Shown one piece after another: positions 1 to 64,000 of a DNA stretch of 64,000 bases. The position numbers and the translations under genes are program-made. Position 1 is the stretch's first letter. The number at the start of each line of letters is the position of its first letter. Under the pieces are notes generated by a model, which was given only the letters and a program-made list of their open reading frames with translations, did not search any database and had not been told where the DNA came from. Source of the DNA: Leptonemataceae bacterium (GTDB lineage Bacteria; Spirochaetota; Leptospiria; Leptospirales; Leptonemataceae); contig OZ245742.1 of NCBI GenBank assembly GCA_965227295.1, forward strand, positions 3,520,001 to 3,584,000, given 5' to 3'.

Positions 1-1
1 C

Positions 2-667
<666 letters not shown>

Positions 668-675
668 GTGCGCAA

Positions 676-894
676 CTATTTGCGCGGCCGAAGACCCAGG
701 GCGTACAGAATATTTGCCATGATGCAAAAACCGCTCAGCGCGAAGATGATCAGATTCACCCCGACGAGCGCCGTCAGGATGAGCCAGTAAGGACTCACGA
801 AGGCGGCCAGCACGGCGCTGGCGAGGGCGAAGACCCCCGCCACGAGCCAGATCACCCGTTCCAGATACCAGTTCTCGGTGTTTGCAAAGTACAT
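676..894 (-). CDS. Small membrane protein, DUF2892/YgaP-like
   Basis: 72 aa, two hydrophobic helices, ER..W..AG and GFC motifs; GGGAG RBS upstream. Confidence 0.75.
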   Translation of the reverse strand: MYFANTENWYLERVIWLVAGVFALASAVLAAFVSPYWLILTALVGVNLIIFALSGFCIMANILYALGLRPRK

Positions 895-993
895 ACGATT
901 GCTCCCTTTTTTTGTATACGATACCCCCTATGGTATTCGAGATCAAGCACAAAAATGCGCCTGGTCGGCAGCATGTTGCGGAAATGAAATGAT

Positions 994-1407
994 CTAGCGA
1001 AACTCCAGCGCGTCTCCGTCGAGGCCGGTCACTTTCCGGTAGTAGCAGGACGGCCGGGTCCGGCCGGCCGCGTCGCGGGTGTGGCAGACACCGCCCTCGC
1101 GCGGGCGGACCAGAAAGAGCAGGGAGTTCTGCTCGCAATTAACCCGGACCTCGACCAGGTCCAGGTAGTCACCGGACGTGGCGCCTTTGATCCAGAGTTC
1201 GCCGCGGGAGGTGCTCCAGAACGCGGCCACGCGGTGTTCAAACGAGTACTGCAGGGCCTCTTCATTGATATACGCGACGATGAGGACTTCCAGGGAATCG
1301 GCGTCCTGGACGACCACGGGGAGGACGTCGGCCCCGGCGCCCGCCGCCTTGCGGAGTTTTTGAAAGTCCAGCTTGAGTTCGCGGCCTTCTTCCAGTTCTT
1401 GACTCAT
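994..1407 (-). CDS. hisI: Phosphoribosyl-AMP cyclohydrolase
   Basis: FWSTSRGELWIKGATSG, NCEQNSLL, CHT...SCYY; start moved to MSQELEE (1407) because the longer ORF overlaps aroA. Confidence 0.92.
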   Translation of the reverse strand: MSQELEEGRELKLDFQKLRKAAGAGADVLPVVVQDADSLEVLIVAYINEEALQYSFEHRVAAFWSTSRGELWIKGATSGDYLDLVEVRVNCEQNSLLFLVRPREGGVCHTRDAAGRTRPSCYYRKVTGLDGDALEFR

Positions 1408-1459
1408 AAACGCCCTGCTGATTCCAATAGCACCGCCGATCCCTGACCGGCAACCCTTT

Positions 1460-2842
1460 ATGGCGAATCCATCCAACGACGATCTACATCTCCCTCGCTT
1501 TGACGGTTTCTCCGGCGAAGTGCGCTTGCCCGGCTCGAAAAGCATCGCCAACCGCGCGTTGCTCCTCGCGGCCCTGTCGCAGACTTCGCGGGACGGTTTG
1601 CATCTTACGAATCTTCCCATCGCCGACGACGTCCAGGTACTCATGCGCACGTTGCCGGCACTGGGTGTGCACGTCGAAGACGCGCCGGTGGAGATTGCGC
1701 TGGCCGCCGCCCCGGATGCCGCCCAGGACGCGCCGGCGCTTACGATCCGCGGAGCCGGGGGCCCGTTTCCCATTGCCTCGGCGAAGCTGAATCTCGACAA
1801 CGCCGGCACGGCCCTCCGCCCGCTCACGGCGGTGTTGTGCGCCGGCCAGGGAGACTACGTCATCGACGGGAATGAGCAGATGCGCCGCCGTCCCATCCGC
1901 GATCTTACCGAAGGCCTGGGGCAGCTCGGCGTGCAGATTGATTGCGCGCCGAACGGCGGGCCGCCCGTGCACATCCAGGCCAACGGGCTGCGGGGTGGTC
2001 GCATCCAGCTCTCCGGGCGTGTCTCCTCGCAGTACATCTCGGCCGTACTCATGGCGGCGCCGCTCGCCCGGGACGAGGACATCGTCCTCGAATTGCCGGA
2101 AGAGCCGGTAAGCAAACCTTACATCGACCTGACCATCGACATGATGAGTGACTTCGGCATTAGCGTCGAACGCGAAGGGTACATGCGCTATCGTGTGCCG
2201 CGCGGTGTGTATCGTTTGCGCAAGGCCTCCGGTCCGGCCGGGGCACAGTTCTATTCCGTGGAAGGCGACGCCAGTGCCGCCACGTACTTTCTGGCGGCCG
2301 GGTCGCTGCCCGGCTGCGGCCCCGTGGTGGTGCGCGGCGTCGATCGGCGTTCGCGTCAGGGCGATGCGGCCTTCGCGGATTTACTGAAAGAGATGGGGGC
2401 GTCGATTCGCTACGGCGACGGCTGGATCGAAGCACGCGGTCCGGAGGCGGGAACGAAGTTACGCGCTCTCGATCGTGACATGAACGATATGCCCGATGCG
2501 GCCATGACCCTGGCCGTGCTGGCGCTCTTCGCCGACGGAGAAACTCACATTCGTAACATTGCAAACCTGCGCGTCAAAGAAAGCGAACGCATCCGCGGCC
2601 TGCGCCTGGAACTGGAAAAACTCGGTGCCGCCGTCGTAGAAGAAGAGGACGCCCTGCACGTGAGCCCGCCGCAACAATGGCAGCCCGCGCGCATCGAAAC
2701 GTATCACGATCATCGCATGGCCATGGCCTTTGCCCTGGCGGCGTTCGGTACCGAAGTGAACATTGTGAATCCCGGTTGCGTTTCCAAAACATATGCCAGG
2801 TTCTTTGACGACTTCGTACCGCTCACGAAATCGCCGCGATAG
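1460..2842 (+). CDS. aroA: 3-phosphoshikimate 1-carboxyvinyltransferase (EPSP synthase)
   Basis: LPGSKSIANR, NAGTALR, SSQYIS, LRVKESERI, DHRMAM, CVSKTY motifs. Confidence 0.97.
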   Translation: MANPSNDDLHLPRFDGFSGEVRLPGSKSIANRALLLAALSQTSRDGLHLTNLPIADDVQVLMRTLPALGVHVEDAPVEIALAAAPDAAQDAPALTIRGAGGPFPIASAKLNLDNAGTALRPLTAVLCAGQGDYVIDGNEQMRRRPIRDLTEGLGQLGVQIDCAPNGGPPVHIQANGLRGGRIQLSGRVSSQYISAVLMAAPLARDEDIVLELPEEPVSKPYIDLTIDMMSDFGISVEREGYMRYRVPRGVYRLRKASGPAGAQFYSVEGDASAATYFLAAGSLPGCGPVVVRGVDRRSRQGDAAFADLLKEMGASIRYGDGWIEARGPEAGTKLRALDRDMNDMPDAAMTLAVLALFADGETHIRNIANLRVKESERIRGLRLELEKLGAAVVEEEDALHVSPPQQWQPARIETYHDHRMAMAFALAAFGTEVNIVNPGCVSKTYARFFDDFVPLTKSPR

Positions 2843-2860
2843 CCGTATAGACAAAGAGAC

Positions 2861-4624
2861 ATGCAATCCCACGGCGACTTTCTGCGCGATCTCGAAGAAA
2901 ACGAGAACGGCCACTTCTTGATTGATCATCAGGACGGGCGGGCGTGGTTGCGCGTGATTCCACCGGGCAAGAAGGGTCGGCCCGTCGCGTTGAAAGATGT
3001 GATGGCCCGCCTCGAACTCTTTCAACTGGAAGGCTACGACCCCCTGCACGTCGAAGAGATCGTCGAAGACGCCGACGCGGAGGCCCACGACATCTGCGCC
3101 TGGAAACTGCCGGACGCCGTGGACGCGCAGCTCACGGTGGACATCGACGAGGACGGGATGCAGGCCCATCTTACCGTCGAACCGCCCAGGCACGGCGGCC
3201 GGGCCGTGGATCGCGAGATGATCGAAACGGCGTTGCGGGAGGCCGGGGTCGTCTTCGGAGTGGACGAAGACATCGTCGCTTCCCTGGACGCGGGCACGTA
3301 CGCGGACCCGAATGCCGGCAGCCGGCGGCGGGATCCGGAGAACGACGCGCCGCGGAATTTTCCGCCGCTAAGTTCTAAGGAAAGAAAGTTACGTGTCCGC
3401 ATTGCCGCCGGTACTTCGCCGGCCCCTGGTCGATCGGGACGCATCGTGCATCGTTACGCGCTGCGCCCCCGGGCGGCTCCCGCCCGGCCTTCGGACGAAG
3501 AAGCGCGCGTGGACTTTCGCAAGCTCAACGTGATCCAGACCTGCAACGCGGGGGATCTGCTCGCCTCGGTCGAACCGCCGGCGGACGGCCGCTCCGGTCG
3601 GACTGTGACGGGGCGTGAGCTTGCTCCGCGGGCGGGGGAGAGTGCTGAACTCGTCGCGGGCAAGAATACGCGCCTGGAAGCCGCGCCGGCGGGGGAGCAG
3701 GCGCTCTACGCGGAGATGGCCGGGCAGGTGCGCATCAGCCCCGACAGCGATCGGCGCGCCCGCATCGACATCGAAGAGATCCTGGAGCTGGAGGCGGTGG
3801 ACTATTCCACGGGCCACATCGATTTTCCCGGTACCGTGCACGTGGCCGGCACCGTGCTCGACGGCTTCGAGGTCCGCGCGACCGGTGACATTCTGGTCGA
3901 GAAGACCATCGGCAACGTGCATCTGCGGGCGGGGGGCGACATCATCCTGGCGGGTGGAGCCTACTGCCGCGGCGAGGGCGCCATTGAAGCCGAGGGCGCG
4001 GTCTATGCGCGCTTCGTACAGGACGCCTTTTTGTATGCCGGCGAGGACGTGCTGATCGATGAGGCGGCCATCAACGCCAACCTGTCCGCCGGACGGGATA
4101 TTATACTGGAGGGCGGGCGCGGCGAGTTGATCGGCGGGAACAGCCTGGCCGGGCGCAGCATTCGAGCGAGTAAGATCGGCGCGCGGGCCGAGACGCCGAC
4201 GTACCTCACCGTCGGTGTTTCCCCGGACACCATGGCGAAGATCCGCGAGTTGGACCGCGAACATCTTGAGAAGCAGGCCACGTTGCGCCGGGTGGAGCGC
4301 CATCTGTTGCAGATCGACGAGGCGCGGAAACGCGGGCGGGAGCCGGACGAGGCCGGCCAGGAAGCCGAGCCGAAACTCCGGCACATCCTGGCGACCTACA
4401 CCGAAATCATTGCGAACCTGGAAGACCAGCGCCGGCTGCTTTCCGCGAACACCACGCCGAATCCGGCGGCGGGGGTGGAGGCCCGGGATATCGTCTATCC
4501 GGGCGTCGAGGTACACTTCGGTGCCGGGGTGCGCCGCTTTCGCGTCGAAGGCCGACCGGTAAACCGTTACTCCCGCTTCGTCCTGGAAGACGGCCGGATC
4601 CACCTGCGCCATTCTGATATATAA
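2861..4624 (+). CDS. FapA/DUF342 family protein
   Basis: VDYSTGHIDFPG, V.GTVLDGFEV.A.GDI.V beta-helix repeats, C-terminal coiled coil and IVYPGVEV. Confidence 0.85.
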   Translation: MQSHGDFLRDLEENENGHFLIDHQDGRAWLRVIPPGKKGRPVALKDVMARLELFQLEGYDPLHVEEIVEDADAEAHDICAWKLPDAVDAQLTVDIDEDGMQAHLTVEPPRHGGRAVDREMIETALREAGVVFGVDEDIVASLDAGTYADPNAGSRRRDPENDAPRNFPPLSSKERKLRVRIAAGTSPAPGRSGRIVHRYALRPRAAPARPSDEEARVDFRKLNVIQTCNAGDLLASVEPPADGRSGRTVTGRELAPRAGESAELVAGKNTRLEAAPAGEQALYAEMAGQVRISPDSDRRARIDIEEILELEAVDYSTGHIDFPGTVHVAGTVLDGFEVRATGDILVEKTIGNVHLRAGGDIILAGGAYCRGEGAIEAEGAVYARFVQDAFLYAGEDVLIDEAAINANLSAGRDIILEGGRGELIGGNSLAGRSIRASKIGARAETPTYLTVGVSPDTMAKIRELDREHLEKQATLRRVERHLLQIDEARKRGREPDEAGQEAEPKLRHILATYTEIIANLEDQRRLLSANTTPNPAAGVEARDIVYPGVEVHFGAGVRRFRVEGRPVNRYSRFVLEDGRIHLRHSDI

Positions 4625-4740
4625 AAGCATCGATGATATATTTCTATATCTGTAATAATATAGCGACTCCTGCCGGCCTGGGCTCTCCGGGCACTTCCGA
4701 AAAAAGACCAAAGCCGAAATCTATCAATTCTTGCGTTAGC

Positions 4741-4836
4741 GATCCGGAGGGTCGCGGAGCGAGTCTCGCGTAGCGAGACCGCAGCGAAGCGGAGCCCGGA
4801 GGAGCGCGGCCCGGAGCGCAGCGGAGGGAAACGCCC
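4741..4836. repeat. Dispersed intergenic palindromic repeat, copy A
   Basis: Shares blocks AGGGTCGCGG, GCGAGTC, GCGTAGC, GACCG, GGAGCCC and AGCGCGGCCCG(G)AGCGCAGC(G)GAGGGAnACGCCC in the same order with 52815-52922. Confidence 0.75.
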
Positions 4837-5091
4837 GGAGTATTTTTGCTGATTTCTGTCTTGTTTTGTAGTGTTTTTTGGCTTCTCTCCGCTCATGATC
4901 TGACCGGGCCGTCGCGGACTCCGGACGCTGCTGCCCCGCGGGCTGCGCCCTCTGAACTGCGGGCCGGCGTCGGGATCATGCGTATCCTTCGTGCGGGCCT
5001 GGCGCCTGCAGCCTGTCAAAATATGATATAGTGATCCCGCCCGCGTCGGCCCTGGTACGGCCTCTGCAACTACTGATTGTCGGAGGCCGTT

Positions 5092-5469
5092 ATGAAACTC
5101 ATTCGCTACATCATCATTCTGATCCTGTCTGCCGGGCTGGCCGCTGCTTCGTTGCAGGCCCAGAACCGGCAACAAGACCTCACGAGCCTGGAGGGAACGT
5201 GGGTTACCTACGCATGGAACGGGGAATCAGCTCCGGTGCGTTACGAGCTGGAAGTCCGCCGGGATGCGCTGCGTGTCGACGTTACCCTGCGTCGCCCGGG
5301 CCAGACGGCCCGAAGCTTTGAAGGCTATCTCAATCAGGGCGTCGGGGCTCTGCATGCCGGCGGTTTCCGGATGGAGCCCATCGATGCCGGCCGGTCCATC
5401 GTAGAACTGAACGACCCGGACTTCGGTCCCCGGGAGTTGGAGCTTGTCTTCTGGAAAGAGCAGATCTGA
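5092..5469 (+). CDS. Secreted hypothetical protein
   Basis: GGAGG RBS at 5082-5086, signal peptide MKLIRYIIILILSAGLAAASLQA, followed by a terminator. Confidence 0.75.
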   Translation: MKLIRYIIILILSAGLAAASLQAQNRQQDLTSLEGTWVTYAWNGESAPVRYELEVRRDALRVDVTLRRPGQTARSFEGYLNQGVGALHAGGFRMEPIDAGRSIVELNDPDFGPRELELVFWKEQI

Positions 5470-5497
5470 TCCTTGCAAGTTTGTGTGTTGTGGGAGC

Positions 5498-5526
5498 GCC
5501 GGGGCAAACTGCCCCGGCTTTTTTTT
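5498..5526 (+). terminator. Rho-independent terminator
   Basis: GCCGGGGCA-aac-TGCCCCGGC perfect 9-bp stem followed by T8. Confidence 0.9.
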
Positions 5527-5545
5527 GCGTAGATCCTGCGACATA

Positions 5546-5572
5546 TGAGAATCGAACTGAGAATCAGTATCG
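5546..5572. promoter_or_regulatory. Fur-like operator upstream of the porin gene
   Basis: TGAGAATC repeated at 12-bp spacing; CTGAGAATCAGTATCG (5557-5572) matches 9610-9625 at 15/16; resembles the 7-1-7 Fur-family inverted repeat. Confidence 0.6.
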
Positions 5573-5674
5573 TTTTGCGTTGACCGCCGACCTCGTATTG
5601 AATCTGTGTCTCAGTACAAATACAGGGCGTGAGCCCGTCTCGCACAGTTTAATACAGAGGAGCCTGTTTTTTAC

Positions 5675-7318
5675 ATGTTTGAATTTCTATCCGGTCGCGT
5701 GTTGTGCGGCCTGCGTTCTATAAGCACTGCCGCCGTCGTCGGCGGTGTGATCGTGTTCGGACCGTCGCTCTCGGCGCAAACCGAAGAGGGTGCGTTACCC
5801 GTGGAAGAACGTCTCCAGATTCTGGAAGAAGAACTGGAGAACGTGAAATTGGAAAAGGCCACGAAGCGTTATGAAAGCGTCGGCGGCCGCGGTCCTGCGG
5901 CGTCGGAAGTCTATCATTCCACCGAGGGGCTGACCTGGGGCGGTTACGGTGAAGTGAAGTACCGCGACTATCAGTCCAGCTTTCGTACCGACCAGGCGGA
6001 CGTACATCGTTTCATTCTCTACGCCGGTTATCGGTTTAACGATTGGATCGTACTCAACACCGAGATCGAGTACGAACATGCGGGTTTCGTGGAAGAAACC
6101 GTCGTGACCGACGTCGACTTCACGGACAACTCCACGTCCACCAGTACCGTCAATGAAGGCGAGGTCTTTGTGGAGTTTGCGTATCTCGACTTCGAGTTCT
6201 CGAAGGCTTTCCAGATGCAACTCGGTCTGAACCTGTTGCCCGTCGGTGTAACGAACTATCGCCACGAACCCACGACCTTCCTGGGCGTGGAACGGCCGCG
6301 CACCGAGTCGGACATTATCCCGTCCACCTGGCGCGAAATCGGCGCGATCTTTCACGGTGAGATCGGCGAGCTGTTCCTGTGGCGCGCCGGTGTCGTCAAC
6401 GGCCCGCGGGGCGTAAAGTTCAGTGAATCGTCCTGGATTCGCGGCGGTCGCACAAAGGGTTCGCTGTCGCGCGCACAGGACTTTGCTTACGTGGCAAGCC
6501 TCGACTTCGTCGGCGTGAACGGCATGACCGCCGGCGGTTCCTACTATCGCGGTGACTCCGGCCAGGGCGAAATCTCGAAGCTCGACTGGACGAATCGTTT
6601 TTCGAATCCTCTGGATTCCCTGAACGATCAGACGGGAATCGTGGACGCGCTGAATGAGATCGACGACAACCGCCTTGAGAACGCGCGCATTCGTGTTCAC
6701 ATTGCCGAGGGTCACCTCGAGTACAACGCCGGCCCGGTGATGTTTCGCGCTCTATATGCTCAGGGCTGGATGAACGAAGACGATGCCCGCGCCGTGAACG
6801 CCGCCACCGGCAAGAACATCGGTCAACGCGTCTCCGGCGGCTACGGTGAGCTGGGTTACAACATTCTGTCGTTCTTCGAAACCGCGCACAAACTGTATCC
6901 TTTCGTACGTTACGAGCGTTTGAATACGCAAGAAGAGACCGTACGTCGCTACGCCGGCGGAGAAGAGGACATCAACGACTTCGTCTGCGGCGTCGTGCTA
7001 CAGGGAACGTGCAAGGTCAGTGAAAGCGACGCGGCCACCCTGGCGGGTTACTCCACCATCAGCAATCGTCAGCTCGGGATCATCGAGAACTCGGACGCGC
7101 TGAAAGAAGCCTACGGCGTTCAGGGGACGGCCAATCGCGTGAACGATCGCCGCATTCTGACACTGGGCCTCGCGTACTACCCGCATCCTAACGTGGTCCT
7201 CAAGGGCGAGTACGAGCGCTGGGAATCAAAGACGGACTTCAGCGACGATATCGAAGGCCGCAACCCGTCAAATAACAAGATCGATCGGATCTCGTTTGCG
7301 GTGGGATTTATCTTTTAG
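5675..7318 (+). CDS. Outer-membrane beta-barrel porin (OprO/OprP-like superfamily) with N-terminal coiled coil
   Basis: Signal peptide, short coiled coil, WGGYGEV, RFILYAGYRFND..LNTEIEYEH, amphipathic strands, C-terminal aromatic BAM signature AVGFIF. Confidence 0.8.
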   Translation: MFEFLSGRVLCGLRSISTAAVVGGVIVFGPSLSAQTEEGALPVEERLQILEEELENVKLEKATKRYESVGGRGPAASEVYHSTEGLTWGGYGEVKYRDYQSSFRTDQADVHRFILYAGYRFNDWIVLNTEIEYEHAGFVEETVVTDVDFTDNSTSTSTVNEGEVFVEFAYLDFEFSKAFQMQLGLNLLPVGVTNYRHEPTTFLGVERPRTESDIIPSTWREIGAIFHGEIGELFLWRAGVVNGPRGVKFSESSWIRGGRTKGSLSRAQDFAYVASLDFVGVNGMTAGGSYYRGDSGQGEISKLDWTNRFSNPLDSLNDQTGIVDALNEIDDNRLENARIRVHIAEGHLEYNAGPVMFRALYAQGWMNEDDARAVNAATGKNIGQRVSGGYGELGYNILSFFETAHKLYPFVRYERLNTQEETVRRYAGGEEDINDFVCGVVLQGTCKVSESDAATLAGYSTISNRQLGIIENSDALKEAYGVQGTANRVNDRRILTLGLAYYPHPNVVLKGEYERWESKTDFSDDIEGRNPSNNKIDRISFAVGFIF

Positions 7319-7397
7319 GTTCGTTGTGCGGTGGTACGGGCGTCGTGTCCGTGCCGCCGCACGATCGGGGTCCGGGGGGCGTACGCGTAAGCCTTCG

Positions 7398-7991
7398 TCA
7401 CAGCCCCAGCTCCGTTTCGATAAATCGCCGGAAGTTTGCCAGGTTGCCGTCCGTCGCGAAGTAGTTCAGCGTACGTTGGGCTCCGATTATCTTAACATCC
7501 AGGCGTGAAGCCTTAAGCAACTCGCGCAGCACCGGCTCCGGGACGTGGTGCCAGTAGGCCGTCTCCGTAACCAGGCGTTCGCCGGCCTCGTCGCTGTAAG
7601 GCTTGCGTAGTTTTTCGCTGCCGTTCTGAGAATGCAGACGGAACTGCCGGCCGTCGATGGTGAGGATGAGGCTTTCGCCGGCTTTGATCTCGGCGGCTTC
7701 CAACTCGTGGATGCGCGCGTAGAACGAAATGACGGTTTCTTCGCTCTGTCGACCGCTTGCATCCGTGGAAAAGAGGATTGCCTTTTGTAGATTCAACTGT
7801 GCGCTGTAGACACCGAGTTCTCCCGGAAGTTCGAAGGAGCCGCCGAGATAGTTGTCCGTCATGCGCACGACGCGTTCGTTGTCTCCGGCGTAATTTTGCG
7901 TGGCATAGCGACTGAAGTAACTGCGGCACTGGAGGGCGCTGAGGCCGAGCAAACAGACAATGCTGAAGAGCCGGAGGGTGTTCCGTTTCAT
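7398..7991 (-). CDS. Hypothetical lipoprotein
   Basis: Start re-set to MKRNTLRLFSIVCLLGLSALQC (lipobox-like); ATGA overlap with upstream gene stop. Confidence 0.7.
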   Translation of the reverse strand: MKRNTLRLFSIVCLLGLSALQCRSYFSRYATQNYAGDNERVVRMTDNYLGGSFELPGELGVYSAQLNLQKAILFSTDASGRQSEETVISFYARIHELEAAEIKAGESLILTIDGRQFRLHSQNGSEKLRKPYSDEAGERLVTETAYWHHVPEPVLRELLKASRLDVKIIGAQRTLNYFATDGNLANFRRFIETELGL

Positions 7992-8506
7992 GACTTCCTC
8001 GCGAGAGAGTACCCCAGCAGCAGGGCGATGAAGGCAAACGAAAGGCCTTCGAAGAGTAGAAAGATCAGCGTGCGGAACAGCGGCCCGGCATACGGGATCG
8101 ACCAGACCACGAAACCGGAGAAGATTTCCAGACCCGCCGTCACGTAATACGCCGCGCACAGATACTCGAGCCAGGCGGCGGGCCGGCCGGACAGGGAACG
8201 CACGAGATGTGTGAGCAGAAAAACCGTGAGACCGTAGGCTGCAAGGTGGCCTACGGCTATCTTGAGCAGACCTTCGAAGGTGCGCGCCTGCAGAAAACGA
8301 TCCGGACGATCGGGATACGTTTCGAGCATTCGTTCCGAACCCAGGTAATACTCCAGGGTGGACGCGGGATGCAGGCCGATCTTCCAGGCGTAGAGTGCGA
8401 AGCCCGTCCCCAGTTGCAACACAACGAAGATCATAAAGAACATCAACAGCGGCCGGAAGTAGCGATGGTCGCCGGCCGGCGCCGCGGTGCTTGCATCGCG
8501 GTTCAC
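7988..8506 (-). CDS. 4-TM membrane protein with intramembrane histidines
   Basis: Four hydrophobic segments, GLHPA loop, GHL and THL in TM2; GTGA overlap with upstream gene. Confidence 0.75.
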   Translation of the reverse strand: MNRDASTAAPAGDHRYFRPLLMFFMIFVVLQLGTGFALYAWKIGLHPASTLEYYLGSERMLETYPDRPDRFLQARTFEGLLKIAVGHLAAYGLTVFLLTHLVRSLSGRPAAWLEYLCAAYYVTAGLEIFSGFVVWSIPYAGPLFRTLIFLLFEGLSFAFIALLLGYSLARKS

Positions 8507-9000
8507 GACGCACCGCCTTTCGGTGACTCGTAGAGTCGTAGCAGAATCAACGCGATGATCGTCAAACAGGTCGCATAAAACATGAGACCGGAGAGATATG
8601 CCGGCCAGGCGGCCGCGGCGGCGAAGAACGTGAGGGCGCGGGCCAGCGTAAAGAACAGCGCCGAAATCGAGAGCACGTAGATCAGCGCGAGTTTCGCACG
8701 TGACGGCAGGCGAATCTGATACAATACGGCGCCGAGAAAAAGATTCATGAGGCCGAAGAGAAACAGGTCGATGTGCAGGTCTTCGAGAATCGCGACGAAA
8801 CCCGGCGGCGGCGTACGGATCGAAAAGACCGCCCCCGGCTCGTGCAGATTTTGCGCAAAGGCCGCCGGGGTGAGGCCGGACGACTGCGTTTCACGTAATA
8901 GATGCGCCACCGTAAAGAGCGCCAGGAAAATCAGGGCGCAGGTGAGGATGGCCCGGGGACCGCGATCGCTGCGCAGAGAACCTGTAATCAGAAATTTCAA
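8503..9000 (-). CDS. 4-TM membrane protein, probable paralogue of 7988-8506
   Basis: Four hydrophobic segments, GLTPA loop, EDLHID motif entering TM2. Confidence 0.72.
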   Translation of the reverse strand: MKFLITGSLRSDRGPRAILTCALIFLALFTVAHLLRETQSSGLTPAAFAQNLHEPGAVFSIRTPPPGFVAILEDLHIDLFLFGLMNLFLGAVLYQIRLPSRAKLALIYVLSISALFFTLARALTFFAAAAAWPAYLSGLMFYATCLTIIALILLRLYESPKGGAS

Positions 9001-9028
9001 CGGTGCCTTAGTTTGATCTCAGCAAATG

Positions 9029-9568
9029 TTAACGGTCGGCGTAGTGTGCTTTGTACAGAAAGAGCACTTTGCGCACAGTGTTGCTGACCGCCCGCGTGGT
9101 CATGGTGGCGCCGGTAATGGCCGGCAGGTCCTTGCCGGGCAGCAGGGCGTGTTCCGTTGCGCGCTTGCCGCTGAACAGGGCCAGCCAACGATCCGGGGCC
9201 AGGTAATCTTCCGGTTCAAAGAAGGACACGACCCGCACGTTGCGAATGCTGCCGTCGGCGTTCAATGCAATGAAGAGCGTCTGATCCTTCGTGCGCACGC
9301 GATGGGTGTCGAAGGTGGCGTAGCCGGCTACCATGCCGCCGGTGCCGCGCGCCACGTAGAACGTATGAAAGCGACCGACGCGATCGAGGCCCGGTTGCTC
9401 CTCAATGAAGCGCTGCTGAGCTTTTGTAAGATACTTCGCCTGGCGCTCGATCTTTGCCTCGGGGAACTCCGCGTTCAGGGCCTGCTCCGGCAGCGTATAG
9501 ACGTGGGCCGCGAGACCCAGCGCCCCCGCACTCGCGAACAGAAAAACTGTGACGAGAATTCCCCGCAT
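9029..9568 (-). CDS. Exported FMN-binding domain protein (flavinylation motif)
   Basis: Signal peptide; C-terminal DLPAITGATMTTRAV contains the [S/T]GAT ApbE flavinylation motif; F.EP.DY motif. Confidence 0.85.
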   Translation of the reverse strand: MRGILVTVFLFASAGALGLAAHVYTLPEQALNAEFPEAKIERQAKYLTKAQQRFIEEQPGLDRVGRFHTFYVARGTGGMVAGYATFDTHRVRTKDQTLFIALNADGSIRNVRVVSFFEPEDYLAPDRWLALFSGKRATEHALLPGKDLPAITGATMTTRAVSNTVRKVLFLYKAHYADR

Positions 9569-9609
9569 AATACGTCAGTCTGAGTGAGCCCGATCGGCCG
9601 TCAATGATT

Positions 9610-9625
9610 CTGAGAATCAGTCTCG
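9610..9625. promoter_or_regulatory. Fur-like operator in the divergent FMN-binding/glutaredoxin intergenic region
   Basis: CTGAGAATCAGTCTCG, near-palindrome TGAGAnT-n-AnTCTC; 15/16 identical to 5557-5572. Confidence 0.6.
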
Positions 9626-9686
9626 CGGTTCGTAGCGGTCCCGGAAAACCGTTGCCCGCCAGTCCGCCGCGCCGGAAAACGCGAGG

Positions 9687-10040
9687 ATGAGCCGCCGACT
9701 GACCCTGTCCCTGACCGTCTGCCTGACCGCCGTCGTTTTGCTCGCCGGCGCCTGCCGTTCCGGGACGCAACGCAACTATTCCAACGACAATCAGATCGAA
9801 GTCTACGGCCGGCACTCCTGCCCGATCTGCCGGTCGTTCACCGCGCGCCTGCAATCTGAAAATCTCGCCTACGAATTTTATGACGTCGACGAAAAGCCCG
9901 AGCGCGCCCGGGAGATGTGGGACCTGATTGAAACGTCCTACCCGGGGCAGAAGTCCGTCGGCCTGCCGGTGGTTCGCGTAAACGGCAATGTGTTGATCCA
10001 GCCGAACTTTGATTCGGAGTTCGCGCAATTTTTGAAGTAG
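9687..10040 (+). CDS. Glutaredoxin-like lipoprotein
   Basis: Lipobox LAGAC; VYGRHSCPIC active site; GLPVVRVNG cis-Pro motif. Confidence 0.8.
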   Translation: MSRRLTLSLTVCLTAVVLLAGACRSGTQRNYSNDNQIEVYGRHSCPICRSFTARLQSENLAYEFYDVDEKPERAREMWDLIETSYPGQKSVGLPVVRVNGNVLIQPNFDSEFAQFLK

Positions 10041-10049
10041 CCGCGAGAG

Positions 10050-10457
10050 TTACGTCACGATCATCCAGGCCAGGACGGCGAAACAACCGAACTGTAAAAT
10101 CAAAAACGACGCCCGAATCGTGACGGCGATGGACGTGCCCGAGCTGATGTGCGCGACGGACTGCGCGAGCCGCGCGCCCAGATACACGAGTGCCACCGTT
10201 TCGAAGGCGGCATCCACGGCCCCGACGAACTGGCCGATCAGCACCGCGGCGCCCATGATCGGCAGGTTTTCCGCACTGTTCACGTGCGCACGGTTGATGC
10301 GCCAGTACAGATCACCGCCGTGCTGCTGGCCGGAGGGAAACTCGTTCGCCGCCTTTTTGCCGGCGAAGACGAGCATGGTCCGCCACATCACCACGGTGAA
10401 TCCCAACAGTGCGGTCCACGCCCCGAAGCCGAGTAAAGCAAGAAGTGCCTGGTTCAT
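10050..10457 (-). CDS. MAPEG family membrane protein
   Basis: RINRAHVNSAENL and RLAQSVAH motifs, four TM helices. Confidence 0.85.
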   Translation of the reverse strand: MNQALLALLGFGAWTALLGFTVVMWRTMLVFAGKKAANEFPSGQQHGGDLYWRINRAHVNSAENLPIMGAAVLIGQFVGAVDAAFETVALVYLGARLAQSVAHISSGTSIAVTIRASFLILQFGCFAVLAWMIVT

Positions 10458-10499
10458 ATACCGTAGTCGGACACGTCCCTGCTCCGAGTCAACACGGCT

Positions 10500-11678
10500 T
10501 TACCGAATGACCTCGCCGATGTTTCGTTTTACGTCCTCGCCGTAGAACAACGACTGCGACGCCGCCGGGATAAGTCCGCCGGACGGGAGAATCGTGCCGA
10601 TGACCACGGCGTAGCCGCGGCCGCGATCGAGAAACGGATAGAAGCCGTTCGCACCGAAGCTGTGATTGGAAGAATCCACGCTGCACAGCGCCGTAAAACA
10701 AACGCGCCAGTTACCCAGGCCGTAGTGCCAGTCGAAGCCGAACTGCGCGAACTGTGAGTACAGGATCTGCGTATTGGATTCGTACTGATCGGCGAGCATT
10801 GTGTCGATGGATGATTGCGAGAGGATCGTGTTGCCGTTGTAGGTGCCGCCGGACATCAGCATGATCATAAAACGCATGTACTCGTTCGAAGTGAGCACCA
10901 GGCCGTAGGCGCCGGCCAGGCTGCCGTCCCCGCTCAACGTCGAGACGTTCGCGTACCAGCGCGCCTGAGTTCCGTCGAACGCAAGTTTGTTGGAGTCGCC
11001 CAGGTATTTGTTGAACAGCGCCGTCCAACCGAGTCCCGTGCGAATCTCGGCCATGCGCTGGGCGACGGCCATGTGATTCGAATTGTAGACGAAGTACGCT
11101 CCGGGGCTGTCACCGGCGGTGGACGTGCGGATGGATTCGATGCACGCGTCTTTATCGGCATCGCTGGCGTTGTCCGGCAGACTGGAGATGCATTCATCGC
11201 TGCCGGACAGGCGACTCGCGGCACGCAGTCCCGAGGTGAACGCAAGCAACTGCCGCATGGTAATGGTTCCTTGAGTACCGGTCCAGCCCAGGACGTCGCC
11301 GGTGGTCGTATCGAGGGTGAGCGCCGGGGAAACGGAGGCGTCCTCGGTGATGGCCATGATCACGGCGGCGGTCATCCACTTGGAAGCGGAGAAGATCGGT
11401 TGGTACGTGGACTTCGTGAGGCTTGCGTCTTTCCAGCGCTCGTACACGAGCGTGCCCGAGGAGTTGATGATCTGGATGTTCGCTCCGGACGGGGCGCGAT
11501 CGGCGAAACGATCGAAGCAGCGGTCGAGGCCGGTGCAGAGATAAAAGGCCGGACCGAAGAGGGCGTCCTGCCAGAGCTCCGCGTCTTCTTTCGCGTCGGA
11601 GTCGTTCCCGAAGTGAGCATTGGTGCAGCCCGCAAGAAACGTAAAGATCGTAAGAACAAACGTTAGAGGTCTTTTCAT
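10500..11678 (-). CDS. Serine hydrolase, beta-lactamase/PBP-like fold, lipoprotein
   Basis: Lipobox LAGC; SASK (SxxK), ITMRQLLAFTSG, FVYNS, HSFGANG. Confidence 0.85.
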   Translation of the reverse strand: MKRPLTFVLTIFTFLAGCTNAHFGNDSDAKEDAELWQDALFGPAFYLCTGLDRCFDRFADRAPSGANIQIINSSGTLVYERWKDASLTKSTYQPIFSASKWMTAAVIMAITEDASVSPALTLDTTTGDVLGWTGTQGTITMRQLLAFTSGLRAASRLSGSDECISSLPDNASDADKDACIESIRTSTAGDSPGAYFVYNSNHMAVAQRMAEIRTGLGWTALFNKYLGDSNKLAFDGTQARWYANVSTLSGDGSLAGAYGLVLTSNEYMRFMIMLMSGGTYNGNTILSQSSIDTMLADQYESNTQILYSQFAQFGFDWHYGLGNWRVCFTALCSVDSSNHSFGANGFYPFLDRGRGYAVVIGTILPSGGLIPAASQSLFYGEDVKRNIGEVIR

Positions 11679-11807
11679 TATGCCCGGAACCTATTCAGGC
11701 AGGGGAAGCTTTCCATCTTTTTCACGCATTGTGCGACGGTTTCGTGACAAACCTTTGCACACCGCACAGGGCGGCGCACATGCGATCGATCGGGGCTTGC
11801 TTCGCGA

Positions 11808-12248
11808 TTATGTGTCGGGTTCGTACGGAATGTTTTCGAGGATGCGTTCGAGGTACTCAATGAGCTGGCGCCGATCGGCGTCGCTGAAGTCGCGGTAGGT
11901 TTCTTTGAGCAGCTTGCGGGAGATGGAAAACATGAGCGACTTCACGCGCCTGGCCTTCGGTGTCGCCTGAATGTAGGTGACGCGACTGTCGCTTTTATCG
12001 CGGCTGCGGGTGACGTAGCCGCCGGATTCCAGCTTGTTGATGAGAGAAGTGAGCGTGGACTTGTCGCGGTCGATCAACTGCGCGAGCTCACGCATGGTCG
12101 CTTTTTTACGCGACGCCAGCACGAAGAGGATGTCCCCGTGAGACGGAGACAGCTCTTCGATTTTCGCGCGCTTGAATTCACGCAGGAGATGGCGTTGGAA
12201 ACGATCCCGTATCCGGGCGATCAGCACGAGGAGGGACTCGGGTTTCAT
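11808..12248 (-). CDS. MarR family transcriptional regulator
   Basis: ELAQLIDRDKSTLTSLINKLESGGYVTR..D..DSR winged helix. Confidence 0.9.
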   Translation of the reverse strand: MKPESLLVLIARIRDRFQRHLLREFKRAKIEELSPSHGDILFVLASRKKATMRELAQLIDRDKSTLTSLINKLESGGYVTRSRDKSDSRVTYIQATPKARRVKSLMFSISRKLLKETYRDFSDADRRQLIEYLERILENIPYEPDT

Positions 12249-12276
12249 AGAGGTTCCCCGCGGCACGACGCACGCC

Positions 12277-12867
12277 TTATTTGTTCATGATGTGTGCGAT
12301 TTCCGCGAACGTGTGGGAGATTTCGTAGCTCTGGATGTTGATGCCCAGTTGCCGCGCAATCTGATTCAGCGAAAAGATGCCCCGCACGGTCTTGGCGTTG
12401 CCCGGGCCCTGGTTGTCGCAGACGAGGGCGTGCTGGCGTCCGGTTTTTTTCAGGGTTTCCACCACGTCACCGATGCGCGCCCGGCTCACGTCCTGGATCA
12501 TGAGCACCTCTTCCTGTTCGTGAGGAGTCATGATGTCCCGTACGGTGACCTCTTTGCGAGAGACGCCGTTGGTCTGGATGAACTTGAGCGGCTTTTCGCC
12601 GTTGATGTCCTGGGCGGAGATGACGCCTTCGACGCGGTCCATGCGGTCGGTGACCAGCAGCAGGCGGACTCCGCGCTGCTTCATGATGTCCAGGGCTTCG
12701 TCGATGCTTTCGTCCGGGCGCACGGTGCTGGCCGAAACGCGCTTGAGATCCGTCATGGCGTCGATGGCCGGGCTATCCAGATCGCACTGAGGCGGATGCA
12801 CGACGTCCGGCCGGTGGTAGGCGACGTCACTTTCCAGGGTGCTATTCGGTAATACGCTGAATGCCAT
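12277..12867 (-). CDS. CBS domain pair protein
   Basis: Two CBS repeats (EALDIMKQRGVRLLLV..GVIS; VRDIMTP..GIFS); GGAG RBS before ATG 12867. Confidence 0.85.
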   Translation of the reverse strand: MAFSVLPNSTLESDVAYHRPDVVHPPQCDLDSPAIDAMTDLKRVSASTVRPDESIDEALDIMKQRGVRLLLVTDRMDRVEGVISAQDINGEKPLKFIQTNGVSRKEVTVRDIMTPHEQEEVLMIQDVSRARIGDVVETLKKTGRQHALVCDNQGPGNAKTVRGIFSLNQIARQLGINIQSYEISHTFAEIAHIMNK

Positions 12868-12995
12868 GCAATAGAATCTCCGTGTAATCGTGGGCGTCGC
12901 TGCGAGCAAACGCCGTCGTTCAGAGAAATCCGGCAAGCCGTGATTTCAAACACTTTTTCACAACCAGGGCGGCTTACTCCGCGACCCGTCCGGCA

Positions 12996-15152
12996 TTACT
13001 TCGCCGATAGTTGCTTGTTGTCCTTGCGATCCACCGAAAGCACGCCGGGCACGTCGCGTAAGCTTTCGAAGATTTCTTCGAGATGATCGCGGTGTTCCAC
13101 TTCGAGAAGAAAACGGGCCCGCATGGTTTCTTCGCCGTTGCGGGGGATATCCGCCTCGGCCTTCAGAATGTTCGTGTAGGTTCGCGTAATGTGGCCCACC
13201 AGATCGAGATAGAGACCCTGGCGATCCAGGGCCTTGATTTCGATGGGCACCGGATACTTTTCGGTGAGGCCTTCCCATTTCACAGGAATGATGCGTTCCT
13301 GTTCCTGGGTCGCCAGATGCGTGCAATCCACGCGGTGGACGGTGACCCCGCGGCCCCTGGTTACGAAACCGATGATGCGATCGCCCGGAACGGGGCGGCA
13401 GCAACCGGCATAACGTACGGGTATATCGCTGGCCCCGGCGACCTCGATGGGGACCTGCTTCGGATCGGTGGTCTTGCGGCGCCGGATGCGAAGTTCGGTA
13501 CGGCCCAGGTTGTCCAGGATCGGAGCGAGGGTGGAAGGATCGACGGCAGGACCGTCCGTCTTCTTGTTCTGAGCGGCGGGCTGGGCCTTGCCGTTCTTGC
13601 CGGCGACTTTCTTTGCACTCTTGCGCGATTCGCCCGGCGCATCTTCTTCTTCGGAGCGGCGCAGATGGGCGCGCAACTTCTGACGGGCCCGGGGGGACTT
13701 CAGGTAACGCAGCCAGTTCGCGGACGGACTGGGCGTGCGATCCGTCAGTACTTCCACGCGATCGCCGGACTTGAGTTCGTAGCGCAACGGAACAATGCGA
13801 TCGTTCACGCGCGCACCGCGGCAACACAGGCCGATTTCCGTATGAATGCGAAATGCGAAGTCCAGCACCGTGGAGCCGGCCGGCAGATCGATGACGTCGC
13901 CCTTCGGAGTAAAGACGTAGACCTCGTCGGGGTCCAGCTCCTGGCGCAGGTCCTCGATGAACTCCGCCGTATCCCCGGGTGACTCGATCAGTCGCGCGAG
14001 ACGCTGTAGCCACTTGACGCGTTCCATCTCCACGCCGCCCGGATTTTTGGCGCCGTCGTTTTTGTAGATCCAGTGCGCGGCCACGCCGTAGTCGGCGATC
14101 TCGTTCATTTCGTCCGTGCGGATTTGAATTTCGAGCGGTCGTCCGTCCGGACCCACCACCGTCGTGTGCAGCGACTGGTAACCGTTGGACTTCGGCATGG
14201 CAATGTAGTCTTTGAAGCGACCCTGGATCGGCGGCCACAGCGTATGCACGATGCCCAGGGCCCCGTAGCAATCCCGCACGTCGTCGACGATGATGCGAAC
14301 ACCGCGCAGGTCGTAGATCTCGTCTAGAGATTTGTGCTGCTTTATCATCTTTTGATAGATGGAGTACTGATGTTTGGCCCGGCCTTCGATGCGCGCCTGG
14401 ATGTGAATCTCCGCCAGGCGTTGCTGGATGACTTTTTGAATGGTGTCGATGAAGCCGACGCGATCGCCCTGGGACTGGGCGAGGCCGGCCTCGATGGCCT
14501 CCCATTCGCCGGGCATACTGTGGCAGAAGCCCAGGTCTTCCAGCTCGGACTTCACGCGGAACATGCCGAGGCGACCGGCGATGGGGGCGTAGATGTCCAG
14601 GACCTCGCGCGCGATGCGCTGGACCTTCTCGGGCTTCTGGTGTTCCAGCGTGCGCATGTTGTGTAATTTGTCCGCGAGTTTGATTAAGATGACGCGCACG
14701 TCCTGGGCCGTGGCCAGCAGCATCAGGCGGATGTTCTCCGCGGCCTCTTTTGCTTTGAGTCGCGAGTAGGTACCGGGGCTTACCTCGTCCCGGGCTTTCT
14801 TGACCGTGGAGATTTTCGTCACGGCCTTGACGAGCATGTTGATTTCGGGACCGAAGCGTCGTTGGATGGAGTCGGCACCGAAGCGGGTGTCTTCGACGAC
14901 ATCGTGCAACAGGGCGGCGGCGATCGTATTGCAATCGAGGGATTGTTCGGCCAGGATCTGTGCCACGGCAATGGGATGGATGATGTACGGTTCGCCGGAC
15001 AGGCGCTTTTGATCGCGGTGCGCGCGGTTCGCGAAACGGAACGCGCGTTTGATGAGGGCCGCGTCGGGCCGGGCGACCCGTTCTTCTACGGTTCGCAGGA
15101 GCCGGCGAAAGTCCGCCAGAATCCGATACGCCGACGGGCGTGTGGCCTGCAT
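12996..15152 (-). CDS. spoT: Bifunctional (p)ppGpp synthetase/hydrolase, RelA/SpoT family
   Basis: Intact HD motif LHDVVED, synthetase RFKDY/GYQSLH/EIQIRT, TGS, CC..PGD zinc motif and ACT domain; alternative TTG start at 15188. Confidence 0.93.
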   Translation of the reverse strand: MQATRPSAYRILADFRRLLRTVEERVARPDAALIKRAFRFANRAHRDQKRLSGEPYIIHPIAVAQILAEQSLDCNTIAAALLHDVVEDTRFGADSIQRRFGPEINMLVKAVTKISTVKKARDEVSPGTYSRLKAKEAAENIRLMLLATAQDVRVILIKLADKLHNMRTLEHQKPEKVQRIAREVLDIYAPIAGRLGMFRVKSELEDLGFCHSMPGEWEAIEAGLAQSQGDRVGFIDTIQKVIQQRLAEIHIQARIEGRAKHQYSIYQKMIKQHKSLDEIYDLRGVRIIVDDVRDCYGALGIVHTLWPPIQGRFKDYIAMPKSNGYQSLHTTVVGPDGRPLEIQIRTDEMNEIADYGVAAHWIYKNDGAKNPGGVEMERVKWLQRLARLIESPGDTAEFIEDLRQELDPDEVYVFTPKGDVIDLPAGSTVLDFAFRIHTEIGLCCRGARVNDRIVPLRYELKSGDRVEVLTDRTPSPSANWLRYLKSPRARQKLRAHLRRSEEEDAPGESRKSAKKVAGKNGKAQPAAQNKKTDGPAVDPSTLAPILDNLGRTELRIRRRKTTDPKQVPIEVAGASDIPVRYAGCCRPVPGDRIIGFVTRGRGVTVHRVDCTHLATQEQERIIPVKWEGLTEKYPVPIEIKALDRQGLYLDLVGHITRTYTNILKAEADIPRNGEETMRARFLLEVEHRDHLEEIFESLRDVPGVLSVDRKDNKQLSAK

Positions 15153-15248
15153 GTCTGCTATATTAGAAGGACGGGCGGCGTCATACAACTGAAAAATTGC
15201 CGGCCGATGCGGCCGTCCTGTCGCGGGCTGCCCGGTCGATATTTACGG

Positions 15249-16118
15249 CTACAGCGCGTCGAAAATTCTCTGAAGGCCCTCCCGGAAATTCGGGCTGCTC
15301 AGTTTTTCCAGGTGCCCTTCCAGTTCCGCCACATCATCAAAGACCAATCGCAGTGTTAAGCGCGTCTGTTCCAGGTCGTCCGGCAGATCGAGCTGCATGT
15401 TCTTGAGCAGGCCCAGGTCCCGTCGCAGTTGCAGTAGTTCTTTGCGCAGCCTTTCGATCTCCGGCGATCGCAGGCGACGGACCAGGTCCCGAACCTCGTG
15501 CGCCGGAAACGAGCGCGACTTCGGGCGCTGGTCCCAGTGTTCGGACATGCGCCGGGCTTCAGCCAGGGCGCGGGAACGCTGCTCTGTATCGAGGTCGTAG
15601 TAGTCGAGGACAATGTCCCGGATAAAGTTGCGATTCAACGATCTCCGGGTAAACAGATGCAACCAGGCTTTGCGTTCTTCCGGGGCCAGGCGATTCCAGA
15701 GGCGCAGCACGTTTAGCGGAGCATCGAATTTGCGTGCCAGTTCGCGGGAGAGTTCATCCAGGTCGGCGTGTTCTTTAAACTCGGCCAGGGTTTTGAAATT
15801 CGGTCGGCGACCGGTGAAGGCCTCGAACACGATTTCGACGGGGTAGTCGGGATGATCGTCTAAATACGCGGCCAGGTCCACGCGATGAGGCGGGGCGAAG
15901 CGCAAAAGTTCGCGCCAGGCCGGCAGGTTCTGTAATTCGTCTTGAGTGAAAACGCCGAGGGGGCTCCGGTCCGACGTTTCGGCCAGGGGCGTCAGGAGCT
16001 GCAGGTTCGAACCGTCCTGCACGGCGTACGCGATGCGACGGTCCGGCGCCGCCCAGGGCAGGAGGCGTTCCCGCAGAAGGCTGTCATACTGTGCGCTGTC
16101 GATGAGTTGCCAGTGCAT
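15249..16118 (-). CDS. Hypothetical protein, helical
   Basis: 289-aa ORF filling the gap between spoT and the transglycosylase gene; function not recognised. Confidence 0.65.
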   Translation of the reverse strand: MHWQLIDSAQYDSLLRERLLPWAAPDRRIAYAVQDGSNLQLLTPLAETSDRSPLGVFTQDELQNLPAWRELLRFAPPHRVDLAAYLDDHPDYPVEIVFEAFTGRRPNFKTLAEFKEHADLDELSRELARKFDAPLNVLRLWNRLAPEERKAWLHLFTRRSLNRNFIRDIVLDYYDLDTEQRSRALAEARRMSEHWDQRPKSRSFPAHEVRDLVRRLRSPEIERLRKELLQLRRDLGLLKNMQLDLPDDLEQTRLTLRLVFDDVAELEGHLEKLSSPNFREGLQRIFDAL

Positions 16119-16168
16119 CGCACGAATCGAAACCCGCGATGCGTACGTGCGTCAAGTGCCAAAAATGA

Positions 16169-16882
16169 TTGCCGTGCTTGCCCGGAGCGTCACGCTTCCC
16201 CGTGCTCCCGCGATATCTCATGTGGTCCGCGTACTTCGCCGTCGTGCCCGTGCTTTGTATGATCGTGCTGTTCTTCCAGAACGCGCCGCGGGCCGGGCAA
16301 CTCATCGTGCACGGCGATCTTTCCGTGGAATACCATACGGCCGATGCCGGCGTCGTGTGGAAGAGCGGCGTGCCCGAATCCGCCGTGCGCGTCGACGACG
16401 TGCCGAAACACTTCACGGCCATGTTGTTGTATCAGGAAGATCAGGCCTTTTTTGATCATCACGGCTACAGCGCGCGGGAGATCTACATCGTGTTGCGGGA
16501 TTATGCGTTGCGCGGCGATCGGTTGCGCGGTGCGTCGACCATCACTCAGCAACTCGCCCGGGCGTTGTTCTTGAGCCAGGAACGTTCGTTGCGCCGTAAA
16601 CTGCTGGAGTTTCGCGCGGCGATCTTGCTGGAACATCGTCTCACTAAGTTGCAGATTCTGGAACTTTATGTGAATCATGTGTACTGGGGCGCGCGCCTCA
16701 CCGGACTCGCCGCCGCGGCGCGGCATTACTTCGGCAAGGCTCCGGCGCAATTGTCCCGGGAAGAGGCGGCGCTGCTCGTGGCGATTCTCCCGGAGCCGAA
16801 TGCCTGTCCGCGATTGCGGCGTTGCGACGACGAGGGCGTGGTGCGGCGGGCGCAGCGTTTGCTCAAGGCTCCGCCGCCCTAA
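16169..16882 (+). CDS. Monofunctional peptidoglycan transglycosylase (GT51, MtgA-like)
   Basis: EDQAFFDHHG, GASTITQQLAR, RKLLE, ILELYVN motifs; N-terminal TM; start uncertain. Confidence 0.88.
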   Translation: MPCLPGASRFPVLPRYLMWSAYFAVVPVLCMIVLFFQNAPRAGQLIVHGDLSVEYHTADAGVVWKSGVPESAVRVDDVPKHFTAMLLYQEDQAFFDHHGYSAREIYIVLRDYALRGDRLRGASTITQQLARALFLSQERSLRRKLLEFRAAILLEHRLTKLQILELYVNHVYWGARLTGLAAAARHYFGKAPAQLSREEAALLVAILPEPNACPRLRRCDDEGVVRRAQRLLKAPPP

Positions 16883-17805
16883 CCCAGGGGAGTTCCGGAA
16901 CCGAACACCACCAGAGACACAAGCACGACCACAATCGAGATCGGCGCGAGGATGACATCGGCGGCGACCGTCAGAGGCAGCAAAGGCAACAGGGCGTACT
17001 GATTGCGATCTTTGCTCCGGCCGGTCGGTTCGTTGAAGACGGCGTGTTGGCGAAACTCCGCCGTCTGGTCGGGTCGCTGCAATTTGGCCCACTGCACGGA
17101 TTTCAGTTCAAAGAGCAGGCCCGCGCCGAAGTCGTAGTACTGCACTGGAACGGGAGTCCAGTCTTCGATGGGCGGCATGGATTCCGGTATGTCCTTTGAT
17201 CCGGCTCCAAAGAACGTCACGTCTTCACCGGGAGCGGGGGCCGGCTTCGACGGAATATGACTCCAGTAAATTTCCGGAGGCTCGTCCTCGGTCAAAAGTG
17301 CAAGATAGCTGAAGCCCGGGGAGACGCGTGCCGCGAAGATCGGCTTACCCGTGGAGAAACGTATTCTGTTTATTCCAAAGCAGCGGCCCGCTGCATCGGG
17401 AACGCCTGCGAAATCGATTACGGTGTTGCGCACGGGAAACGGCAGCTCGTCACAGCGAAAGCTGCGTATGTCCGTGACGACGGACGGCGCGGCAGCAACG
17501 TCGCACGGGCCGAGTTTCAGCGGTTGCAGCGTGAAGTAATCCGTGTCCTTCTGACGAAAGGCTTCTTGAAGGTGTGCCTGCCCACACAACGGACCCCGGG
17601 CCCCCCAGGTACTCTCTCCCTGAAACGAAAAATAGAGCAACTCGCCGGCACCACTCTGGATATCGAGCAGTCGCGTCGCCTGCCAGTATTCGTTGTCCGG
17701 TTTCCGGAAGGCCTCATCGAGGAGCTTGCCGGTGAAGCAACTACTCAGGAGCGGATGAGCGGCGGTGAGCAGAAAGACCAGGATCGTGCGCCGGGGACAG
17801 TTCAT
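16879..17805 (-). CDS. Hypothetical lipoprotein with C-terminal hydrophobic tail
   Basis: LLSSC lipobox-like; C-terminal LLPLTVAADVILAP hydrophobic segment. Confidence 0.65.
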   Translation of the reverse strand: MNCPRRTILVFLLTAAHPLLSSCFTGKLLDEAFRKPDNEYWQATRLLDIQSGAGELLYFSFQGESTWGARGPLCGQAHLQEAFRQKDTDYFTLQPLKLGPCDVAAAPSVVTDIRSFRCDELPFPVRNTVIDFAGVPDAAGRCFGINRIRFSTGKPIFAARVSPGFSYLALLTEDEPPEIYWSHIPSKPAPAPGEDVTFFGAGSKDIPESMPPIEDWTPVPVQYYDFGAGLLFELKSVQWAKLQRPDQTAEFRQHAVFNEPTGRSKDRNQYALLPLLPLTVAADVILAPISIVVVLVSLVVFGSGTPLG

Positions 17806-17811
17806 ACATGC

Positions 17812-19170
17812 TCAGTCATTCACGATCTTAAAGTAATTGCCTTCGTCGTAGTTTTCGTACCGCGACCAGTCCAGAGCCTCGCCGCGGGGCTGAAACTCAT
17901 TGCCCTTGACCGATTTCGGTTTCACGCTGCGAAACAAAGAGTAGATGCCCACGGCGAGGGATTGGGCCACCTCTTCGCGTTCCTCAATCACCAGATCACG
18001 ATCACGGGTGCGATTGATGAAGGCGATCTCCAGGTAGGCCACGACCGCGTTCACGAAAGTAGGCAGGCTATACGTGCTTACGTACGGCGGCTGAATGGGA
18101 CCGATGGCGTCGCGACTGCGCATCTTCGGTTCGAGGACCCGCACACCGTGTTGTACGAAGCGCATGAGTTCGTCGGTGGCGTAGTGGTTGTCACCGCCGT
18201 AGCCCAGGCGACCGCCTTCCCGGCGCCACCGTTCCGGTTTGGCCTTCTCGCGGTCCCAGAAAGCCGCGTCCTCGGCGCGGAACTGTTTGAAGTCCACGGC
18301 GAAACGTCCCGGTTTGTCGGGATCGTACAGTTTCCACCAGCCCGGCGGATCGGCGTACCGCCACTGCATCATGTTGTAACGAATGCCGCGGTTCTTGTTG
18401 TCGTTAATGTCTGTTCCCTTGCGGTTTGTACGAAAGCCGTTGAAGTAGACCCAGGTGTCCGCCCGGGCCGCTTCGAACTGGGACCAGCCCGGATCGGTAA
18501 CCAGCCATAGTTTGTTCCAGGGCGATTGGTCGAACCTCGAGCGCGGAAGTTCACCGAGGTGAATGCGGCGGATCATATCGAAGGTTTCGTAGCCGGGGCT
18601 CAGGACCGCCGCCATGCCGCCCTTGTGTCCGGCGCCGGCCGGGTTCATGTGCAGCGAGACGACGAGGTACGGCTCCTGGTCATTGATCCAGGAGATGCGC
18701 CCCTGTTGCATGCGGCCCTGCCTGTCGGGGAAATCGTAGAGCCGGTAGCGCGAGTTGAGGTCGCCTTTCTTTTGTTTCGCGCTCAGTTCATCGTAACTTT
18801 CAGTGCGCGAAAGTTTCGCATCGATGATGATGCGTTCGAAGTGTTTCTGGTCCGAGAATTTGCGCAGCAGCGCTTCGAATTTTTCCCAGTCGGCCGGGCT
18901 TTTCGTCCAGGCCAGGTAATGCTCCACGCGCCGACTGAGCTGCATCATGAGCTTATGCTCACGGTACTTGCGATAGGCGGTGCCGTAGTAGAAGTAACTG
19001 AGATACTCACGGCTGACCGGGTCCCACTTGTCGTCCTTCTGGCGCTTGTTCATACCTCCGTGGCCGGGATCGATGACCACGGAGTAGGTACTGACGGGTT
19101 CGCAGCCGAGGGCGACGGCGAAAACAAGATGAAGGACGATGAAACCGAAAAAATACGTGCGCAGTTTCAG
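17812..19170 (-). CDS. N-acetylmuramoyl-L-alanine amidase (Amidase_3), probable lipoprotein with CTG start
   Basis: VVIDPGHGG, E in YREHKL, SLHMN, YLEIAF; in-frame upstream signal peptide LKLRTYFFGFIVLHLVFAVALGC beginning at CTG 19170. Confidence 0.8.
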   Translation of the reverse strand: MKLRTYFFGFIVLHLVFAVALGCEPVSTYSVVIDPGHGGMNKRQKDDKWDPVSREYLSYFYYGTAYRKYREHKLMMQLSRRVEHYLAWTKSPADWEKFEALLRKFSDQKHFERIIIDAKLSRTESYDELSAKQKKGDLNSRYRLYDFPDRQGRMQQGRISWINDQEPYLVVSLHMNPAGAGHKGGMAAVLSPGYETFDMIRRIHLGELPRSRFDQSPWNKLWLVTDPGWSQFEAARADTWVYFNGFRTNRKGTDINDNKNRGIRYNMMQWRYADPPGWWKLYDPDKPGRFAVDFKQFRAEDAAFWDREKAKPERWRREGGRLGYGGDNHYATDELMRFVQHGVRVLEPKMRSRDAIGPIQPPYVSTYSLPTFVNAVVAYLEIAFINRTRDRDLVIEEREEVAQSLAVGIYSLFRSVKPKSVKGNEFQPRGEALDWSRYENYDEGNYFKIVND

Positions 19171-19940
19171 TTGGCGGGCTCCGTGCTTCCGTTCCCCTGG
19201 GCGAAGCCCCGGGCGTCCAGCAGGTCGACCTGGTATTTCTTCTCAAGTTCCTGCTGTTTCTGGGGATCCTGTTCCAGGCCGACGAGGACGCTGATGGCAA
19301 AGGCCTTTGCCAGGCGATAGTGAACGATGGCTTCATCGAAGCGGTCGTCGTCCATCATGTCTTCGGCCAGGGTCGTTTGTTGATAGGCGATTTGCAGCCG
19401 CTGGGCGTTGCGGAAGATATCCGCAGTCATGCCGCTGTTGGACTGACCCGGCTCGGAGGAGACGGCGAACTCGGCGTCCACCATGGACTCGGCGCACTGG
19501 GCCAGCAGGCCGGCGACCTGGTTCTGGAATTTATCTGTGAATTTCTTGTACAATTTTTGAATTTGTTCACGGGTCTCGGCGTGAATTTTCATGGACTCTA
19601 CGTAGCGGCGGCGGTAGCGCTCGCGCTCGGCGGCGTGGTAGGTCTCTTTGATTTTCTCGAAGTCGCCCTGAGCGCCTTCGACTTCGCTTCCGAAATTCGC
19701 CACGAGAATCTTGAGGCGTTTGATGTCATTGAGCGTGCGATCCCGCACGGGACCGATGCGACGAACGGCGTGATGCCGTTCCAGGTAAGAAGCGCGCTCC
19801 GGTTCCGAAACGCTTTCCGCGCCGGACGAGCCTTCCCCGGTCGGGGCGGCGTCCTGGGCGGCCACGGCGCCCGGCAACAGGGCGACGGCAAGAAAAGTGC
19901 ACAGAACGGCGATGGTAGGCGCGGTATGGATACGGCTCAT
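19167..19940 (-). CDS. Secreted helical hypothetical protein
   Basis: GGAG RBS before ATG 19940; signal peptide ending AVAA; charged helical body. Confidence 0.75.
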   Translation of the reverse strand: MSRIHTAPTIAVLCTFLAVALLPGAVAAQDAAPTGEGSSGAESVSEPERASYLERHHAVRRIGPVRDRTLNDIKRLKILVANFGSEVEGAQGDFEKIKETYHAAERERYRRRYVESMKIHAETREQIQKLYKKFTDKFQNQVAGLLAQCAESMVDAEFAVSSEPGQSNSGMTADIFRNAQRLQIAYQQTTLAEDMMDDDRFDEAIVHYRLAKAFAISVLVGLEQDPQKQQELEKKYQVDLLDARGFAQGNGSTEPAN

Positions 19941-20063
19941 TCGAATTCTCCGGAGCGGTTTAGAACTACGACCGAACATATAAAAAAAGTTCCCTGTTCT
20001 GTAAAACATTATTGTCCGGCGCTTCGAACGGTTCGACATATAAAACAGCGGAAATTTCAGGAT

Positions 20064-22772
20064 ATGTCCATGTTCAGACGCGCATTACGTCCCATTCGTT
20101 CAACCCGGGGCGTGGTTTTCTTCTTATTTACAACGCTCGCAGTCGTTCTCACCCCCGGAGTTCCACGGGTGGATGTGGTGGCCGCCGAGGTTCGGGTCCC
20201 CGTGGACCAGCGCTTTCTGGCGCTGGGTGAACTCAGATTGCAAGAGCAGTGGCCGGACCTCGACCTGCGCAGCAAGCGTCGCCTCGCGCCGTATTTAATC
20301 GAAAACTCTCACAACAGTGATCTGCCCGCCGACGATCGCCGCAAGTTGCCCGGCATCTTGCTGAACGAGAGCGATCCGTTCTTAAAAGCCTCCGGCGCGG
20401 TGGCGGCGATCTTTCGCCGGGATTTGAACAGCGGCAAGCGCATTGCGTATCTCACACAACTGCGCAAGAAGGGCGGATTGCCCGCCCAACTGGCGAACTT
20501 CTACATCGCGGTGGAGCGCGGACGTCTGGGGCAATCCGTTCCGGCCGAACAGTATGCCGGGGCCTGCGATCTGCCGGATCAGCAATCCCTGTGTACCGTG
20601 GCCCGGCTGAAGCTGGCCGTGGACGCGGCCTACAGCGCCCGTAGTTTTTCGGAGCAGAACCTGGAACGCATTCTCGATGCGGCGCGCCCGCTCCTGGGAC
20701 GCGCACCGTTTCGGCCTCCGTTCTATGCGCCCATCGCCGGCGATGCGCCGGAGAAACTTTACGCCCTGGGCCTGCCGCTCGAAGCCGCCATCCTCGCCGA
20801 GCGCATGACCTACGCCGCCGCGGACGATCGCGAACAGGGCATTCGCGCGCGCATCCCGTACTATCTCGCCGCTTCCGGAGACTTCGAAAGCGCCGCGCGA
20901 TTTTCCGCAAAGATTTCCCACACCAGCGATCCGGCCCTGTTGAACGCGCGCCTGGACTGGCTGATCCTGGGCGGCCACTATACCATGGCGCTGAACTACA
21001 TCGGTAAGATGGGACTCGACCGTCTTTCCACCAACGCCGCAAAAATCGCTCCTGCGAATTCGCGCGAGTACTGGTCCGGTTTCCCGGCCGCGTCCCGGGA
21101 AGAGATCCAACTGCGCAGTGCGATGTTGCTTTACCTGGCCGGAGACATCAAAAAAGCGGCGTCGGCCCTGGATCGACTCACGAATATTCCCGGCAACACG
21201 CCGGCCGGCGAACCGGCGCGGCTGTACGCCCGTTTGCGCCAGGCCCAGATCGTGCTGGAAGACAATCCGGAACTGGCCCACAAGATCGCCGAGGATATCA
21301 CCTACATTGCCCAGGCCAACGAATGGTATCTCCTGGAGTACCACGCCACCGTACTCGACGGCTGGGCTTATGTTTATCTGGGCAAACATTACCGCGGCGT
21401 GATCAATTTCATTAAGGCCCGCGGCATTCTGAGCGCCGACAAGCGCGAACATGCCGCCGAGTATTCGCGGCTCCTGGGTCTGCTCACCGCGCGCAACCGC
21501 ATGAACGTGCGCGGCAATCACAGTGCGCTCATCAAACAAATCAACACGTTGCTCGCGAAGCGCCCGTACAACGAGGCCGTTTATACGATTCGCGAGTGGG
21601 TCCACCGTGGAGCCGGGCCGGACATGTTCCTGCTGGAAGCCGTACGGAATTACAATCTGCGCGGCAGACGTTGGGATGCTCTGAATCTATTGCTCGAGTT
21701 TTCGCACACCGGCGAGTCGTTCTTTCAACCGGGCAACAATCCGGGCGGGGCGCGGGGATTTCTGACGAGCACGCTCTGGTCCCAGGAACTACATAAGTTC
21801 GGTTACATGGAGCGCACGCCCGCGGCGGAACTCAGTCTCACCGCGGCCACCCGGTCCGGCAGTCGCGCACAATTGCCGAAGACCGGCGAGCGCAACCTGA
21901 GTACGCGTTCCCTCGATCGTAACGCCTACTATGTGTTCCATTTCGACGTGCAGGGCGGACGGTACGTCTACGTCCTGTATCCGTACAAACGTACGCTGGG
22001 TATCGATTACGTCTTCTTACGGCCCACCGAACTCGAGGCCATGAAACTGAACTGCACTTTCGCCCAACCCGACGGCTGTGCGGCGTATCTGTCTTCGTTT
22101 GAAAGCGTGCGTAAGAATCTCGGCTCCGGCAAGAACCGCACGCTCTATGTGCATTATCAGCCCGAGTTCGACGGCGCGTTTGAGCGCGTACTTTTTCCGA
22201 ACCCGGCGGCACGCCCGGCGACGGTGCACTTTTACGATCCCTCGGTCCACAAGAACGCCGACCGCCTCGCCCCCAACAATCTAATTGCGCATCCCCAGGG
22301 TTGCTCGGCATCGCTGCCGCTCTCTTCGGCAACGGCGTCGCCCGGATTCGAAGAGCGCTTCAGTGGAGCCCAGGATGCCGGTGGCATCTGGCTGTGGCCG
22401 CTGGGCCTGGACGCGAAGCACAGTCGCAGCGGGACGCCGCGCCCGGTCTATCTCCGGAAGTTTTTGTGCGGCAAGACGCGCCTGCGGCTGTGGGATATGG
22501 ATCGCTTCGGTCGGGCCGGACGTGCGCCGGAACTGGTGGTCTATCGCCGACGGACGAACGAGGCCGCCCTGGATCGGGCCTTCGCCCGTTTTATGGCGGG
22601 GCAGGGCACGATGTTACTGGAATTCGATGCAAAGGCCGCTCCGGCCGCGCAGGGTTTCGTGGGCGATGTGCGTGGCGGCGGCTCGGTGTTGCGCAGCTTC
22701 GATGCGGGTGCGGCGAAAGCCGGCAGGGCCGAGGGCCGGCTGAGATTGATTCTACCGGGAATTCCGGGTTGA
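20064..22772 (+). CDS. Large exported hypothetical protein (helical-repeat-like)
   Basis: Start re-set to MSMFRR (20064) followed by hydrophobic signal/TM; Ala/Leu-rich helical repeats. Confidence 0.7.
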   Translation: MSMFRRALRPIRSTRGVVFFLFTTLAVVLTPGVPRVDVVAAEVRVPVDQRFLALGELRLQEQWPDLDLRSKRRLAPYLIENSHNSDLPADDRRKLPGILLNESDPFLKASGAVAAIFRRDLNSGKRIAYLTQLRKKGGLPAQLANFYIAVERGRLGQSVPAEQYAGACDLPDQQSLCTVARLKLAVDAAYSARSFSEQNLERILDAARPLLGRAPFRPPFYAPIAGDAPEKLYALGLPLEAAILAERMTYAAADDREQGIRARIPYYLAASGDFESAARFSAKISHTSDPALLNARLDWLILGGHYTMALNYIGKMGLDRLSTNAAKIAPANSREYWSGFPAASREEIQLRSAMLLYLAGDIKKAASALDRLTNIPGNTPAGEPARLYARLRQAQIVLEDNPELAHKIAEDITYIAQANEWYLLEYHATVLDGWAYVYLGKHYRGVINFIKARGILSADKREHAAEYSRLLGLLTARNRMNVRGNHSALIKQINTLLAKRPYNEAVYTIREWVHRGAGPDMFLLEAVRNYNLRGRRWDALNLLLEFSHTGESFFQPGNNPGGARGFLTSTLWSQELHKFGYMERTPAAELSLTAATRSGSRAQLPKTGERNLSTRSLDRNAYYVFHFDVQGGRYVYVLYPYKRTLGIDYVFLRPTELEAMKLNCTFAQPDGCAAYLSSFESVRKNLGSGKNRTLYVHYQPEFDGAFERVLFPNPAARPATVHFYDPSVHKNADRLAPNNLIAHPQGCSASLPLSSATASPGFEERFSGAQDAGGIWLWPLGLDAKHSRSGTPRPVYLRKFLCGKTRLRLWDMDRFGRAGRAPELVVYRRRTNEAALDRAFARFMAGQGTMLLEFDAKAAPAAQGFVGDVRGGGSVLRSFDAGAAKAGRAEGRLRLILPGIPG

Positions 22773-22834
22773 TCCTGCACGCCTGGCCCGTGCAGTGGTT
22801 CTGAGCGAGACCCGCGCCGCCAGGCAATTCCCGA

Positions 22835-24016
22835 ATGAGCAACCCCGATCGAGACGAAGACAGCCGCAATTCCGACGAACCGTCGGTGCTCTCGACGTTT
22901 TCGTCCGTGGGTTCCCTGGCGATTCTCATTCTGGTCGTCATCACCTTTAAGAACTTCATCCTCGACGCGAACAACATTCCCAGCGGTTCCATGATCCCCA
23001 CGCTGAAGATCGGGGACTATCTGTTCGTAAACAAAATGCGTTACTCGCTGCGCGTGCCGTTTACCGGCCAGGAAGTCGTGCGCATCGACGAACCGGAGCG
23101 CGGAGACATCATCACGTTTATTCCCCCGTACGAACGCGACAAGCACTACGTGAAACGCGTGATGGGTCTGCCCGGGGATCGCATTCGCATTCGCCAGGTG
23201 GGCATCTGCAGTCTGGCAGCGGACCTGGAAAAAAACAGCGTGCCGGATTCGTACGCGGAGATATCGCTCGCCGCGGAGCATGCTGCCGGTACCGACCGGA
23301 ACGTGCCGGACGAGTACTGCGCCGGCCGCCCCGCGCGCTGGCCCGAGCCGATCATCGCCGTCTTCGAGTACCGGCGCAACGACCGCGGACCCTGGTTGAA
23401 CTACGGTCCGCGTCCGATACCGGCGGAAGCGGCGCGCAACCTGCTGGTAGACTCGGATAACGTCGGGGTCCTGCATCCCCTCGATCTTCCGGAAGAAGAG
23501 AGCGGGAGTACCCTGCCGGTAGTCTATCGCGAGACGGTCGGCGGTCACGACCATTATATAGTAGAAAAGTACCTCGCATCCGAGGGCTCGCACCACGAGC
23601 TGTGCCCGGAGATCGAAACGGCCGGCTGCATCATTCCGCCCGAAAGTTACCTCGTAATGGGTGACAACCGCGACGACTCCAAAGACTCGCGCATGATCGG
23701 CTACATAGGCCGGGACAAGATCCTCGGCAAGGCGCTGATCATCTACTTCAGCATCAACTGGTACGACGAGATTTGCTACAATTACTGGCAGACCTTTCGC
23801 GGTACCCGCATCGATACCGATCCTGGCGAGGGCTATCATCTGCCGAACTTCCCGCCGGAAGAACAGTTCGCCGCGTGTGCGGAGGGTGACGTGATGTTGC
23901 ATCACTCCGCGGAAAACCTGGCCACCTACATCGGCCGTTATCTGTGGCACACCATCGTGAACCGCGTGCCGCGCATGGATGTACGCTGGGACCGTCCCGG
24001 AAAGATGCTGCGATAG
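22835..24016 (+). CDS. lepB: Signal peptidase I
   Basis: IPSGSMIPTL (catalytic Ser), YVKRV (catalytic Lys), GDNRDDSKDSR. Confidence 0.93.
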   Translation: MSNPDRDEDSRNSDEPSVLSTFSSVGSLAILILVVITFKNFILDANNIPSGSMIPTLKIGDYLFVNKMRYSLRVPFTGQEVVRIDEPERGDIITFIPPYERDKHYVKRVMGLPGDRIRIRQVGICSLAADLEKNSVPDSYAEISLAAEHAAGTDRNVPDEYCAGRPARWPEPIIAVFEYRRNDRGPWLNYGPRPIPAEAARNLLVDSDNVGVLHPLDLPEEESGSTLPVVYRETVGGHDHYIVEKYLASEGSHHELCPEIETAGCIIPPESYLVMGDNRDDSKDSRMIGYIGRDKILGKALIIYFSINWYDEICYNYWQTFRGTRIDTDPGEGYHLPNFPPEEQFAACAEGDVMLHHSAENLATYIGRYLWHTIVNRVPRMDVRWDRPGKMLR

Positions 24017-24028
24017 TCCGGGGAACGA

Positions 24029-24268
24029 TTAAAAGCCGTAGTGGCCTGGTGCCGGCAGGGGATAAACTTTGTTGCCGCGGGGATCGTACTCGGGAAACTC
24101 AGGAATCACAGCACCGTCGTCGATGAAGCGACGGACCGTGCGCAGGGCCTCGGAACGCGTATCGGCCAGGGAGCCGACCTGAAGCGACTCGCAGTGGGCC
24201 GCCCAGTAGCCGTCTTCGACGGCGATAAATTCCACCACGTGCACCTTAAGAATATCGGCGGAACACAA
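24029..24268 (-). CDS. Small HicB-like protein
   Basis: EDGYWAAHCESLQVGSLADTRSEAL resembles the HicB N-terminal domain pattern; start uncertain (GTG 24244 possible). Confidence 0.5.
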   Translation of the reverse strand: MCSADILKVHVVEFIAVEDGYWAAHCESLQVGSLADTRSEALRTVRRFIDDGAVIPEFPEYDPRGNKVYPLPAPGHYGF

Positions 24269-24310
24269 CTGGCATCATCGAAGAAAAATAACACGGATCT
24301 GGCCGGGCCC

Positions 24311-24685
24311 ATGCAATACCTCGGCCTCGGTTTCGAATTTCTCGGCGCGTTTTTGATGTGTGCCGGCGCGGGCTATCTCGTGGATCGTTATCTGACCGAG
24401 AGCGGGCGGCCGGGACTCTTTCTCATCGCCGGGGTCTTTGTGGGCTTCGGCGCGGGGTTGTGGCATTTGATCCGGCGGACCAGCGCCATCGGCGAGTGGG
24501 AGAAGCTGCACCTCGCCGAAAAGAAACAGGCCCGGGAAGCCGACGAAGATGTCGCCACAAAGGCCGACCGCATCACGCGGGAAATCGATGCGGTGAGTGA
24601 GCGCATCGGACGGGTGCTCGAAGATCACGAACGTCGCGCGCGCCGCCGCTCCGAAAATGCTGCGACGCCCGACAACGATGACTGA
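24311..24685 (+). CDS. AtpZ/AtpI family protein
   Basis: YLGLGFEF...GYLVDRY..PGLF...GVFVGF two-TM pattern at the head of the atp operon. Confidence 0.8.
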   Translation: MQYLGLGFEFLGAFLMCAGAGYLVDRYLTESGRPGLFLIAGVFVGFGAGLWHLIRRTSAIGEWEKLHLAEKKQAREADEDVATKADRITREIDAVSERIGRVLEDHERRARRRSENAATPDNDD

Positions 24686-25085
24686 AGCCCCGGATCATAC
24701 CGAACCGTCGCAGTGGTGGCTGGATGTCGTGCTGATTGCCGCGTTGCCCGTCGCGGTCGCGCTCGGTTATGCCGTGTATGACGCTTCCGTAACTCTCGTG
24801 CAGCCGATGTTTCGGTACGGGATTCATTTCTATGCGTCTTTATTCTCCTACGGACCGCACTGGATGCAGCGCTATCACCGCCGCCGGCGACCGGAGCACG
24901 GCCTCAAGTGGGTACTCCTGGGCAGTACGCTGCGTCTGTTTGCACTGGTGATACTGTTGGTCTGGCTCGTCGTCACGGCACGGCCGGTGGCGGCGGGTGT
25001 GGTCCTGTTTGTTATAACGATCGGAACCTTTTTGTGTTTTCAGGTTGTCACAGAGGCCCGGCGCAAATACCGTGGCCGCGCGTAG
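24678..25085 (+). CDS. ATP synthase protein I-like membrane protein
   Basis: Four hydrophobic segments, LGSTLRLF motif, located between atpZ-like gene and atpB. Confidence 0.6.
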   Translation: MTEAPDHTEPSQWWLDVVLIAALPVAVALGYAVYDASVTLVQPMFRYGIHFYASLFSYGPHWMQRYHRRRRPEHGLKWVLLGSTLRLFALVILLVWLVVTARPVAAGVVLFVITIGTFLCFQVVTEARRKYRGRA

Positions 25086-25091
25086 AGCGCT

Positions 25092-26324
25092 ATGACCCCG
25101 GAAAAAACCGACCAAAATCGCATTCTAAACTCCCGGCCGGCCTTCCGTTCCTTTCGGTTGCGATTCTTCCTCGCCTTGCTTCCTGTCTTTGTGGCCTCTT
25201 ATATTATGGGCGCGGTCTCGCTGGCGGCCGAAGAGGACGATCACGGCGATCACCCTGCTGTCGAAAGTCACACCGAAGAGCACGGCGGCACGCACGACGA
25301 ACACGCCGGTGATCACGGCAAAAGCAAAGGGTTCGACTTCGTAGCGAAGCTTGAGCACCACCTCAACGACTCGGTTATTTTCGAGTGGAATATCGGCGGC
25401 ACGAAAGTGCGTCCGGGCGAAGAGGGCTACAAAACGCCGGCGTTCACCCGGCGCTATACCTTCAAGGATGCCGAAGGCCTCTATCGTTACGACGGCGGCC
25501 TGCCCATGCACATCACGCGCCGTGTTATGATGATGATCATCGTCGGCACGTTGCTTACCGTCATTTTGATTCTCATCGCCCGCCGCATCGCGAAAAACCC
25601 GTATCGGGTCAACGGCCGCGCGGCGAGCATGATCGAAGCCGCGGTCCTGTGGATTCGCAAAGACCTCGTCGAAGAAGGCATGCACTCTCACGGCAAGGGC
25701 TTCGAACATCTGATCCTTTCGCTATTCTTCTTTATCTTCGCGCTGAACCTGGCCGGGCTGTTTCCGCCCATCGGCGAAGGCGTGAACAAGATCTACGAGG
25801 CCGTGACGCACACGCATCACGACAACCATTCGGCGGGTAGCACCGAGGCTCCACTCATTGCAGTGTGGCCTGGTATCACCGCCACCGGCGACATCGGCGT
25901 AACCCTGCCGCTCGCGCTTATGACGACGCTGCTGATGTGGATCACGGGCTTTCGTTATCAGGGCTTTAAGTTTCTGTGGCACTCGGTGCCCAATGGCGTG
26001 CCTGTCGCTTTGTATCCCATCATGTGGCCGCTGGAATTCATCATCAGCCCCGTCGCCAAAGGTTTCGCTCTCACCATTCGTCTGCTCGCGAACATGACCG
26101 GCGGTCACGTCATCCTGCTGGCCCTGGTTGGTTTCATCTTCCAGGCGAAGGCTCTGTGGTTCGGCGGCCCCATCGGTATCGTCGGCGGTGCCGGTATTAC
26201 GCTGGCCTCCGTGGCAGGCTCGGTTGCCATTTACTTTCTCGAAATTCTGGTCGCCTTTTTACAGGCGTTTATCTTTGCCATGCTGTCGTCGCTGTTTATC
26301 GGCAGTGTGATGCACCGTCACTGA
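25092..26324 (+). CDS. atpB: F0F1 ATP synthase subunit a
   Basis: FALTIRLLANMTGGH, LEILVAFLQAFIF; long N-terminal extension. Confidence 0.95.
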   Translation: MTPEKTDQNRILNSRPAFRSFRLRFFLALLPVFVASYIMGAVSLAAEEDDHGDHPAVESHTEEHGGTHDEHAGDHGKSKGFDFVAKLEHHLNDSVIFEWNIGGTKVRPGEEGYKTPAFTRRYTFKDAEGLYRYDGGLPMHITRRVMMMIIVGTLLTVILILIARRIAKNPYRVNGRAASMIEAAVLWIRKDLVEEGMHSHGKGFEHLILSLFFFIFALNLAGLFPPIGEGVNKIYEAVTHTHHDNHSAGSTEAPLIAVWPGITATGDIGVTLPLALMTTLLMWITGFRYQGFKFLWHSVPNGVPVALYPIMWPLEFIISPVAKGFALTIRLLANMTGGHVILLALVGFIFQAKALWFGGPIGIVGGAGITLASVAGSVAIYFLEILVAFLQAFIFAMLSSLFIGSVMHRH

Positions 26325-26396
26325 GGGACGGAGTTACAACTGATCTCAAATATTACGTTTCTTGCTATTGTTAACGGATATACAACGGAGGATTGA

Positions 26397-26678
26397 ATGA
26401 TCGCTTTAGCATTCGTAGGTATCGGCGTAGGCGCCGGTCTGGTTATCATCGGCGCTGCCATGGGCATCGGCCGTATCGGCGGTTCCGCAGTTGAGGGCAT
26501 GAGCCGTCAGCCGGAAGCAGCCGGTCCGATTCAGACCGCCATGATTATTACGGCGGCCCTGATCGAGGGTGCGGCTCTGTTCGCCCTGGTGATCATCCTG
26601 CTGTCCGGTCTGAACTTCACCCCCGATCTGATCGAGAAGTTCGCACCGCAACCGGCAGCGACCGAAGCAGCCGAGTAA
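26397..26678 (+). CDS. atpE: F0F1 ATP synthase subunit c
   Basis: GIGRIG, RQPE loop, ALIEG proton-binding Glu; GGAGG RBS. Confidence 0.96.
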   Translation: MIALAFVGIGVGAGLVIIGAAMGIGRIGGSAVEGMSRQPEAAGPIQTAMIITAALIEGAALFALVIILLSGLNFTPDLIEKFAPQPAATEAAE

Positions 26679-26851
26679 GGTTTTTTACCTCCGTGTTCGG
26701 GTTCTGCGCGGTTGCGCAGCGCCCGGAACGGATGGTGTGTTACGCTTTCCCGTACGTTCCGCGTGCGGCCTGTCTTTCTCCGGAGTTCCGATCGCATCGG
26801 TAGGTCGGCGTAAAGGCAGCACGAGAGCATAGACTTCAGGAGATTTTTGAT

Positions 26852-27379
26852 ATGATGCTTGAGTTTCTGGCAGAAGGCGGTGGAATTGCGCTGCTCGACG
26901 TGAATCCCGGCCTGGTCATCTGGACCTTTATCATCTTTGGCCTGGTGGTGTTTATTCTGCGCAAGTTCGCGTGGAACCCCATCGCGAATGCGCTGGATTC
27001 CCGGGCGCAGAAGATTCACGAGGACATCGACCGCGCGGAAAAGCTGCGTAAAGATGCCGAGGCCAGGCTGAACGAGTATCTCGATAAGCTGAACGGTCTG
27101 CGAGAAGAAGGACAGGAGATTGTCGCCGAGGCTCGCAAAGACGCGGACGCTCTGAAGAGTGAAATCCTCGGCGCCGCGAAGAAAGAGGCCGAAGAGCTCA
27201 AGAACCGCGCTCTCCGGGAAGTCAACCTGGCGCGGGAGCACGCCCTCGAAGACATCTCCCGGCAGGTCACGGAACTCTCGATCGCGGTGGCCGCGCAGAT
27301 TCTCGAACGGGATCTGAAGGCCGAGGATCATCAGAAGATCATCAACGAAACCGTACAGAAGATGCGGAGCATGAACTGA
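26852..27379 (+). CDS. atpF: F0F1 ATP synthase subunit b
   Basis: PGLVIWT..F..LRKFAW.PI..ALDSR, coiled coil. Confidence 0.95.
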   Translation: MMLEFLAEGGGIALLDVNPGLVIWTFIIFGLVVFILRKFAWNPIANALDSRAQKIHEDIDRAEKLRKDAEARLNEYLDKLNGLREEGQEIVAEARKDADALKSEILGAAKKEAEELKNRALREVNLAREHALEDISRQVTELSIAVAAQILERDLKAEDHQKIINETVQKMRSMN

Positions 27380-27389
27380 GTTATCCCTT

Positions 27390-27962
27390 ATGCTGTTGAA
27401 TGCAAAGATAGCAACGGTCTACGCGGAAGCGCTCCTTGAGCTGGCCATGGACGCCGGCTCCCTGGAGGACGTGGAGCAGGAACTGAACGGGGTTACCCGG
27501 GTCGTGGCCGGGGACGAGTCCGTGTGGACATTCTTTCGTTCTCCGGTGGTGGACATCGAAGCGAAGGAAAAGGTCCTCGAAACGTCGCTGAAGCCCGCGC
27601 TCTCGAAGACGCTCTACAATTTCATGGGGGTCCTCGTGCGGCGCCGTCGCATGCAGGAGCTGCCCGCCATCGCGGACATCTTTCACAAGCTCGCGAACGA
27701 AAAACTCGGTCGGCGCGAGGTATTCGTATATTCCGCAACGGCACTTACGGACGAACAGGAAAAGGCCCTCTACGAAGCCGTGCAGAGCTACTTCCACCTC
27801 AAGGTTGTTATGGAAACCCAGGTTCGTGAGGATCTCATCGGCGGCCTGGTCATTCGTTCCAACGACACCGTATTCGACACCAGCATTCGCAGCCGGCTCC
27901 GGCGCATCAAACAACGACTGAAAGATCGCAAGATCACGGGCGAGGCATACTATGAAAATTAA
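27390..27962 (+). CDS. atpH: F0F1 ATP synthase subunit delta
   Basis: [15 protein letters not shown]...DTSIR. Confidence 0.93.
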
Positions 27963-29487
27963 AACCGACGAAATTACCAGTGTACTCAAGAAAGAGATAT
28001 CCTCGTTTCAGGAGAAGATGGACCTCGCCGAGGTCGGCGAAGTCCTCGCCGTAGGGGACGGCATCGCCCGGGTCTACGGTCTCGACAACGTAATGTTCAA
28101 CGAGATGGTGGAGTTCGAGGACGGAACCCTCGGCCTGGCCTTCAACCTGGAAGAAAGCTCCGTGGGCGTGGTGGTTCTCGGCGAGTATGTGCAACTCCGG
28201 GAAGGCATGCAGGTCAAACGCCTCGGCCGCGTTCTCGAAGTTCCGGTGGGCGAAGCGCTCCTCGGCCGCATCGTTGATCCCATGGGTCGTCCGGTGGACG
28301 GCAAAGGCCCGCTCAATACCAGCGAAACCCGCCCCATGGAAATCATCGCTCCCGGCATCGCGAAACGCAAGCCGGTCCACGAGCCGATGCAAACCGGTAT
28401 CAAGGCCATTGACTCCATGATCCCGGTTGGTCGCGGCCAGCGCGAGTTGATCATCGGCGACCGTGGTACCGGTAAGACCGCTATCGCCGTCGACACGATC
28501 ATCAATCAGAAAGGCCAGGACGTAATCTGCGTCTATGTGGCCATCGGTCAGAAATCATCCAACGTCGTCGCCCTCTACGAACGCCTGCAGGAACTCGGCT
28601 GCATGGACTACACCATCTTCGTAGCTGCTTCCGCTTCGGACCCGGCACCGCTGCAATACCTGGCGCCCTATGCCGGCTGCGCGATGGCGGAATACTTCAT
28701 GTATTCGAAGAAAAAAGCGACGCTCGTTGTTTACGATGACCTCAGCAAGCAGGCCAACGCCTACCGGCAGATGTCACTGCTCCTGCGCCGTCCGCCGGGC
28801 CGCGAAGCATATCCCGGCGACGTCTTCTATCTGCACAGCCGCCTGCTCGAACGGGCCGTAAAACTCAATGATGCGATGGGTGCCGGTTCTTTGACGGCCC
28901 TGCCGATCATCGAGACCCAGGAAGGTGAGGTTTCCGCTTATATTCCGACCAACGTTATTTCCATTACCGACGGTCAGATCTTCCTCCAGCCGAACCTGTT
29001 CGCGTCCGGCCAGCGTCCCGCCGTGGACGTGGGCATCTCCGTTTCGCGGGTGGGTGGTTCGGCCCAGATCAAGGCCATGAAGTCCGTCGCCGGTAAGTTG
29101 AAGCTCGACCTCGCGCAGTTCCGCGAACTCGAAGCCTTTGCTCAGCTCGGCACCGAACTCGACGCCGCCACCCAGGCCCAGCTCGATCGCGGTTACCGCG
29201 TTCTTGAGATCCTGAAGCAGGGCGAGGGCGAGCCGTGGAAAGTCGAGGAGCAGGTGGTTTCTATCTTCGCCGTAGCCCGCGGCCTCATGGACAAAATCGA
29301 AATCGAGCGGGTTTCCGAGTTCGAAGTCGCGCTCATCAATCACATGCGGAATTCGCACCCGGAACTCCTGAAGGGCATCGTCGAATCGAAAAAGATCGAG
29401 GACGAGGGCACCCTCGAACGCACCATCAAGGACTTCGCCGAAGCCTTTATTTCCGGCAAAGCGGCTGAGGTCCGCAGCCACGCCTGA
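27952..29487 (+). CDS. atpA: F0F1 ATP synthase subunit alpha
   Basis: [31 protein letters not shown]. Confidence 0.98.
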
Positions 29488-29527
29488 TCCGGCGTAACAG
29501 CGAATCAAGGGAAGTTAGCAGGAACTT

Positions 29528-30436
29528 ATGGCCGGCGCGAAGATCATCAAAAAACGGATCTCATCCGTAAAGAACACGCGGAAGATTACGCGAACCATGG
29601 AAATGGTTTCCACCGCGAAGTCGAAGAAACTCATCGACCGCGTCAACGAAGCGAAGCCCTACGGTGACAAGCTGCGGGAGATCATGGAGTCCCTGGCGGG
29701 GCAGGGCGGCAACGTCGACTCGCCGTACCTCCGCGTGGAAGATCATCCGAAGCGCGTCGCCCTCGTTGTCGTCACGGCGAACCGCGGTCTGTGCGGCGGC
29801 TACAACGCCAACGTGCAGCGGATGGCGCGCCAGTACTACGTCAAACTCACGGAGCAGGGGAAGAACGTGGACGTTTTCATGATCGGCAAGAAAGGGCAGT
29901 CCTTCTTTCGATTCATGAAGGTTCCCATGAAGGAAACCTACCTTGAGTTCGACGACACGTTCACCTACGACCACGCTGACGCTCTGGCGACCATGCTCAT
30001 GCGTGATTTCGCGGGAAGTAAATATGACCGTGTGGAGATCGTTTCAACGATCTACTACAGTGCCGGTTCGCAAAAGCCCGGAATCACGCAACTGCTGCCC
30101 GTGGGCCTTGGTGAAAGCGAGAGCACGGACGACGCCGAAGAAGCGACCCAGGTAAAGGCCGACCCGGATGTGGCGGCCGGCGGTCCGGTCCTCTACGAAC
30201 CCGAGCCGGCCATCATCGCCGAGAAGATGATCCCCCTGGCCATAAAAACGACATTGTATCGCATGTTACTGGAAGCGGTGGCGTCGGAGCAGATAGCCCG
30301 CCGCATCGCAATGAAAAACGCCACCGACGCCGCCGGCGAGATGGTGAAACAACTGACGCGAACCTACAACCGGGCGCGCCAGGCCGGGATTACGCAGGAG
30401 ATTCTGGAAATCGTGGGCGGCGCGGACGCCCTCTAA
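29528..30436 (+). CDS. atpG: F0F1 ATP synthase subunit gamma
   Basis: KITRTMEMVS, RGLCGGYN, YNRARQAGITQEILEIV. Confidence 0.97.
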   Translation: MAGAKIIKKRISSVKNTRKITRTMEMVSTAKSKKLIDRVNEAKPYGDKLREIMESLAGQGGNVDSPYLRVEDHPKRVALVVVTANRGLCGGYNANVQRMARQYYVKLTEQGKNVDVFMIGKKGQSFFRFMKVPMKETYLEFDDTFTYDHADALATMLMRDFAGSKYDRVEIVSTIYYSAGSQKPGITQLLPVGLGESESTDDAEEATQVKADPDVAAGGPVLYEPEPAIIAEKMIPLAIKTTLYRMLLEAVASEQIARRIAMKNATDAAGEMVKQLTRTYNRARQAGITQEILEIVGGADAL

Positions 30437-30457
30437 GCGCAGACGAGCGCAACTTAA

Positions 30458-31900
<1,443 letters not shown>

Positions 31901-31902
31901 GC

Positions 31903-32310
31903 ATGGCAAGCCGGACCCAGCAACTCAGCGTTGTTACCCCGTCGAAGTTACTCTACGAGGGCGAGGTAACGGCCGTGCAGATTCCCCTCCACGACGGTCT
32001 GGTCGGGGTCCTCCCGGGGCATGCTCCGCTGATTGGTCTCCTGGGCTTCGGCCCGCTGACGTTGACGGACTCCGTCGGTCGGCGCATGTTTGCCATTGAC
32101 GGTGGTTTTGTAGAGATTACCCCGAAGCGGGTGACGGTCCTGGCCAATAGCGGACAGGCCCTGGAAGACGTGGACCTCGAAAAAGCACAGCGCGAATTCG
32201 ATGAGGCCATGGCCCTGCACGCCCACGGCGACGACGCCGTGCGGGATCGTCTGGACCGCATCGCCGCGGCCCGCACGCGCCTCAAATACGCGGCTCAGCT
32301 CAAGCGCTGA
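31903..32310 (+). CDS. atpC: F0F1 ATP synthase subunit epsilon
   Basis: VVTP, GVLPGHAPL, GGFVEI. Confidence 0.95.
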   Translation: MASRTQQLSVVTPSKLLYEGEVTAVQIPLHDGLVGVLPGHAPLIGLLGFGPLTLTDSVGRRMFAIDGGFVEITPKRVTVLANSGQALEDVDLEKAQREFDEAMALHAHGDDAVRDRLDRIAAARTRLKYAAQLKR

Positions 32311-32496
32311 GTCGTTTTCCCGCCATTTTCCCGAAAAATGATGGGCGGAATCCCGCCGGGCGGTAAAAATTCCCCGGAATCCGCCCTTCGCACGCCTTAT
32401 GTCTTAGATTTCGGGGTCCTATCATCCGATGATACAGTAGAGACCGGGCTCTCTCAGCGAAAGGCCCGGCAGTCTCATCTATAGAGTACAGGATTC

Positions 32497-34539
32497 ATGG
32501 AAGAACTCGGGAATCAAGACAGCGATCTGGAAGATCTGCCCCCCCTGGACGACATGCCCTTCAGCCTCGACGACGAGCCGCTGGATCTGGGTGACATAGA
32601 TCTGGAGGATGAAGGCGCCGCCGCGGGCGGTGATATCGGCGGGGATTTCTCCGACTCAGAAGGCGCAATGGAACTGGACCTCGATATGTCCGAGATGCCC
32701 GAAATGGGCGAGCTGGACGCCGAAGTCGGCGACAGCGCGGACTTCGAAGCCGACGGTGATTTTTCCGTACTGGAAGACCCGGACGCGTCGGAGATCGATG
32801 CATCGGACCTCGACGCGAGCGATGTGGCCGTACCGTCCGGGGACGAGGAAACTCCACCCGTTGACCTGGAAACCACCGACTCCGCTCCGGACGAAGCGGC
32901 CGGCGCGGAAGGCGTAGCGCCGTCCTTTTTCGATGAGGACGAAGACGAGACCGTCGCGTTGTCCGAGGACGAACTGGAAGATATCCTGGGAAATACCGAC
33001 GAAGGTTTTTTCGAGGACTTCGGAGAGGGTTCCGACGCGGACGAAACTCCGGCCACGGCGGACGAAGACGCCCTGGAAATGCGAAGCGATGCGGACCTCG
33101 TCCCCGATGTGGACCTGGAGCCCATTGCACCCGGCGCCGACTCGGACGATGCGTTCTCCGACGCGGAAAGCCTGGAACTGCCTCCCGAAGAAGAACTGGG
33201 CTTCGATGACTTTCACGACGGCGACAGCGATGTGCCGGCCGTCAGCGCCGATGCGCTCGACGACGATGCGTTGGTAGACGATGATTCGGCCGACGAGTTC
33301 TCCGCGGGCATTCTGGAAGGAGATGACGACGAACCCATCGCGCTCTCCGAAGACGAACTGGATAATATCATGGGCGACGTGAGCCCGGGCACCGGCGAGA
33401 TGCTGGAAACGCCCGGCCCGGAAGACGACGATGATGTTCTCGAAGACTTCGGCCCGGTCGACGACCTGGACACGGACGTGGATCCCTTCGAAGATTCCGG
33501 CAGTGAATCTGCCGTGGACGGAATGCCGGAAGACGAAGACGACGAAAACATCACCCTCTCGGACGATGAGCTGAGCCAGGTCCTGTTGGACGCGGACGGC
33601 GAAGACAACGCGGCCGCGGACGTTCCGGAGAACCTGGACGACGAAGACGGCGCCGGGTTGGTCTCCTACGAGGACGAGGATGATGTTCCGGACAGCCCGT
33701 CGCTCTCGACGCTCGATATGGAAGATGACGAGCCCATCGCACTGACTCCCGAAGAACTGGGGAACATTGTCTCCGAGGTCGAAGGCGACGAGGTCGTAGA
33801 ATCCGACGGCATGGAGTTAGGCGAAGACGACTACGCCATGGCCGGCGTGGACGACGACGACTTCGGTGATTTTGAGACGGGTACGGACGATACCTTCGAG
33901 GCCGACGACGACTTCGGTGCCGCGGACGACGATTTTGCTGCCGCCGACGATGGTGAAGATTTCTCAGCCGACGATGACGAGGCCTACTCAGCAGACGCCC
34001 TGGGCGGTGACGATGACGGCGACGTGGCCCTGTCCGACAGCGAACTGGGGTCCATCCTCGAAGATACGGACACGGACAGCGCCACCACCGCCGAGGGAGT
34101 GGCCCCGCCGGACGATTTCGATGACTTCGACGACTTTGAAGATGCCGGCGACTTTGCTGACAGCGGCGATGCCGGCGACGTGGACGAGGCCGCGGCCGTA
34201 GCCGGCGTGGTGCCCTCGGACGATGAGTTCGCCGACGGCAAGGTCATCGTGCTGGACGAGTACGAAGATCAGGGCGGGGACGAACCGGTGGTCGAAGGAC
34301 CGCCGGAAATCGAAGAGGATGCGGCGGCAGTGGCTCCTGCGGCGGCGGCATCCGAGGGTCTGGCCGCACGGGCCGAACGCATTGCCGATGAGGAAAACCT
34401 CAACCGCGAAGAACTGCGCACCATGATCTCGTATCTGGACGGACTCTTCGACCAATTGCCCGAGGACACCGTGCGCGAATTCAGCCGCTCGCAGTACTTT
34501 GATCTATACAAGAAGATCATGGGCGAACTCGGCCTGTAA
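32497..34539 (+). CDS. Extremely acidic low-complexity protein with five internal motif repeats and a folded C-terminal tail
   Basis: Asp/Glu-dominated; repeats DETVALSEDEL, DEPIALSEDEL, DENITLSDDEL, DEPIALTPEEL, GDVALSDSEL; C-terminal YLDGLFDQLPEDTVREFSRSQYFDLYKK. Confidence 0.85.
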   Translation: MEELGNQDSDLEDLPPLDDMPFSLDDEPLDLGDIDLEDEGAAAGGDIGGDFSDSEGAMELDLDMSEMPEMGELDAEVGDSADFEADGDFSVLEDPDASEIDASDLDASDVAVPSGDEETPPVDLETTDSAPDEAAGAEGVAPSFFDEDEDETVALSEDELEDILGNTDEGFFEDFGEGSDADETPATADEDALEMRSDADLVPDVDLEPIAPGADSDDAFSDAESLELPPEEELGFDDFHDGDSDVPAVSADALDDDALVDDDSADEFSAGILEGDDDEPIALSEDELDNIMGDVSPGTGEMLETPGPEDDDDVLEDFGPVDDLDTDVDPFEDSGSESAVDGMPEDEDDENITLSDDELSQVLLDADGEDNAAADVPENLDDEDGAGLVSYEDEDDVPDSPSLSTLDMEDDEPIALTPEELGNIVSEVEGDEVVESDGMELGEDDYAMAGVDDDDFGDFETGTDDTFEADDDFGAADDDFAAADDGEDFSADDDEAYSADALGGDDDGDVALSDSELGSILEDTDTDSATTAEGVAPPDDFDDFDDFEDAGDFADSGDAGDVDEAAAVAGVVPSDDEFADGKVIVLDEYEDQGGDEPVVEGPPEIEEDAAAVAPAAAASEGLAARAERIADEENLNREELRTMISYLDGLFDQLPEDTVREFSRSQYFDLYKKIMGELGL

Positions 34540-34565
34540 GTGTAAGATGTTTCCGATCACGATCT

Positions 34566-37500
34566 ATGGGGTTGCTCGAAAAAGCCACGCGTTTCGCCGC
34601 GGAACTCAGCGACGACGATTCACCTCCGTCTATTGATCGTGCCGTGCGCGGGCTCCGTGCGCGGGCGGACCTCTTTCGCAAAGAGGACGGCCTGCGCGAG
34701 CAGCGATCCGCCGCTCCCTCTCCATCGGCTCCCGCCTCCGGCGTAAAAATCCGCGGTCTGCGTGAACGGGCCGAGACCATGCGTGAGGCCGATCGCGAGC
34801 AGGGCATCGAAACCCCGCCGCCCGCCGCCAGCGAACCTCCGGCGGAGGGCCCGGTCCCCGGCATCAGTCAGGCGGAGATTGTCGCGCTGGACGACGACTT
34901 CCTGGCGGAAATGCTGCCGGAAGAAGAGGTCGACGCCGCCTTTGATATGGCGTCCGAGCCTGCGCCGGTCGCAGAAGGGAGCGGCACTGTAACCGACAGG
35001 CCCGCAGCAGAGGCGGCCCCGTCCGTCGCTGAAACAGCGCCGCGGGAAGCCCGGACACCCGAACCCGCCAGGCCATCGCAAGAACCTGCGCCCGCGGTCC
35101 CGGAGGCTCCTGCGCCTGCCGCGTCGGATGAAGGCAAGGGCGGCGGACTCCTGGCCCGCGCGGAATCTCTCCGGGATGAGCCGGAAACCGGGGCAGAAGC
35201 ACCCGCCCCGGCTGCCGGGGAGCCTGAGCCGATTGCGGAAGAGCCCGCTCCAATTGCGGAAGAACCGGCCCCTGTCGCAGAGGAATCCGCGGCCATCGAC
35301 GACGGTGATTTCGAATCGGCCCTGGACCTGGAGAGCGCTCTCGACTTCGACGACGATCTGTCCTTCGAAGCCGACGAAGACACGGCGCCCGCATCCAGAG
35401 AAGAAGAACTCGTTTTCGCAGATGATCCCCTGGACGAATCGGCAGCCGTTGATGATTCGTCTGTAACTTCTGATGAGCAGGAGTTAGAGAAGGAGCCCGT
35501 CGACGAAGCGGAGTCGGACTTCGCCACCGATGAGTTCGATTATCTCCTCGATGACGAAGGACTGCCGGACGACGCGACCGCTGAAGAAGAGGACGTGCTC
35601 ATCGGTGACGATGCGGATCGCCTGGGCGAAGCGCCGTCTCCGCAGTCGGGCATGGACGTGGACGGCGATGCGGCGACAGCGGAGCAGCCGGCCTACGATA
35701 CCGAGGCGATGAAGGAATTCGACGATTTCCTCGAACGCGAAATTCTGCCCGAGGACTTGCCTGAGGCACCGCGACGGCCTTCCGCCGGGGATGATGCCGG
35801 CGATGGCCTCTTCGCGGATGAACCCTTCGCCGCCGAGGACGGCTTTCCCGACCTCGACTACAAACCCTCGGATCCGGCGGACGACCCGGCGCTGGACGGG
35901 CGCACGGCGCTTACGCCGGCGGACGAGGCCGATGAAGAAGACCCCTTCGGCCTATGGGAGCGGGACGCCGAACAGCAGGCGGAGGATGAGTCCCGTCGTC
36001 TCGCATCGGGCCGTGATGCCGAAGAGATGGAGCACAGCGACGGCTCCATCGTCCTCGAACAGGGAGACGGTTTTTCCACCGAACCGATCGAAGCGCACAT
36101 TGCGTCCCAGCGTAAGATCGATCACTACCTGGCGTTGTTCGACATCACGAAAGAGATTTCGAACATTGCCGATTTCGACGAGCTCTGGGAGAGCCTGCTG
36201 TATGCGATCATGGGACAGGTGGGCGCCGAGACGATCTGTATCTTCTCTTCGACGCAGCGCGTGCAGTCCGGTGCCATCTATTACCCCGTGGCGCATTCGG
36301 GTTTCGAGATGCCCGAGGGCTGGGCCCTCAAACGCGGCGACGAGCTTTACGACCGTGCCGCCGAAGAAAGCGGCGTAAAGTACGCCGAGGAATTCTTAAG
36401 CTCCGTCGGCGATCCGATCTCGCCGCTGGAACGCAGGATCCTGGAAACATCGCGGGCGCAACTGGTGGTCCCGCTCAAGAACATGAATCACATGTTCGGC
36501 ATTGTCTTACTCGGCGGCCAGGTTTCCGGCGATGACTATACCATCGACGACATGGAGTTCCTGACGCTCCTCGGTGAGATTGCGGCGGTGGGCGTGGACC
36601 GGGTGCTTTCCCGCATCGAGTTCGAGCGGGACACCGAAGAGTTGCGCCGGCGGAACGTCGTGCACGGCAGCATGTTCTCGCTGGCCCGGCGTGCCTCCAC
36701 GACGAAGTCCATCGACGAGATGTACGACATCCTCACGCAACACCTGCGCGAGGACTTCCACGTGGAGTCGTTCTCCCTCGTGCTGCTCTCGCCGAAGGAT
36801 CGCTCGTATCGCATCTTTGCCGGGAATGAGATCAGTCCGGAGTCCATTGAGAAGTTCCGGCTCCCGACGGACTCGGATCTCATCGCCACGATCTCCAACC
36901 TGGTGCGAGTCTACGATCTCAAGGATTTCAGGGAAAACCGTGAAATCACTTCATCTTATACGAACGACGACCTCGCCTTAATGCAACATTACTGGATCGT
37001 ACCGCTCATCAACATGAACTGGCTGGTGGGATTCATTACGATTCATCGCACTAACGCGCCGTGGACCGAGTTCCATCGTGAGCTGATGGTCACCGCCGCG
37101 GAAATCGTTTCCGCCGTGTTCGCGAATTGCATCATCATGGGCGAGCGTGAGACGCTGTTCCGCGATCCGTTCAGCCCCCTGGAAGAACGCCTGAAACGCG
37201 AACTGGATCGTTCGGCGCAGTTTCAGGCGCCGCTCAGCCTCGTGGACATTCGCGTGCGCAACATCAAGCGTCTGGTGGAACTCAACCCGTCCGACGAAAT
37301 CGCGGAATTCCTGGCGGCGCTGAATCGCTCGATTGCGACGTTCCTGTTCGAGTCGGATTTCATGGCCCGGGTCGGTCAGGGACGTTTTGCTTTGATTCTG
37401 CCGGGCCGCAGTAAAGAGGAGGCGGACGTCTTCGCGAAGAAACTGCGCGCGGAATTCCGGCGCATGCGTTTGCTTCCGGGCTCGCCGGTGGACATTCAGT

Positions 37501-37571
37501 ACAACCACAACATCGTCACCGCCCCCGCCGATACGGATGACGCCGGAAAAATGTTGTCCATTTTCGAATAA
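34566..37571 (+). CDS. Acidic disordered N-terminus + two GAF domains + degenerate GGDEF domain
   Basis: LVVPL..FGIVLLG..YTIDDMEFL and IVPL..LVGFITI GAF patterns; ARVGQGRFALILP in place of GGDEF. Confidence 0.8.
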   Translation: MGLLEKATRFAAELSDDDSPPSIDRAVRGLRARADLFRKEDGLREQRSAAPSPSAPASGVKIRGLRERAETMREADREQGIETPPPAASEPPAEGPVPGISQAEIVALDDDFLAEMLPEEEVDAAFDMASEPAPVAEGSGTVTDRPAAEAAPSVAETAPREARTPEPARPSQEPAPAVPEAPAPAASDEGKGGGLLARAESLRDEPETGAEAPAPAAGEPEPIAEEPAPIAEEPAPVAEESAAIDDGDFESALDLESALDFDDDLSFEADEDTAPASREEELVFADDPLDESAAVDDSSVTSDEQELEKEPVDEAESDFATDEFDYLLDDEGLPDDATAEEEDVLIGDDADRLGEAPSPQSGMDVDGDAATAEQPAYDTEAMKEFDDFLEREILPEDLPEAPRRPSAGDDAGDGLFADEPFAAEDGFPDLDYKPSDPADDPALDGRTALTPADEADEEDPFGLWERDAEQQAEDESRRLASGRDAEEMEHSDGSIVLEQGDGFSTEPIEAHIASQRKIDHYLALFDITKEISNIADFDELWESLLYAIMGQVGAETICIFSSTQRVQSGAIYYPVAHSGFEMPEGWALKRGDELYDRAAEESGVKYAEEFLSSVGDPISPLERRILETSRAQLVVPLKNMNHMFGIVLLGGQVSGDDYTIDDMEFLTLLGEIAAVGVDRVLSRIEFERDTEELRRRNVVHGSMFSLARRASTTKSIDEMYDILTQHLREDFHVESFSLVLLSPKDRSYRIFAGNEISPESIEKFRLPTDSDLIATISNLVRVYDLKDFRENREITSSYTNDDLALMQHYWIVPLINMNWLVGFITIHRTNAPWTEFHRELMVTAAEIVSAVFANCIIMGERETLFRDPFSPLEERLKRELDRSAQFQAPLSLVDIRVRNIKRLVELNPSDEIAEFLAALNRSIATFLFESDFMARVGQGRFALILPGRSKEEADVFAKKLRAEFRRMRLLPGSPVDIQYNHNIVTAPADTDDAGKMLSIFE

Positions 37572-37590
37572 TCCCTGACATCGTAGAATC

Positions 37591-38232
37591 ATGCAGTCTT
37601 CCGTGATCGCGGCGTATTCGCGCGCATTTTTCCTCACGGCCGTCGGGTGTGTCGTTCTCTGTAGCGCTTTTGTTGCCTGTCGCAGCGGTGAGACGACCTC
37701 CGACGGCGGGGGGACCGAAACGTCCGACGGCGGTTTTCAGGAAGATCAGCCGCAATACCCGGAACCCGGCGACGACCCGTTCTTCCACGAGGATACCGAG
37801 GACTCCACTGCCTTTCGGGTGCTCATTCGCCGGGGGAACTACGAGGTCCGGCAGGTACAGTACAAAAACGCCGTCAAACGCAAAGAAGATCCTGTGGGGG
37901 ACCGCGAGCAGATGCAGTTCTTCCACGAGAAGCTGCAGGAAATCGACTTTATTGAGATGACTCTCGAAGGTACCATTGAAGTACGCCTCAGCCCCATCAA
38001 CGGACAAATCGAACACATTACGTACGTGAACGGTAAGACGCCGCGCACCTGGCAGGCCAGTAAGTACTTTCAGGACGACGTCAGCCGCTTTCGTTTCGAA
38101 GCACCCAACGGCGGCGTACCCATGCGCCGTTTTCGCGTGGAGTACCGCTGGCGCATCGATCCGCGGGAAGGCATGTCCGAGGAAGAACGCAAGCGTCGGG
38201 CCGTGGAGTGGCTGAAACAACAGACGCGCTGA
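37591..38232 (+). CDS. Hypothetical lipoprotein, possible TonB C-terminal-like fold
   Basis: FVAC lipobox-like; GTIEVRLSPINGQIEHI...VSRFRF pattern. Confidence 0.6.
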   Translation: MQSSVIAAYSRAFFLTAVGCVVLCSAFVACRSGETTSDGGGTETSDGGFQEDQPQYPEPGDDPFFHEDTEDSTAFRVLIRRGNYEVRQVQYKNAVKRKEDPVGDREQMQFFHEKLQEIDFIEMTLEGTIEVRLSPINGQIEHITYVNGKTPRTWQASKYFQDDVSRFRFEAPNGGVPMRRFRVEYRWRIDPREGMSEEERKRRAVEWLKQQTR

Positions 38233-38236
38233 ACTT

Positions 38237-38905
38237 ATGTTTTTGCTGATCGTAACGCAGACGTTGCACGTCGTGATGATCATCGTCGGGATCGTCGCCG
38301 CGGCTGTGTTTGCGTTTTTGTTTTATCGACTCTTTATTCATCCGGCGTTGCAGCTGAAGGCCGACCAGGAGTCGCCGCCGCCCGAGGCGGGCTATACCCT
38401 CGACATCATTCTGGAAGATCCGACGCGCTTTCGTACGATCGCCGTGGGTTGTCTGGACGGGGACATCAAGCTGCGCCTGAACGGCATCAAAGAAGATCAG
38501 CTCGTGCTGAAGTTCAAGAAGGAGCGGGACTTAGAAGAGTACGAAATCACCGTGGTGCCCGGGGCGAATATCTTTTACCGGGCCCCGCACGCGCAGAAGA
38601 TCGAGCCGCTCAAGAGTTCCGAGATTTTCGAAAGCCGCGAACTGATCGGTCACCCGGCGCTCTTTCGAGTCGCGGCGCACGTAAAGAATAACCGCCCGCT
38701 GCAATACGTGGAGTTCGAGCTTTCGACGCAGTACTTCATCAACAACATCGGCGAAGAAAAAATGAAATTCCCGCTGACGATGAAGCGCATCTTCCCCGGC
38801 GTGGATGTCAACTCGCGCAATAAGAAGGGCCTCTACGTCTTCGGCCGCTTCCAGGTGGAGCACAGCGACCAGGAGGAGGAAGCCGCCGCCGAAGCGGAGG
38901 CCTGA
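38237..38905 (+). CDS. Membrane-anchored hypothetical protein
   Basis: N-terminal TM helix, beta-rich soluble domain, typical codon usage. Confidence 0.7.
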   Translation: MFLLIVTQTLHVVMIIVGIVAAAVFAFLFYRLFIHPALQLKADQESPPPEAGYTLDIILEDPTRFRTIAVGCLDGDIKLRLNGIKEDQLVLKFKKERDLEEYEITVVPGANIFYRAPHAQKIEPLKSSEIFESRELIGHPALFRVAAHVKNNRPLQYVEFELSTQYFINNIGEEKMKFPLTMKRIFPGVDVNSRNKKGLYVFGRFQVEHSDQEEEAAAEAEA

Positions 38906-38925
38906 TCCTCAAATACAAACATCTT

Positions 38926-40290
38926 ATGGAATCATCTTTAGCCTCACCAAAATCCGGACTGCGTTTTCACGCCAGGCTGCGCTGCATCGAATGCAATGCG
39001 GAGTATTCGCTCACCGAAGTCATCTATCGTTGCCGTAGTTGCGACGGCCTGCTCGGCGTCAGCCACGACCTGGAACCGATTCGTTCGGTGGGCGCTACGA
39101 CCTGGAAGAATCTTTTTACCGAACGCATGGGTTCGTTTACGAAGGCGGATTCGAGCGGGATCTGGTCGAAACGCGAGTGGGTGTTACCGGACATCCACGA
39201 CGACGACATCGTCACCCACGGCGAAGGACGAACGCCGCTTTCGGATCTGCCGGAACTCGCGGAGGAACTGGGACTCAGGGAGCTGCGCATCAAGCAGTGC
39301 GGCGTTTCGCATACGGGTTCGTTTAAGGACCTGGGCATGACCGTGCTCGTCAGCCACGTGAAGTCGCTCATGCGTCAGGGGACGAATATCCGTGCGGTGG
39401 CCTGCGCGTCATCCGGCGATACCTCCGCGGCTCTCGCTGCTTACGCTGCCGCGGCGGGAGTGCCGACGATCGTATTTTTACCGGCGGGCAAGATCTCCAC
39501 GGCCCAGCTACTGCAGCCGCTGGCCTGCGGCGCCCATGTCCTTTCCCTGGATACCGACTTCGACGGTTGCATGGCAATTGTTCGAGAAGTCACCGGCCGG
39601 GATCCTTCCATTTATCTTGCGAACTCCATGAACCCGTTGCGCATCGAAGGACAGAAGACCGTGGCCGTCGAGTTGTGCCAGCAAATGCACTGGGACGTTC
39701 CCGATTGGGTCATCATTCCCGGCGGGAACCTGGGCAACGTCCACGCGCTCGGGGAGGGCTTCAAGCTCTTGAGGGAGGCCGGCATCATCGATCGTTTTCC
39801 GCGCATCTGTGTGGCCCAGGCGGAGCGGGCGAATCCGCTGTACCTGAGTTTTAAGAAAGACTTCACGGAGTACCAGCCGGTGGCTGCCGGTGATACCCAG
39901 GCGTCGGCGATTCGCATCGGCAATCCGGTGAGTTACCCGCGTGCCGTTCGTACGCTGCGTGAATTCGAAGGCGTGGTGGAACAGGCCACGGAAGCGGAGT
40001 TGGCCCAGGCGGCGGCGCGTACGGATCGCCACGGGCAGTTTACCGATCCGCATACGGCAGTGGCCCTGGCGTCGCTCTTTAAACTGCGCGAGTCCGGGAT
40101 CATCGAGGGTGGACAGCGTGTGGCCCTCATCTCCACCGCGCATGGTCTGAAGTTTGTGGAGTTCAAAACGGCGTATCACGAAGCGCGGCTGCCGGGGCAG
40201 AGCGAGTATCCGCATCGCAACGAACCCGTCCGTTTACCGGCGAACGGCGACGCGGTCCGTCGCAAACTGAACGAACTCCTGGGCGGTTGA
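38926..40290 (+). CDS. thrC: Threonine synthase
   Basis: HTGSFKDLG (PLP Lys), CASSGDTSAAL, IPGGNLGN, STAHGLKF; N-terminal CxxC..CxxC. Confidence 0.95.
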   Translation: MESSLASPKSGLRFHARLRCIECNAEYSLTEVIYRCRSCDGLLGVSHDLEPIRSVGATTWKNLFTERMGSFTKADSSGIWSKREWVLPDIHDDDIVTHGEGRTPLSDLPELAEELGLRELRIKQCGVSHTGSFKDLGMTVLVSHVKSLMRQGTNIRAVACASSGDTSAALAAYAAAAGVPTIVFLPAGKISTAQLLQPLACGAHVLSLDTDFDGCMAIVREVTGRDPSIYLANSMNPLRIEGQKTVAVELCQQMHWDVPDWVIIPGGNLGNVHALGEGFKLLREAGIIDRFPRICVAQAERANPLYLSFKKDFTEYQPVAAGDTQASAIRIGNPVSYPRAVRTLREFEGVVEQATEAELAQAAARTDRHGQFTDPHTAVALASLFKLRESGIIEGGQRVALISTAHGLKFVEFKTAYHEARLPGQSEYPHRNEPVRLPANGDAVRRKLNELLGG

Positions 40291-40320
40291 GTCGACGTTC
40301 GAGGATGATGTACGAACTGC

Positions 40321-41097
40321 ATGGGCGGCGCACACGAAATAGAAGCAACGCTGGCCGAAGCCTTTCGCAACTATAAGACGATCGTACTGCGCTCGCGCCT
40401 GCTGCGTGATCGCGGCGAAGAAAAGCTCGAGATCATCGTCGATCGCCTGTTGCAGTTTCTGAATCGTCACGATCTGGCCGGTCCCATCTATGCCGCGGTG
40501 CGCGAGTTAGTGCAGAACGCATCCAAGGCGAATCTCAAACGCATCCTCTTTGAAGATCTGGGCGTGGATCCCGACGACGACTCGCGTTACCAGGAGGGCA
40601 TGCAGATCTTTCGGCGCCAGCTCATCCGAACGAAACTCAAGGGCTACGCCCCGCGCATCGTGGAGAAACGCCTCTACTTTAAGATTCGTTTCGAGTACAG
40701 CCCCGAGGTCATTGTCGCCACCGTGCGCAACCCCTTCGAACTCTACGAGGCCGAAGAAGCCCGCATCCGCCAGAAATTCGTGCAGGCCCGGGGCATCGAC
40801 AATCTCTACGACTTTTACTTAAAGCACGGCGATACCGTGGAGGGCGCGGGCATGGGCATTGCGATGGTGCTGATCCTGCTGAATCAGGCCGGCTTTGCGA
40901 GTCGCTGCCTCAGTATCTTTACGGACCGTCGAGCCGGCGAAACAGTCTCGCGAATGATTCTACCGCTCCGCGAAGATTATCGCCCGCCCCGCGAACGTTT
41001 CGTGGACGAACAGGAACGACGGGGAGTGACGGCCGAGGCGCTGCGTGATATGATGACCCGCGGCGAAGTGCGGATACCGATTTTCGAAAATCGCTGA
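40321..41097 (+). CDS. GHKL/HATPase-like protein without recognisable H-box
   Basis: N-box ELVQNASKAN and G-box EGAGMGI; paralogous to 62949-63665 and 63712-64000. Confidence 0.7.
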   Translation: MGGAHEIEATLAEAFRNYKTIVLRSRLLRDRGEEKLEIIVDRLLQFLNRHDLAGPIYAAVRELVQNASKANLKRILFEDLGVDPDDDSRYQEGMQIFRRQLIRTKLKGYAPRIVEKRLYFKIRFEYSPEVIVATVRNPFELYEAEEARIRQKFVQARGIDNLYDFYLKHGDTVEGAGMGIAMVLILLNQAGFASRCLSIFTDRRAGETVSRMILPLREDYRPPRERFVDEQERRGVTAEALRDMMTRGEVRIPIFENR

Positions 41098-41145
41098 AAT
41101 GCCGGGGAACCCGGGGAATATGGCAGGGCGGATTGTTAGCGAACC

Positions 41146-41312
41146 GCTCTTGAATTACCGGAAACGCTCAGGTTTTTTGCGCCCGCCCCGAATCGTGCAG
41201 TAAGTGGCGGCCATTGTACATTAAGGCTCTTATGGGTACAGCTGGTTCCAGCTAACGAGCGGAGGTCATGCCGGGGAATGTGGTAAGGCGCACCGGAACG
41301 GCGTCTTCGTCG
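41146..41312 (+). ncRNA. Candidate structured non-coding element, copy 1
   Basis: About 90% identical to 41477-41643; stems TGCGCC/GGCGCA, CCCCG/CGGGG, TGTAC/GTACA, TCC(A)GCT/AGCGGA. Confidence 0.5.
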
Positions 41313-41476
41313 CAAGATTCGCCTCGGTAGCTGAGTCGCACAATCAGCGTCCGGGTCGAACGCAGTATTCTCAGCAAAACGAAACTCCACAACTCCCGCT
41401 CAACTGTAGCAATAAAGCCCCCTTCACAATTCCGCGACTTGCTTCATGTGTCTCACGGCAAACGCTACGAGACACA

Positions 41477-41643
41477 GCTCTTGAACTACCGGAAACGCTC
41501 AGGTTGTTTGCGCCCGCCCCGAATCGTGAAGTAAGTGGCGGTCAGTGTACATTAAGGCTTTTATGGGTACGGCTGGTTCCAGGCGACGCCTGGAGGTTAT
41601 GCCGGGGGACGTGGTAAGGCGCACCGGAACGGCGTCTTCTTCG
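41477..41643 (+). ncRNA. Candidate structured non-coding element, copy 2
   Basis: Direct repeat at 331-bp offset; variable segment forms a perfect TCCAGGC/GCCTGGA hairpin. Confidence 0.5.
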
Positions 41644-41722
41644 TAAAGATCCAACTAGCGAATCCGCACCCCGGAGCCCCGCTCTATCCGTGAGGTGAGC
41701 CGTGGCCAACGGCTTAGAGGTT

Positions 41723-42124
41723 TTATTGCGGCGAAACGCGATTGAGCAATTGTTCAATGCCCGAGCGGTCGTCGATGAGGTCGTGGACGCGTTCGGCCAG
41801 CTTGCGTTCCAGGGGATAGACGTGTTTGCGCCGGGTGAGCATGCGCTCCAGGGTCTGGGTGATCATGTCGCGCTCATCAGCGCCCATGGCGTGGACCGTG
41901 GCCTTGAGTTCGCTGGAGTAGAGTTCCGCCTGGAACTCGTCCACGGGGGTTTCCAGTAGCTTGCGCACACGGCCGCACTCCGGCCCTTCCATGGAAAGCG
42001 AGGTGATCCAGTCTTCCAGGACCTGGCGATCCTCTTCCGTCGGTCGGTTGCCGTCGGCCCAAGCTTCAGCCAGCATCACTTTCAACAGAATTTCTTTGCG
42101 ACAATCTTCTTGCGTGAAGGACAT
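41723..42124 (-). CDS. TerB-like protein
   Basis: LLKVMLAEAWADG...EED..L pattern of TerB/DjlA N-terminal fold. Confidence 0.6.
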   Translation of the reverse strand: MSFTQEDCRKEILLKVMLAEAWADGNRPTEEDRQVLEDWITSLSMEGPECGRVRKLLETPVDEFQAELYSSELKATVHAMGADERDMITQTLERMLTRRKHVYPLERKLAERVHDLIDDRSGIEQLLNRVSPQ

Positions 42125-42242
42125 GATATTGCGTCTCGATACGCTTTCTTAACTAAAGCGATGAATGATACGGCGCGTAAACGAAAAAAAATTCGAACCG
42201 GGCCGACTTTTGTTAGATTTGCGTTCGGAGACTGTCACAGGT

Positions 42243-42629
42243 TTAATTGACGGCCTGGGGCGAGACAAGCTGAAATGTTTCAATGCGGGCGTCGAATTCT
42301 TCCCCGCTGTCCAGGACGATCATGCGGTACTCACCCTGCATGGTCCCGAATTCCGTGGGGAGCGGGCAGAAGCTCGTGTACTCAAACGACTGGCCGGGTT
42401 CCAGACGCGGTTGTTTGCCGACCACACCGGGGCCGCGGACCTCATCCACGCGTCCGTAGGCGTCTCGAATTTTCCAGTGCCGGCTTACCAGTTGCACGGC
42501 CTCGTCTCCCTCGTTGGTGATGGTCACTTCGTACGCGAAGAAGTACAGCGGCTGCACCGGATTCGAACGCTCCGGCACGTACCGCGGCTGCACCTGTACA
42601 CGCACTCCCCGGGTGATCGCGTTGGACAT
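42243..42629 (-). CDS. apaG: ApaG protein
   Basis: FAYEVTITN, QLVSRHW.I, GPGVVGKQP, GTMQGEY. Confidence 0.95.
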   Translation of the reverse strand: MSNAITRGVRVQVQPRYVPERSNPVQPLYFFAYEVTITNEGDEAVQLVSRHWKIRDAYGRVDEVRGPGVVGKQPRLEPGQSFEYTSFCPLPTEFGTMQGEYRMIVLDSGEEFDARIETFQLVSPQAVN

Positions 42630-42680
42630 GATGGAACACAGACATGTCGCCCCGACTCAAGCAAGCATATTTTCCGGGCC

Positions 42681-43580
42681 TCAGAGGAAGTCCCGGGCCG
42701 TGCGGTGCAGAATGCTGTGTCGCCGGGCCAGGGCGTCCAGATCCTTGCTGTAGCCGCCGCCGATGACACAGGCGCAGGGAATGTTGCGACCACGCACGCT
42801 TTCCAGAATCAGCGTATCGCGCCGTCGCAAACCTGCATCCGAGAGCGCGAGTTTGCCCAGGATGTCCTCCGCATGTGGGTCGGCGCCGGCGTCGTAGAGG
42901 ACCAGGTCCGGTGCAAAGTCTGCCAGAGCCGGCAGGAGAGTCTCGCTCAGGCGTTCCAAATACACGTCGTCGCCCGTGCCTTCATCGAGACCGACGTCCA
43001 GATCGCTTCGCTCTTTCTGGCCGGGAAAGTTTTTTTCGCAGTGCATCGAGTAGGTGAACACCATCGCTTCGTTGCGAAAGATGTGTGCCGTGCCGTCGCC
43101 CTGATGGACGTCCAGGTCGATGATCATCACCTTCAGTTGGGGCCGTTCCGCGCGCAGTACGCCCGCCGCCGCCGCGAGATCATTAAAAATGCAAAAGCCC
43201 GAACCGTACGCCGGAAACGCGTGATGTGTCCCGCCCGCGGTATTACACGCGAGACCGTACTCCAGGGCAAGGCGTGCCGTAAGCAACGTACCGCCTACGG
43301 CAATGCGCGAACGCAGGGCCAGCTCTTCGGACCACGGCAACCCGATGCGACGCATGGCCTTCGCATCCAGCCGGCCCGCGAGAAACTCGCCGACGTACTC
43401 CGGTGTGTGGACCGTCTCCAGAAATTCCAGCGGCGGCAGCTCCGGTTCCTGAAAGTCCTTCGCTGATGCGATGCCGTCGGCGACGAGCAGTTCGTAGAGC
43501 CGGCGGAACTTGCCCATGGGAAAGCGATGGGCGGACGGCAGTTCGGTATGATAGTGACGGTGATGGACGAGCGGAAACAT
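42681..43580 (-). CDS. Histone deacetylase family protein
   Basis: HRFPMGKF, GGTHHA, GFCIFND, DLDVHQGDG, GGGY. Confidence 0.93.
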   Translation of the reverse strand: MFPLVHHRHYHTELPSAHRFPMGKFRRLYELLVADGIASAKDFQEPELPPLEFLETVHTPEYVGEFLAGRLDAKAMRRIGLPWSEELALRSRIAVGGTLLTARLALEYGLACNTAGGTHHAFPAYGSGFCIFNDLAAAAGVLRAERPQLKVMIIDLDVHQGDGTAHIFRNEAMVFTYSMHCEKNFPGQKERSDLDVGLDEGTGDDVYLERLSETLLPALADFAPDLVLYDAGADPHAEDILGKLALSDAGLRRRDTLILESVRGRNIPCACVIGGGYSKDLDALARRHSILHRTARDFL

Positions 43581-43592
43581 GGAAGCGTGAGT

Positions 43593-44348
43593 TTATGCGC
43601 GCGTACGGTACCAGTAACGATAGAGTTCGCGATAGCCGAGCTCTTCATATAGACGGAGCGCCGCCGCGTTCGAAACCTCTGCGCTTAAGTACGCATGAGT
43701 GATGCCGTAGCCGCGGGCCCAATCATGTAAAAGATAGATCAGCCGCCGGCCGAAACCCCGGCGACGGAACTCAGGCAGCACGGCGACCTCGTAGATGCCC
43801 ATGCAGTGTTGTTGTAGTACGCCCAGGGCGGAACCGACGGGGCGGCCGTTGTGACGCAAAAGCACGTAGCAGGTGCGCGTGACGATGTTCTGCAAGATTG
43901 CCGCCAGGAACTGAGTTTGTTCGGGACTCAGCCCGCGGATGAGCGCGCTTTCACTCAGGAATGCCTCGGAAAGATTCTCGGCGAGCAGGGCCTCGCCGGG
44001 TTCCTCCACCGCTCGTTCGGGGAACAGCGAGCGCACGCGATCCAGTTCTACGACCTGGACCGAGGTCTCGCCCTCGCGGCTGTAGCCGCCCTGTTCCAGG
44101 AGAGCATCCAGGCGAGCTGGATGGACCAGCGGGCTGATCTTGAAGATGCAGGGCAGGGCCCGGGAACGATAGATGGCCTCGCAGAGCTCGATCTTCGCCC
44201 CGGCGGCCGTTTCCCCGCCGTAGAGGGGTTGGACGCTGTTCGAGCGCCTCGTGAAACCGCCGGAAAAACGCAGGGTCCAGCCGTCGACCAGCATGGTCTG
44301 CAGGGCCGGCCAGGCGTTCAGGGACATTTCTTCGATCAGGCGAATCAT
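43593..44348 (-). CDS. GNAT family N-acetyltransferase
   Basis: GFTRRSNS N-terminal motif; V.PEFRRRGFG, N.AALRLYEELGY. Confidence 0.9.
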   Translation of the reverse strand: MIRLIEEMSLNAWPALQTMLVDGWTLRFSGGFTRRSNSVQPLYGGETAAGAKIELCEAIYRSRALPCIFKISPLVHPARLDALLEQGGYSREGETSVQVVELDRVRSLFPERAVEEPGEALLAENLSEAFLSESALIRGLSPEQTQFLAAILQNIVTRTCYVLLRHNGRPVGSALGVLQQHCMGIYEVAVLPEFRRRGFGRRLIYLLHDWARGYGITHAYLSAEVSNAAALRLYEELGYRELYRYWYRTRA

Positions 44349-44430
44349 CCGATAATAACAGAAGCGCAGAGGGCGGGAATCGACAATTCTTTGTTGAAGT
44401 CCCTGGATTTGCGGCTAAATTTGGAAGCGT

Positions 44431-46398
44431 ATGGATCGGCTCAAGGCCCTCTTAATTGAATCAGAGAAGGCGAACACCGAGGTCGTCAAGGACAAGGTCG
44501 AGGTGATCGGGCTGACCATCGCGTCGTGCCTGAACCGCGCCTCCGCCTATCTTCAGGCCGATCTTTCCCAGCTCGACTACGACATCCTTGAGCGCGGCAA
44601 GAAATCATTCTTCAACCCCGTCCCGTACCGCATCCAGGTTTCCATCCTGCCCGAGCAGAACCCCTTCGCCGATCTCGAAGAGTTCTCCATGAAAATCGGC
44701 GCCGGGGATCGTCTGCTCAGCGACGAACTGGACCAGTACGTGCAACCGAAGCACCGCGACGGCAGCGTGCTCGTACGCATCTACCGCACCGGTGTCTTCA
44801 TGAAAGTCGCACCGCCGCTCGGCGACGGCAAGCCCGTGGACATCAACCAGGCGCTCACCGCGGTTCAGCGCGCCGGCGTGCCGAACTTCGAACAGGCGAA
44901 GATCGAGGAGGTCGTGAAAGACGCGGACGATCAAATGATCAAGATCGCGAATTACATTCCGCGCCCCGATCACGATTCCAGCGTTAAGGTCGATATTACC
45001 CCCGACGAAATGAAGGCCTACATCAAAGTCACGCCGCCGAAGCCCGGCGGTCGCCACCTGGAAGTCGTCGACGTAACCACGGCTCTGAAGGCCCACGGTG
45101 TCGTTCTGGGATTTCAGGAAGAAGAGATCGAAAAGGCCCTGCTCGAAGACCGTTACATGCAGGAGATCGTCGCCGCCGAGGGCGTGCCGGCGAAACACGG
45201 CCAGGACGCGCGCATCGACTACAAAGTTAACATCAAGAAAGACAACGTTCATTTCGAGGAAGACTCGAAGGGCCGGGTGGACTACAAAGAAATGAACATG
45301 GTCGAAAACGTCGTCGTCGGCCAGATCCTCGCGGAAAAGTTACCGGCAACGAACGGTCAGGCCGGCAAGACCATCTTCAATCGCATCGTCGAGGCCCGGG
45401 ACGGCAAGGACGTGGAGTTGCGCCAGGGACGCGGCACCATTCTTTCCGACGACGGCAACAAACTCATCGCCGAGATCAACGGCCAGGTGGTCTTCTCGAA
45501 CAACCGGATTGCCGTGGAACCGGTCTATCGCGTCGTCGGCGATGTCGGCCCGAAAACCGGCAACATCATGTTCCTGGGCTCCGTAGTGATCGGCGGCAAC
45601 GTGCTGGACAACTACGAGGTGAAGGCCGCGGGCAACGTCGAGGTCGGTGGCGTCGTGCAGAAGGCGAAGATCGAAGCCGAGGGCGACATCATCATTCGCG
45701 GCGGCGTGCAGGGCGCGACCCTGGAAAGTACCGGCGGCTCGTTGTTTGCGAAGTTCGTGCAGAACGCCGAGATCAGCGTGGCCACCGACGTAACCGTCGG
45801 TGAGGGCATCTTACACTCGAACGTCGAGGCGGGCCAGTCCATCCACTGCAACGGTCGGCGCGCGCAGATCGTCGGTGGCAACATTCGCGCCACCCGGGAA
45901 ATCCGCGCACGAATGATCGGTTCCCAGGCGTATACGCCCACGGAGATCGTGGTCGGCACGGACCCGCGCGTGCTTTCTCAGTACGAAGAGTTGGGCGCCA
46001 TGTTCAAAGAGACCGAGGAAAAACTCGGCAAGTCGAAGAAAACTCTCGCGACTCTCCAGGCCCGCAGAGACGCCGACCCGGACGGCTTCGGCGAGGATCA
46101 ACAACAGACGCTCACGAAAACCGAGAGCACGGTTAAGAAACTCGAAAAGAAACTTACTGAAACCCAGGAAGAAGTCACGAAGCTCGAAGAGTACATGAAC
46201 GAACTCGGCGCCGAAGGCAAAGTTCACGCCGAACGCGAACTGTTCCCGGGTGTTACGGTCACGATCAAAGACGCGAACCAGAACATCGCCGACACCTACA
46301 ACTCGGTCTCGCTCGAATACGACAACGGCTACGTGAAGATCGGCAAGCTGGAGAAAGCGGAGACGCAAGACGGGCGCTCGTGGCGCAATCGGAGATGA
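44431..46398 (+). CDS. FapA/DUF342 family protein with Jag-like N-terminus
   Basis: GRVDYKE, GDVGPKTGNIMFLGSV, beta-helix repeats, LFPGVTV. Confidence 0.88.
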   Translation: MDRLKALLIESEKANTEVVKDKVEVIGLTIASCLNRASAYLQADLSQLDYDILERGKKSFFNPVPYRIQVSILPEQNPFADLEEFSMKIGAGDRLLSDELDQYVQPKHRDGSVLVRIYRTGVFMKVAPPLGDGKPVDINQALTAVQRAGVPNFEQAKIEEVVKDADDQMIKIANYIPRPDHDSSVKVDITPDEMKAYIKVTPPKPGGRHLEVVDVTTALKAHGVVLGFQEEEIEKALLEDRYMQEIVAAEGVPAKHGQDARIDYKVNIKKDNVHFEEDSKGRVDYKEMNMVENVVVGQILAEKLPATNGQAGKTIFNRIVEARDGKDVELRQGRGTILSDDGNKLIAEINGQVVFSNNRIAVEPVYRVVGDVGPKTGNIMFLGSVVIGGNVLDNYEVKAAGNVEVGGVVQKAKIEAEGDIIIRGGVQGATLESTGGSLFAKFVQNAEISVATDVTVGEGILHSNVEAGQSIHCNGRRAQIVGGNIRATREIRARMIGSQAYTPTEIVVGTDPRVLSQYEELGAMFKETEEKLGKSKKTLATLQARRDADPDGFGEDQQQTLTKTESTVKKLEKKLTETQEEVTKLEEYMNELGAEGKVHAERELFPGVTVTIKDANQNIADTYNSVSLEYDNGYVKIGKLEKAETQDGRSWRNRR

Positions 46399-46450
46399 TT
46401 CACAGAAAAAAACCGCTTGAACCGCGGCGCATTTCCGCTACAATTTCAAC

Positions 46451-46837
46451 ATGATCCGGCCCGTGGACATGCAGGTGGCGCTGAACGCGCTGCCGGATCA
46501 GGGAGCCCGCGTTCTGCAGGAGAGCGCGGCCACGCAGTACCGCCAGGTGCAGAATCTTGGTGCGTCCCGGGACGAGAATCTGAATCGGCCCACCCGGGTC
46601 ACCGAAAACGCCGAGAGCTACGCCGCCACGTTCCGCGGCGTGGAACAGTCCGGCGAATCGGCGCGGCGGGATGAGGTGCGCGAGCGGGTCCGCCGCCGAA
46701 ACGACGAGCGCGATCAAACCGGCGCCGCCGAAACGGCCCTGAGCGAAATCACCTACGAACCGGTGTCCCTGCACGGCCCGTCCCGGCGCATCTACTCCGA
46801 AGATGGGGCCGGTCGCAGCCTCGATTTCATTGCCTGA
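46451..46837 (+). CDS. Hypothetical protein in flagellar-associated cluster
   Basis: MIRPVDMQV N-terminus and G..LD C-terminus, directly after the FapA gene. Confidence 0.7.
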   Translation: MIRPVDMQVALNALPDQGARVLQESAATQYRQVQNLGASRDENLNRPTRVTENAESYAATFRGVEQSGESARRDEVRERVRRRNDERDQTGAAETALSEITYEPVSLHGPSRRIYSEDGAGRSLDFIA

Positions 46838-46942
46838 GATCTGGCCGTCCTGCTGCCATGTGTGGCCTCCTGGTCATCCGCATTGCGAATTCCGAACGTA
46901 TTATAGTAGACATAATGCGGTCGACGGGTCTCTTCTGACAGG

Positions 46943-48106
46943 ATGGATCTCCTCGCCCTGGCGCTTGTCAACGTCGTGACCGCGGGCGCCATGTACGTCT
47001 TTTTTTCCCTGCGCTTTACCCGGGCCGTCGAGCAGGCCCGGAAGAACTCGGTCGTCAAAGATCTCAAAGAGAACGTCGAGCTGACCATTGAGTTCATCAA
47101 CGCGTCGCTGGATCTCATGGATCAAAAGAACCGTTCGTTCTACCAGATGCTCCGGCGGGCGGAGGACCTGACGAAGCAGTGGGACGAGGTGCTGGAATCC
47201 GGCGCTGCCCCGGCGAAGCCACGCGGTTCGAAAAAGAAAAGCGCGAAAAAGGCGGCGAAGAAGACCGCTGTGAAGTCTAAAGCCCCGCCGCCCACCGTGC
47301 GGGCCGAATCCATCACCGACGCAGAACTCCCGGAACGAGGAATCCCCCACGATATTCCGGACGATGACTTCGACGAAGAGGCCGTCGCCGGCCGGGGTGG
47401 CTACAATGTCGAGGGCGTGCTCGCCGGTCTGGGGGAGGATCAATTGGACATCAGTCCGTCGCCGGCTTCGAGTGTCGACGCCTACCGGAGCGGAGAGGCA
47501 TCCCGGCCGCGCTCGGCAGTTCCGGGAGACCGTTACGATTGGAGCCGGACTGCCGCGGACGGCCCGGCCCCCGGCGAAGACGGGGCGTTGCTCGGCCGTC
47601 TCGGCGGATTCGTCCGCCGCATGTTCGGTTTGCCCCAAATGGACACGGGGGCCCGGCCGGCTCCGGCCGCAGAACCACGGACCCGACGCCTTCCAGCGGA
47701 GCGTCCCCCGGCGCGATTCACGATTCCCGAACTCCCGCCGGAGGTCGAGGAACCGCCGGCCCCGCGTTTGCCGCGTCTGGACCGCCTGGAGCTGGAACCG
47801 GTCCGGCCCGAAAGTCCGGAAGAACGTCTGACCTACGGCCCGGGGGAGACGGCCAGTCCCGCTTTCAGCGGTCAGCCGGAATCCTGGTTGAATCCCGGAG
47901 AACTCTCCGACAGGCTGCAAAAACAGGGGGCGAAGAAGAGCGACGTCGCCCGCACGCTGCTGAACTACGGTTATCGTGTGGAAGAAATCCAGGCGGCCAC
48001 CGGTCTCTCCCGTCCGGAGATAGAGCTGGTCGCCTCGCTGCCGGCCGGGGGGCCCAGGCCGCGGAAGCATCGCCTCGCCGGCAACGAACGTGTATCGGGA
48101 GATTAA
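46943..48106 (+). CDS. Membrane-anchored protein with coiled coil, Pro-rich linker and C-terminal HTH-like motif
   Basis: N-terminal TM; GYRVEEIQAATGLSRPEIELV. Confidence 0.7.
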   Translation: MDLLALALVNVVTAGAMYVFFSLRFTRAVEQARKNSVVKDLKENVELTIEFINASLDLMDQKNRSFYQMLRRAEDLTKQWDEVLESGAAPAKPRGSKKKSAKKAAKKTAVKSKAPPPTVRAESITDAELPERGIPHDIPDDDFDEEAVAGRGGYNVEGVLAGLGEDQLDISPSPASSVDAYRSGEASRPRSAVPGDRYDWSRTAADGPAPGEDGALLGRLGGFVRRMFGLPQMDTGARPAPAAEPRTRRLPAERPPARFTIPELPPEVEEPPAPRLPRLDRLELEPVRPESPEERLTYGPGETASPAFSGQPESWLNPGELSDRLQKQGAKKSDVARTLLNYGYRVEEIQAATGLSRPEIELVASLPAGGPRPRKHRLAGNERVSGD

Positions 48107-48935
48107 AGACCTCAGTCCGGAGCAATTCGAGCGTTTCGCCCGACTGGTCCGCGAACGTACGAGTATCAACCTCAAAGAACACAAGATCACGTTGCTGTCG
48201 AATCGGCTGCGCAAACGCCTCCGTGAACTCGACCTCGACGACTTCGACGCCTACTACGAACTGCTGACCGGCTCCGATGCCGGGGACGAGAACATTCGTT
48301 TTCTCGAAGCGGTCACCACCAACGAGACGTACTTCTGGCGGACCACGCACAACTTCGCCATGCTGCGCGAAGAGATCCTCCCGGATCTGCTCAAACGTTT
48401 TCCCGGCGAAACCTTAAAGTTCTGGTCCGCCGGCTGTTCCAGCGGAGAGGAGCCGTACAACCTGGCCATTGAGCTGACCGAGGGCATGAAGAGTGCCGGG
48501 GTGTTTCCGTTTCACATCCTCGCCACGGACATCTCCCGGCACATGGTGGAGTTCGCCAGAGTCGCGCGTTACCACGGTCGCAAGATTGAAAAGGTCCCGC
48601 CGGTCATCCTGAACCGTTACTTCCGGCCCGCGGAGAGAGACGGCTACTTCGTGGTGCGGGACGATCTCAAAGAGAAGATCGACTTTCAGGTGGAGAATCT
48701 TTTTCAGCCCTCGGCGAAGGACCTGCATTGCATCTTCTGTCGGAACGTAATGATTTACTTTGATCGCGCCGATCAGGAAAAACTCGTGGCGAGTTTCTTC
48801 CAGGCGCTGAAGCCCGGCGGTTATCTGGTGGTCGGGCATTCGGAAAGTCTCTTTATGATGAACACGGAATTCGAATTCAAGCATTTCGAACACGGGGTTG
48901 CGTACCACAAGACCGCGGGAGCCGGTGATGCTTGA
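48090..48935 (+). CDS. cheR: Chemotaxis protein methyltransferase
   Basis: TTNETYFWR, WSAGCSSGEEPY, ATDIS, IFCRNVMIYF, GHSESL. Confidence 0.95.
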   Translation: MYREIKDLSPEQFERFARLVRERTSINLKEHKITLLSNRLRKRLRELDLDDFDAYYELLTGSDAGDENIRFLEAVTTNETYFWRTTHNFAMLREEILPDLLKRFPGETLKFWSAGCSSGEEPYNLAIELTEGMKSAGVFPFHILATDISRHMVEFARVARYHGRKIEKVPPVILNRYFRPAERDGYFVVRDDLKEKIDFQVENLFQPSAKDLHCIFCRNVMIYFDRADQEKLVASFFQALKPGGYLVVGHSESLFMMNTEFEFKHFEHGVAYHKTAGAGDA

Positions 48936-49809
48936 GAGCATGACCGGCACCGCCGCCCTCAGCTTTCGGGCCTGCGGCATTCCGTTCTCCGTGTGGATGC
49001 GTTCGTTGAACCATCGCTTTTTCGAAGTCGTTCTGCGCTGTCCGCCGGTGCTGCATTCCTTCGAAGGAGATCTGGAAGAACTGGTGCGCTCTCGTTTTCG
49101 CCGCGGTCGCGTGGAGATCGAGGTCAGCTCCGGCGATCCCGGGAGCTTTCGGCGACTGCATTTCAACCGCGCGCTGGCCCAGCACTATCTCGACTTCTGC
49201 CGCGATCTCACCGGGGATCGCAATCCGGCCGTGCGTGCCGAGGCCATGCAGGTTCTCGCTTTGCCCGGCGTCGTGGACATTCGCCAGGAACTTCCGGAAG
49301 GCTTTCGCATCGAGGAGTTCGAAAAAAAATTTGCGAACGCTCTCGATCGTCTCAAGAAAACCCGGCGCCGGGAGGGCAAGGCCATCGAGGGCATCCTGCG
49401 CGGCTACATCGGTAGCATCGAAGCGGCGAACAAGGACATCCGCAAACGCCACGGTACATACCGCAAAGAAAAGCTGGAGAACCTCCGCAAAGAACTGCGT
49501 GTTTCGAAGACGACGAGCGGCAACGGCGAGGGCGCAGGCGATCCCTTAAAGTACGCCGTAGACTGGATTGACCGGCACGACATCAGCGAGGAACTGGAAC
49601 GGATCGGTCTGCATGCGAATGCTGTGCGGGGCTTGATTTCCGGCAAGGACGAAGAGGCCGGCAAACAGATCGAGTTTTATTCCCAGGAACTGCTGCGGGA
49701 GGCGAACACCATCGCTTCGAAGTCCCGGGACTTCGAGATCCGCCGCCTGGCCGTCGAAATGAAAACGCAGATCGAAAACATCAAGGAGCAGATTCGCAAC
49801 GTATGTTGA
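48928..49809 (+). CDS. yicC: YicC/YloC family endoribonuclease
   Basis: SMTG, RSLNHRF, RGRVE, DISEELER, QELLREANTIASK, KEQIRNV; upstream of gmk. Confidence 0.85.
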   Translation: MLESMTGTAALSFRACGIPFSVWMRSLNHRFFEVVLRCPPVLHSFEGDLEELVRSRFRRGRVEIEVSSGDPGSFRRLHFNRALAQHYLDFCRDLTGDRNPAVRAEAMQVLALPGVVDIRQELPEGFRIEEFEKKFANALDRLKKTRRREGKAIEGILRGYIGSIEAANKDIRKRHGTYRKEKLENLRKELRVSKTTSGNGEGAGDPLKYAVDWIDRHDISEELERIGLHANAVRGLISGKDEEAGKQIEFYSQELLREANTIASKSRDFEIRRLAVEMKTQIENIKEQIRNVC

Positions 49810-50384
49810 GTACACGCTCCAGAGTCATTGTAATCTCTTCGGTTTCCGGCGGCGGGAAGACCTCGCTCATCAGCCGGCTCATCGAGAAACACGGAGAACA
49901 TCTGCACGTCGCCGTGACCGCCACGTCCCGTTCGCCGCGATCCAACGAAAGCGACGGCATCCACTATCACTTCTACAGTGCCGACGAATTCAAACGGAAG
50001 ATCGCCGCGGACGAACTGCTCGAATATGCGGAGGTTCACGGCAACTTCTACGGTGTGCCGGCGGCCCCCGTCGAAGCAAAACTGGCCGGGGGCATCTCGG
50101 TCATTCTGAACATCGATTACCAGGGGATGCGTACGGTGCGCGAGAAGCTGGGCGAGCGCGTGCTTACGATCTTCCTGCTGCCGCCGGACCGCGATGTGTG
50201 GGAACAACGGCTGCGCAGCCGCGGCACCGATTCCGAGGCCGACATCCAGTTGCGCCTGCAGCAGGGCGAAACGGAGATGAAGGTCGCCAACGAGTACGAC
50301 TACTTCGTCATGAACGACATCCTGGATCGTGCCGTAGATGAGGTCGTGCTCATCTTGCGCAAAGAGGGCATCCTTCCCGATTGA
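49803..50384 (+). CDS. gmk: Guanylate kinase
   Basis: SGGGKTS, TSRSPR..E.DG..Y.F, GNFYG, RLRSRGTD. Confidence 0.93.
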   Translation: MLSTRSRVIVISSVSGGGKTSLISRLIEKHGEHLHVAVTATSRSPRSNESDGIHYHFYSADEFKRKIAADELLEYAEVHGNFYGVPAAPVEAKLAGGISVILNIDYQGMRTVREKLGERVLTIFLLPPDRDVWEQRLRSRGTDSEADIQLRLQQGETEMKVANEYDYFVMNDILDRAVDEVVLILRKEGILPD

Positions 50385-51343
50385 CGGCCGCCGGCGAAGC
50401 GTTTCCCGTTCCCGTGCTGATGGGACCGACCGGTTCCGGTAAGACCGCCCTTTCCGCGCTGGTCGATCCGGAACGCTACGAAATCATTTCCTGTGATTCA
50501 CGACAGCTCTACCGGGAACTGGAAATCGGTAGCGCCGCGCCGGAACCGGAGCTGACCGCGCGCATCCGGCATCATCTCATCGGCGTCCTGAATCCCGACG
50601 AAAGCTGCAACGCGGCGGAGTTCCGGCGCCTGGCCCTGGCCGCCATTGAAGATGTGCGCGGGCGAGGGAAGATACCCTTTCTGGTCGGCGGCTCCGGATT
50701 CTACTATCGCGCCCTCAAATCACAGCCGTTCGACGTGCACGTGCCGGAGGAGATTCGCGCGAGCGTCCAGGCGCTCTCTCCGGAGGAACGCATAGGACAA
50801 CTGCGTGTGCTGGACCCGCGGTCCCTGGTGGATCCGGACGCCGGCGAGGAAGTCCGCGCGGGGAAAATCCATCCGAACGATGCGTATCGTGTGGGGCGGG
50901 CGCTGGAGGTCTGCCTGGCCGCCGGCCGGCCCTGGTCATCGTTCTGGACGGAGGCTCTGGAACGTGCGGAGCAGCCCGGCCGGAGCGACACCGGTCTGCT
51001 GTTTAGCGGCTGGCGTCTGGAAACGGACGATCGTAACGCCTATCACGCGCGCCTGCTGGAGCGCTCCCGGGCGATGGTGGCGGCCGGTTTGATCGAGGAG
51101 GCCGGCCGGGTCTTCGAGCGCTACGGCGAGTGCCCGGGTCTCGAGACCCTGGGCTATGATCTGGCTCTGCAGGCCTATCGTGCTCCGGAAACTTTGTCCC
51201 GTGACCTGCTGGTCGAGCGCCTGGCGATCCTGCACCGGCAGTACGGGAAGCGCCAGCGGACCTGGCTGCGCCGGGAAGCGGAACTGAAGCCCATCCGGGC
51301 GGAAGATTTTGCAGGGGAGTGGGCCGCACGGGCCGTCCCGTAA
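50381..51343 (+). CDS. miaA: tRNA dimethylallyltransferase
   Basis: GPTGSGKT, DSRQLYR, HHLI, VGGSGFY, IHPND, KRQRTW. Confidence 0.93.
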   Translation: MTAAGEAFPVPVLMGPTGSGKTALSALVDPERYEIISCDSRQLYRELEIGSAAPEPELTARIRHHLIGVLNPDESCNAAEFRRLALAAIEDVRGRGKIPFLVGGSGFYYRALKSQPFDVHVPEEIRASVQALSPEERIGQLRVLDPRSLVDPDAGEEVRAGKIHPNDAYRVGRALEVCLAAGRPWSSFWTEALERAEQPGRSDTGLLFSGWRLETDDRNAYHARLLERSRAMVAAGLIEEAGRVFERYGECPGLETLGYDLALQAYRAPETLSRDLLVERLAILHRQYGKRQRTWLRREAELKPIRAEDFAGEWAARAVP

Positions 51344-51426
51344 GGCGGCGGCGGTTTATTTTATTGACGCGGGCCGATTCGGCCGTTTTGTATTGATTTT
51401 AGATATATATACATACGGGAAAACGG

Positions 51427-51675
51427 ATGGCCGGCAACAAAAACAATATTCAGGACCTCGTTCTCAACAGCGCTCGCAAAGAAAAAATGGAAATCACTCT
51501 GTATCTTACGAACGGAGTGCCCCTCAAAGGCCGCGTGGCCAGCTTTGACAACTTCACCGTTGTTATTGAAAACGAAGGCAAACAATCACTCGTTTACAAA
51601 CACGCTATTTCTACGATCGTTCTTTCCCGATCCATGAACTTTGACGAACTGACGGCTCAATCCGAAGAGTCGTAA
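51427..51675 (+). CDS. hfq: RNA chaperone Hfq
   Basis: [32 protein letters not shown]; downstream of miaA. Confidence 0.95.
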
Positions 51676-51684
51676 ATCTTCCGC

Positions 51685-52686
51685 ATGATCCAGCGATTCT
51701 TTCGGGCTTTCTTCTGGGCGGTCCTCGTCGCTTCAGTCGTCGCCTGGGGGTACTTCGGAGTCGTAAGTGCTTCCACGCGCGAGGCCGTGCTGATCGAAGA
51801 CCGCTACCTTGGCCTCGACGAGAACGTCGTCGAGCCGGGGACGGTGCGTTTCGTCGCGAATCGAATCTTTCCGGGTCGGGTCACACTGCATCGCGTGGAC
51901 ATCGGTCCGCGCATTTTACGATTGCAGCATAAGAAAGGCCTGGCCGAAAGCGAGATGCTCGGCCTCGACGATTCTTTCTACATTCAAACGGAGCTGCGCC
52001 TGGAGTACAGGTTGCTCCCGGAGCGCCTGTTGCCGCTGTTCCTGCGCCTGGAAGAACCGAACTGGGATCTCCTGGATTCTTATCTGCGCATTCGCCTGAA
52101 TTACTTCTTGAATCGCAAGTTGCAGTCACTCTACGAGGACACTGCCAACCTGGACGCGTTGGAGTTGTTGCTGTACGATTACGTGCGCGGTCCGGAACTG
52201 CTCACGGAGTTGAACCAGGAGTTCCTGCCGGACGGCGTGGTCTTTCGAAACATCCTGCCGTCGCGCCTCTACGTTCCGGACGCCGGTTTGTATCGTGCGA
52301 TTCTTGCGGACGAAGATCTCATTTTACAACAAAAGCGAGATCGTCTCAAGCTGGTGGACGACGCCCACGCCCGCCAGGCCGCGGAGCGCATCCAGGACGA
52401 GGCGTATTTCGCGCGCCTGGAACGCATTGGTCGTCTGGTGCGTAAGTATCCGCAGTTGAAGGATTACCTGGCCATTGACCGCCTGAGCGAGGACGTCGAG
52501 GTAATCGTCGTACCGTCGGATCGCTGGTTCCCCACCGAAATCGAACGCGCGCGTGCGAATTTCAGGAAACGTGCGAACGGCAGCGAGCCGGTCGGGAACA
52601 ACCGCGCACCGCGAGAAGTGCAGGAACCGGAAGCACCACCGCCGAATACCGGTGACCCGCGCTTTCGGGATCTGACGCCGCCGTAA
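51685..52686 (+). CDS. SPFH/band-7-like membrane protein
   Basis: N-terminal TM, E.VLI..G...V.PG..F start, helical C-terminal half. Confidence 0.5.
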   Translation: MIQRFFRAFFWAVLVASVVAWGYFGVVSASTREAVLIEDRYLGLDENVVEPGTVRFVANRIFPGRVTLHRVDIGPRILRLQHKKGLAESEMLGLDDSFYIQTELRLEYRLLPERLLPLFLRLEEPNWDLLDSYLRIRLNYFLNRKLQSLYEDTANLDALELLLYDYVRGPELLTELNQEFLPDGVVFRNILPSRLYVPDAGLYRAILADEDLILQQKRDRLKLVDDAHARQAAERIQDEAYFARLERIGRLVRKYPQLKDYLAIDRLSEDVEVIVVPSDRWFPTEIERARANFRKRANGSEPVGNNRAPREVQEPEAPPPNTGDPRFRDLTPP

Positions 52687-52814
52687 CGATAGCGATTCTT
52701 GCGTCAGCGGCGATTGGAAGGGTGGCCGAAGGCCAGGGGCCGACTAAAAAGTCGCGGGCGACGATGTCGCTATCAAACAGTGATACCTGCGAACTTGCAG
52801 CTCTTCGCGCCAGG

Positions 52815-52922
52815 GATTGGAAGGGTCGCGGTGGAGCCGCGAGTCCGGAGCGTAGCAGAGGACCGAAGTGCGTAGCGTGGAGCCCTGCAAAGCGCGGCCC
52901 GAGCGCAGCGAGGGAGACGCCC
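52815..52922. repeat. Dispersed intergenic palindromic repeat, copy B (partial copy C at about 52696-52735)
   Basis: Same ordered blocks as 4741-4836; three GCG(T/C)AGC mini-hairpins. Confidence 0.75.
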
Positions 52923-53067
52923 AAAAAAGCGATCCACCAGGTCTTCTCCGTAGTTACGACAGATGCATCCGCGCTGACGGCATAACACTCTGCATCCCCG
53001 GTGCCAGGAATTCAAAACCGGTTGCCGTACGCGTCGTTCGCGGGGCGTTGGTATGCAGGAACTCCCG

Positions 53068-54240
53068 ATGGCCAAAAAGAAGAAATCCGCGAAATCGAAA
53101 GACAAAGCCAAATCGAAGGACAAAGCCGCGCCGAAGGAAACGAAGCAGAAGGCCGAGAAACCCGTCGTCCTGATCATGGCCGGAGGCAAGGGCGAGCGCT
53201 TCTGGCCGCGGTCGCGGCATTCGCATCCGAAGCAGTTGCAGAAGGTCTATTCGTCGAAGACCCTCCTCGAAGAAACCATTGAACGCGCGTTGACGATTAC
53301 GGATCGTTCGCGCATCTTCATCGGCTGCAACGCGGAACTCAAGCAGGCCGTCCTCAAAACGCATAAGAACATCAAAAAAAGCCAGTTCGTTGTAGAACCT
53401 GAAGGCCGCAACACGGCCCCGATCATCGCCCTGGCCGCGCTTCAGTTTGAGAAAGAGTTTCCCGGGGCGACCCACGTCGTGTTGTCCGCGGATCACTACA
53501 TTAATCCGCTGAAGGCCTTTGAAACCACGTTGAAGAAAGCCATCCAGACGGCCCGGGCCGGGGAGGGCTGGCTCGTGACTCTCGGCGTGCGGCCGAATCG
53601 TCCTGAGGTGGGCTACGGTTACATTCAGGCCGGCGGCGAGTTCGGCGACGGTCTGCCGGCGCAGTCGATCCAGTCGTTCACCGAAAAACCCGACCGCGCA
53701 ACAGCCACGCAGTACCTGGCCGCCGGCAATTACTTCTGGAACTCCGGCATCTTCATCTGGACCGGGCCCCGTATTTTGGAGGAGTTCCGCCAGCACGCCC
53801 CGGACGTGATCGCCCCATTAGAGGAGGGCAAGTCCTTCGCTTCCGCCGGCAAACTCAAAAAGGCCTTCCCGAAGATTCCCGATCGGCCGGTGGACATTGC
53901 GATCATGGAAAAATCGGAGCGCATTGCCATGGTGCCGGCGGAATTCGCCTGGGACGATGTCGGTTCCTGGCTGTCTTTGCGGCGCATCGGCGAGCCGGAC
54001 GCCAACGAGAACCTCACGGTCTCCACGAAGAAAAAGGCGCCCGTCGTTGTGGCCCGCAAGAGCAGCGGGAACCTGGTGGTGAGCGATAAGAAGCTGGTGG
54101 CGCTGCTGGGAGTGGAGAAGCTCGTGGTGGTGGAGGAGGAGGATCTGCTCTTCCTGGCTCACGAGAGCGAGATCGACGGCATCAAGGACTTTCTCGGGGA
54201 ATTCAAGGCGAATCCAGCTTTACAAAAATTCCTGAAATAA
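53068..54240 (+). CDS. manC: Mannose-1-phosphate guanylyltransferase
   Basis: IMAGGKGERFWPRSR..PKQ, EPEGRNTAP, SADH, GYGYI, FTEKP, WNSGIF, WDDVGSW. Confidence 0.92.
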   Translation: MAKKKKSAKSKDKAKSKDKAAPKETKQKAEKPVVLIMAGGKGERFWPRSRHSHPKQLQKVYSSKTLLEETIERALTITDRSRIFIGCNAELKQAVLKTHKNIKKSQFVVEPEGRNTAPIIALAALQFEKEFPGATHVVLSADHYINPLKAFETTLKKAIQTARAGEGWLVTLGVRPNRPEVGYGYIQAGGEFGDGLPAQSIQSFTEKPDRATATQYLAAGNYFWNSGIFIWTGPRILEEFRQHAPDVIAPLEEGKSFASAGKLKKAFPKIPDRPVDIAIMEKSERIAMVPAEFAWDDVGSWLSLRRIGEPDANENLTVSTKKKAPVVVARKSSGNLVVSDKKLVALLGVEKLVVVEEEDLLFLAHESEIDGIKDFLGEFKANPALQKFLK

Positions 54241-54268
54241 AAACCTGCCTTCTTCAGGAAAAAATTGA

Positions 54269-54358
54269 ATGCCTTCCGGTAAAAAACGCAAAAGAAGAAA
54301 GATCCGCACCCACAAGCGCAAGAAGAAGCGCAAATCCGAGCGTCATAAGAAGAAGTAA
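54269..54358 (+). CDS. Small basic protein, bS22 / AURKAIP1-COX24 (mS38) family ribosomal protein
   Basis: ATG..TAA translates to MPSGKKRKRRKIRTHKRKKKRKSERHKKK (29 aa); AGGA upstream; hairpin downstream. Confidence 0.85.
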   Translation: MPSGKKRKRRKIRTHKRKKKRKSERHKKK

Positions 54359-54367
54359 GGCTCGCTC

Positions 54368-54394
54368 GGTGCGGGGATTTTGTATCTCCGCACC
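54368..54394 (+). terminator. Stem-loop after small basic protein gene
   Basis: GGTGCGGGGAT/ATCTCCGCACC 11-bp stem; no clear U-tract. Confidence 0.45.
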
Positions 54395-54451
54395 CGGCGC
54401 ACAAAAACCGCGCTATCCTTCCCTCCCCTCCCGGCCGAAAATCATATATAG

Positions 54452-55390
54452 ATGTTTTCGGCCGCGGGCAAAAATGATTCCTCGGGCGGGCCCCCCCTCG
54501 ATAACGCCCAGTCCAATCGCATCCTGCTCATTCTCGTCGGCACGCTGGTCCTGCTGTTGTTCATGGACTTTCAGGCCCGGCGGCATTTCGAATCCGTGGC
54601 CGGCGCGCCCGCGGATCGTCTGAACCAGAGCGTTGAGGCTCTTTCCACCATCGACACCCAACCCATCCGCGAGAGCGCGGACGAAATCCTGAACGGCGCC
54701 TCCGAGATGGTCGGCGAGTACTCCGGCCAGGCAGGCGAGGCGGCCCGGGACGGCATTGAGTATGCGGGCGACGCGGCGCGGAACGGGGCGGCCGACGCCA
54801 TCCAGGGCGCCGCCGCCGGAGCCGGGGAAGCCGCGGGAGACCTGATCGATGCGGCGGGGCAGGAGACCGCGGGCCATGTGCGGCCGCGCAACGTCGAAGC
54901 GTTGAACGAGGTGAGCCTGCGTCCGCTGGATACGGTCACACTGAAAGACGAGCACATTGAGCTGTTCTTTATTCAATTTCGCAACGGTCGCTCGCGCCTG
55001 ATCCGCGTGCACCGTCCGGTGCCGAAGTCCGCCGTGCGGGACGGCGAACGCATTACCCTCGCCACGGTCCTGGATCTCTTACGCCGCGGTCCTGAGCTGC
55101 GCGAGCGCGGTCTTTTGAACATGTTCGATGACGGCATTCAGATTCGCAGCATGCGCCTGGACAACGGCGTGCTCGTCCTGGATTTGAACGACCGCATCGG
55201 TCGCATGGGAGCACATGTGATTCGCGATCGCCTGGACCAACTGCTCTTTACCGTAACGCGGTTCGCCGAGGTGCGGGGCGTGAAGTTGCTGGTGGACGGG
55301 CGTGAGATTCACTCACTCGGCAGCGGCAAGATCGACGTGCCGGCCGTGATGAAGCCGTCGGATCGGACGTTTTACGATTACGAGGGCTGA
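54452..55390 (+). CDS. GerMN domain protein
   Basis: TM anchor, Ala/Gly-rich linker, LLRRGP...E..RGL, QLLFTVTRFAEVRGVKLLVDG. Confidence 0.82.
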   Translation: MFSAAGKNDSSGGPPLDNAQSNRILLILVGTLVLLLFMDFQARRHFESVAGAPADRLNQSVEALSTIDTQPIRESADEILNGASEMVGEYSGQAGEAARDGIEYAGDAARNGAADAIQGAAAGAGEAAGDLIDAAGQETAGHVRPRNVEALNEVSLRPLDTVTLKDEHIELFFIQFRNGRSRLIRVHRPVPKSAVRDGERITLATVLDLLRRGPELRERGLLNMFDDGIQIRSMRLDNGVLVLDLNDRIGRMGAHVIRDRLDQLLFTVTRFAEVRGVKLLVDGREIHSLGSGKIDVPAVMKPSDRTFYDYEG

Positions 55391-55391
55391 A

Positions 55392-56315
55392 TCAGTCGGA
55401 ATCCCGCACCGCGTAGAACACCATCGAAGAGGTCAGCGCAAAATCACCGAAGGCGACTTTGCCCTTAAGATGATACCAGGCAATCTTAATCCAGCGCAGA
55501 TAGTCGCCGGCTTTCGTGAAGTCTCCACGCGACTTGCGCAGTTTCGCGAGTAATCCGAAGTCCACCGGGCGATAGACGAAGCTCCTGGAAAAGCCGAACT
55601 CCGCGAAGAGCCGCCGGAGGTTTCGGGTGTTGTAGTAAAAGAAGTGTCCGGGTAAATAATAGTGATAATCAGAGCCGGCGCTGCGGGCCTGGCGGCCCAG
55701 GTAGTTCGCCGTTTGAATCACGACCAGGCCGCCCGGGCGCATGATTTCGCGCAGAGCCAGCATGGCAGCGCGCGGATCGGGGAGATGCTCGAAGACCTCG
55801 ATCATTGTAAGCACATCGGTGCTCTGCGGCGGGAGGACGCCGGGCTCTAACTCTCCGCGAACGACATCTAAGCCGCGTTTGCGGGCTTCGGCGGCGGCGT
55901 ACTCCGAGACGTCGAGGCCCCGGGCGCGATAGCCGAAGTCCCGCGCGGCTTCGACGAACGAGCCGAAGGCCGCGCCCACGTCCGTGAAATCCGCCGGGGC
56001 CGGGACAAAACGCGCGATGTTTCGCAGACGGGCGTCGTGCACGTAGCGGTCGTAACGTGTTTTGCGCCGTTCGTCGCGGTAGTTGTACTCGGCTGCGCCG
56101 GTGTAGTAGGCTTCGTCGTAGAGCTCTTCCGGTTGCTCCGGGATCAGCGGTTGCATCTCCAGGTCGCAGCCATGGCAACGATGGATGTCGAAGGCGGGTG
56201 TAAATCGATCGATGGTGTAGAGATGGCGCGGGCTTTCACCGCAGATCGGGCAGACCTCGACCGGTGTTCCCGGGACGGCGTTCATGGGCGGGCAGTGTAC
56301 ATCGACAGCGTTCAT
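55392..56315 (-). CDS. Class I SAM-dependent methyltransferase with N-terminal zinc ribbon
   Basis: CPIC..CHGC; DVGAAFG; EVFEHL.DP; PGG; PGHFFYY. Confidence 0.88.
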   Translation of the reverse strand: MNAVDVHCPPMNAVPGTPVEVCPICGESPRHLYTIDRFTPAFDIHRCHGCDLEMQPLIPEQPEELYDEAYYTGAAEYNYRDERRKTRYDRYVHDARLRNIARFVPAPADFTDVGAAFGSFVEAARDFGYRARGLDVSEYAAAEARKRGLDVVRGELEPGVLPPQSTDVLTMIEVFEHLPDPRAAMLALREIMRPGGLVVIQTANYLGRQARSAGSDYHYYLPGHFFYYNTRNLRRLFAEFGFSRSFVYRPVDFGLLAKLRKSRGDFTKAGDYLRWIKIAWYHLKGKVAFGDFALTSSMVFYAVRDSD

Positions 56316-56334
56316 ACAGCAAGCATCTCCAGGT

Positions 56335-56976
56335 TCAAGGGCGCGCGGCGAAAATCCAGTGGGCGATTCGGCGACTCAGGTCTCCCACGGGCGTGCGTTC
56401 GGCATAGCCTGTGTCTACATCAGCAAATGTTAGCGAGAGCAGCGAGCGCGCTTCGTCTTCGCTGTAGAGCGTGAGCGTCGCCCCGGCCATATCGGGATTG
56501 TCCTGGAAGTGTGTATCGCGAGCCGCGCGCAGCGTTCCCAGGAACCAGCCGTCGGCTTTGAGGACGCGGCGAATTTCGGTGAGCATGGCCGCGACGACGG
56601 TCGCGCTGTTGTAGTGCAACACGCCCCAGCAAACGACTGCGTTCAGAGAACCGTCGGCGATTTCGCTGAGCTGGAAGTCCTCGGGGCGTTCCGGGAGTTC
56701 GAAGAGTCGCGCTTCGGGGCAGGCGGCCCGGGAAAGTTCCAGCGAGTTCGCGGAGGTGTCGGTTCCGTAGAGCGGCGCAAAGCCCAGGTCCGCAAGCAAT
56801 CGCAGATGTCGGCCGCTGCCGCAGCCCAGATCCAGGGCCGCTCCCGGCACGCAGCGTGACTTCAGAAGACGCACTAAGTTTTCGTCAGGGTACGTTTGCA
56901 TGGCTCGTGGACGGGCGTAGTGTTCTTCCCAGGCGGATTGATTGGCTTGTTCCATCATGTCGATCATCTTACTCAA
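56335..56976 (-). CDS. Class I SAM-dependent methyltransferase
   Basis: YPDENLVR, ALDLGCGSGRH, WGVLHY, RVLKADG. Confidence 0.88.
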   Translation of the reverse strand: MSKMIDMMEQANQSAWEEHYARPRAMQTYPDENLVRLLKSRCVPGAALDLGCGSGRHLRLLADLGFAPLYGTDTSANSLELSRAACPEARLFELPERPEDFQLSEIADGSLNAVVCWGVLHYNSATVVAAMLTEIRRVLKADGWFLGTLRAARDTHFQDNPDMAGATLTLYSEDEARSLLSLTFADVDTGYAERTPVGDLSRRIAHWIFAARP

Positions 56977-58262
56977 TCTTCGTACTCAACGAGAGTGTCT
57001 GCGACGATTTCGTCGGCGTCCCGGTCGAGCTGCTCCCCGTGTTCGATGGGGCCGCGCAGGGCGAAGACGGCCAGGCGATCAGCGTTGCCGCCTTCGAAGG
57101 ACGTGCGTTCCCCTGGTTGTTTGAGGCGCCGGGCGAAGATCAGGCCCGGATGCCGTTCCAGATGATCGGGAAAGCGCAGGTTACGCAGAGTGCCCTCGCG
57201 TTGGAGAATAAAACGAATCGTCACTCGAAAGCGTCGTTCGGTGCGATACTCGGGAATCGGGAAGGTGCTGCCGGTAAGCAGGCCGACAAGATCGTGAAAG
57301 TAACTGGTTTCGCGCAGGCGTTCGTAGGCTGCGGGTGCCAGTTGATCCATGAGGTATTCGCCGCCGGTTTCCGGCGCGCATTCCACAAGATACATGCGCG
57401 GATCGCCGCCCCGGCGTTGCACGGGTACCAGAAACTCCGCAACCAGCGGGCCGGTTTGGATACCGCTGATCTCGACGACCTTCTGTAAGTACTGATCCAC
57501 ATAACGACGGACCGGGGCATCGATTTCCGCCGGAAAGTCGTGGCGGGTCTCCACGAAGAGCGGGGGGATCTGCGACGTATGTTTGTCCGTAATGATCAAC
57601 GATTCGTAGTGCCCGTGTTCGACGATCCCCATCACCGTAATTTCTTTCGCGTTCGCGATGCGCTCTTCGACGAGCAGCGTGCCGTCGTCGTGCGGATGTT
57701 CTGCGAGCAGGGCCTCAATGTCGAAGCGATGTTCCAACAAACGCATGCCGAGTTTGCCATGGCCTCGCGCCGGTCGCGCAACCAGCGTACCGCGAGCGTT
57801 CGACAAAGCCGCGCGGTGTTTGTCCGTGGTCCAGGCGTAGTTGCGCGGAATCGGAATTCCGTGATCCGCCAGGAGATTCTTGAACTTACGTTTATCCGCG
57901 AACCGCAGGAGGGATCGCCAGGTATTACCGGGGACACCGAAGCTCCCGGCGATCAGCGCAGCCGCGAGTCCGGCGCGACCGAAGGACCGACAACCCACGC
58001 CGACGACCTCGGCGTCGATCAGGTTCTCTTTGATCTCACGGATGATGTGTCCCGGGCGCAGGATCGATGATTGCAGTTGAATGTTCGCCCGGGAGAACCC
58101 TGGTGCCTGGCTGTCGCGATCCACGGCGATGACCCGATAGCCCAGGTCCCGGGCGGCCTGGATCAGCGGCAACTGATGGCTGCCGGCTCCCAGGGAAATG
58201 AAGTAACGCGGAATTTGATCTTCAGTCACGGTTTCGCCGTCCCCGCGGAAGAGGGTGTTCAT
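56973..58262 (-). CDS. ATP-grasp domain protein
   Basis: LGAG..Q...I..A..LG, DK..FK..L...GIPIP, RP..G.GKLG, LVEE, AEF, LVECAPETGG. Confidence 0.82.
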   Translation of the reverse strand: MNTLFRGDGETVTEDQIPRYFISLGAGSHQLPLIQAARDLGYRVIAVDRDSQAPGFSRANIQLQSSILRPGHIIREIKENLIDAEVVGVGCRSFGRAGLAAALIAGSFGVPGNTWRSLLRFADKRKFKNLLADHGIPIPRNYAWTTDKHRAALSNARGTLVARPARGHGKLGMRLLEHRFDIEALLAEHPHDDGTLLVEERIANAKEITVMGIVEHGHYESLIITDKHTSQIPPLFVETRHDFPAEIDAPVRRYVDQYLQKVVEISGIQTGPLVAEFLVPVQRRGGDPRMYLVECAPETGGEYLMDQLAPAAYERLRETSYFHDLVGLLTGSTFPIPEYRTERRFRVTIRFILQREGTLRNLRFPDHLERHPGLIFARRLKQPGERTSFEGGNADRLAVFALRGPIEHGEQLDRDADEIVADTLVEYED

Positions 58263-58458
58263 GGTTGATCTTCGGCTTAATTCGAAGAAAGGATGACTCC
58301 GAGGACCGAGGTACCGAGATGAAGAAGGGAGAACGGTCGTAGCCTGACCGCGTTCCGCTTACAAACGCACCATCAAAAATACTCGAAATCTTCCCTCGTG
58401 ATCTCGGTCCTCGGATTAAAATCTTTTAGCTTTGTGCGGAAAAACCGATGTTATTCCT

Positions 58459-59325
58459 ATGCTGCGTGGTATGTACATCGGTGCGACGGGGATGGTGATG
58501 AATCAGCATCGCCTGGATGTTATTTCGAACAACCTGGCGAACGTGGACAAGACCGCGTTCAAGAGCGACGAGGCGATCTTCAAGTCCTTTCCCGAAATGC
58601 TCGTGCATCGCATGCGCGAGGACGGCCAGGGTCGCGTGCCCATGGGTTCGTTCGACCTGGCTCCCATGACCGGCAAGCTCGGGACGGGCGTGGAGTTCAA
58701 CGAATCGTTTACGCGTTACGACCAGGGCGCCGCGAAGTATACGACGAATCCGACGGACGTCATGATCGACGATCGCGCGAACAAGCGCCCGGCGTTCTTC
58801 GTGGTAATGACCGACAAGGGCGAACGGCTTACGCGCGCCGGCAACTTCGTGATTGATCGCGACGGCCGGTTGGTGACGCCGAAGGGTTTTCCGCTGATGG
58901 GCGAAAACGGTCCCATTCAAGTCGCCCCGCATAACTTTATGATCCGCGAGAACGGTGAGATCTGGATCAACGGGAAGATCGGCAACGATCCCACCGCCGG
59001 CGCGAACCGCGAGACGAATACCTTCGAAGATCCCATCTTACTCGACAAAATCAAGATGCGCACGGTGGAGTTCCCGCGCGAACTCAAGAAAGAAGGCGAC
59101 AGTTTTTATTTTGTCACGCCCGAGTCCGGTCCCATGCGCACGTTTGATGATCTGAACATGAAGGAACCCGTCGTCCTGCAGGGCTTTCTCGAAACGTCGA
59201 ATGTGAATCTGGTCCGTCAAATGGTGGAAATGATCGAAGTGCAGCGCCAGTACGAAGCGAACCAGAAATCCGTGACGACGCACGATCAATTGCTCGGCCG
59301 TCTGATCAACGACGTCGCCCGCTGA
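58459..59325 (+). CDS. Flagellar basal-body rod protein FlgF/FlgG family
   Basis: [50 protein letters not shown]. Confidence 0.92.
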
Positions 59326-59382
59326 TCGAAGCGCGCAGCTTTGTAATCCCGTAAAAAACTCCGTGTCCTCGGAGCCCGGGCG

Positions 59383-60222
59383 GTGAAACCTGCTCCCATG
59401 CAGCTCGCCCTCGATTCCACGCTCACACTCAACAACGGCGCCGAAATTCCGCGTCTGGGTCTCGGCGTATATCAAAGTGCTCCGGGGGATGAAACCCTTC
59501 GCGCGGTGTACAGCGCGCTGGAAGTCGGCTACCGGCACATCGATACGGCGTCCGTTTATGGAAACGAAGCGGACGTCGGTGCGGCCGTAGCGGCCTCCGG
59601 CCTGGCGCGCGAAGACCTGTTCATAACGACGAAGCTGTGGAATCAGGACCACGGACTCAAGTCCACGCTCCGGGCCTGTCGCGAAAGTCTGGAGCGATTG
59701 GACTTAGAGTACGTTGATCTGTACTTAATCCACTGGCCCGTCCCCGACGCGCGCCAGGAATCGTATCAGGCCCTGGAGCTGCTCTACGAGGAGGGCCTCT
59801 GCCGGGCCATCGGTGTCTCGAACTACACGATCGCCCATCTGGAAGAGCTGCTGGCCGGGGCGAGTACCGTGCCGGCGGTCAATCAGGTGGAGTATCATCC
59901 GTACCTGCATCAACGCGATCTCAAAGACTTCTGCGCCTTGCAGCAGATCGCCCTCGAAGCTTATTCCCCCCTCGTGCGCGCCCAACGCTTCGACGATGAA
60001 CGATTGAAGAACGTCGCGCGCAAGTACGGAAAGAGCCCGGCACAGATTCTCATTCGTTGGTCGCTCGAGCAGGGAAACATCGTCATTCCGAAGTCCGTGC
60101 ACCCGGAACGCATCCGCGAGAACGCCGACGTCTTCGACTTTGCCCTGGATGAGGACGATCAGGCGCGGCTGAACGGCCTCCACGAAAACCTGCGCACCTG
60201 CTGGGACCCGACGAACGTCTGA
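59383..60222 (+). CDS. Aldo/keto reductase (2,5-DKG reductase-like)
   Basis: GYRHIDTA..YGNE, DLYLIHWP, IGVSNY, NQVEYHP, IPKS. Confidence 0.93.
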   Translation: MKPAPMQLALDSTLTLNNGAEIPRLGLGVYQSAPGDETLRAVYSALEVGYRHIDTASVYGNEADVGAAVAASGLAREDLFITTKLWNQDHGLKSTLRACRESLERLDLEYVDLYLIHWPVPDARQESYQALELLYEEGLCRAIGVSNYTIAHLEELLAGASTVPAVNQVEYHPYLHQRDLKDFCALQQIALEAYSPLVRAQRFDDERLKNVARKYGKSPAQILIRWSLEQGNIVIPKSVHPERIRENADVFDFALDEDDQARLNGLHENLRTCWDPTNV

Positions 60223-60227
60223 TCGCT

Positions 60228-60821
60228 TCAGCTACCCAGGCCGGCGAAGAGCACTTTCAAGAGCGCCCGTAGCCCCGCCTCGCGGTTTTCACCGAGATTC
60301 TCCACAACCAGGCGAGGATGATGAAAGGCGATCGTGCCCTCGAAGAGGGCCGTCGCACAGGCCTGGGCCGAGCGATTGCGGAATACTCCGTCTTTCAGGG
60401 CGTCGGCGCACATGCGTCTTAACTGTGACTGAGTGGTATTTAGATGATCCATGACGAACGGTCGTGTTTTTTCGGCGGACATGTTGAAGGCCGCGAACAG
60501 CTCCGGATCCCGGGACACCTTGTCACGTTTGAGGCGATGCAGGCTGAGAAACCACTCGCTGATTCGTGCCTCCGCGGATTTGTTTTTGGCCGCGACTTTT
60601 TCCAGTTCGTTGTCGATGCGGGATAACCAGCGTTCCGAGACGCCGTCCATGAGCGCCTCTTTGTCGGCGAAGTGTTTGTAGAGCGCCGCATGGGAAAGTT
60701 CCATGCGGCGCGCCACGTCCGTAAGCTTCATACGTGCGGCACCGCTGCGGCGAATTTCTTCTTCCGCGGCGTCCAGTGCGCGATCGTGTAGTTCTTCCGC
60801 TGTGAGTCCCGTACGGGGCAT
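60228..60821 (-). CDS. TetR family transcriptional regulator
   Basis: LTDVARRMELSHAALYKHFADKEAL HTH; start re-set to MPRTGL. Confidence 0.9.
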   Translation of the reverse strand: MPRTGLTAEELHDRALDAAEEEIRRSGAARMKLTDVARRMELSHAALYKHFADKEALMDGVSERWLSRIDNELEKVAAKNKSAEARISEWFLSLHRLKRDKVSRDPELFAAFNMSAEKTRPFVMDHLNTTQSQLRRMCADALKDGVFRNRSAQACATALFEGTIAFHHPRLVVENLGENREAGLRALLKVLFAGLGS

Positions 60822-60837
60822 GTTCGTGGTCCGTGCA

Positions 60838-61824
60838 TCAGCGGACGACCATCGCCATTTGCGCCTCGGGATAACGGTCCCCTTGAATAGCGCCTTCCGG
60901 GAACAACTCATCCAGTCGGCGGAGGTCTTCCTTATCGAGACGAATGTCCAGCGCCGCCAGGTTTTCTTCGAGTCGCCGCCGGTTCGTCGTGGCCAGGAGC
61001 GGGATGACGTTGTCGCCCTGATGCAGGACCCAGGAGATCGCCAGTTGGGCCGGCGTGCAACTTTTTTCCCGCGCCATATCTTCCAGCAAGGCCACGCGTT
61101 TTTTATTCTCCGAGAAATTCTCGCCGCTGAATCGAGGAATGTGCGCGCGGAAGTCGCCGGCTGCCAACTGCGTCACCCTGCCGGACAGCAAACCGCGCGA
61201 AAGTACACCGTAGGCGACGACGGCGACACCGAGTTCCCGCGCCGTTTGCAACAGTTCCCGTTCAATGATCCGCGTGCCGAGGGAGTACTCCACTTCCAGG
61301 GCAGAAACCGGATGCACCGCATGCGCCCGGCGGAGTTGTTCCGGCGACGCCTCGGAGAGACCGAGATAACGCACGTGACCGGCATCGATCAATTCTTTGA
61401 TCGCCCCGACAGTGTCTTCGATCGGCACCGTGGGGTCCACTCGCGCCGGTTGATAGAGATCGATGACATCCCGGCCCAGGCGGACCAGCGAATACGCGGC
61501 AAAGCTCTTTACGGCCTGGGGTCGGCCATCGAAGCCGACGAACTCTCCCCCGGGACCGCGCATGGCGCCGAATTTCACGCTGAGCAACGGCTGCCTGCTG
61601 CGCTCTGCCAGGGCGCGGCGTAGCAGCAGTTCGTTGTGGCCAAGGCCGTAAAAATCACCGGTGTTCAGAAAACCGATGCCCGCATCCAGGGCCGCCTCTA
61701 GCACAGCCACGCTCTCGGCTTCGTCGTTGGCCCTGGAACCATAGAAATCCGACATGCCCATGCAGCCGAAACCCACTCCCAGGGGGATCGCCGGGCCGTT
61801 TTTTCCCAGTGTCTTGTTTTGCAT
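60838..61824 (-). CDS. Aldo/keto reductase
   Basis: GFGCMGMS, TGDFYG.GHNE, IDLYQPAR, GLSE, EYSL; GAGGAG RBS. Confidence 0.93.
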   Translation of the reverse strand: MQNKTLGKNGPAIPLGVGFGCMGMSDFYGSRANDEAESVAVLEAALDAGIGFLNTGDFYGLGHNELLLRRALAERSRQPLLSVKFGAMRGPGGEFVGFDGRPQAVKSFAAYSLVRLGRDVIDLYQPARVDPTVPIEDTVGAIKELIDAGHVRYLGLSEASPEQLRRAHAVHPVSALEVEYSLGTRIIERELLQTARELGVAVVAYGVLSRGLLSGRVTQLAAGDFRAHIPRFSGENFSENKKRVALLEDMAREKSCTPAQLAISWVLHQGDNVIPLLATTNRRRLEENLAALDIRLDKEDLRRLDELFPEGAIQGDRYPEAQMAMVVR

Positions 61825-61853
61825 AATTTGCTCCTCTTCGCTCGAAAACAAAA

Positions 61854-61884
61854 GTTTCAAGTAACGAAAAATGTAATTTGAAAC
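61854..61884. promoter_or_regulatory. Imperfect palindrome, putative TetR operator
   Basis: GTTTCAA-GTAAC-N7-GTAAT-TTGAAAC just upstream of the AKR-tetR operon. Confidence 0.5.
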
Positions 61885-61995
61885 CATGGCGCACGGCGGC
61901 GCTGAAAAGTCAATCGAATTCCCCTACAGGTTTTTTCGAACGCCGGCAGGGCCGGGAAAGGCTTGCGTCTCTGCCGTGCGCTGCGAAACCGAGAC

Positions 61996-62784
61996 ATGGC
62001 ATCACCCGTAGCACTCATCACCGGCGCGAGCACCGGCATCGGATACGAACTCGCGAAACTCTTCGCCGCCGACGGTTACGACCTCATCCTGGTGGCGCGC
62101 AGCAAGCAGCGCCTGGAAAGCGTGGCCCAGGAAATCAAAGACAGTTACGGCACCGGCGCGGCCGTCCTGCCGGCGGATCTCAGCGACCCGGGAGCGCCCG
62201 CTATGATTCGGGCCACCGTCGAGAAGTCCGGACGCAGTGTGGACGTGCTGGTGAACAACGCGGGTTTTGGAACCAACGGCGCCTTTGCCGACCTCGATCT
62301 TCAGGGTGAACTGAATATGATCCAGGTGAACGTAACGGCCCTGGTCGAACTCACGCATCTTTTCCTGGGAGATATGATCGCCCGCAAGTCCGGGAAAATT
62401 CTGAACGTCGCTTCCACGGCCGGCTTCCAGCCCGGGCCGCTCATGGCGAACTACTATGCCTCGAAGGCCTACGTGCTCTCGTTTTCCGAGGGCCTGGCCG
62501 AGGAGGTCCGCAGCCAGGGCGTCAGCGTGACATGCCTCTGTCCCGGCGCCACGGAGACCCCGTTCTTCGACCGCGCGAAGATGGACGGGGTGCGCCTGCG
62601 GGAAGGGGGCATGAATGCAATCATGAGTCCCGAAGATGTCGCGCGCATCGGCTACCGGGCCATGAACCGCGGCAAGACTGTCGTCATTTCCGGGCTGATG
62701 AACAAGCTCCTGGCCTTTTCTGTACGCCTTACGCCGCGAGCCGTCATTCGCAAGATTGCAAAGTATCTCAACGGCAAGGGCTGA
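61996..62784 (+). CDS. Short-chain dehydrogenase/reductase
   Basis: TGASTGIG, NNAG, YYASK (YxxxK). Confidence 0.93.
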   Translation: MASPVALITGASTGIGYELAKLFAADGYDLILVARSKQRLESVAQEIKDSYGTGAAVLPADLSDPGAPAMIRATVEKSGRSVDVLVNNAGFGTNGAFADLDLQGELNMIQVNVTALVELTHLFLGDMIARKSGKILNVASTAGFQPGPLMANYYASKAYVLSFSEGLAEEVRSQGVSVTCLCPGATETPFFDRAKMDGVRLREGGMNAIMSPEDVARIGYRAMNRGKTVVISGLMNKLLAFSVRLTPRAVIRKIAKYLNGKG

Positions 62785-62948
62785 ACGAACCGACGCGACG
62801 CTGTTTCGCATCGCACCAAATACATCCACACGATCTGCGCGATTCGGGCCGATCATGCACAGGTAGGTCCCGGTTTGCTCGTTTTTTCGCGGGAAAAATC
62901 GGGTTGGCGCTGATGCGCCGCAAAAAGAAGTGGTAAAACCACGGCTTT

Positions 62949-63665
62949 ATGTCCAACATGTTGCAAATGGAACGCACGGAGCTCAAGGATCGTGAGTCGC
63001 TCGTAGAAGCGGTGCGACACGGGAACGTGATCCGTCTCCACGGCTTCTTTACGATGCCGAACCTCACCCGGAAGCTTGAGCTGGCCCTTCGAACCGTCCT
63101 CAAGCACTATCGTCGTGCAGAACTCGGCGACTGCCTCTACGCCTGCGTGGTCGAGATGGTCACCAACGCTTCCCGGGCGAACATGAAACACGCCCATTTT
63201 CTCGACGCCTCGCTGGACCCGGACGATCCCGAGCAGTATGCCCGCGGCACCCGGGATTTTCGGCGGCAGCGCCACGAGGACGCCTGGCTGAAGACCTATC
63301 GCCGCCGCGTGCGCGAACTGGGTTTGACCATCGACGTGGTCTTTCATCACGGCGACGAGGGGCTGCGCATCGAAGTCATCAACAACCTACCCCTGCTATC
63401 ACCGGACGAGCGCCGTATTCGCGAAAAGTTCGCCCACGCCATGCGCTCCGGCGACATCTACGAGTTCTTTCAGGATCACGGCGACGATACCGAAGGCCAG
63501 GGCCTGGGCTTTGCCATGAACGTTCTGTTTCTGCGCTCCGAGAACATCGATCCAGGCCTCTTTCGCATTGGTTCCAGCAACGGCCGGACGGTGGCCCGCC
63601 TGGAAATTCCCTTTTCGCCCTCCTATCGCAGCGTCCGCGCGAAGGAATTCACAGAGATTTCATAA
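62949..63665 (+). CDS. GHKL/HATPase-like protein without recognisable H-box
   Basis: EMVTNASRAN, EGQGLGF; paralogue of 40321-41097. Confidence 0.7.
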   Translation: MSNMLQMERTELKDRESLVEAVRHGNVIRLHGFFTMPNLTRKLELALRTVLKHYRRAELGDCLYACVVEMVTNASRANMKHAHFLDASLDPDDPEQYARGTRDFRRQRHEDAWLKTYRRRVRELGLTIDVVFHHGDEGLRIEVINNLPLLSPDERRIREKFAHAMRSGDIYEFFQDHGDDTEGQGLGFAMNVLFLRSENIDPGLFRIGSSNGRTVARLEIPFSPSYRSVRAKEFTEIS

Positions 63666-63711
63666 TTCTGTCGGGCAATTGCCGGCGGATGTGATTATAC
63701 TGTCCTACGTT

Positions 63712-64000
63712 ATGATCGAACCCTCTGAGTCCTCCGGCGCCGTATCACGCGTTGTTCGTTTCGAAGATCTCGAAGACTACGAGAACGTGGTCCATCGTGA
63801 GAGCATCCTGGACGGCGTCAACGCCGGCGATGCCGTCCAGTTCCGCATGTTTTCCCCCGGCGATCAAATGGAGCGCCAGCTCGATTTCACCGTCGCCGCC
63901 ATCCTCAAGAAATACGCCCGTGAATCGCTCCAGGCCACGATCTACACGTGCCTCAAAGAACTCGTCATCAATGCCACGAAGGCCGCGGCGCGCCTGGCTT
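63712..64000 (+). CDS. Third GHKL-like paralogue, 3'-truncated by window edge
   Basis: Manual translation from ATG 63712 ends ...ILKKYARESLQATIYTCLKELVINATKA, matching the family N-box. Confidence 0.7.
   Translation, partial: MIEPSESSGAVSRVVRFEDLEDYENVVHRESILDGVNAGDAVQFRMFSPGDQMERQLDFTVAAILKKYARESLQATIYTCLKELVINATKAAARLA

Follow-up and report, generated by a model that had tools for sequence, protein, structure and literature searches.

A conserved porin, flavoprotein and membrane-protein cluster in a Leptonemataceae bacterium, a candidate module for reductive iron uptake

The window (the whole 64-kb stretch of Leptonemataceae DNA analysed here) carries at 5675-10040 a porin gene, a minus-strand operon and a divergent gene for a glutaredoxin-like protein. 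All the genes described there by a previous, sequence-only reading were found, and candidate regulatory sites accompany them. The features are:

5546-5565, plus strand: two direct copies of TGAGAATC, 12 bp apart, candidate operator half-sites, ~110-130 nt upstream of the porin start codon
5675-7318, plus strand: outer-membrane porin, 547 aa (AF2 model, Foldseek, 53-sequence alignment, insertion analysis)
7398-7991, minus strand: exported or lipoprotein-like protein, 197 aa, last operon gene (lipobox-like LSALQC by eye)
7988-8506, minus strand: TM-A, 172 aa, 4 TM helices, PF27139 (Aq_1264_TM; precomputed Pfam)
8503-9000, minus strand: TM-B, 165 aa, 4 TM helices, paralogue of TM-A (Atlas PF27139 clusters at 0.94)
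9029-9568, minus strand: RnfG/NqrC-like FMN-binding protein, 179 aa (PF04205, profile against PDB)
9605-9619: perfect 7-1-7 palindrome TGATTCTCAGAATCA, candidate Fur-family operator, ~37-51 nt upstream of the FMN start codon
9687-10040, plus strand: glutaredoxin-fold protein, 117 aa, CPIC active site, lipoprotein-type signal (PF00462, E 5e-9)

In the window the porin gene is convergent with the operon and not co-transcribed with it. The two 4-bp overlaps claimed for the last three operon genes are present (GTGA and ATGA), the ATG of the 197-aa gene overlapping the TM-A stop. Genes for MAPEG and MarR proteins adjoin the cluster. Among the 72 larger ORFs and 148 ORFs of 75-149 aa of the window, no member of the ApbE, PepSY, NqrB/RnfD, FeoB, FTR1 or Fur families was found, which agrees with the sequence-only reading for apbE, NqrB/RnfD and PepSY. 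Genes for RnfA/E, RnfB and RnfC were likewise not found in the window.

A scan of species-representative genomes gave 181 relatives of the FMN protein, from which 80 loci were retained. The families co-occur across genomes: a core in which the porin gene is followed by those for the FMN protein, one or more small His-bearing TM proteins and ApbE is repeated in about ten phyla. A porin homologue was found in 55 of the 66 loci whose sequence extends 1.5 kb or more beyond the start of the FMN gene on the upstream side. The 11 loci without one within 9 kb all belong to the 13 Leptospirales-like loci (L001-L013), an absence that counts against the iron-uptake reading set out below. A small His-bearing TM protein directly follows the FMN gene in 75/75 loci having at least 700 bp downstream. 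This slot is occupied by Aq_1264_TM in 65 cases, by a PepSY_TM-like protein in five Nitrospinota loci (in L020, PF03929 at 33.6 bits, cut-off 28.8) and by a third, unrelated type of small His-rich TM protein with four invariant His in five others. ApbE is encoded in 37/80 loci by manual count, and 7/7 of those tested were PF02424. The six-gene layout of the window is repeated in loci L003 and L005; L001 and L002 have the FMN protein and TM-B only, with TM-A, porin, glutaredoxin-like and 197-aa proteins missing nearby, which also counts against the iron-uptake reading.

The porin, the FMN protein and the TM proteins are a real conserved cluster in many bacterial phyla, and the arrangement is far above chance expectation: the core is found again in ~80 loci from many phyla, and the complete set of six genes in L003 as well as L005. 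It is extremely improbable that the porin, the glutaredoxin-like gene and the operon are adjacent without any functional relation, as might be argued from the convergent porin of the window, from its absence in all but two of the 13 closest loci and from the glutaredoxin-like and 197-aa genes being found again in only two other loci. Against this stand the porin/FMN/TM adjacency across about ten phyla, the gene fusions described below and a motif common to two promoters. For the core genes (porin, FMN, TM) a chance neighbourhood is contradicted by synteny and fusions; for the glutaredoxin-like gene and the 197-aa protein it is possible.

The last operon product had been called a lipoprotein: its ORF is present, and the label comes down to the lipobox-like sequence judged by eye. 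This protein has no Pfam or NCBIfam match, its homologues among the 80 loci are those of L003 and L005 only, and its Atlas neighbours are unnamed clusters. The divergent CPIC glutaredoxin was recovered as proposed, with weak NCBIfam glutaredoxin-like matches besides PF00462, and only L003 and L005 have a homologue of it beside the cluster. Together with a Cys-pair loop of the porin, these two proteins appear to be lineage-specific additions.

The exported FMN-binding protein with an ITGAT motif is borne out by a match to PF04205 (30 bits, cut-off 22) and by the motif LPAITGATMT, in a protein that begins with a signal or anchor helix. Its match to TIGR01947 rnfG is weak (20.6 bits, NCBIfam cut-off 102); a profile search against the PDB gave a full-length alignment with RnfG (9eri_G, E 3.8e-13) including the acceptor motif. 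In 22 homologues G153 and A154 are invariant and T155, the predicted ApbE acceptor (codon 9106-9104), nearly so; all 79 FMN ORFs listed have an acceptor Thr or Ser. The computed evidence places the product among RnfG-like periplasmic proteins and shows its predicted ApbE acceptor threonine to be intact. Alignment with RnfG/NqrC of the Rnf and Nqr complexes runs end to end, from the N-terminal helix through the AITG[AS]T acceptor site, whereas the membrane partners in the window cluster are unrelated to theirs. Since apbE is found neither in the window nor within ~9 kb in any of the loci L001-L013, flavinylation would depend on a gene beyond the examined sequence. Of the 150 representatives listed, 4 are TM-ApbE fusions, which supports the proposed link to flavinylation.

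The two 4-TM His-containing proteins of the sequence-only reading are indeed encoded, and we add that they are paralogues of one family: BLASTP between them gave no match, and hhalign (A3 vs A7) gave 99.9% with E 1.6e-31. TM-A has two invariant His in TM2, 13 residues apart, H87 (codon 8248-8246) and H100 (8209-8207), both kept in 19/19 A-class sequences; H-x12-H occurs in 148/150 representatives. It also bears a conserved periplasmic loop, YYxGSE...PDRF. TM-B has D78 and A91 at the sites of these His and instead carries E73 (8784-8782) and H76 (8775-8773), invariant in 66/66 sequences. Because they are fused in B-A order in other bacteria (18 natural fusions among the 150 representatives listed), TM-A and TM-B behave as one unit, which argues for the membrane heterodimer proposed earlier. 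The fused B-A alignment retains the same three His only (H72, H228, H241), and an AF2 model of the fused protein (pLDDT 90, pTM 0.86) has 8 TM helices. In the TM-ApbE fusions, a basic linker and an additional hydrophobic helix precede ApbE, from which the TM domain would be N-in/C-in.

No cytochrome family was assigned to the TM proteins in Pfam or NCBIfam, and a Foldseek search of the PDB with the fused model gave no match at E<=0.001 (best E 0.19). The Aq_1264_TM proteins might instead be an inner-membrane permease for Fe(II) or another metal, with an ion path lined by their conserved Glu and His, the flavoprotein being fed by another membrane complex; we consider this unlikely. Glu/His motifs within TM helices are typical of metal transporters, and both the invariant E73-x-x-H76 of TM2 and the E-x-x-H-x-H...H of the single-gene form fit that pattern; such a Glu-x-x-His would suit a metal permease too and to that extent counts against iron reduction for uptake. 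A permease would also agree with the lack of a structural match to known cytochromes, with three conserved His per heterodimer where two bis-His hemes would be expected to have four, and with FeoB, Fur or FTR1 lying near only 27/80 loci, so that many clusters are without an obvious adjacent Fe(II) importer. However, it would leave the flavoprotein of an otherwise self-contained cluster without an electron source. H87 and H100 lie on one helix at the 13-residue spacing of di-heme cytochromes b, and two basic residues, K42 and R145, are conserved close to the periplasmic His, a position that would suit heme propionates. Moreover, in 10 loci the slot is taken by the PepSY_TM-like or the four-His small TM protein, which in the available text of PMC8238504 correspond to proposed electron-transfer modules, not permeases.

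The porin ORF carries the motif CGVVLQGTC noticed earlier, its Cys pair (C438/C446) lying within an insertion at residues 427-484 that only the window, L003 and L005 possess. The protein comprises a signal sequence, an N-terminal coiled-coil helix (~residues 43-62) and a beta-barrel with 16 strand elements (AF2 model, pLDDT 79, pTM 0.75). None of the Pfam porin families matched it above cut-off. Foldseek returned 331 PDB matches at E<=1e-3 with OmpK36/OmpC/OmpF/DcaP porins at the top (E 4.7e-13); the barrel fold is the same (E ~1e-12, TM-score 0.63-0.72 on target), and the coiled-coil helix is also a feature of DcaP. More than 1037 relatives exist, none of them named. Identity across phyla is 33-42% with many invariant residues, unusually high conservation for an outer-membrane protein; in 53 aligned sequences E130, E132, E134, H135, E167, H197, E198, E211 and H347 are invariant. 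The model suggests a trimeric-porin-type barrel whose predicted constriction region bears invariant Glu and His. Unlike general trimeric porins, the family is far more conserved, bears its invariant Glu and His residues in both the wall and the long loop that follows strand 5, and is genomically linked to a redox module.

Such conservation, and the position of the porin gene, which directly precedes the FMN gene in almost every locus except L001-L013, would also suit a trans-outer-membrane electron conduit made of porin and flavoprotein. This flavin analogue of porin-cytochrome complexes would carry electrons outward to insoluble Fe(III) or other acceptors outside the cell, serving respiration or the solubilisation of minerals and not the entry of iron for reduction. 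Flavinylated outer-membrane barrels (DUF3570) do exist, according to the available text of PMC8238504. We nonetheless hold a conduit to be very unlikely: the modelled 16-strand barrel, of general-porin size, seems too narrow for a 150-residue domain, each protein has a single flavin site, [S/T]GA[S/T] occurs anywhere in 9/66 porins and is not conserved, and the Fur, FeoB and FTR1 neighbours indicate assimilation.

Among the 80 loci, these iron neighbours number 13 for FeoB, 11 for Fur and 7 for FTR1, at least one of them being found in the 27 loci mentioned above (manual union); an Fe-S assembly protein also recurs as a neighbour across phyla. Fur-box-like palindromes stand at cluster starts in 20/67 loci, at 0.83 per kb against 0.052 elsewhere (16-fold), and the canonical TGATAATnATTATCA is found at the cluster starts of L024, L029 and L080. 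The window palindrome matches the classical Fur box, its consensus taken from general knowledge, at 5/7 positions per arm and lies in the 118-bp divergent region common to the FMN operon and the glutaredoxin-like gene; its counterpart in L005 is TGATTCTCAAAATCA at -52. TGAGAATC has 6 matches in the 64 kb where ~2 are expected, three of them in the porin and FMN-operon promoter regions, and is a candidate half-site common to the porin promoter and the FMN-operon promoter/palindrome. Reductive iron assimilation, the example given by the sequence-only reading, is thus favoured by gene neighbourhood and putative operators. As the window is without feoB, FTR1 and fur, the iron link comes from neighbours in other phyla and from an imperfect Fur-box palindrome.

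That imperfect match and the lack of an iron transporter in the window would also fit a periplasmic system for redox homeostasis or detoxification, reducing for example oxidants, thiols or some other metal; the Fur-like sites would then serve a relative of PerR/Zur type. The window and its closest relatives have thiol-redox neighbours, the CPIC glutaredoxin-like gene and a Redoxin/AhpC-TSA gene ~2.5 kb off in 6 Leptospirales-like loci, and the adjoining MAPEG and MarR genes could be read likewise. These thiol-redox genes are, however, limited to one lineage, whereas FeoB, Fur, FTR1 and the Fe-S assembly protein recur across phyla and several clusters have canonical Fur boxes; we judge this role quite improbable.

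Besides RnfG/NqrC and the general trimeric porins compared above, the closest described systems include two linked to flavinylation. Meheust et al. (2021, eLife, PMC8238504) propose PepSY-like proteins as the membrane module that reduces iron in other flavinylated systems. As described in the available text, these likewise pair an ApbE-dependent extracytosolic flavoprotein with a small His-bearing membrane protein and are associated with Fur and ferrous-iron transporters, and in the five Nitrospinota loci a porin and FMN protein of window type are paired with a PepSY_TM-like protein. The membrane part here is PF27139, with no match to PF03929 or PF16357; the flavoprotein is FMN_bind/RnfG-like where theirs is DUF2271, and the outer-membrane partner a dedicated porin where theirs is a TonB-dependent receptor. 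The main text of that paper contains neither 'FeoB' nor 'porin'. FezC and DUF4405 proteins (Huang et al. 2024, mSystems, PMC11334425) are, in the text available, small TM proteins of apbE clusters in which membrane-embedded His are most conserved, as here; they dimerise to bind heme b, the FezC heme sites being modelled as built by dimerisation, and both are linked to iron redox. We detected no sequence relationship to DUF4405 (PF14358 is not matched by the window TM proteins), and the window pair has 4+4 helices where theirs have six, and three conserved His per heterodimer where theirs have four, heme binding being putative here. The membrane donor of a different type anticipated earlier is in keeping with a TM family that lies outside the five classes given in the available text of Meheust et al. 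and, by Pfam, is not DUF4405. On the best reading, the membrane electron-input part is of a class absent from published surveys of flavinylation systems.

We propose, at somewhat better than even odds (about 0.55), that the region holds the Leptospirales form of a module, widespread and not yet described, that spans the envelope and serves reductive iron uptake under Fur-type regulation. Each step of the earlier interpretation is supported independently by the comparative data. Heme binding, flavinylation and iron reduction in the module are what we infer from the features above. TM-A and TM-B would form a heterodimer whose three invariant membrane-embedded His bind a redox cofactor, heme b being the likeliest, with H76 of TM-B and H87 of TM-A close to the periplasmic face and H100 of TM-A close to the cytoplasmic face. 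Electrons would pass from the quinol pool or the cytoplasm through the heterodimer to the FMN that the periplasmic protein would bind covalently. Fe(III) would enter via the porin and be reduced by the flavoprotein, and Fe(II) would be imported by a transporter encoded elsewhere in the genome. A Fur-family repressor may control expression through two sets of sites, the palindrome at 9605-9619 and the half-sites repeated ahead of the porin gene. The most likely role of the cluster would then be iron reduction for uptake, by a route without prior description.

The gene-by-gene description given in the sequence-only reading is borne out by the ORF map, the translations and the sequence. The cluster consists of a porin-like gene, a minus-strand operon and a divergent gene:

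5675–7318, plus strand: porin-like protein, 547 aa, with a signal-like N-terminus
7398–7991, minus strand: 197-aa protein, its N-terminus hydrophobic and including LSALQC, which resembles a lipobox
7988–8506, minus strand: TM-A, a four-helix membrane protein of 172 aa
8503–9000, minus strand: TM-B, a second four-helix membrane protein, 165 aa
9029–9568, minus strand: FMN protein, 179 aa, PF04205
9687–10040, plus strand (divergent): glutaredoxin-fold protein, 117 aa, with CPIC; PF00462 at E 5e-9

The 4-bp overlaps described for the operon, GTGA and ATGA, are present in the sequence. The glutaredoxin-like protein scores 36.7 bits against PF00462 (cut-off 22.9), its CxxC motif reads CPIC in the sequence, and every NCBIfam glutaredoxin model stays below its own cut-off. 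The 197-aa exported protein has no match in Pfam or NCBIfam, and its Atlas neighbours are all unnamed. Pfam scans of 72 larger ORFs and of 148 ORFs of 75–149 aa detected no ApbE, PepSY, Rnf/Nqr membrane subunit, FeoB, FTR1 or Fur in the 64 kb, the same outcome as had been noted for apbE, PepSY and Rnf/Nqr subunits. A 130-aa exported protein (5077–5469) was dropped as a member of the cluster because it has homologues in none of the fetched loci and because a strong terminator lies between it and the porin gene. This intrinsic-terminator-like hairpin (5498–5518; 9-bp stem, T8 tail) lies 3′ of the 130-aa protein gene, and the porin gene is therefore a separate transcription unit.

On its other side the cluster is followed by genes for a MAPEG-family membrane protein (10050–10457), a beta-lactamase-fold lipoprotein-like protein (10500–11678) and a MarR regulator (11808–12266), none of which accompanies the cluster at other loci. 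The window, which by its relatives stems from an uncultured spirochaete of Leptospirales type (about 60% G+C), also carries an F-type ATP synthase operon (24041–32310). This operon includes an 'ATPase_gene1' protein resembling AtpI and an a-subunit ORF of unusual length (410 aa), in which the Pfam domain starts only at residue 146. It further encodes FapA (flagellar assembly protein A) twice, as paralogues with lengths of 587 aa (2861–4624) and 655 aa (44431–46398), along with CheR (48090–48935) and a flagellar rod protein (58432–59325). A 1150-aa ORF (19320–22772) matches no Pfam family at E≤1e-5, and other large ORFs without a Pfam match include 15249–17805 and 32497–34539.

The FMN protein matches Pfam FMN_bind (PF04205) with 30 bits for a cut-off of 22 and carries the acceptor motif ITGAT, which fits [S/T]GA[S/T]. 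Its family profile aligns over the full length with RnfG of a solved Rnf complex (9eri_G, E 3.8e-13). In this alignment the acceptor sites AITG[AS]T coincide and the N-terminus MRGILVTVFLFASAGALGLAA, hydrophobic by eye and a candidate signal peptide or anchor for an extracytosolic position, falls on the N-terminal helix of RnfG. G153 and A154 do not vary among 22 homologues, and T155 hardly does. The acceptor Thr/Ser is present in all 79 FMN ORFs printed from related loci, as [ST]G[AS][ST] in 57 and as [VAIM]G[ASV]T in the remaining 22/79 (L014–L018, L023, L026, L029, L035, L037, L041, L042, L046 and others). Most FMN proteins with the latter form have apbE in the same locus, so that the first position of the published flavinylation motif may be dispensable. 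The precomputed PF04205 label is absent from 9 of 22 relatives, and the FMN protein of locus L041 has no PF04205 match in Pfam. Such sub-threshold FMN_bind scores in many members may be the reason why Pfam-based surveys did not set the system apart.

To follow the cluster across genomes, the FMN-protein alignment was used as query against species-representative genomes. This gave 181 relatives, of which the best 80 loci were retained; ORFs were called in these loci and searched with custom profiles, and the synteny counts thus start from the FMN-protein side. A callable FMN ORF was found in 78 of these best 80 loci, which come from Leptospirales and other spirochaetes, Ignavibacteria, Bacteroidota, Nitrospinota, Nitrospirota, Planctomycetota, Acidobacteriota, Aquificota, Binatia, Elusimicrobia, Myxococcota and other deltaproteobacteria. 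The co-occurrence across genomes on which the earlier proposal had been made to depend was found. Upstream sequence of 1.5 kb or more is available for 66 loci; 55 of them contain a porin homologue, and the 11 lacking it all lie among the closest, Leptospirales-like ones (L001–L013). A gene of the Aq_1264_TM family (PF27139), to which TM-A and TM-B are assigned, directly follows the FMN gene in 65 of the 75 loci that continue for 700 bp or more downstream. In the other ten, the slot is taken by a PepSY_TM-like protein (five loci, Nitrospinota) or by a third small TM protein (five loci). Over all 80 loci, it holds a single TM gene in 51, a B+A pair in 16 (Leptospirales-like and Aquificota loci), a PepSY-like gene in five and the third type in five, while three end with the contig. 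ApbE is encoded in 37/80 loci, or 27 of the 50 with ample flanks, and PF02424 was confirmed in 7/7 tested. The commonest order, on one strand, is porin, FMN, TM, ApbE; the six-gene layout of the window is reproduced exactly in L003 and L005.

Two Leptospirales-like loci, L001 (8938–10024) and L002 (8923–10062), comprise only an FMN protein and TM-B: no TM-A, porin, glutaredoxin-like or 197-aa gene lies within about 9 kb. The TM-A/TM-B pair is thus not always encoded together. A porin homologue (P0184) is probably on the same contig as L002. In loci of Planctomycetota and Thermoanaerobaculia, the gene that comes after the FMN gene belongs to the third small TM family (L019:7199–7639, L039:9483–9968, L053:9558–9983, L066:9329–9766 and within L032). 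The proteins of this family (141–161 aa, no Pfam match) carry four invariant His, two per helix on two helices. No homology with Aq_1264_TM was detectable (hhalign probability 5%). The family looks like another uncharacterised cytochrome-like module.

The assignment of the two membrane proteins to Aq_1264_TM comes from a precomputed Pfam label (PF27139, for TM-A), from the Atlas, where the clusters nearest to TM-B are 97–100% PF27139 (score 0.94), and from hhalign; the local Pfam copy gave no PF27139 match for either. Neither matched any Pfam family at E≤0.1 or NCBIfam family at E≤1. BLASTP of TM-A against TM-B shows no similarity; comparison of the two family profiles with hhalign gives a probability of 99.9% (E 1.6e-31) over the entire length. 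Judged by these profiles, TM-A and TM-B are old paralogues. An exhaustive profile search collected 229 Aq_1264_TM representatives at E≤1e-3, and the family is therefore modest in size.

Conservation in the family centres on three His. In TM-A, H87 and H100, 13 residues apart in TM2, are both present in 19/19 sequences, and H-x12-H recurs in 148 of the best 150 of the 229 representatives. In TM-B, E73 and H76 are invariant (66/66). In most phyla all three His are found on one gene (e.g. LEvTHfH...LLTHL), and single-gene members carry three invariant His per protomer. After duplication, E73 and H76 stayed with B and the other two His with A. Of the best 150 representatives, 18 are B–A fusions, in the same order as the separate genes, and their alignment retains precisely three His, H72 in the B part and H228 and H241 in the A part. 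The predicted structure of a fused B–A protein is one eight-helix unit (pLDDT 90, pTM 0.86). Four of the best 150 (P0100, P0111, P0129 and P0148) carry a C-terminal ApbE domain, preceded by a basic linker and an additional hydrophobic helix, from which it follows that the four-TM domain is N-in/C-in. With this topology, the conserved loop 1–2, H76 of TM-B and H87 of TM-A are predicted to face the periplasm, and H100 of TM-A the cytoplasm. The basic residues K42 and R145 are conserved near the periplasmic His.

We compared these proteins with the membrane components already connected with flavinylation. The 2021 survey (PMC8238504) lists NapH-like, MsrQ-like, PepSY-like, DsbD and NQR/RNF-like classes, and DUF4405 was added in 2024 (PMC11334425). 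TM-A and TM-B match neither the Pfam families of the five classes (e.g. PF03929/PF16357, PF02683) nor PF14358 of DUF4405/FezC. Proteins of the latter type are characterised by four central His arranged as two bis-His heme sites, whereas the Aq_1264_TM B–A unit has three invariant His. By these family comparisons, Aq_1264_TM is none of them.

We favour a cytochrome-like function for the TM pair because of the analogy with PepSY-like modules and FezC/DUF4405, the displacement of Aq_1264_TM from its slot in ten loci, the H-x12-H spacing and the conserved K42 and R145 near the periplasmic His; heme b would then sit on the three His. The alternative that we keep alive is that TM-A and TM-B form a metal permease, not an electron conduit. 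It is favoured by the number of conserved His, three and not four, by the invariant Glu, and by the TM model, which has no structural match: Foldseek of the fused model against the PDB gave no significant hit, the best being heme A synthase (E 0.19), then bc1 cytochrome b, and nothing is concluded from these two.

The porin has no Pfam match, and its relatives give Porin_O_P, BBP2 and OMP_b-brl matches that are all sub-threshold. Its AF2 model (pLDDT 79, pTM 0.75) shows an N-terminal helix and 16 strand elements. It has the general-porin beta-barrel fold of the OmpC/OmpF type: Foldseek against the PDB retrieved OmpK36, OmpC, OmpF and DcaP at E about 1e-12 (best 4.7e-13, probability 1.00). The family counts more than 1037 clusters at E≤1e-5, every one 'hypothetical', and is unusually conserved, with 33–42% identity across phyla. 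Its invariant positions comprise E130, E132, E134, H135, E167, H197, E198, E211, W219, R259 and H347. E130, E132 and E134 alternate along a single strand; H197, E198 and E211 are located in the long loop that follows strand 5 and would by analogy correspond to the constriction loop of general porins. A DUF3570-type flavinylation motif was considered for the porin and rejected: it occurs in 9/66 porins and is not conserved.

The Cys pair CGVVLQGTC of the porin lies within a 58-residue insertion (residues 427–484) that is restricted to the window, L003 and L005. The CPIC protein and the 197-aa protein share this distribution and are absent from the rest of the 80 loci, a co-occurrence that hints at a lineage-specific thiol/disulfide add-on in these three.

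For a link with iron, unlabelled genes within 5 kb in the 80 loci were clustered and representatives annotated. FeoB was found in 13 loci, Fur in 11, FTR1 in seven and an Fe-S assembly protein in eight; at least one of FeoB, Fur and FTR1 neighbours 27/80 loci. No other neighbour family within 5 kb was common to several phyla. Regulation was approached by searching for 7-1-7 palindromes of the Fur-box type, written TGAnnnn-n-nnnnTCA and with no more than one mismatch allowed. One was present at the cluster start in 20/67 loci, a density of 0.83 per kb at cluster starts vs 0.052 per kb elsewhere in the same loci, and L024, L029 and L080 carry the canonical TGATAATnATTATCA. In the window, a perfect 7-1-7 palindrome, TGATTCTCAGAATCA (9605–9619), lies between the FMN and glutaredoxin-like genes, and L005 has a near-identical one. 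The Fur-box consensus is TGATAAT-n-ATTATCA, and TGATTCTCAGAATCA agrees with it at 5/7 positions per arm. The half-site TGAGAATC occurs at 5546 and 5558, both upstream of the porin gene; with the one in the palindrome, three of its six occurrences in the 64 kb thus lie in two promoters.

Taken with the cytochrome-like reading of the TM pair, our preferred explanation of the cluster is a reductive iron-uptake module under a Fur-type regulator. Iron would enter through the Glu/His-lined porin, and Fe(III), the presumed substrate, would be reduced by the RnfG-like protein, to which an ApbE from another locus would attach the flavin. The TM-B/TM-A heterodimer would supply this protein with electrons across the inner membrane, and Fe(II) would be imported by a transporter outside the window. 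What computation shows in this scheme are the folds and families, the conserved motifs, the synteny and the fusions, the displacement of the membrane module, the association with iron genes and palindromes, and the topology; heme b on the three His, the source of the electrons, the docking of the partners, the substrate and the regulator are what we infer. We tentatively propose, with a probability of roughly 0.4, that Aq_1264_TM is a sixth, undescribed class of membrane electron input for ApbE-flavinylated periplasmic proteins: a minimal 4+4-helix cytochrome-like dimer, repeatedly split into B and A or fused to ApbE. Together with a dedicated, Glu/His-lined and metal-selective porin, it would provide siderophore- and TonB-independent reductive iron uptake across both membranes in ten or more phyla, Aquificota and Leptospirales marking the range.

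The name 'aq_1264' was not found in the literature searched. Nor was a description of the cluster, flavinylation papers from 2024 on included among the matches listed; the supplements of Meheust et al. may list such clusters unnamed. A Riemerella Fur-regulon paper (PMC5609570) has an ApbE gene as a table entry. The system would combine a known principle, flavinylation-based extracytosolic iron reduction, with two new parts, the membrane module and the dedicated porin partner.

In about half of all bacteria, flavinylated extracytosolic electron transfer is considered a means of iron assimilation. To our knowledge, many flavinylation clusters have no recognised membrane electron donor, and Aq_1264_TM, a small protein family, has so far been just a Pfam domain without an assigned function. 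It becomes a candidate for the missing donor, tied to ApbE by fusion and to iron by genomic context. With three or four genes and small components, the system is compact and should lend itself to direct tests of flavinylation, heme content, the selectivity of the porin and regulation by iron. The redox module is also linked to a specific, highly conserved porin family of more than 1000 unnamed members, a link that suggests an outer-membrane iron route for Gram-negative bacteria without obvious siderophore receptors.

Follow-up and report, generated by a model that had tools for sequence, protein, structure and literature searches.

The pair of similar elements that we examined, which lies in a window of 64,000 nt (the whole stretch of DNA analysed), is rather probably one site of a lineage-specific, hairpin-less and satellite-like interspersed tandem repeat, whose unit of ~331 bp joins two unrelated modules, E1 and E2. 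Searching the genome with a profile of the unit gave 331 hits in 116 arrays that together take up 74,994 bp, which is 1.26% of a genome of 5.94 Mb, and a BLAST search gave 235 copies in 103 arrays. What seemed to be a novel pair of structured RNAs has thus become one locus of a repeat family, so that a false lead is removed. For a bacterium the family is unusual, with a 331-bp unit at 116 loci and with neither the hairpins, the inverted ends nor the transposase that define REP, BOX or MITE sequences.

The repeat unit and its two modules

An initial annotation, made from the sequence alone, had described two ungapped direct repeats at an offset of 331 with about 17 differences, and direct comparison reproduces this exactly: 41146-41312 and 41477-41643 align without gaps and differ at 17 of 167 positions. 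Six of the 17 fall within 41252-41260, which agrees with the cluster of six that had been pointed out. This similarity is far above chance level, and a repeat finder stretches the pair further (41143-41315 versus 41474-41646; 173 nt, 89% identity, 19 differences). The two copies are not, however, an isolated pair parted by a plain spacer, as had been supposed. The 158 nt between them form a conserved repeat too and, genome-wide, 127 of 127 inter-copy segments match others at ~80-89%; the true unit is therefore ~331 nt long. By unit profile (nhmmer), the array in the window runs from 41145 to 41687 and amounts to 1.64 units (Table 1). Its second unit is partial and, past column 173, retains 11 identities in 45 positions of an ungapped comparison. 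A 20-nt remnant upstream of the array shares 85% identity with 41271-41290 and 75% with 41602-41621 (direct-repeat search). The flanking ORFs converge on the array, just as the initial annotation had placed the pair. A consensus scan found one terminator-like site where 1.3 are expected by chance, hence weak evidence, and a promoter consensus scan of the locus found no site inside the window's array, the sole one sitting in the upstream gene.

Table 1. Features of the repeat locus and its surroundings; positions refer to the window and columns to the unit profile (330 columns).
Feature	Position	Strand	Basis or remark
Upstream flanking gene	40321-41097	+	258 aa, no Pfam family; stop 47 nt before array
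Degenerate remnant, 20 nt	41111-41130	+	resembles unit columns ~129-148; just past stop codon of upstream gene
Full repeat unit 1	41145-41472	+	columns 3-328; nhmmer, BLAST copy 41143-41315 and conserved 'spacer'
Module E1, copy A	41170-41320	+	columns ~28-178; heart of the element first described
Module E2	41324-41472	+	columns ~182-330; segment first taken as non-repeated spacer
E2 core motif, genus-wide	41349-41395	+	pattern match at genome position 3561349-3561395; conserved blocks at fixed spacing
Partial repeat unit 2	41474-41687	+	columns 2-217; likeness fades past ~41650
Module E1, copy B	41501-41651	+	direct-repeat search, BLAST, unit profile
Terminator-like hairpin and T-run	41696-41716	+	between array end and stop of downstream gene
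Downstream convergent gene	41723-42124	-	133 aa, weak sub-cut-off similarity to DUF533; stop 35 nt past array

Across the genome the period is well kept, with 72 of 132 copy spacings within 326-335 nt and a mode of 329-331 (56/132). At least two copies are carried by 69 of the 103 BLAST arrays, each of them on one strand throughout, and the 116 intergenic arrays of the profile search range from 0.2 to 7.2 units, head to tail. No sequence relationship links E1 with E2 (z ~0.5), and we rejected the idea that the unit is a diverged dimer. Both modules also occur as solo pieces (E1, for example, columns 38-179 and 34-172; E2, columns 179-328 and 186-329), and array starts and ends coincide with module borders in three broad boundary classes that are scattered over tens of nucleotides. 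The unit can thus be described both as a mosaic repeat, made of separable modules that are also found alone, and as a tandem repeat of satellite type, since units follow one another head to tail with a constant period and do so at several loci. We rejected a CRISPR array, in which repeats of about 21-48 nt alternate with unique spacers, given a repeat as long as 173 nt and 'spacers' that all match other spacers.

Conservation along the unit is very uneven. Some blocks (columns 146-168 and 205-216, for example) hardly vary across ~200 copies and stand beside hypervariable ones, a pattern which is not obvious for neutral junk, points to some sequence-specific function and in this respect weighs against the satellite-like reading. 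The pattern suggests recognition of some blocks by a putative protein, be it of the host or a mobilising one. About 20 units contain a nested 66-nt hairpin insert, whose copies are 95-100% identical between host units that are themselves only 82% alike; a search run without a positive control did not find the insert in two congeneric genomes (G001, G002). For genome projects the arrays have a practical side, as they disrupt short-read assembly at more than 100 places: contigs of short-read runs (three examined, one without any) end inside the repeat and stack there, and independent runs pile up ~100- to 245-fold on it.

Folding, covariation and coding tests

The initial annotation favoured two paralogous structured RNAs with a multibranch core of ~115 nt, and our tests speak against such folding. 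A search of 40900-41900 with Rfam covariance models returned 0 matches at E <= 10, and the initial annotation had likewise assigned no known RNA family; on a further two stretches with arrays, together 12.9 kb, the models gave a lone noise match (E = 0.86) within a transporter gene, and no tRNA or tmRNA was found in the window. The 331-nt unit is no more stable than its dinucleotide shuffles (z = +0.41 and +0.14 for the two strands), nor are the 167-nt copies (z = +0.66 and +1.33) or a 119-nt core (z = -0.55 to +0.53), while the nested 66-nt hairpin insert, our positive control for the folding test, scores z = -5.24 and -4.08. Minimum-energy folds differ between the two 167-nt copies, and the RNAalifold consensus of 86 units reaches only -14.8 and -11.0 kcal/mol.

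Comparison of 203 family members tells the same of the individual helices. The closing stem H1 (TGCGCC/GGCGCA), held to be invariant, pairs fully in 2 of 203 copies, and helices H3 to H5 do so in 33-86. Only a minority of haplotypes extend the hairpin that holds the six clustered changes; in the commonest haplotype of all (46/203) just the three outer pairs remain. Substitutions read as structure-preserving are peculiar to the two copies at this locus rather than a feature of the family. Covariation among homologues, the absence of which the initial annotation itself had counted against its proposal, did not emerge: we saw no compensatory change in the 203 copies, no helix on either strand exceeding a summed compensatory fraction of 0.09. 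Likewise, 45 copies folded individually share no helix except one invariant 7-mer pair, which lacks covariation, and the 13 E2 cores of the congeners hold 0 and 1 compensatory pairs. Helix H2 (CCCCG/CGGGG), with 25 changes to U-G on the + strand versus 6 to C-A, gives a faint hint of RNA pairing on that strand, for which transition bias or shared descent are alternatives. Between 40500 and 42300 there are 0 inverted repeats of at least 14 nt. As to coding, every frame of the unit is interrupted by stops and 3-periodicity is absent, which upholds the earlier statement that no ORF is conserved; we also concur that the pair is not a riboswitch. In sum, the unit is neither coding nor under constraint for an RNA or single-stranded-DNA fold.

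Arbitrary-phase array starts prompted us to consider a viroid-like or rolling-circle origin, which was discarded as there is no ribozyme motif and no rod-like fold. Comparing the E2 core by eye with sigma-70, sigma-54 and ECF promoters gave no spacing that fitted, and the match of a dif-like site in E2 to the dif consensus was, also by eye, unconvincing.

Placement, relatives and exchange between copies

According to our own crude codon-usage gene caller, 54 of the 116 arrays lie between convergent and 8 between divergent genes, each of which makes up 18.5% of gaps genome-wide. In codirectional gaps, arrays are oriented like the genes in 24 cases and opposite in 30. With a distance to the adjacent stop codon of mostly 0-40 nt, arrays press against gene 3' ends in either orientation.

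A pattern for E1 matches 163 times in this genome (G000) and 0 times in G001 and G002, and one for the E2 core, searched in 190 genomes of the class, matches 171 times here, 10 times in G002, 6 times in G001 and nowhere in the 187 others. In both congeners the 75-nt core of E2 is solitary, in 6-10 copies each, and 74-80% identical to ours over 50-96 nt. From these pattern matches, E1 appears to be private to this genome and the E2 core to be an older, genus-wide motif. Between species the core is ~75% identical and proteins encoded by flanking orthologous genes are 54-74% identical, a relation that suggests constraint on the core and so also weighs against the satellite-like reading. Six of the 13 congener copies sit between convergent genes and 0 between divergent ones. 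With its fixed block spacing, the 75-nt core is a candidate protein-binding site at gene ends. At the locus studied here, the upstream 258-aa gene has orthologues in both congeners and synteny is conserved, yet the orthologous gap (thrC-gene258 / gene133-apaG) measures ~90 nt in G001 and ~150 nt in G002 and has no profile hit; the array is a lineage-specific insertion, absent from this gap in both. Further afield, the commonest 20-mer of the family produced only chance matches of seed length in 185,579 species genomes, viral contigs and metagenomes, searches of plasmids and phages gave no match to the repeat, and our literature search found no description of a 331-bp family.

Copies are somewhat more alike within arrays (identity 0.857) than between them (0.801), yet for only 50 of 161 does the best match lie in the copy's own array. 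Moreover, no linkage was seen among four haplotype blocks spaced 20-100 nt from one another (Cramer's V 0.00-0.22, all p > 0.15), and the near-identity of the 66-nt insert in units that are much less alike points to exchange between loci as well. Units are mosaics of freely reassorted blocks, and with more than 200 copies taking part, rates of ectopic gene conversion could be measured in a bacterial chromosome under natural conditions. In the scenario that we favour, the fused E1+E2 unit would have spread through the genome as DNA, and its copies would stay alike because loci often exchange short tracts, by ectopic recombination or gene conversion. Through unequal exchange and slippage, arrays could grow, shrink and gain internal duplications, and they would survive only where promoters stay intact, i.e. 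downstream of genes.

How the units were seeded is where this scenario is conjectural. RAYT, the Y1 transposase (PF01797), has 0 matches in the closed 5.94-Mb genome, a control being positive in 6 of 14 named genomes; a search for Y2 transposases had no match either, nor did it match in control genomes. We found no terminal inverted repeats, the helix scans show no conserved complementary termini, and by eye no recurrent flanking duplication was seen at the array ends, which are fuzzy. Fuzzy ends, and the failure to find inverted termini, a transposase or, by eye, a target duplication, weigh against the scenario and leave its seeding step hypothetical. Of the two readings in the initial annotation, the structured RNAs do not hold, but its fallback - a small non-autonomous element - comes close to the evidence.

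A bolder version, possible in our opinion though unlikely, sees the family as a true bacterial satellite that, without hairpin or transposase, has colonised more than 100 gene-end gaps, evolves in concert by short-tract gene conversion and is built round a genus-wide 75-nt motif, with blocks at fixed spacing, recognised by a putative protein. If so, this protein would bind the near-invariant blocks, and the expansion would have multiplied, by natural means, a cis element that has a function; the protein could, for example, terminate or insulate transcription where convergent genes meet, or take part in recombination.

Alternative explanations and known systems

Could the arrays serve the host at the DNA level, each unit being a cassette of putative protein-binding sites for nucleoid organisation, for an insulator or roadblock between convergent units, or for recombination? 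Conserved blocks at fixed spacing without secondary structure would suit such a role, as would a placement independent of orientation, the retention of the E2 core at gene ends in three species and the modest way in which array orientation follows the replichore (72 vs 44, p = 0.012). We nevertheless consider it improbable: the congeners do with their few solitary copies, no copy at all is present in the 187 other genomes of the class, the orthologous gap functions in the absence of an array, copy number per locus varies widely and truncation is haphazard. Similarly little credence is given by us to an unstructured RNA, either a 3'-UTR extension or a separate transcript, whose invariant single-stranded motifs bind protein or RNAs as a sponge or decoy. 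As arrays abut stop codons, read-through transcripts must include them and transcription must reach them as 3' UTRs if in no other way, by which they may have a role at the RNA level; invariant blocks without pairing, the slight excess of U-G-compatible changes on the + strand in H2 and the terminator-like + strand hairpin after the window's array fit in. Against this, orientations relative to the abutting gene are equal, so half of the arrays are read as the complement, and there is no promoter-like site within the window's array.

Mobilisation by a tyrosine recombinase, as with Xer-exploiting elements or cassettes, with arrays arising from repeated site-specific insertion beside existing units, strikes us as very improbable, even though an array is found within ~1.5 kb of three of the four tyrosine-recombinase genes. 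Two of them (one XerC-like, the other divergent and integrase-like) have an array 34-36 nt upstream of the start; on a rough estimate, only ~7% of genes are so near to one. Adjacent units, too, are often not mutual closest relatives. However, this association was noticed post hoc, XerC/XerD are housekeeping genes, array ends fall into three scattered classes rather than on a single crossover point, no palindrome of attC or dif type stands out and scores for the integron-integrase models lie far under the cut-offs. An integron cassette or attC array was dismissed for want of a fold and because the recombinases reach 25.9-162.9 bits versus a TIGR02249 cut-off of 265. Fainter still is the chance that the two elements are paralogous structured RNAs, each with a transcript of its own (sRNA, tRNA-like or ribozyme): several differences within the pair do sit where pairing can be drawn, but this has to be set against the absence of a known family or tRNA, shuffle-level stability, a closing stem that hardly any copy retains and absent covariation.

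Returning to the satellite-like repeat, it shares features with several known classes of element. Like MITEs, it is small, non-autonomous, non-coding, multi-copy and intergenic. What defines MITEs, however, is the combination of terminal inverted repeats with target-site duplications, and they insert singly, whereas here we found no inverted termini, ends are fuzzy and copies concatenated. BOX elements of Streptococcus pneumoniae and rhizobial RIME consist of modules of 45-60 nt (RIME, 100-180 nt overall) with predicted stable stem-loops. The resemblance lies in separable boxes that also occur alone, in variable box number and in being intergenic and multi-copy; unlike them, E1 and E2 are ~150 nt each and unstructured, the sole hairpin element being the nested 66-nt insert. 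REP/BIME sequences (REPIN-RAYT) are likewise non-coding, extragenic, arrayed, lineage-specific and mosaic, come in hundreds of copies and are found preferentially at gene 3' ends and in gaps where genes converge. REPs (see PMC3184786) differ as GC-rich palindromic hairpins of ~35 nt in alternating orientation that are linked to RAYT (Y1); the 331-bp family is strictly head to tail and has no hairpin potential, and no Y1 transposase was found.

Koressaar and Remm (2012; PMC3372372) define species-specific repeats as at least 85 bp long, with at least two copies at >=80% identity and, in other species, no 50-bp stretch that exceeds 60% identity. They report that ~11% of these are tandem and ~17-19% intergenic or of unknown origin, that most are under 200 bp and that, among 613 species, the maximum is 111 copies of a 141-bp repeat (PMC3372372). 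Our family resembles such repeats in that E1 appears confined to one species and in being partly tandem and partly intergenic, yet with 163-235 copies per module and a 331-bp unit it exceeds the range given in PMC3372372, although counts are not strictly comparable because the survey demanded >=80% identity. By the definition as quoted, E1 is species-specific among the genomes searched and the E2 core is not, owing to its counterparts in the congeners. Finally, eukaryotic satellites and minisatellites also consist of head-to-tail units of a few hundred bp in variable arrays at many loci, with internal higher-order variants, and are homogenised via unequal exchange and gene conversion; the family described here, by contrast, lives in a 5.9-Mb bacterial chromosome, where its arrays are wedged between genes and do not go beyond 7 units.

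A repeat family with a unit of about 331 nt

The two ungapped copies that the initial annotation had described between convergent genes are borne out by direct comparison, which gives 17 differences over 167 nt between 41146-41312 and 41477-41643 at an offset of 331; the six differences said to cluster all fall within 41252-41260, and the flanking ORFs (40321-41097, +; 41723-42124, -) do converge. A repeat finder lengthens the copies to 173 nt (41143-41315 and 41474-41646, 89% identity) and finds 40500-42300 free of inverted repeats of at least 14 nt. The comparison with Rfam that had been proposed, run over 40900-41900, returned no match at E <= 10, and ARAGORN detected neither a tRNA nor a tmRNA across the window. 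The copies are not a pair, however. A first search with one of them (copy A) against its own genome, a single contig of 5,938,550 bp in which the window spans 3,520,001-3,584,000, gave at least 42 matches, and a full BLAST of that genome yielded 243 HSPs that merged to 235 copies in 103 same-strand arrays (34 of one copy, 25 of two, 30 of three, 11 of four, two of five and one of seven).

Spacing from copy to copy (n=132) is 329-331 nt in 56 cases and 326-335 nt in 72, with minor groups near 370, at 390-396 and at 420-450. The stretches that separate the copies are not unique spacers but repeats in their own right: each of the 127 has matches among the others, typically 80-89% identical over ~155 nt, and their conservation implies a true unit of ~331 nt, so that what had been taken for a spacer in the window is the unit's second half. 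Alignment of 48 clean units gave a consensus of 330 columns with a mean pairwise identity of 0.775, and the profile built on it finds 331 pieces of the family in 116 arrays of 0.15-7.17 units, together 74,994 bp (1.26% of the genome). Solo profile pieces confined to columns ~20-190 (38-179, 34-172 and 15-177, for example) exist, as do others confined to columns ~180-330 (such as 179-328, 186-329 and 174-330). Array starts group loosely into three: columns 9-60, columns 140-205 and the vicinity of the unit border. Arrays stop at columns 160-230, at 300 or beyond, or at 125 or before, the ends being scattered across tens of nucleotides rather than sharp. The two modules, E1 and E2 (see table), show no sequence kinship (local alignment z ~0.5 against shuffles). 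A coding role for the unit was rejected: stops interrupt each of the six frames of the consensus, the entropy of its columns lacks 3-periodicity (phases 0.53, 0.62 and 0.63), and units vary in length by non-multiples of three.

In two public sequencing runs, which carry the same organism label and may be the assembly's own source, contigs match the unique flanks exactly and break inside the repeat, on which they pile up ~100- to 245-fold over the flanks. Should the terminator-like hairpin beyond the array be real (the scan gave one consensus match, about what chance predicts), + strand transcripts would read through all of the array before they terminate. No Pfam family was assigned to the 258-aa protein upstream, one of a group of paralogues that counts 9-10 members per congener (24-57% identity).

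Coordinates of the repeat modules and associated features (columns, unit profile; G000, the window's own genome, and C1, its contig; L061-L063, other stretches of G000 in their own numbering)
Feature	Location	Strand	Remark
Module E1	columns ~28-178		core of the element first described
Module E2	columns ~182-330		
Array in the window	41145-41687		columns 3-328, then 2-217 (unit profile)
Unit remnant, 20 nt	41111-41130		repeat search
Terminator-like hairpin and T-run	41696-41716	+	between array end and stop of the downstream convergent gene
66-nt insert, example	L062:1183-1248 = G000:C1:2985782-2985847		
Congener-type E2 copy	G000:C1 1378731-1378777		two of the three lie in E2-only pieces
Congener-type E2 copy	G000:C1 1423641-1423687		
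Congener-type E2 copy	G000:C1 3214633-3214679		
Array-near tyrosine-recombinase gene	L062:4656-5699	+	
Array-near tyrosine-recombinase gene	L063:5008-6045	-	
Array-near tyrosine-recombinase gene	L061:2489-3394	+	

Folding and covariation

The initial annotation had read the copies as two paralogous structured RNAs. Folded whole, the unit reaches -100.9 kcal/mol on the + strand, where shuffles average -103.2 +/- 5.6 (z +0.41), and has z +0.14 on the - strand; the 167-nt copies score +0.66 and +1.33 with minimum-energy folds that differ between them, and the 119-nt 'core' scores +0.04 and -0.53 (+ strand) or +0.53 and -0.55 (- strand). The 66-nt insert carried by some units, used as a positive control, gave z -5.24 and -4.08. 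The proposed helices were surveyed in 203 distinct family members spanning columns 34-152. The closing stem TGCGCC/GGCGCA, held to be invariant, pairs fully in two of these and with at most one mismatch in five; TGTAC/GTACA is fully paired in 65, TAAG/CTTA in 86 and the hairpin with the six differences in 33. The top haplotype of that hairpin (46 copies) retains three outer pairs only, and the perfect version in copy B is a rare variant in the family. The inner stem CCCCG/CGGGG pairs in 168 of the 203, but both of its sides hardly vary. Single changes within it produce U-G on the + strand in 25 cases and C-A in six, an excess that leans weakly toward pairing on the + strand and that may equally stem from transition bias or common ancestry of the copies.

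When every stacked pair of columns was scanned without bias, the summed compensatory fraction of a helix never rose above 0.05 (+ strand) or 0.09 (- strand), and mutual information sits mostly between positions less than 10 nt apart, that is, in local haplotype blocks. RNAalifold on 86 full units reached only -14.8 and -11.0 kcal/mol. When 45 copies were folded one at a time and their pair probabilities averaged, one shared pairing was left, columns 91-98 with 262-269, and this shows no covariation: columns 98/262 read GC 38, AC 28, GU 13 and AU 7 times, the last against 8.1 calculated for independent columns. With no covariation among 203 homologues, an outcome that the initial annotation had itself named as refuting, the structured RNA pair is refuted, and the unit has no RNA or single-stranded-DNA structure. 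The fallback offered at the time, a small non-autonomous element, was right in spirit.

Placement, exchange and descent

Against genes from a rough codon-usage caller (4,624 genes, 86.5% of the genome), 54 of the 116 arrays lie in convergent, 8 in divergent and 54 in codirectional gaps, with convergent and divergent gaps at 18.5% each genome-wide. Codirectional arrays sit close to the upstream gene's stop codon (usually 0-40 nt), have more room on the side of the promoter and run with the genes in 24 cases and against them in 30. With replication direction inferred from GC skew (minimum 1.18 Mb, maximum 4.09 Mb), the element's + strand is leading in 72 arrays and lagging in 44, a modest bias (p = 0.012) to be compared with a leading-strand share of 54% for genes. 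At one locus, a 5.5-unit and a 3-unit array flank a DHA2-type MFS efflux transporter gene (L062:2025-3581, -), whose best model is QepA, far under the cut-off.

Units are more alike within an array (85.7%) than between arrays (80.1%). Of 161 copies, no more than 50 are closest to a unit of the same array, and several pairs 97-98% identical are megabases apart. Variable blocks at columns 24-42, 110-117, 137-146 and 217-225 each occur as two or three discrete haplotypes, and every combination of them is found (Cramer's V 0.00-0.22, p 0.16 to 1.0). Such free combination makes the units mosaics, as frequent short-tract exchange between loci predicts; simple local duplication does not account for them. 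Slippage or unequal exchange is suggested by internal duplications that recur at columns 207-250, 182-204, 142-178 and 145-216. The 66-nt insert, two perfect hairpins, interrupts the most conserved word of the family at columns 155/156. It occurs at 14 unit junctions by profile and as 19 full-length BLAST matches of 65-66 nt (18 at 90% identity or more; most copies are 95-100% identical); in all, the genome holds ~20 copies besides the example in the table, none of them in the window. Its host units (13 tested) are 82.1% alike, against 80.9% for random units, and 11 of the 13 have their best match in a unit without the insert. Either repeated site-specific, REP-like insertion at column 155/156 or gene conversion would account for its spread. 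A search of the two congeners, G001 and G002, for the insert, run without a positive control, gave no match.

BLAST in 40 relatives gave one weak partial match, in G002 only. The family's commonest 20-mer (116 copies) hits two sites in 185,579 species genomes, none in viral contigs and eight in metagenome contigs, all ten with a profile match limited to the seed (22-50 columns), and plasmid and phage collections gave no match. The G002 match led to a short element of ~75 nt, E2 columns ~201-275, whose edges are sharp and whose flanks are unrelated. Three conserved blocks of it, set at fixed spacing in a search pattern (reversed control, 0 everywhere), give 171 matches in the window's genome, 10 in G002 and 6 in G001, and none in the 39 remaining genomes of the taxonomic family or the 187 remaining ones of the class; an E1 pattern matches 163 times in the window's genome and, at up to three mismatches, never in the congeners. 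Thirteen congener E2 copies, present in both orientations, lie in convergent (6) and codirectional (5) gaps, none being divergent and two not classed, and 12 congener cores, aligned and folded jointly with the window's own, reach -1.2 and -4.0 kcal/mol and show 0 and 1 compensatory pairs.

Among the solitary E2 copies of the window's genome, a few carry congener-type bases at the core motif, not those of the amplified subfamily, and may be ancestral, older than the expansion; they fit a scenario in which the family would have expanded from one derived E2 copy fused to E1. At the locus itself, the order thrC, gene258 (upstream), convergent gene133 (downstream), apaG is kept in both congeners (protein identities 54-74%). 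The gene258-gene133 gap is ~90 nt in G001 and ~150 nt in G002, with no profile match and nothing resembling the unit, against 625 nt in the window, of which the repeat takes at least 543 nt. On this comparison the window array is an insertion in its own lineage. The uneven conservation and the genus-wide E2 core may point to a protein-binding or RNA-level function.

Candidate enzymes and known repeat classes

No Y1 (RAYT/IS200) transposase was found in the genome by a search whose control was positive in 6 of 14 genomes. Its four tyrosine recombinases are XerD (above cut-off), a XerC-like protein and two divergent integrase-like ones, and three of the genes (XerD, XerC-like and one integrase-like) lie within ~1.5 kb of an array. 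For the XerC-like gene and one integrase-like gene the array is 34-36 nt upstream of the start, on the promoter side that arrays otherwise shun. We noticed this association after the fact and take it as a lead only.

In niche, copy number, modularity and lineage restriction the family resembles REP/BIME, BOX, RIME and MITE-type intergenic repeats. The features that define those classes (hairpins or palindromes, terminal inverted repeats, a RAYT) were looked for and are absent here, and the array architecture is nearer to satellite DNA under concerted evolution. A survey of 613 prokaryotic species put only 0.4% of species-specific repeats above 20 copies, the top being 111 copies of a 141-bp repeat, with most under 200 bp and ~11% tandem (PMC3372372). 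Among the bacterial interspersed intergenic repeats, this element is a new variant, unusual in its large size and free of hairpins.
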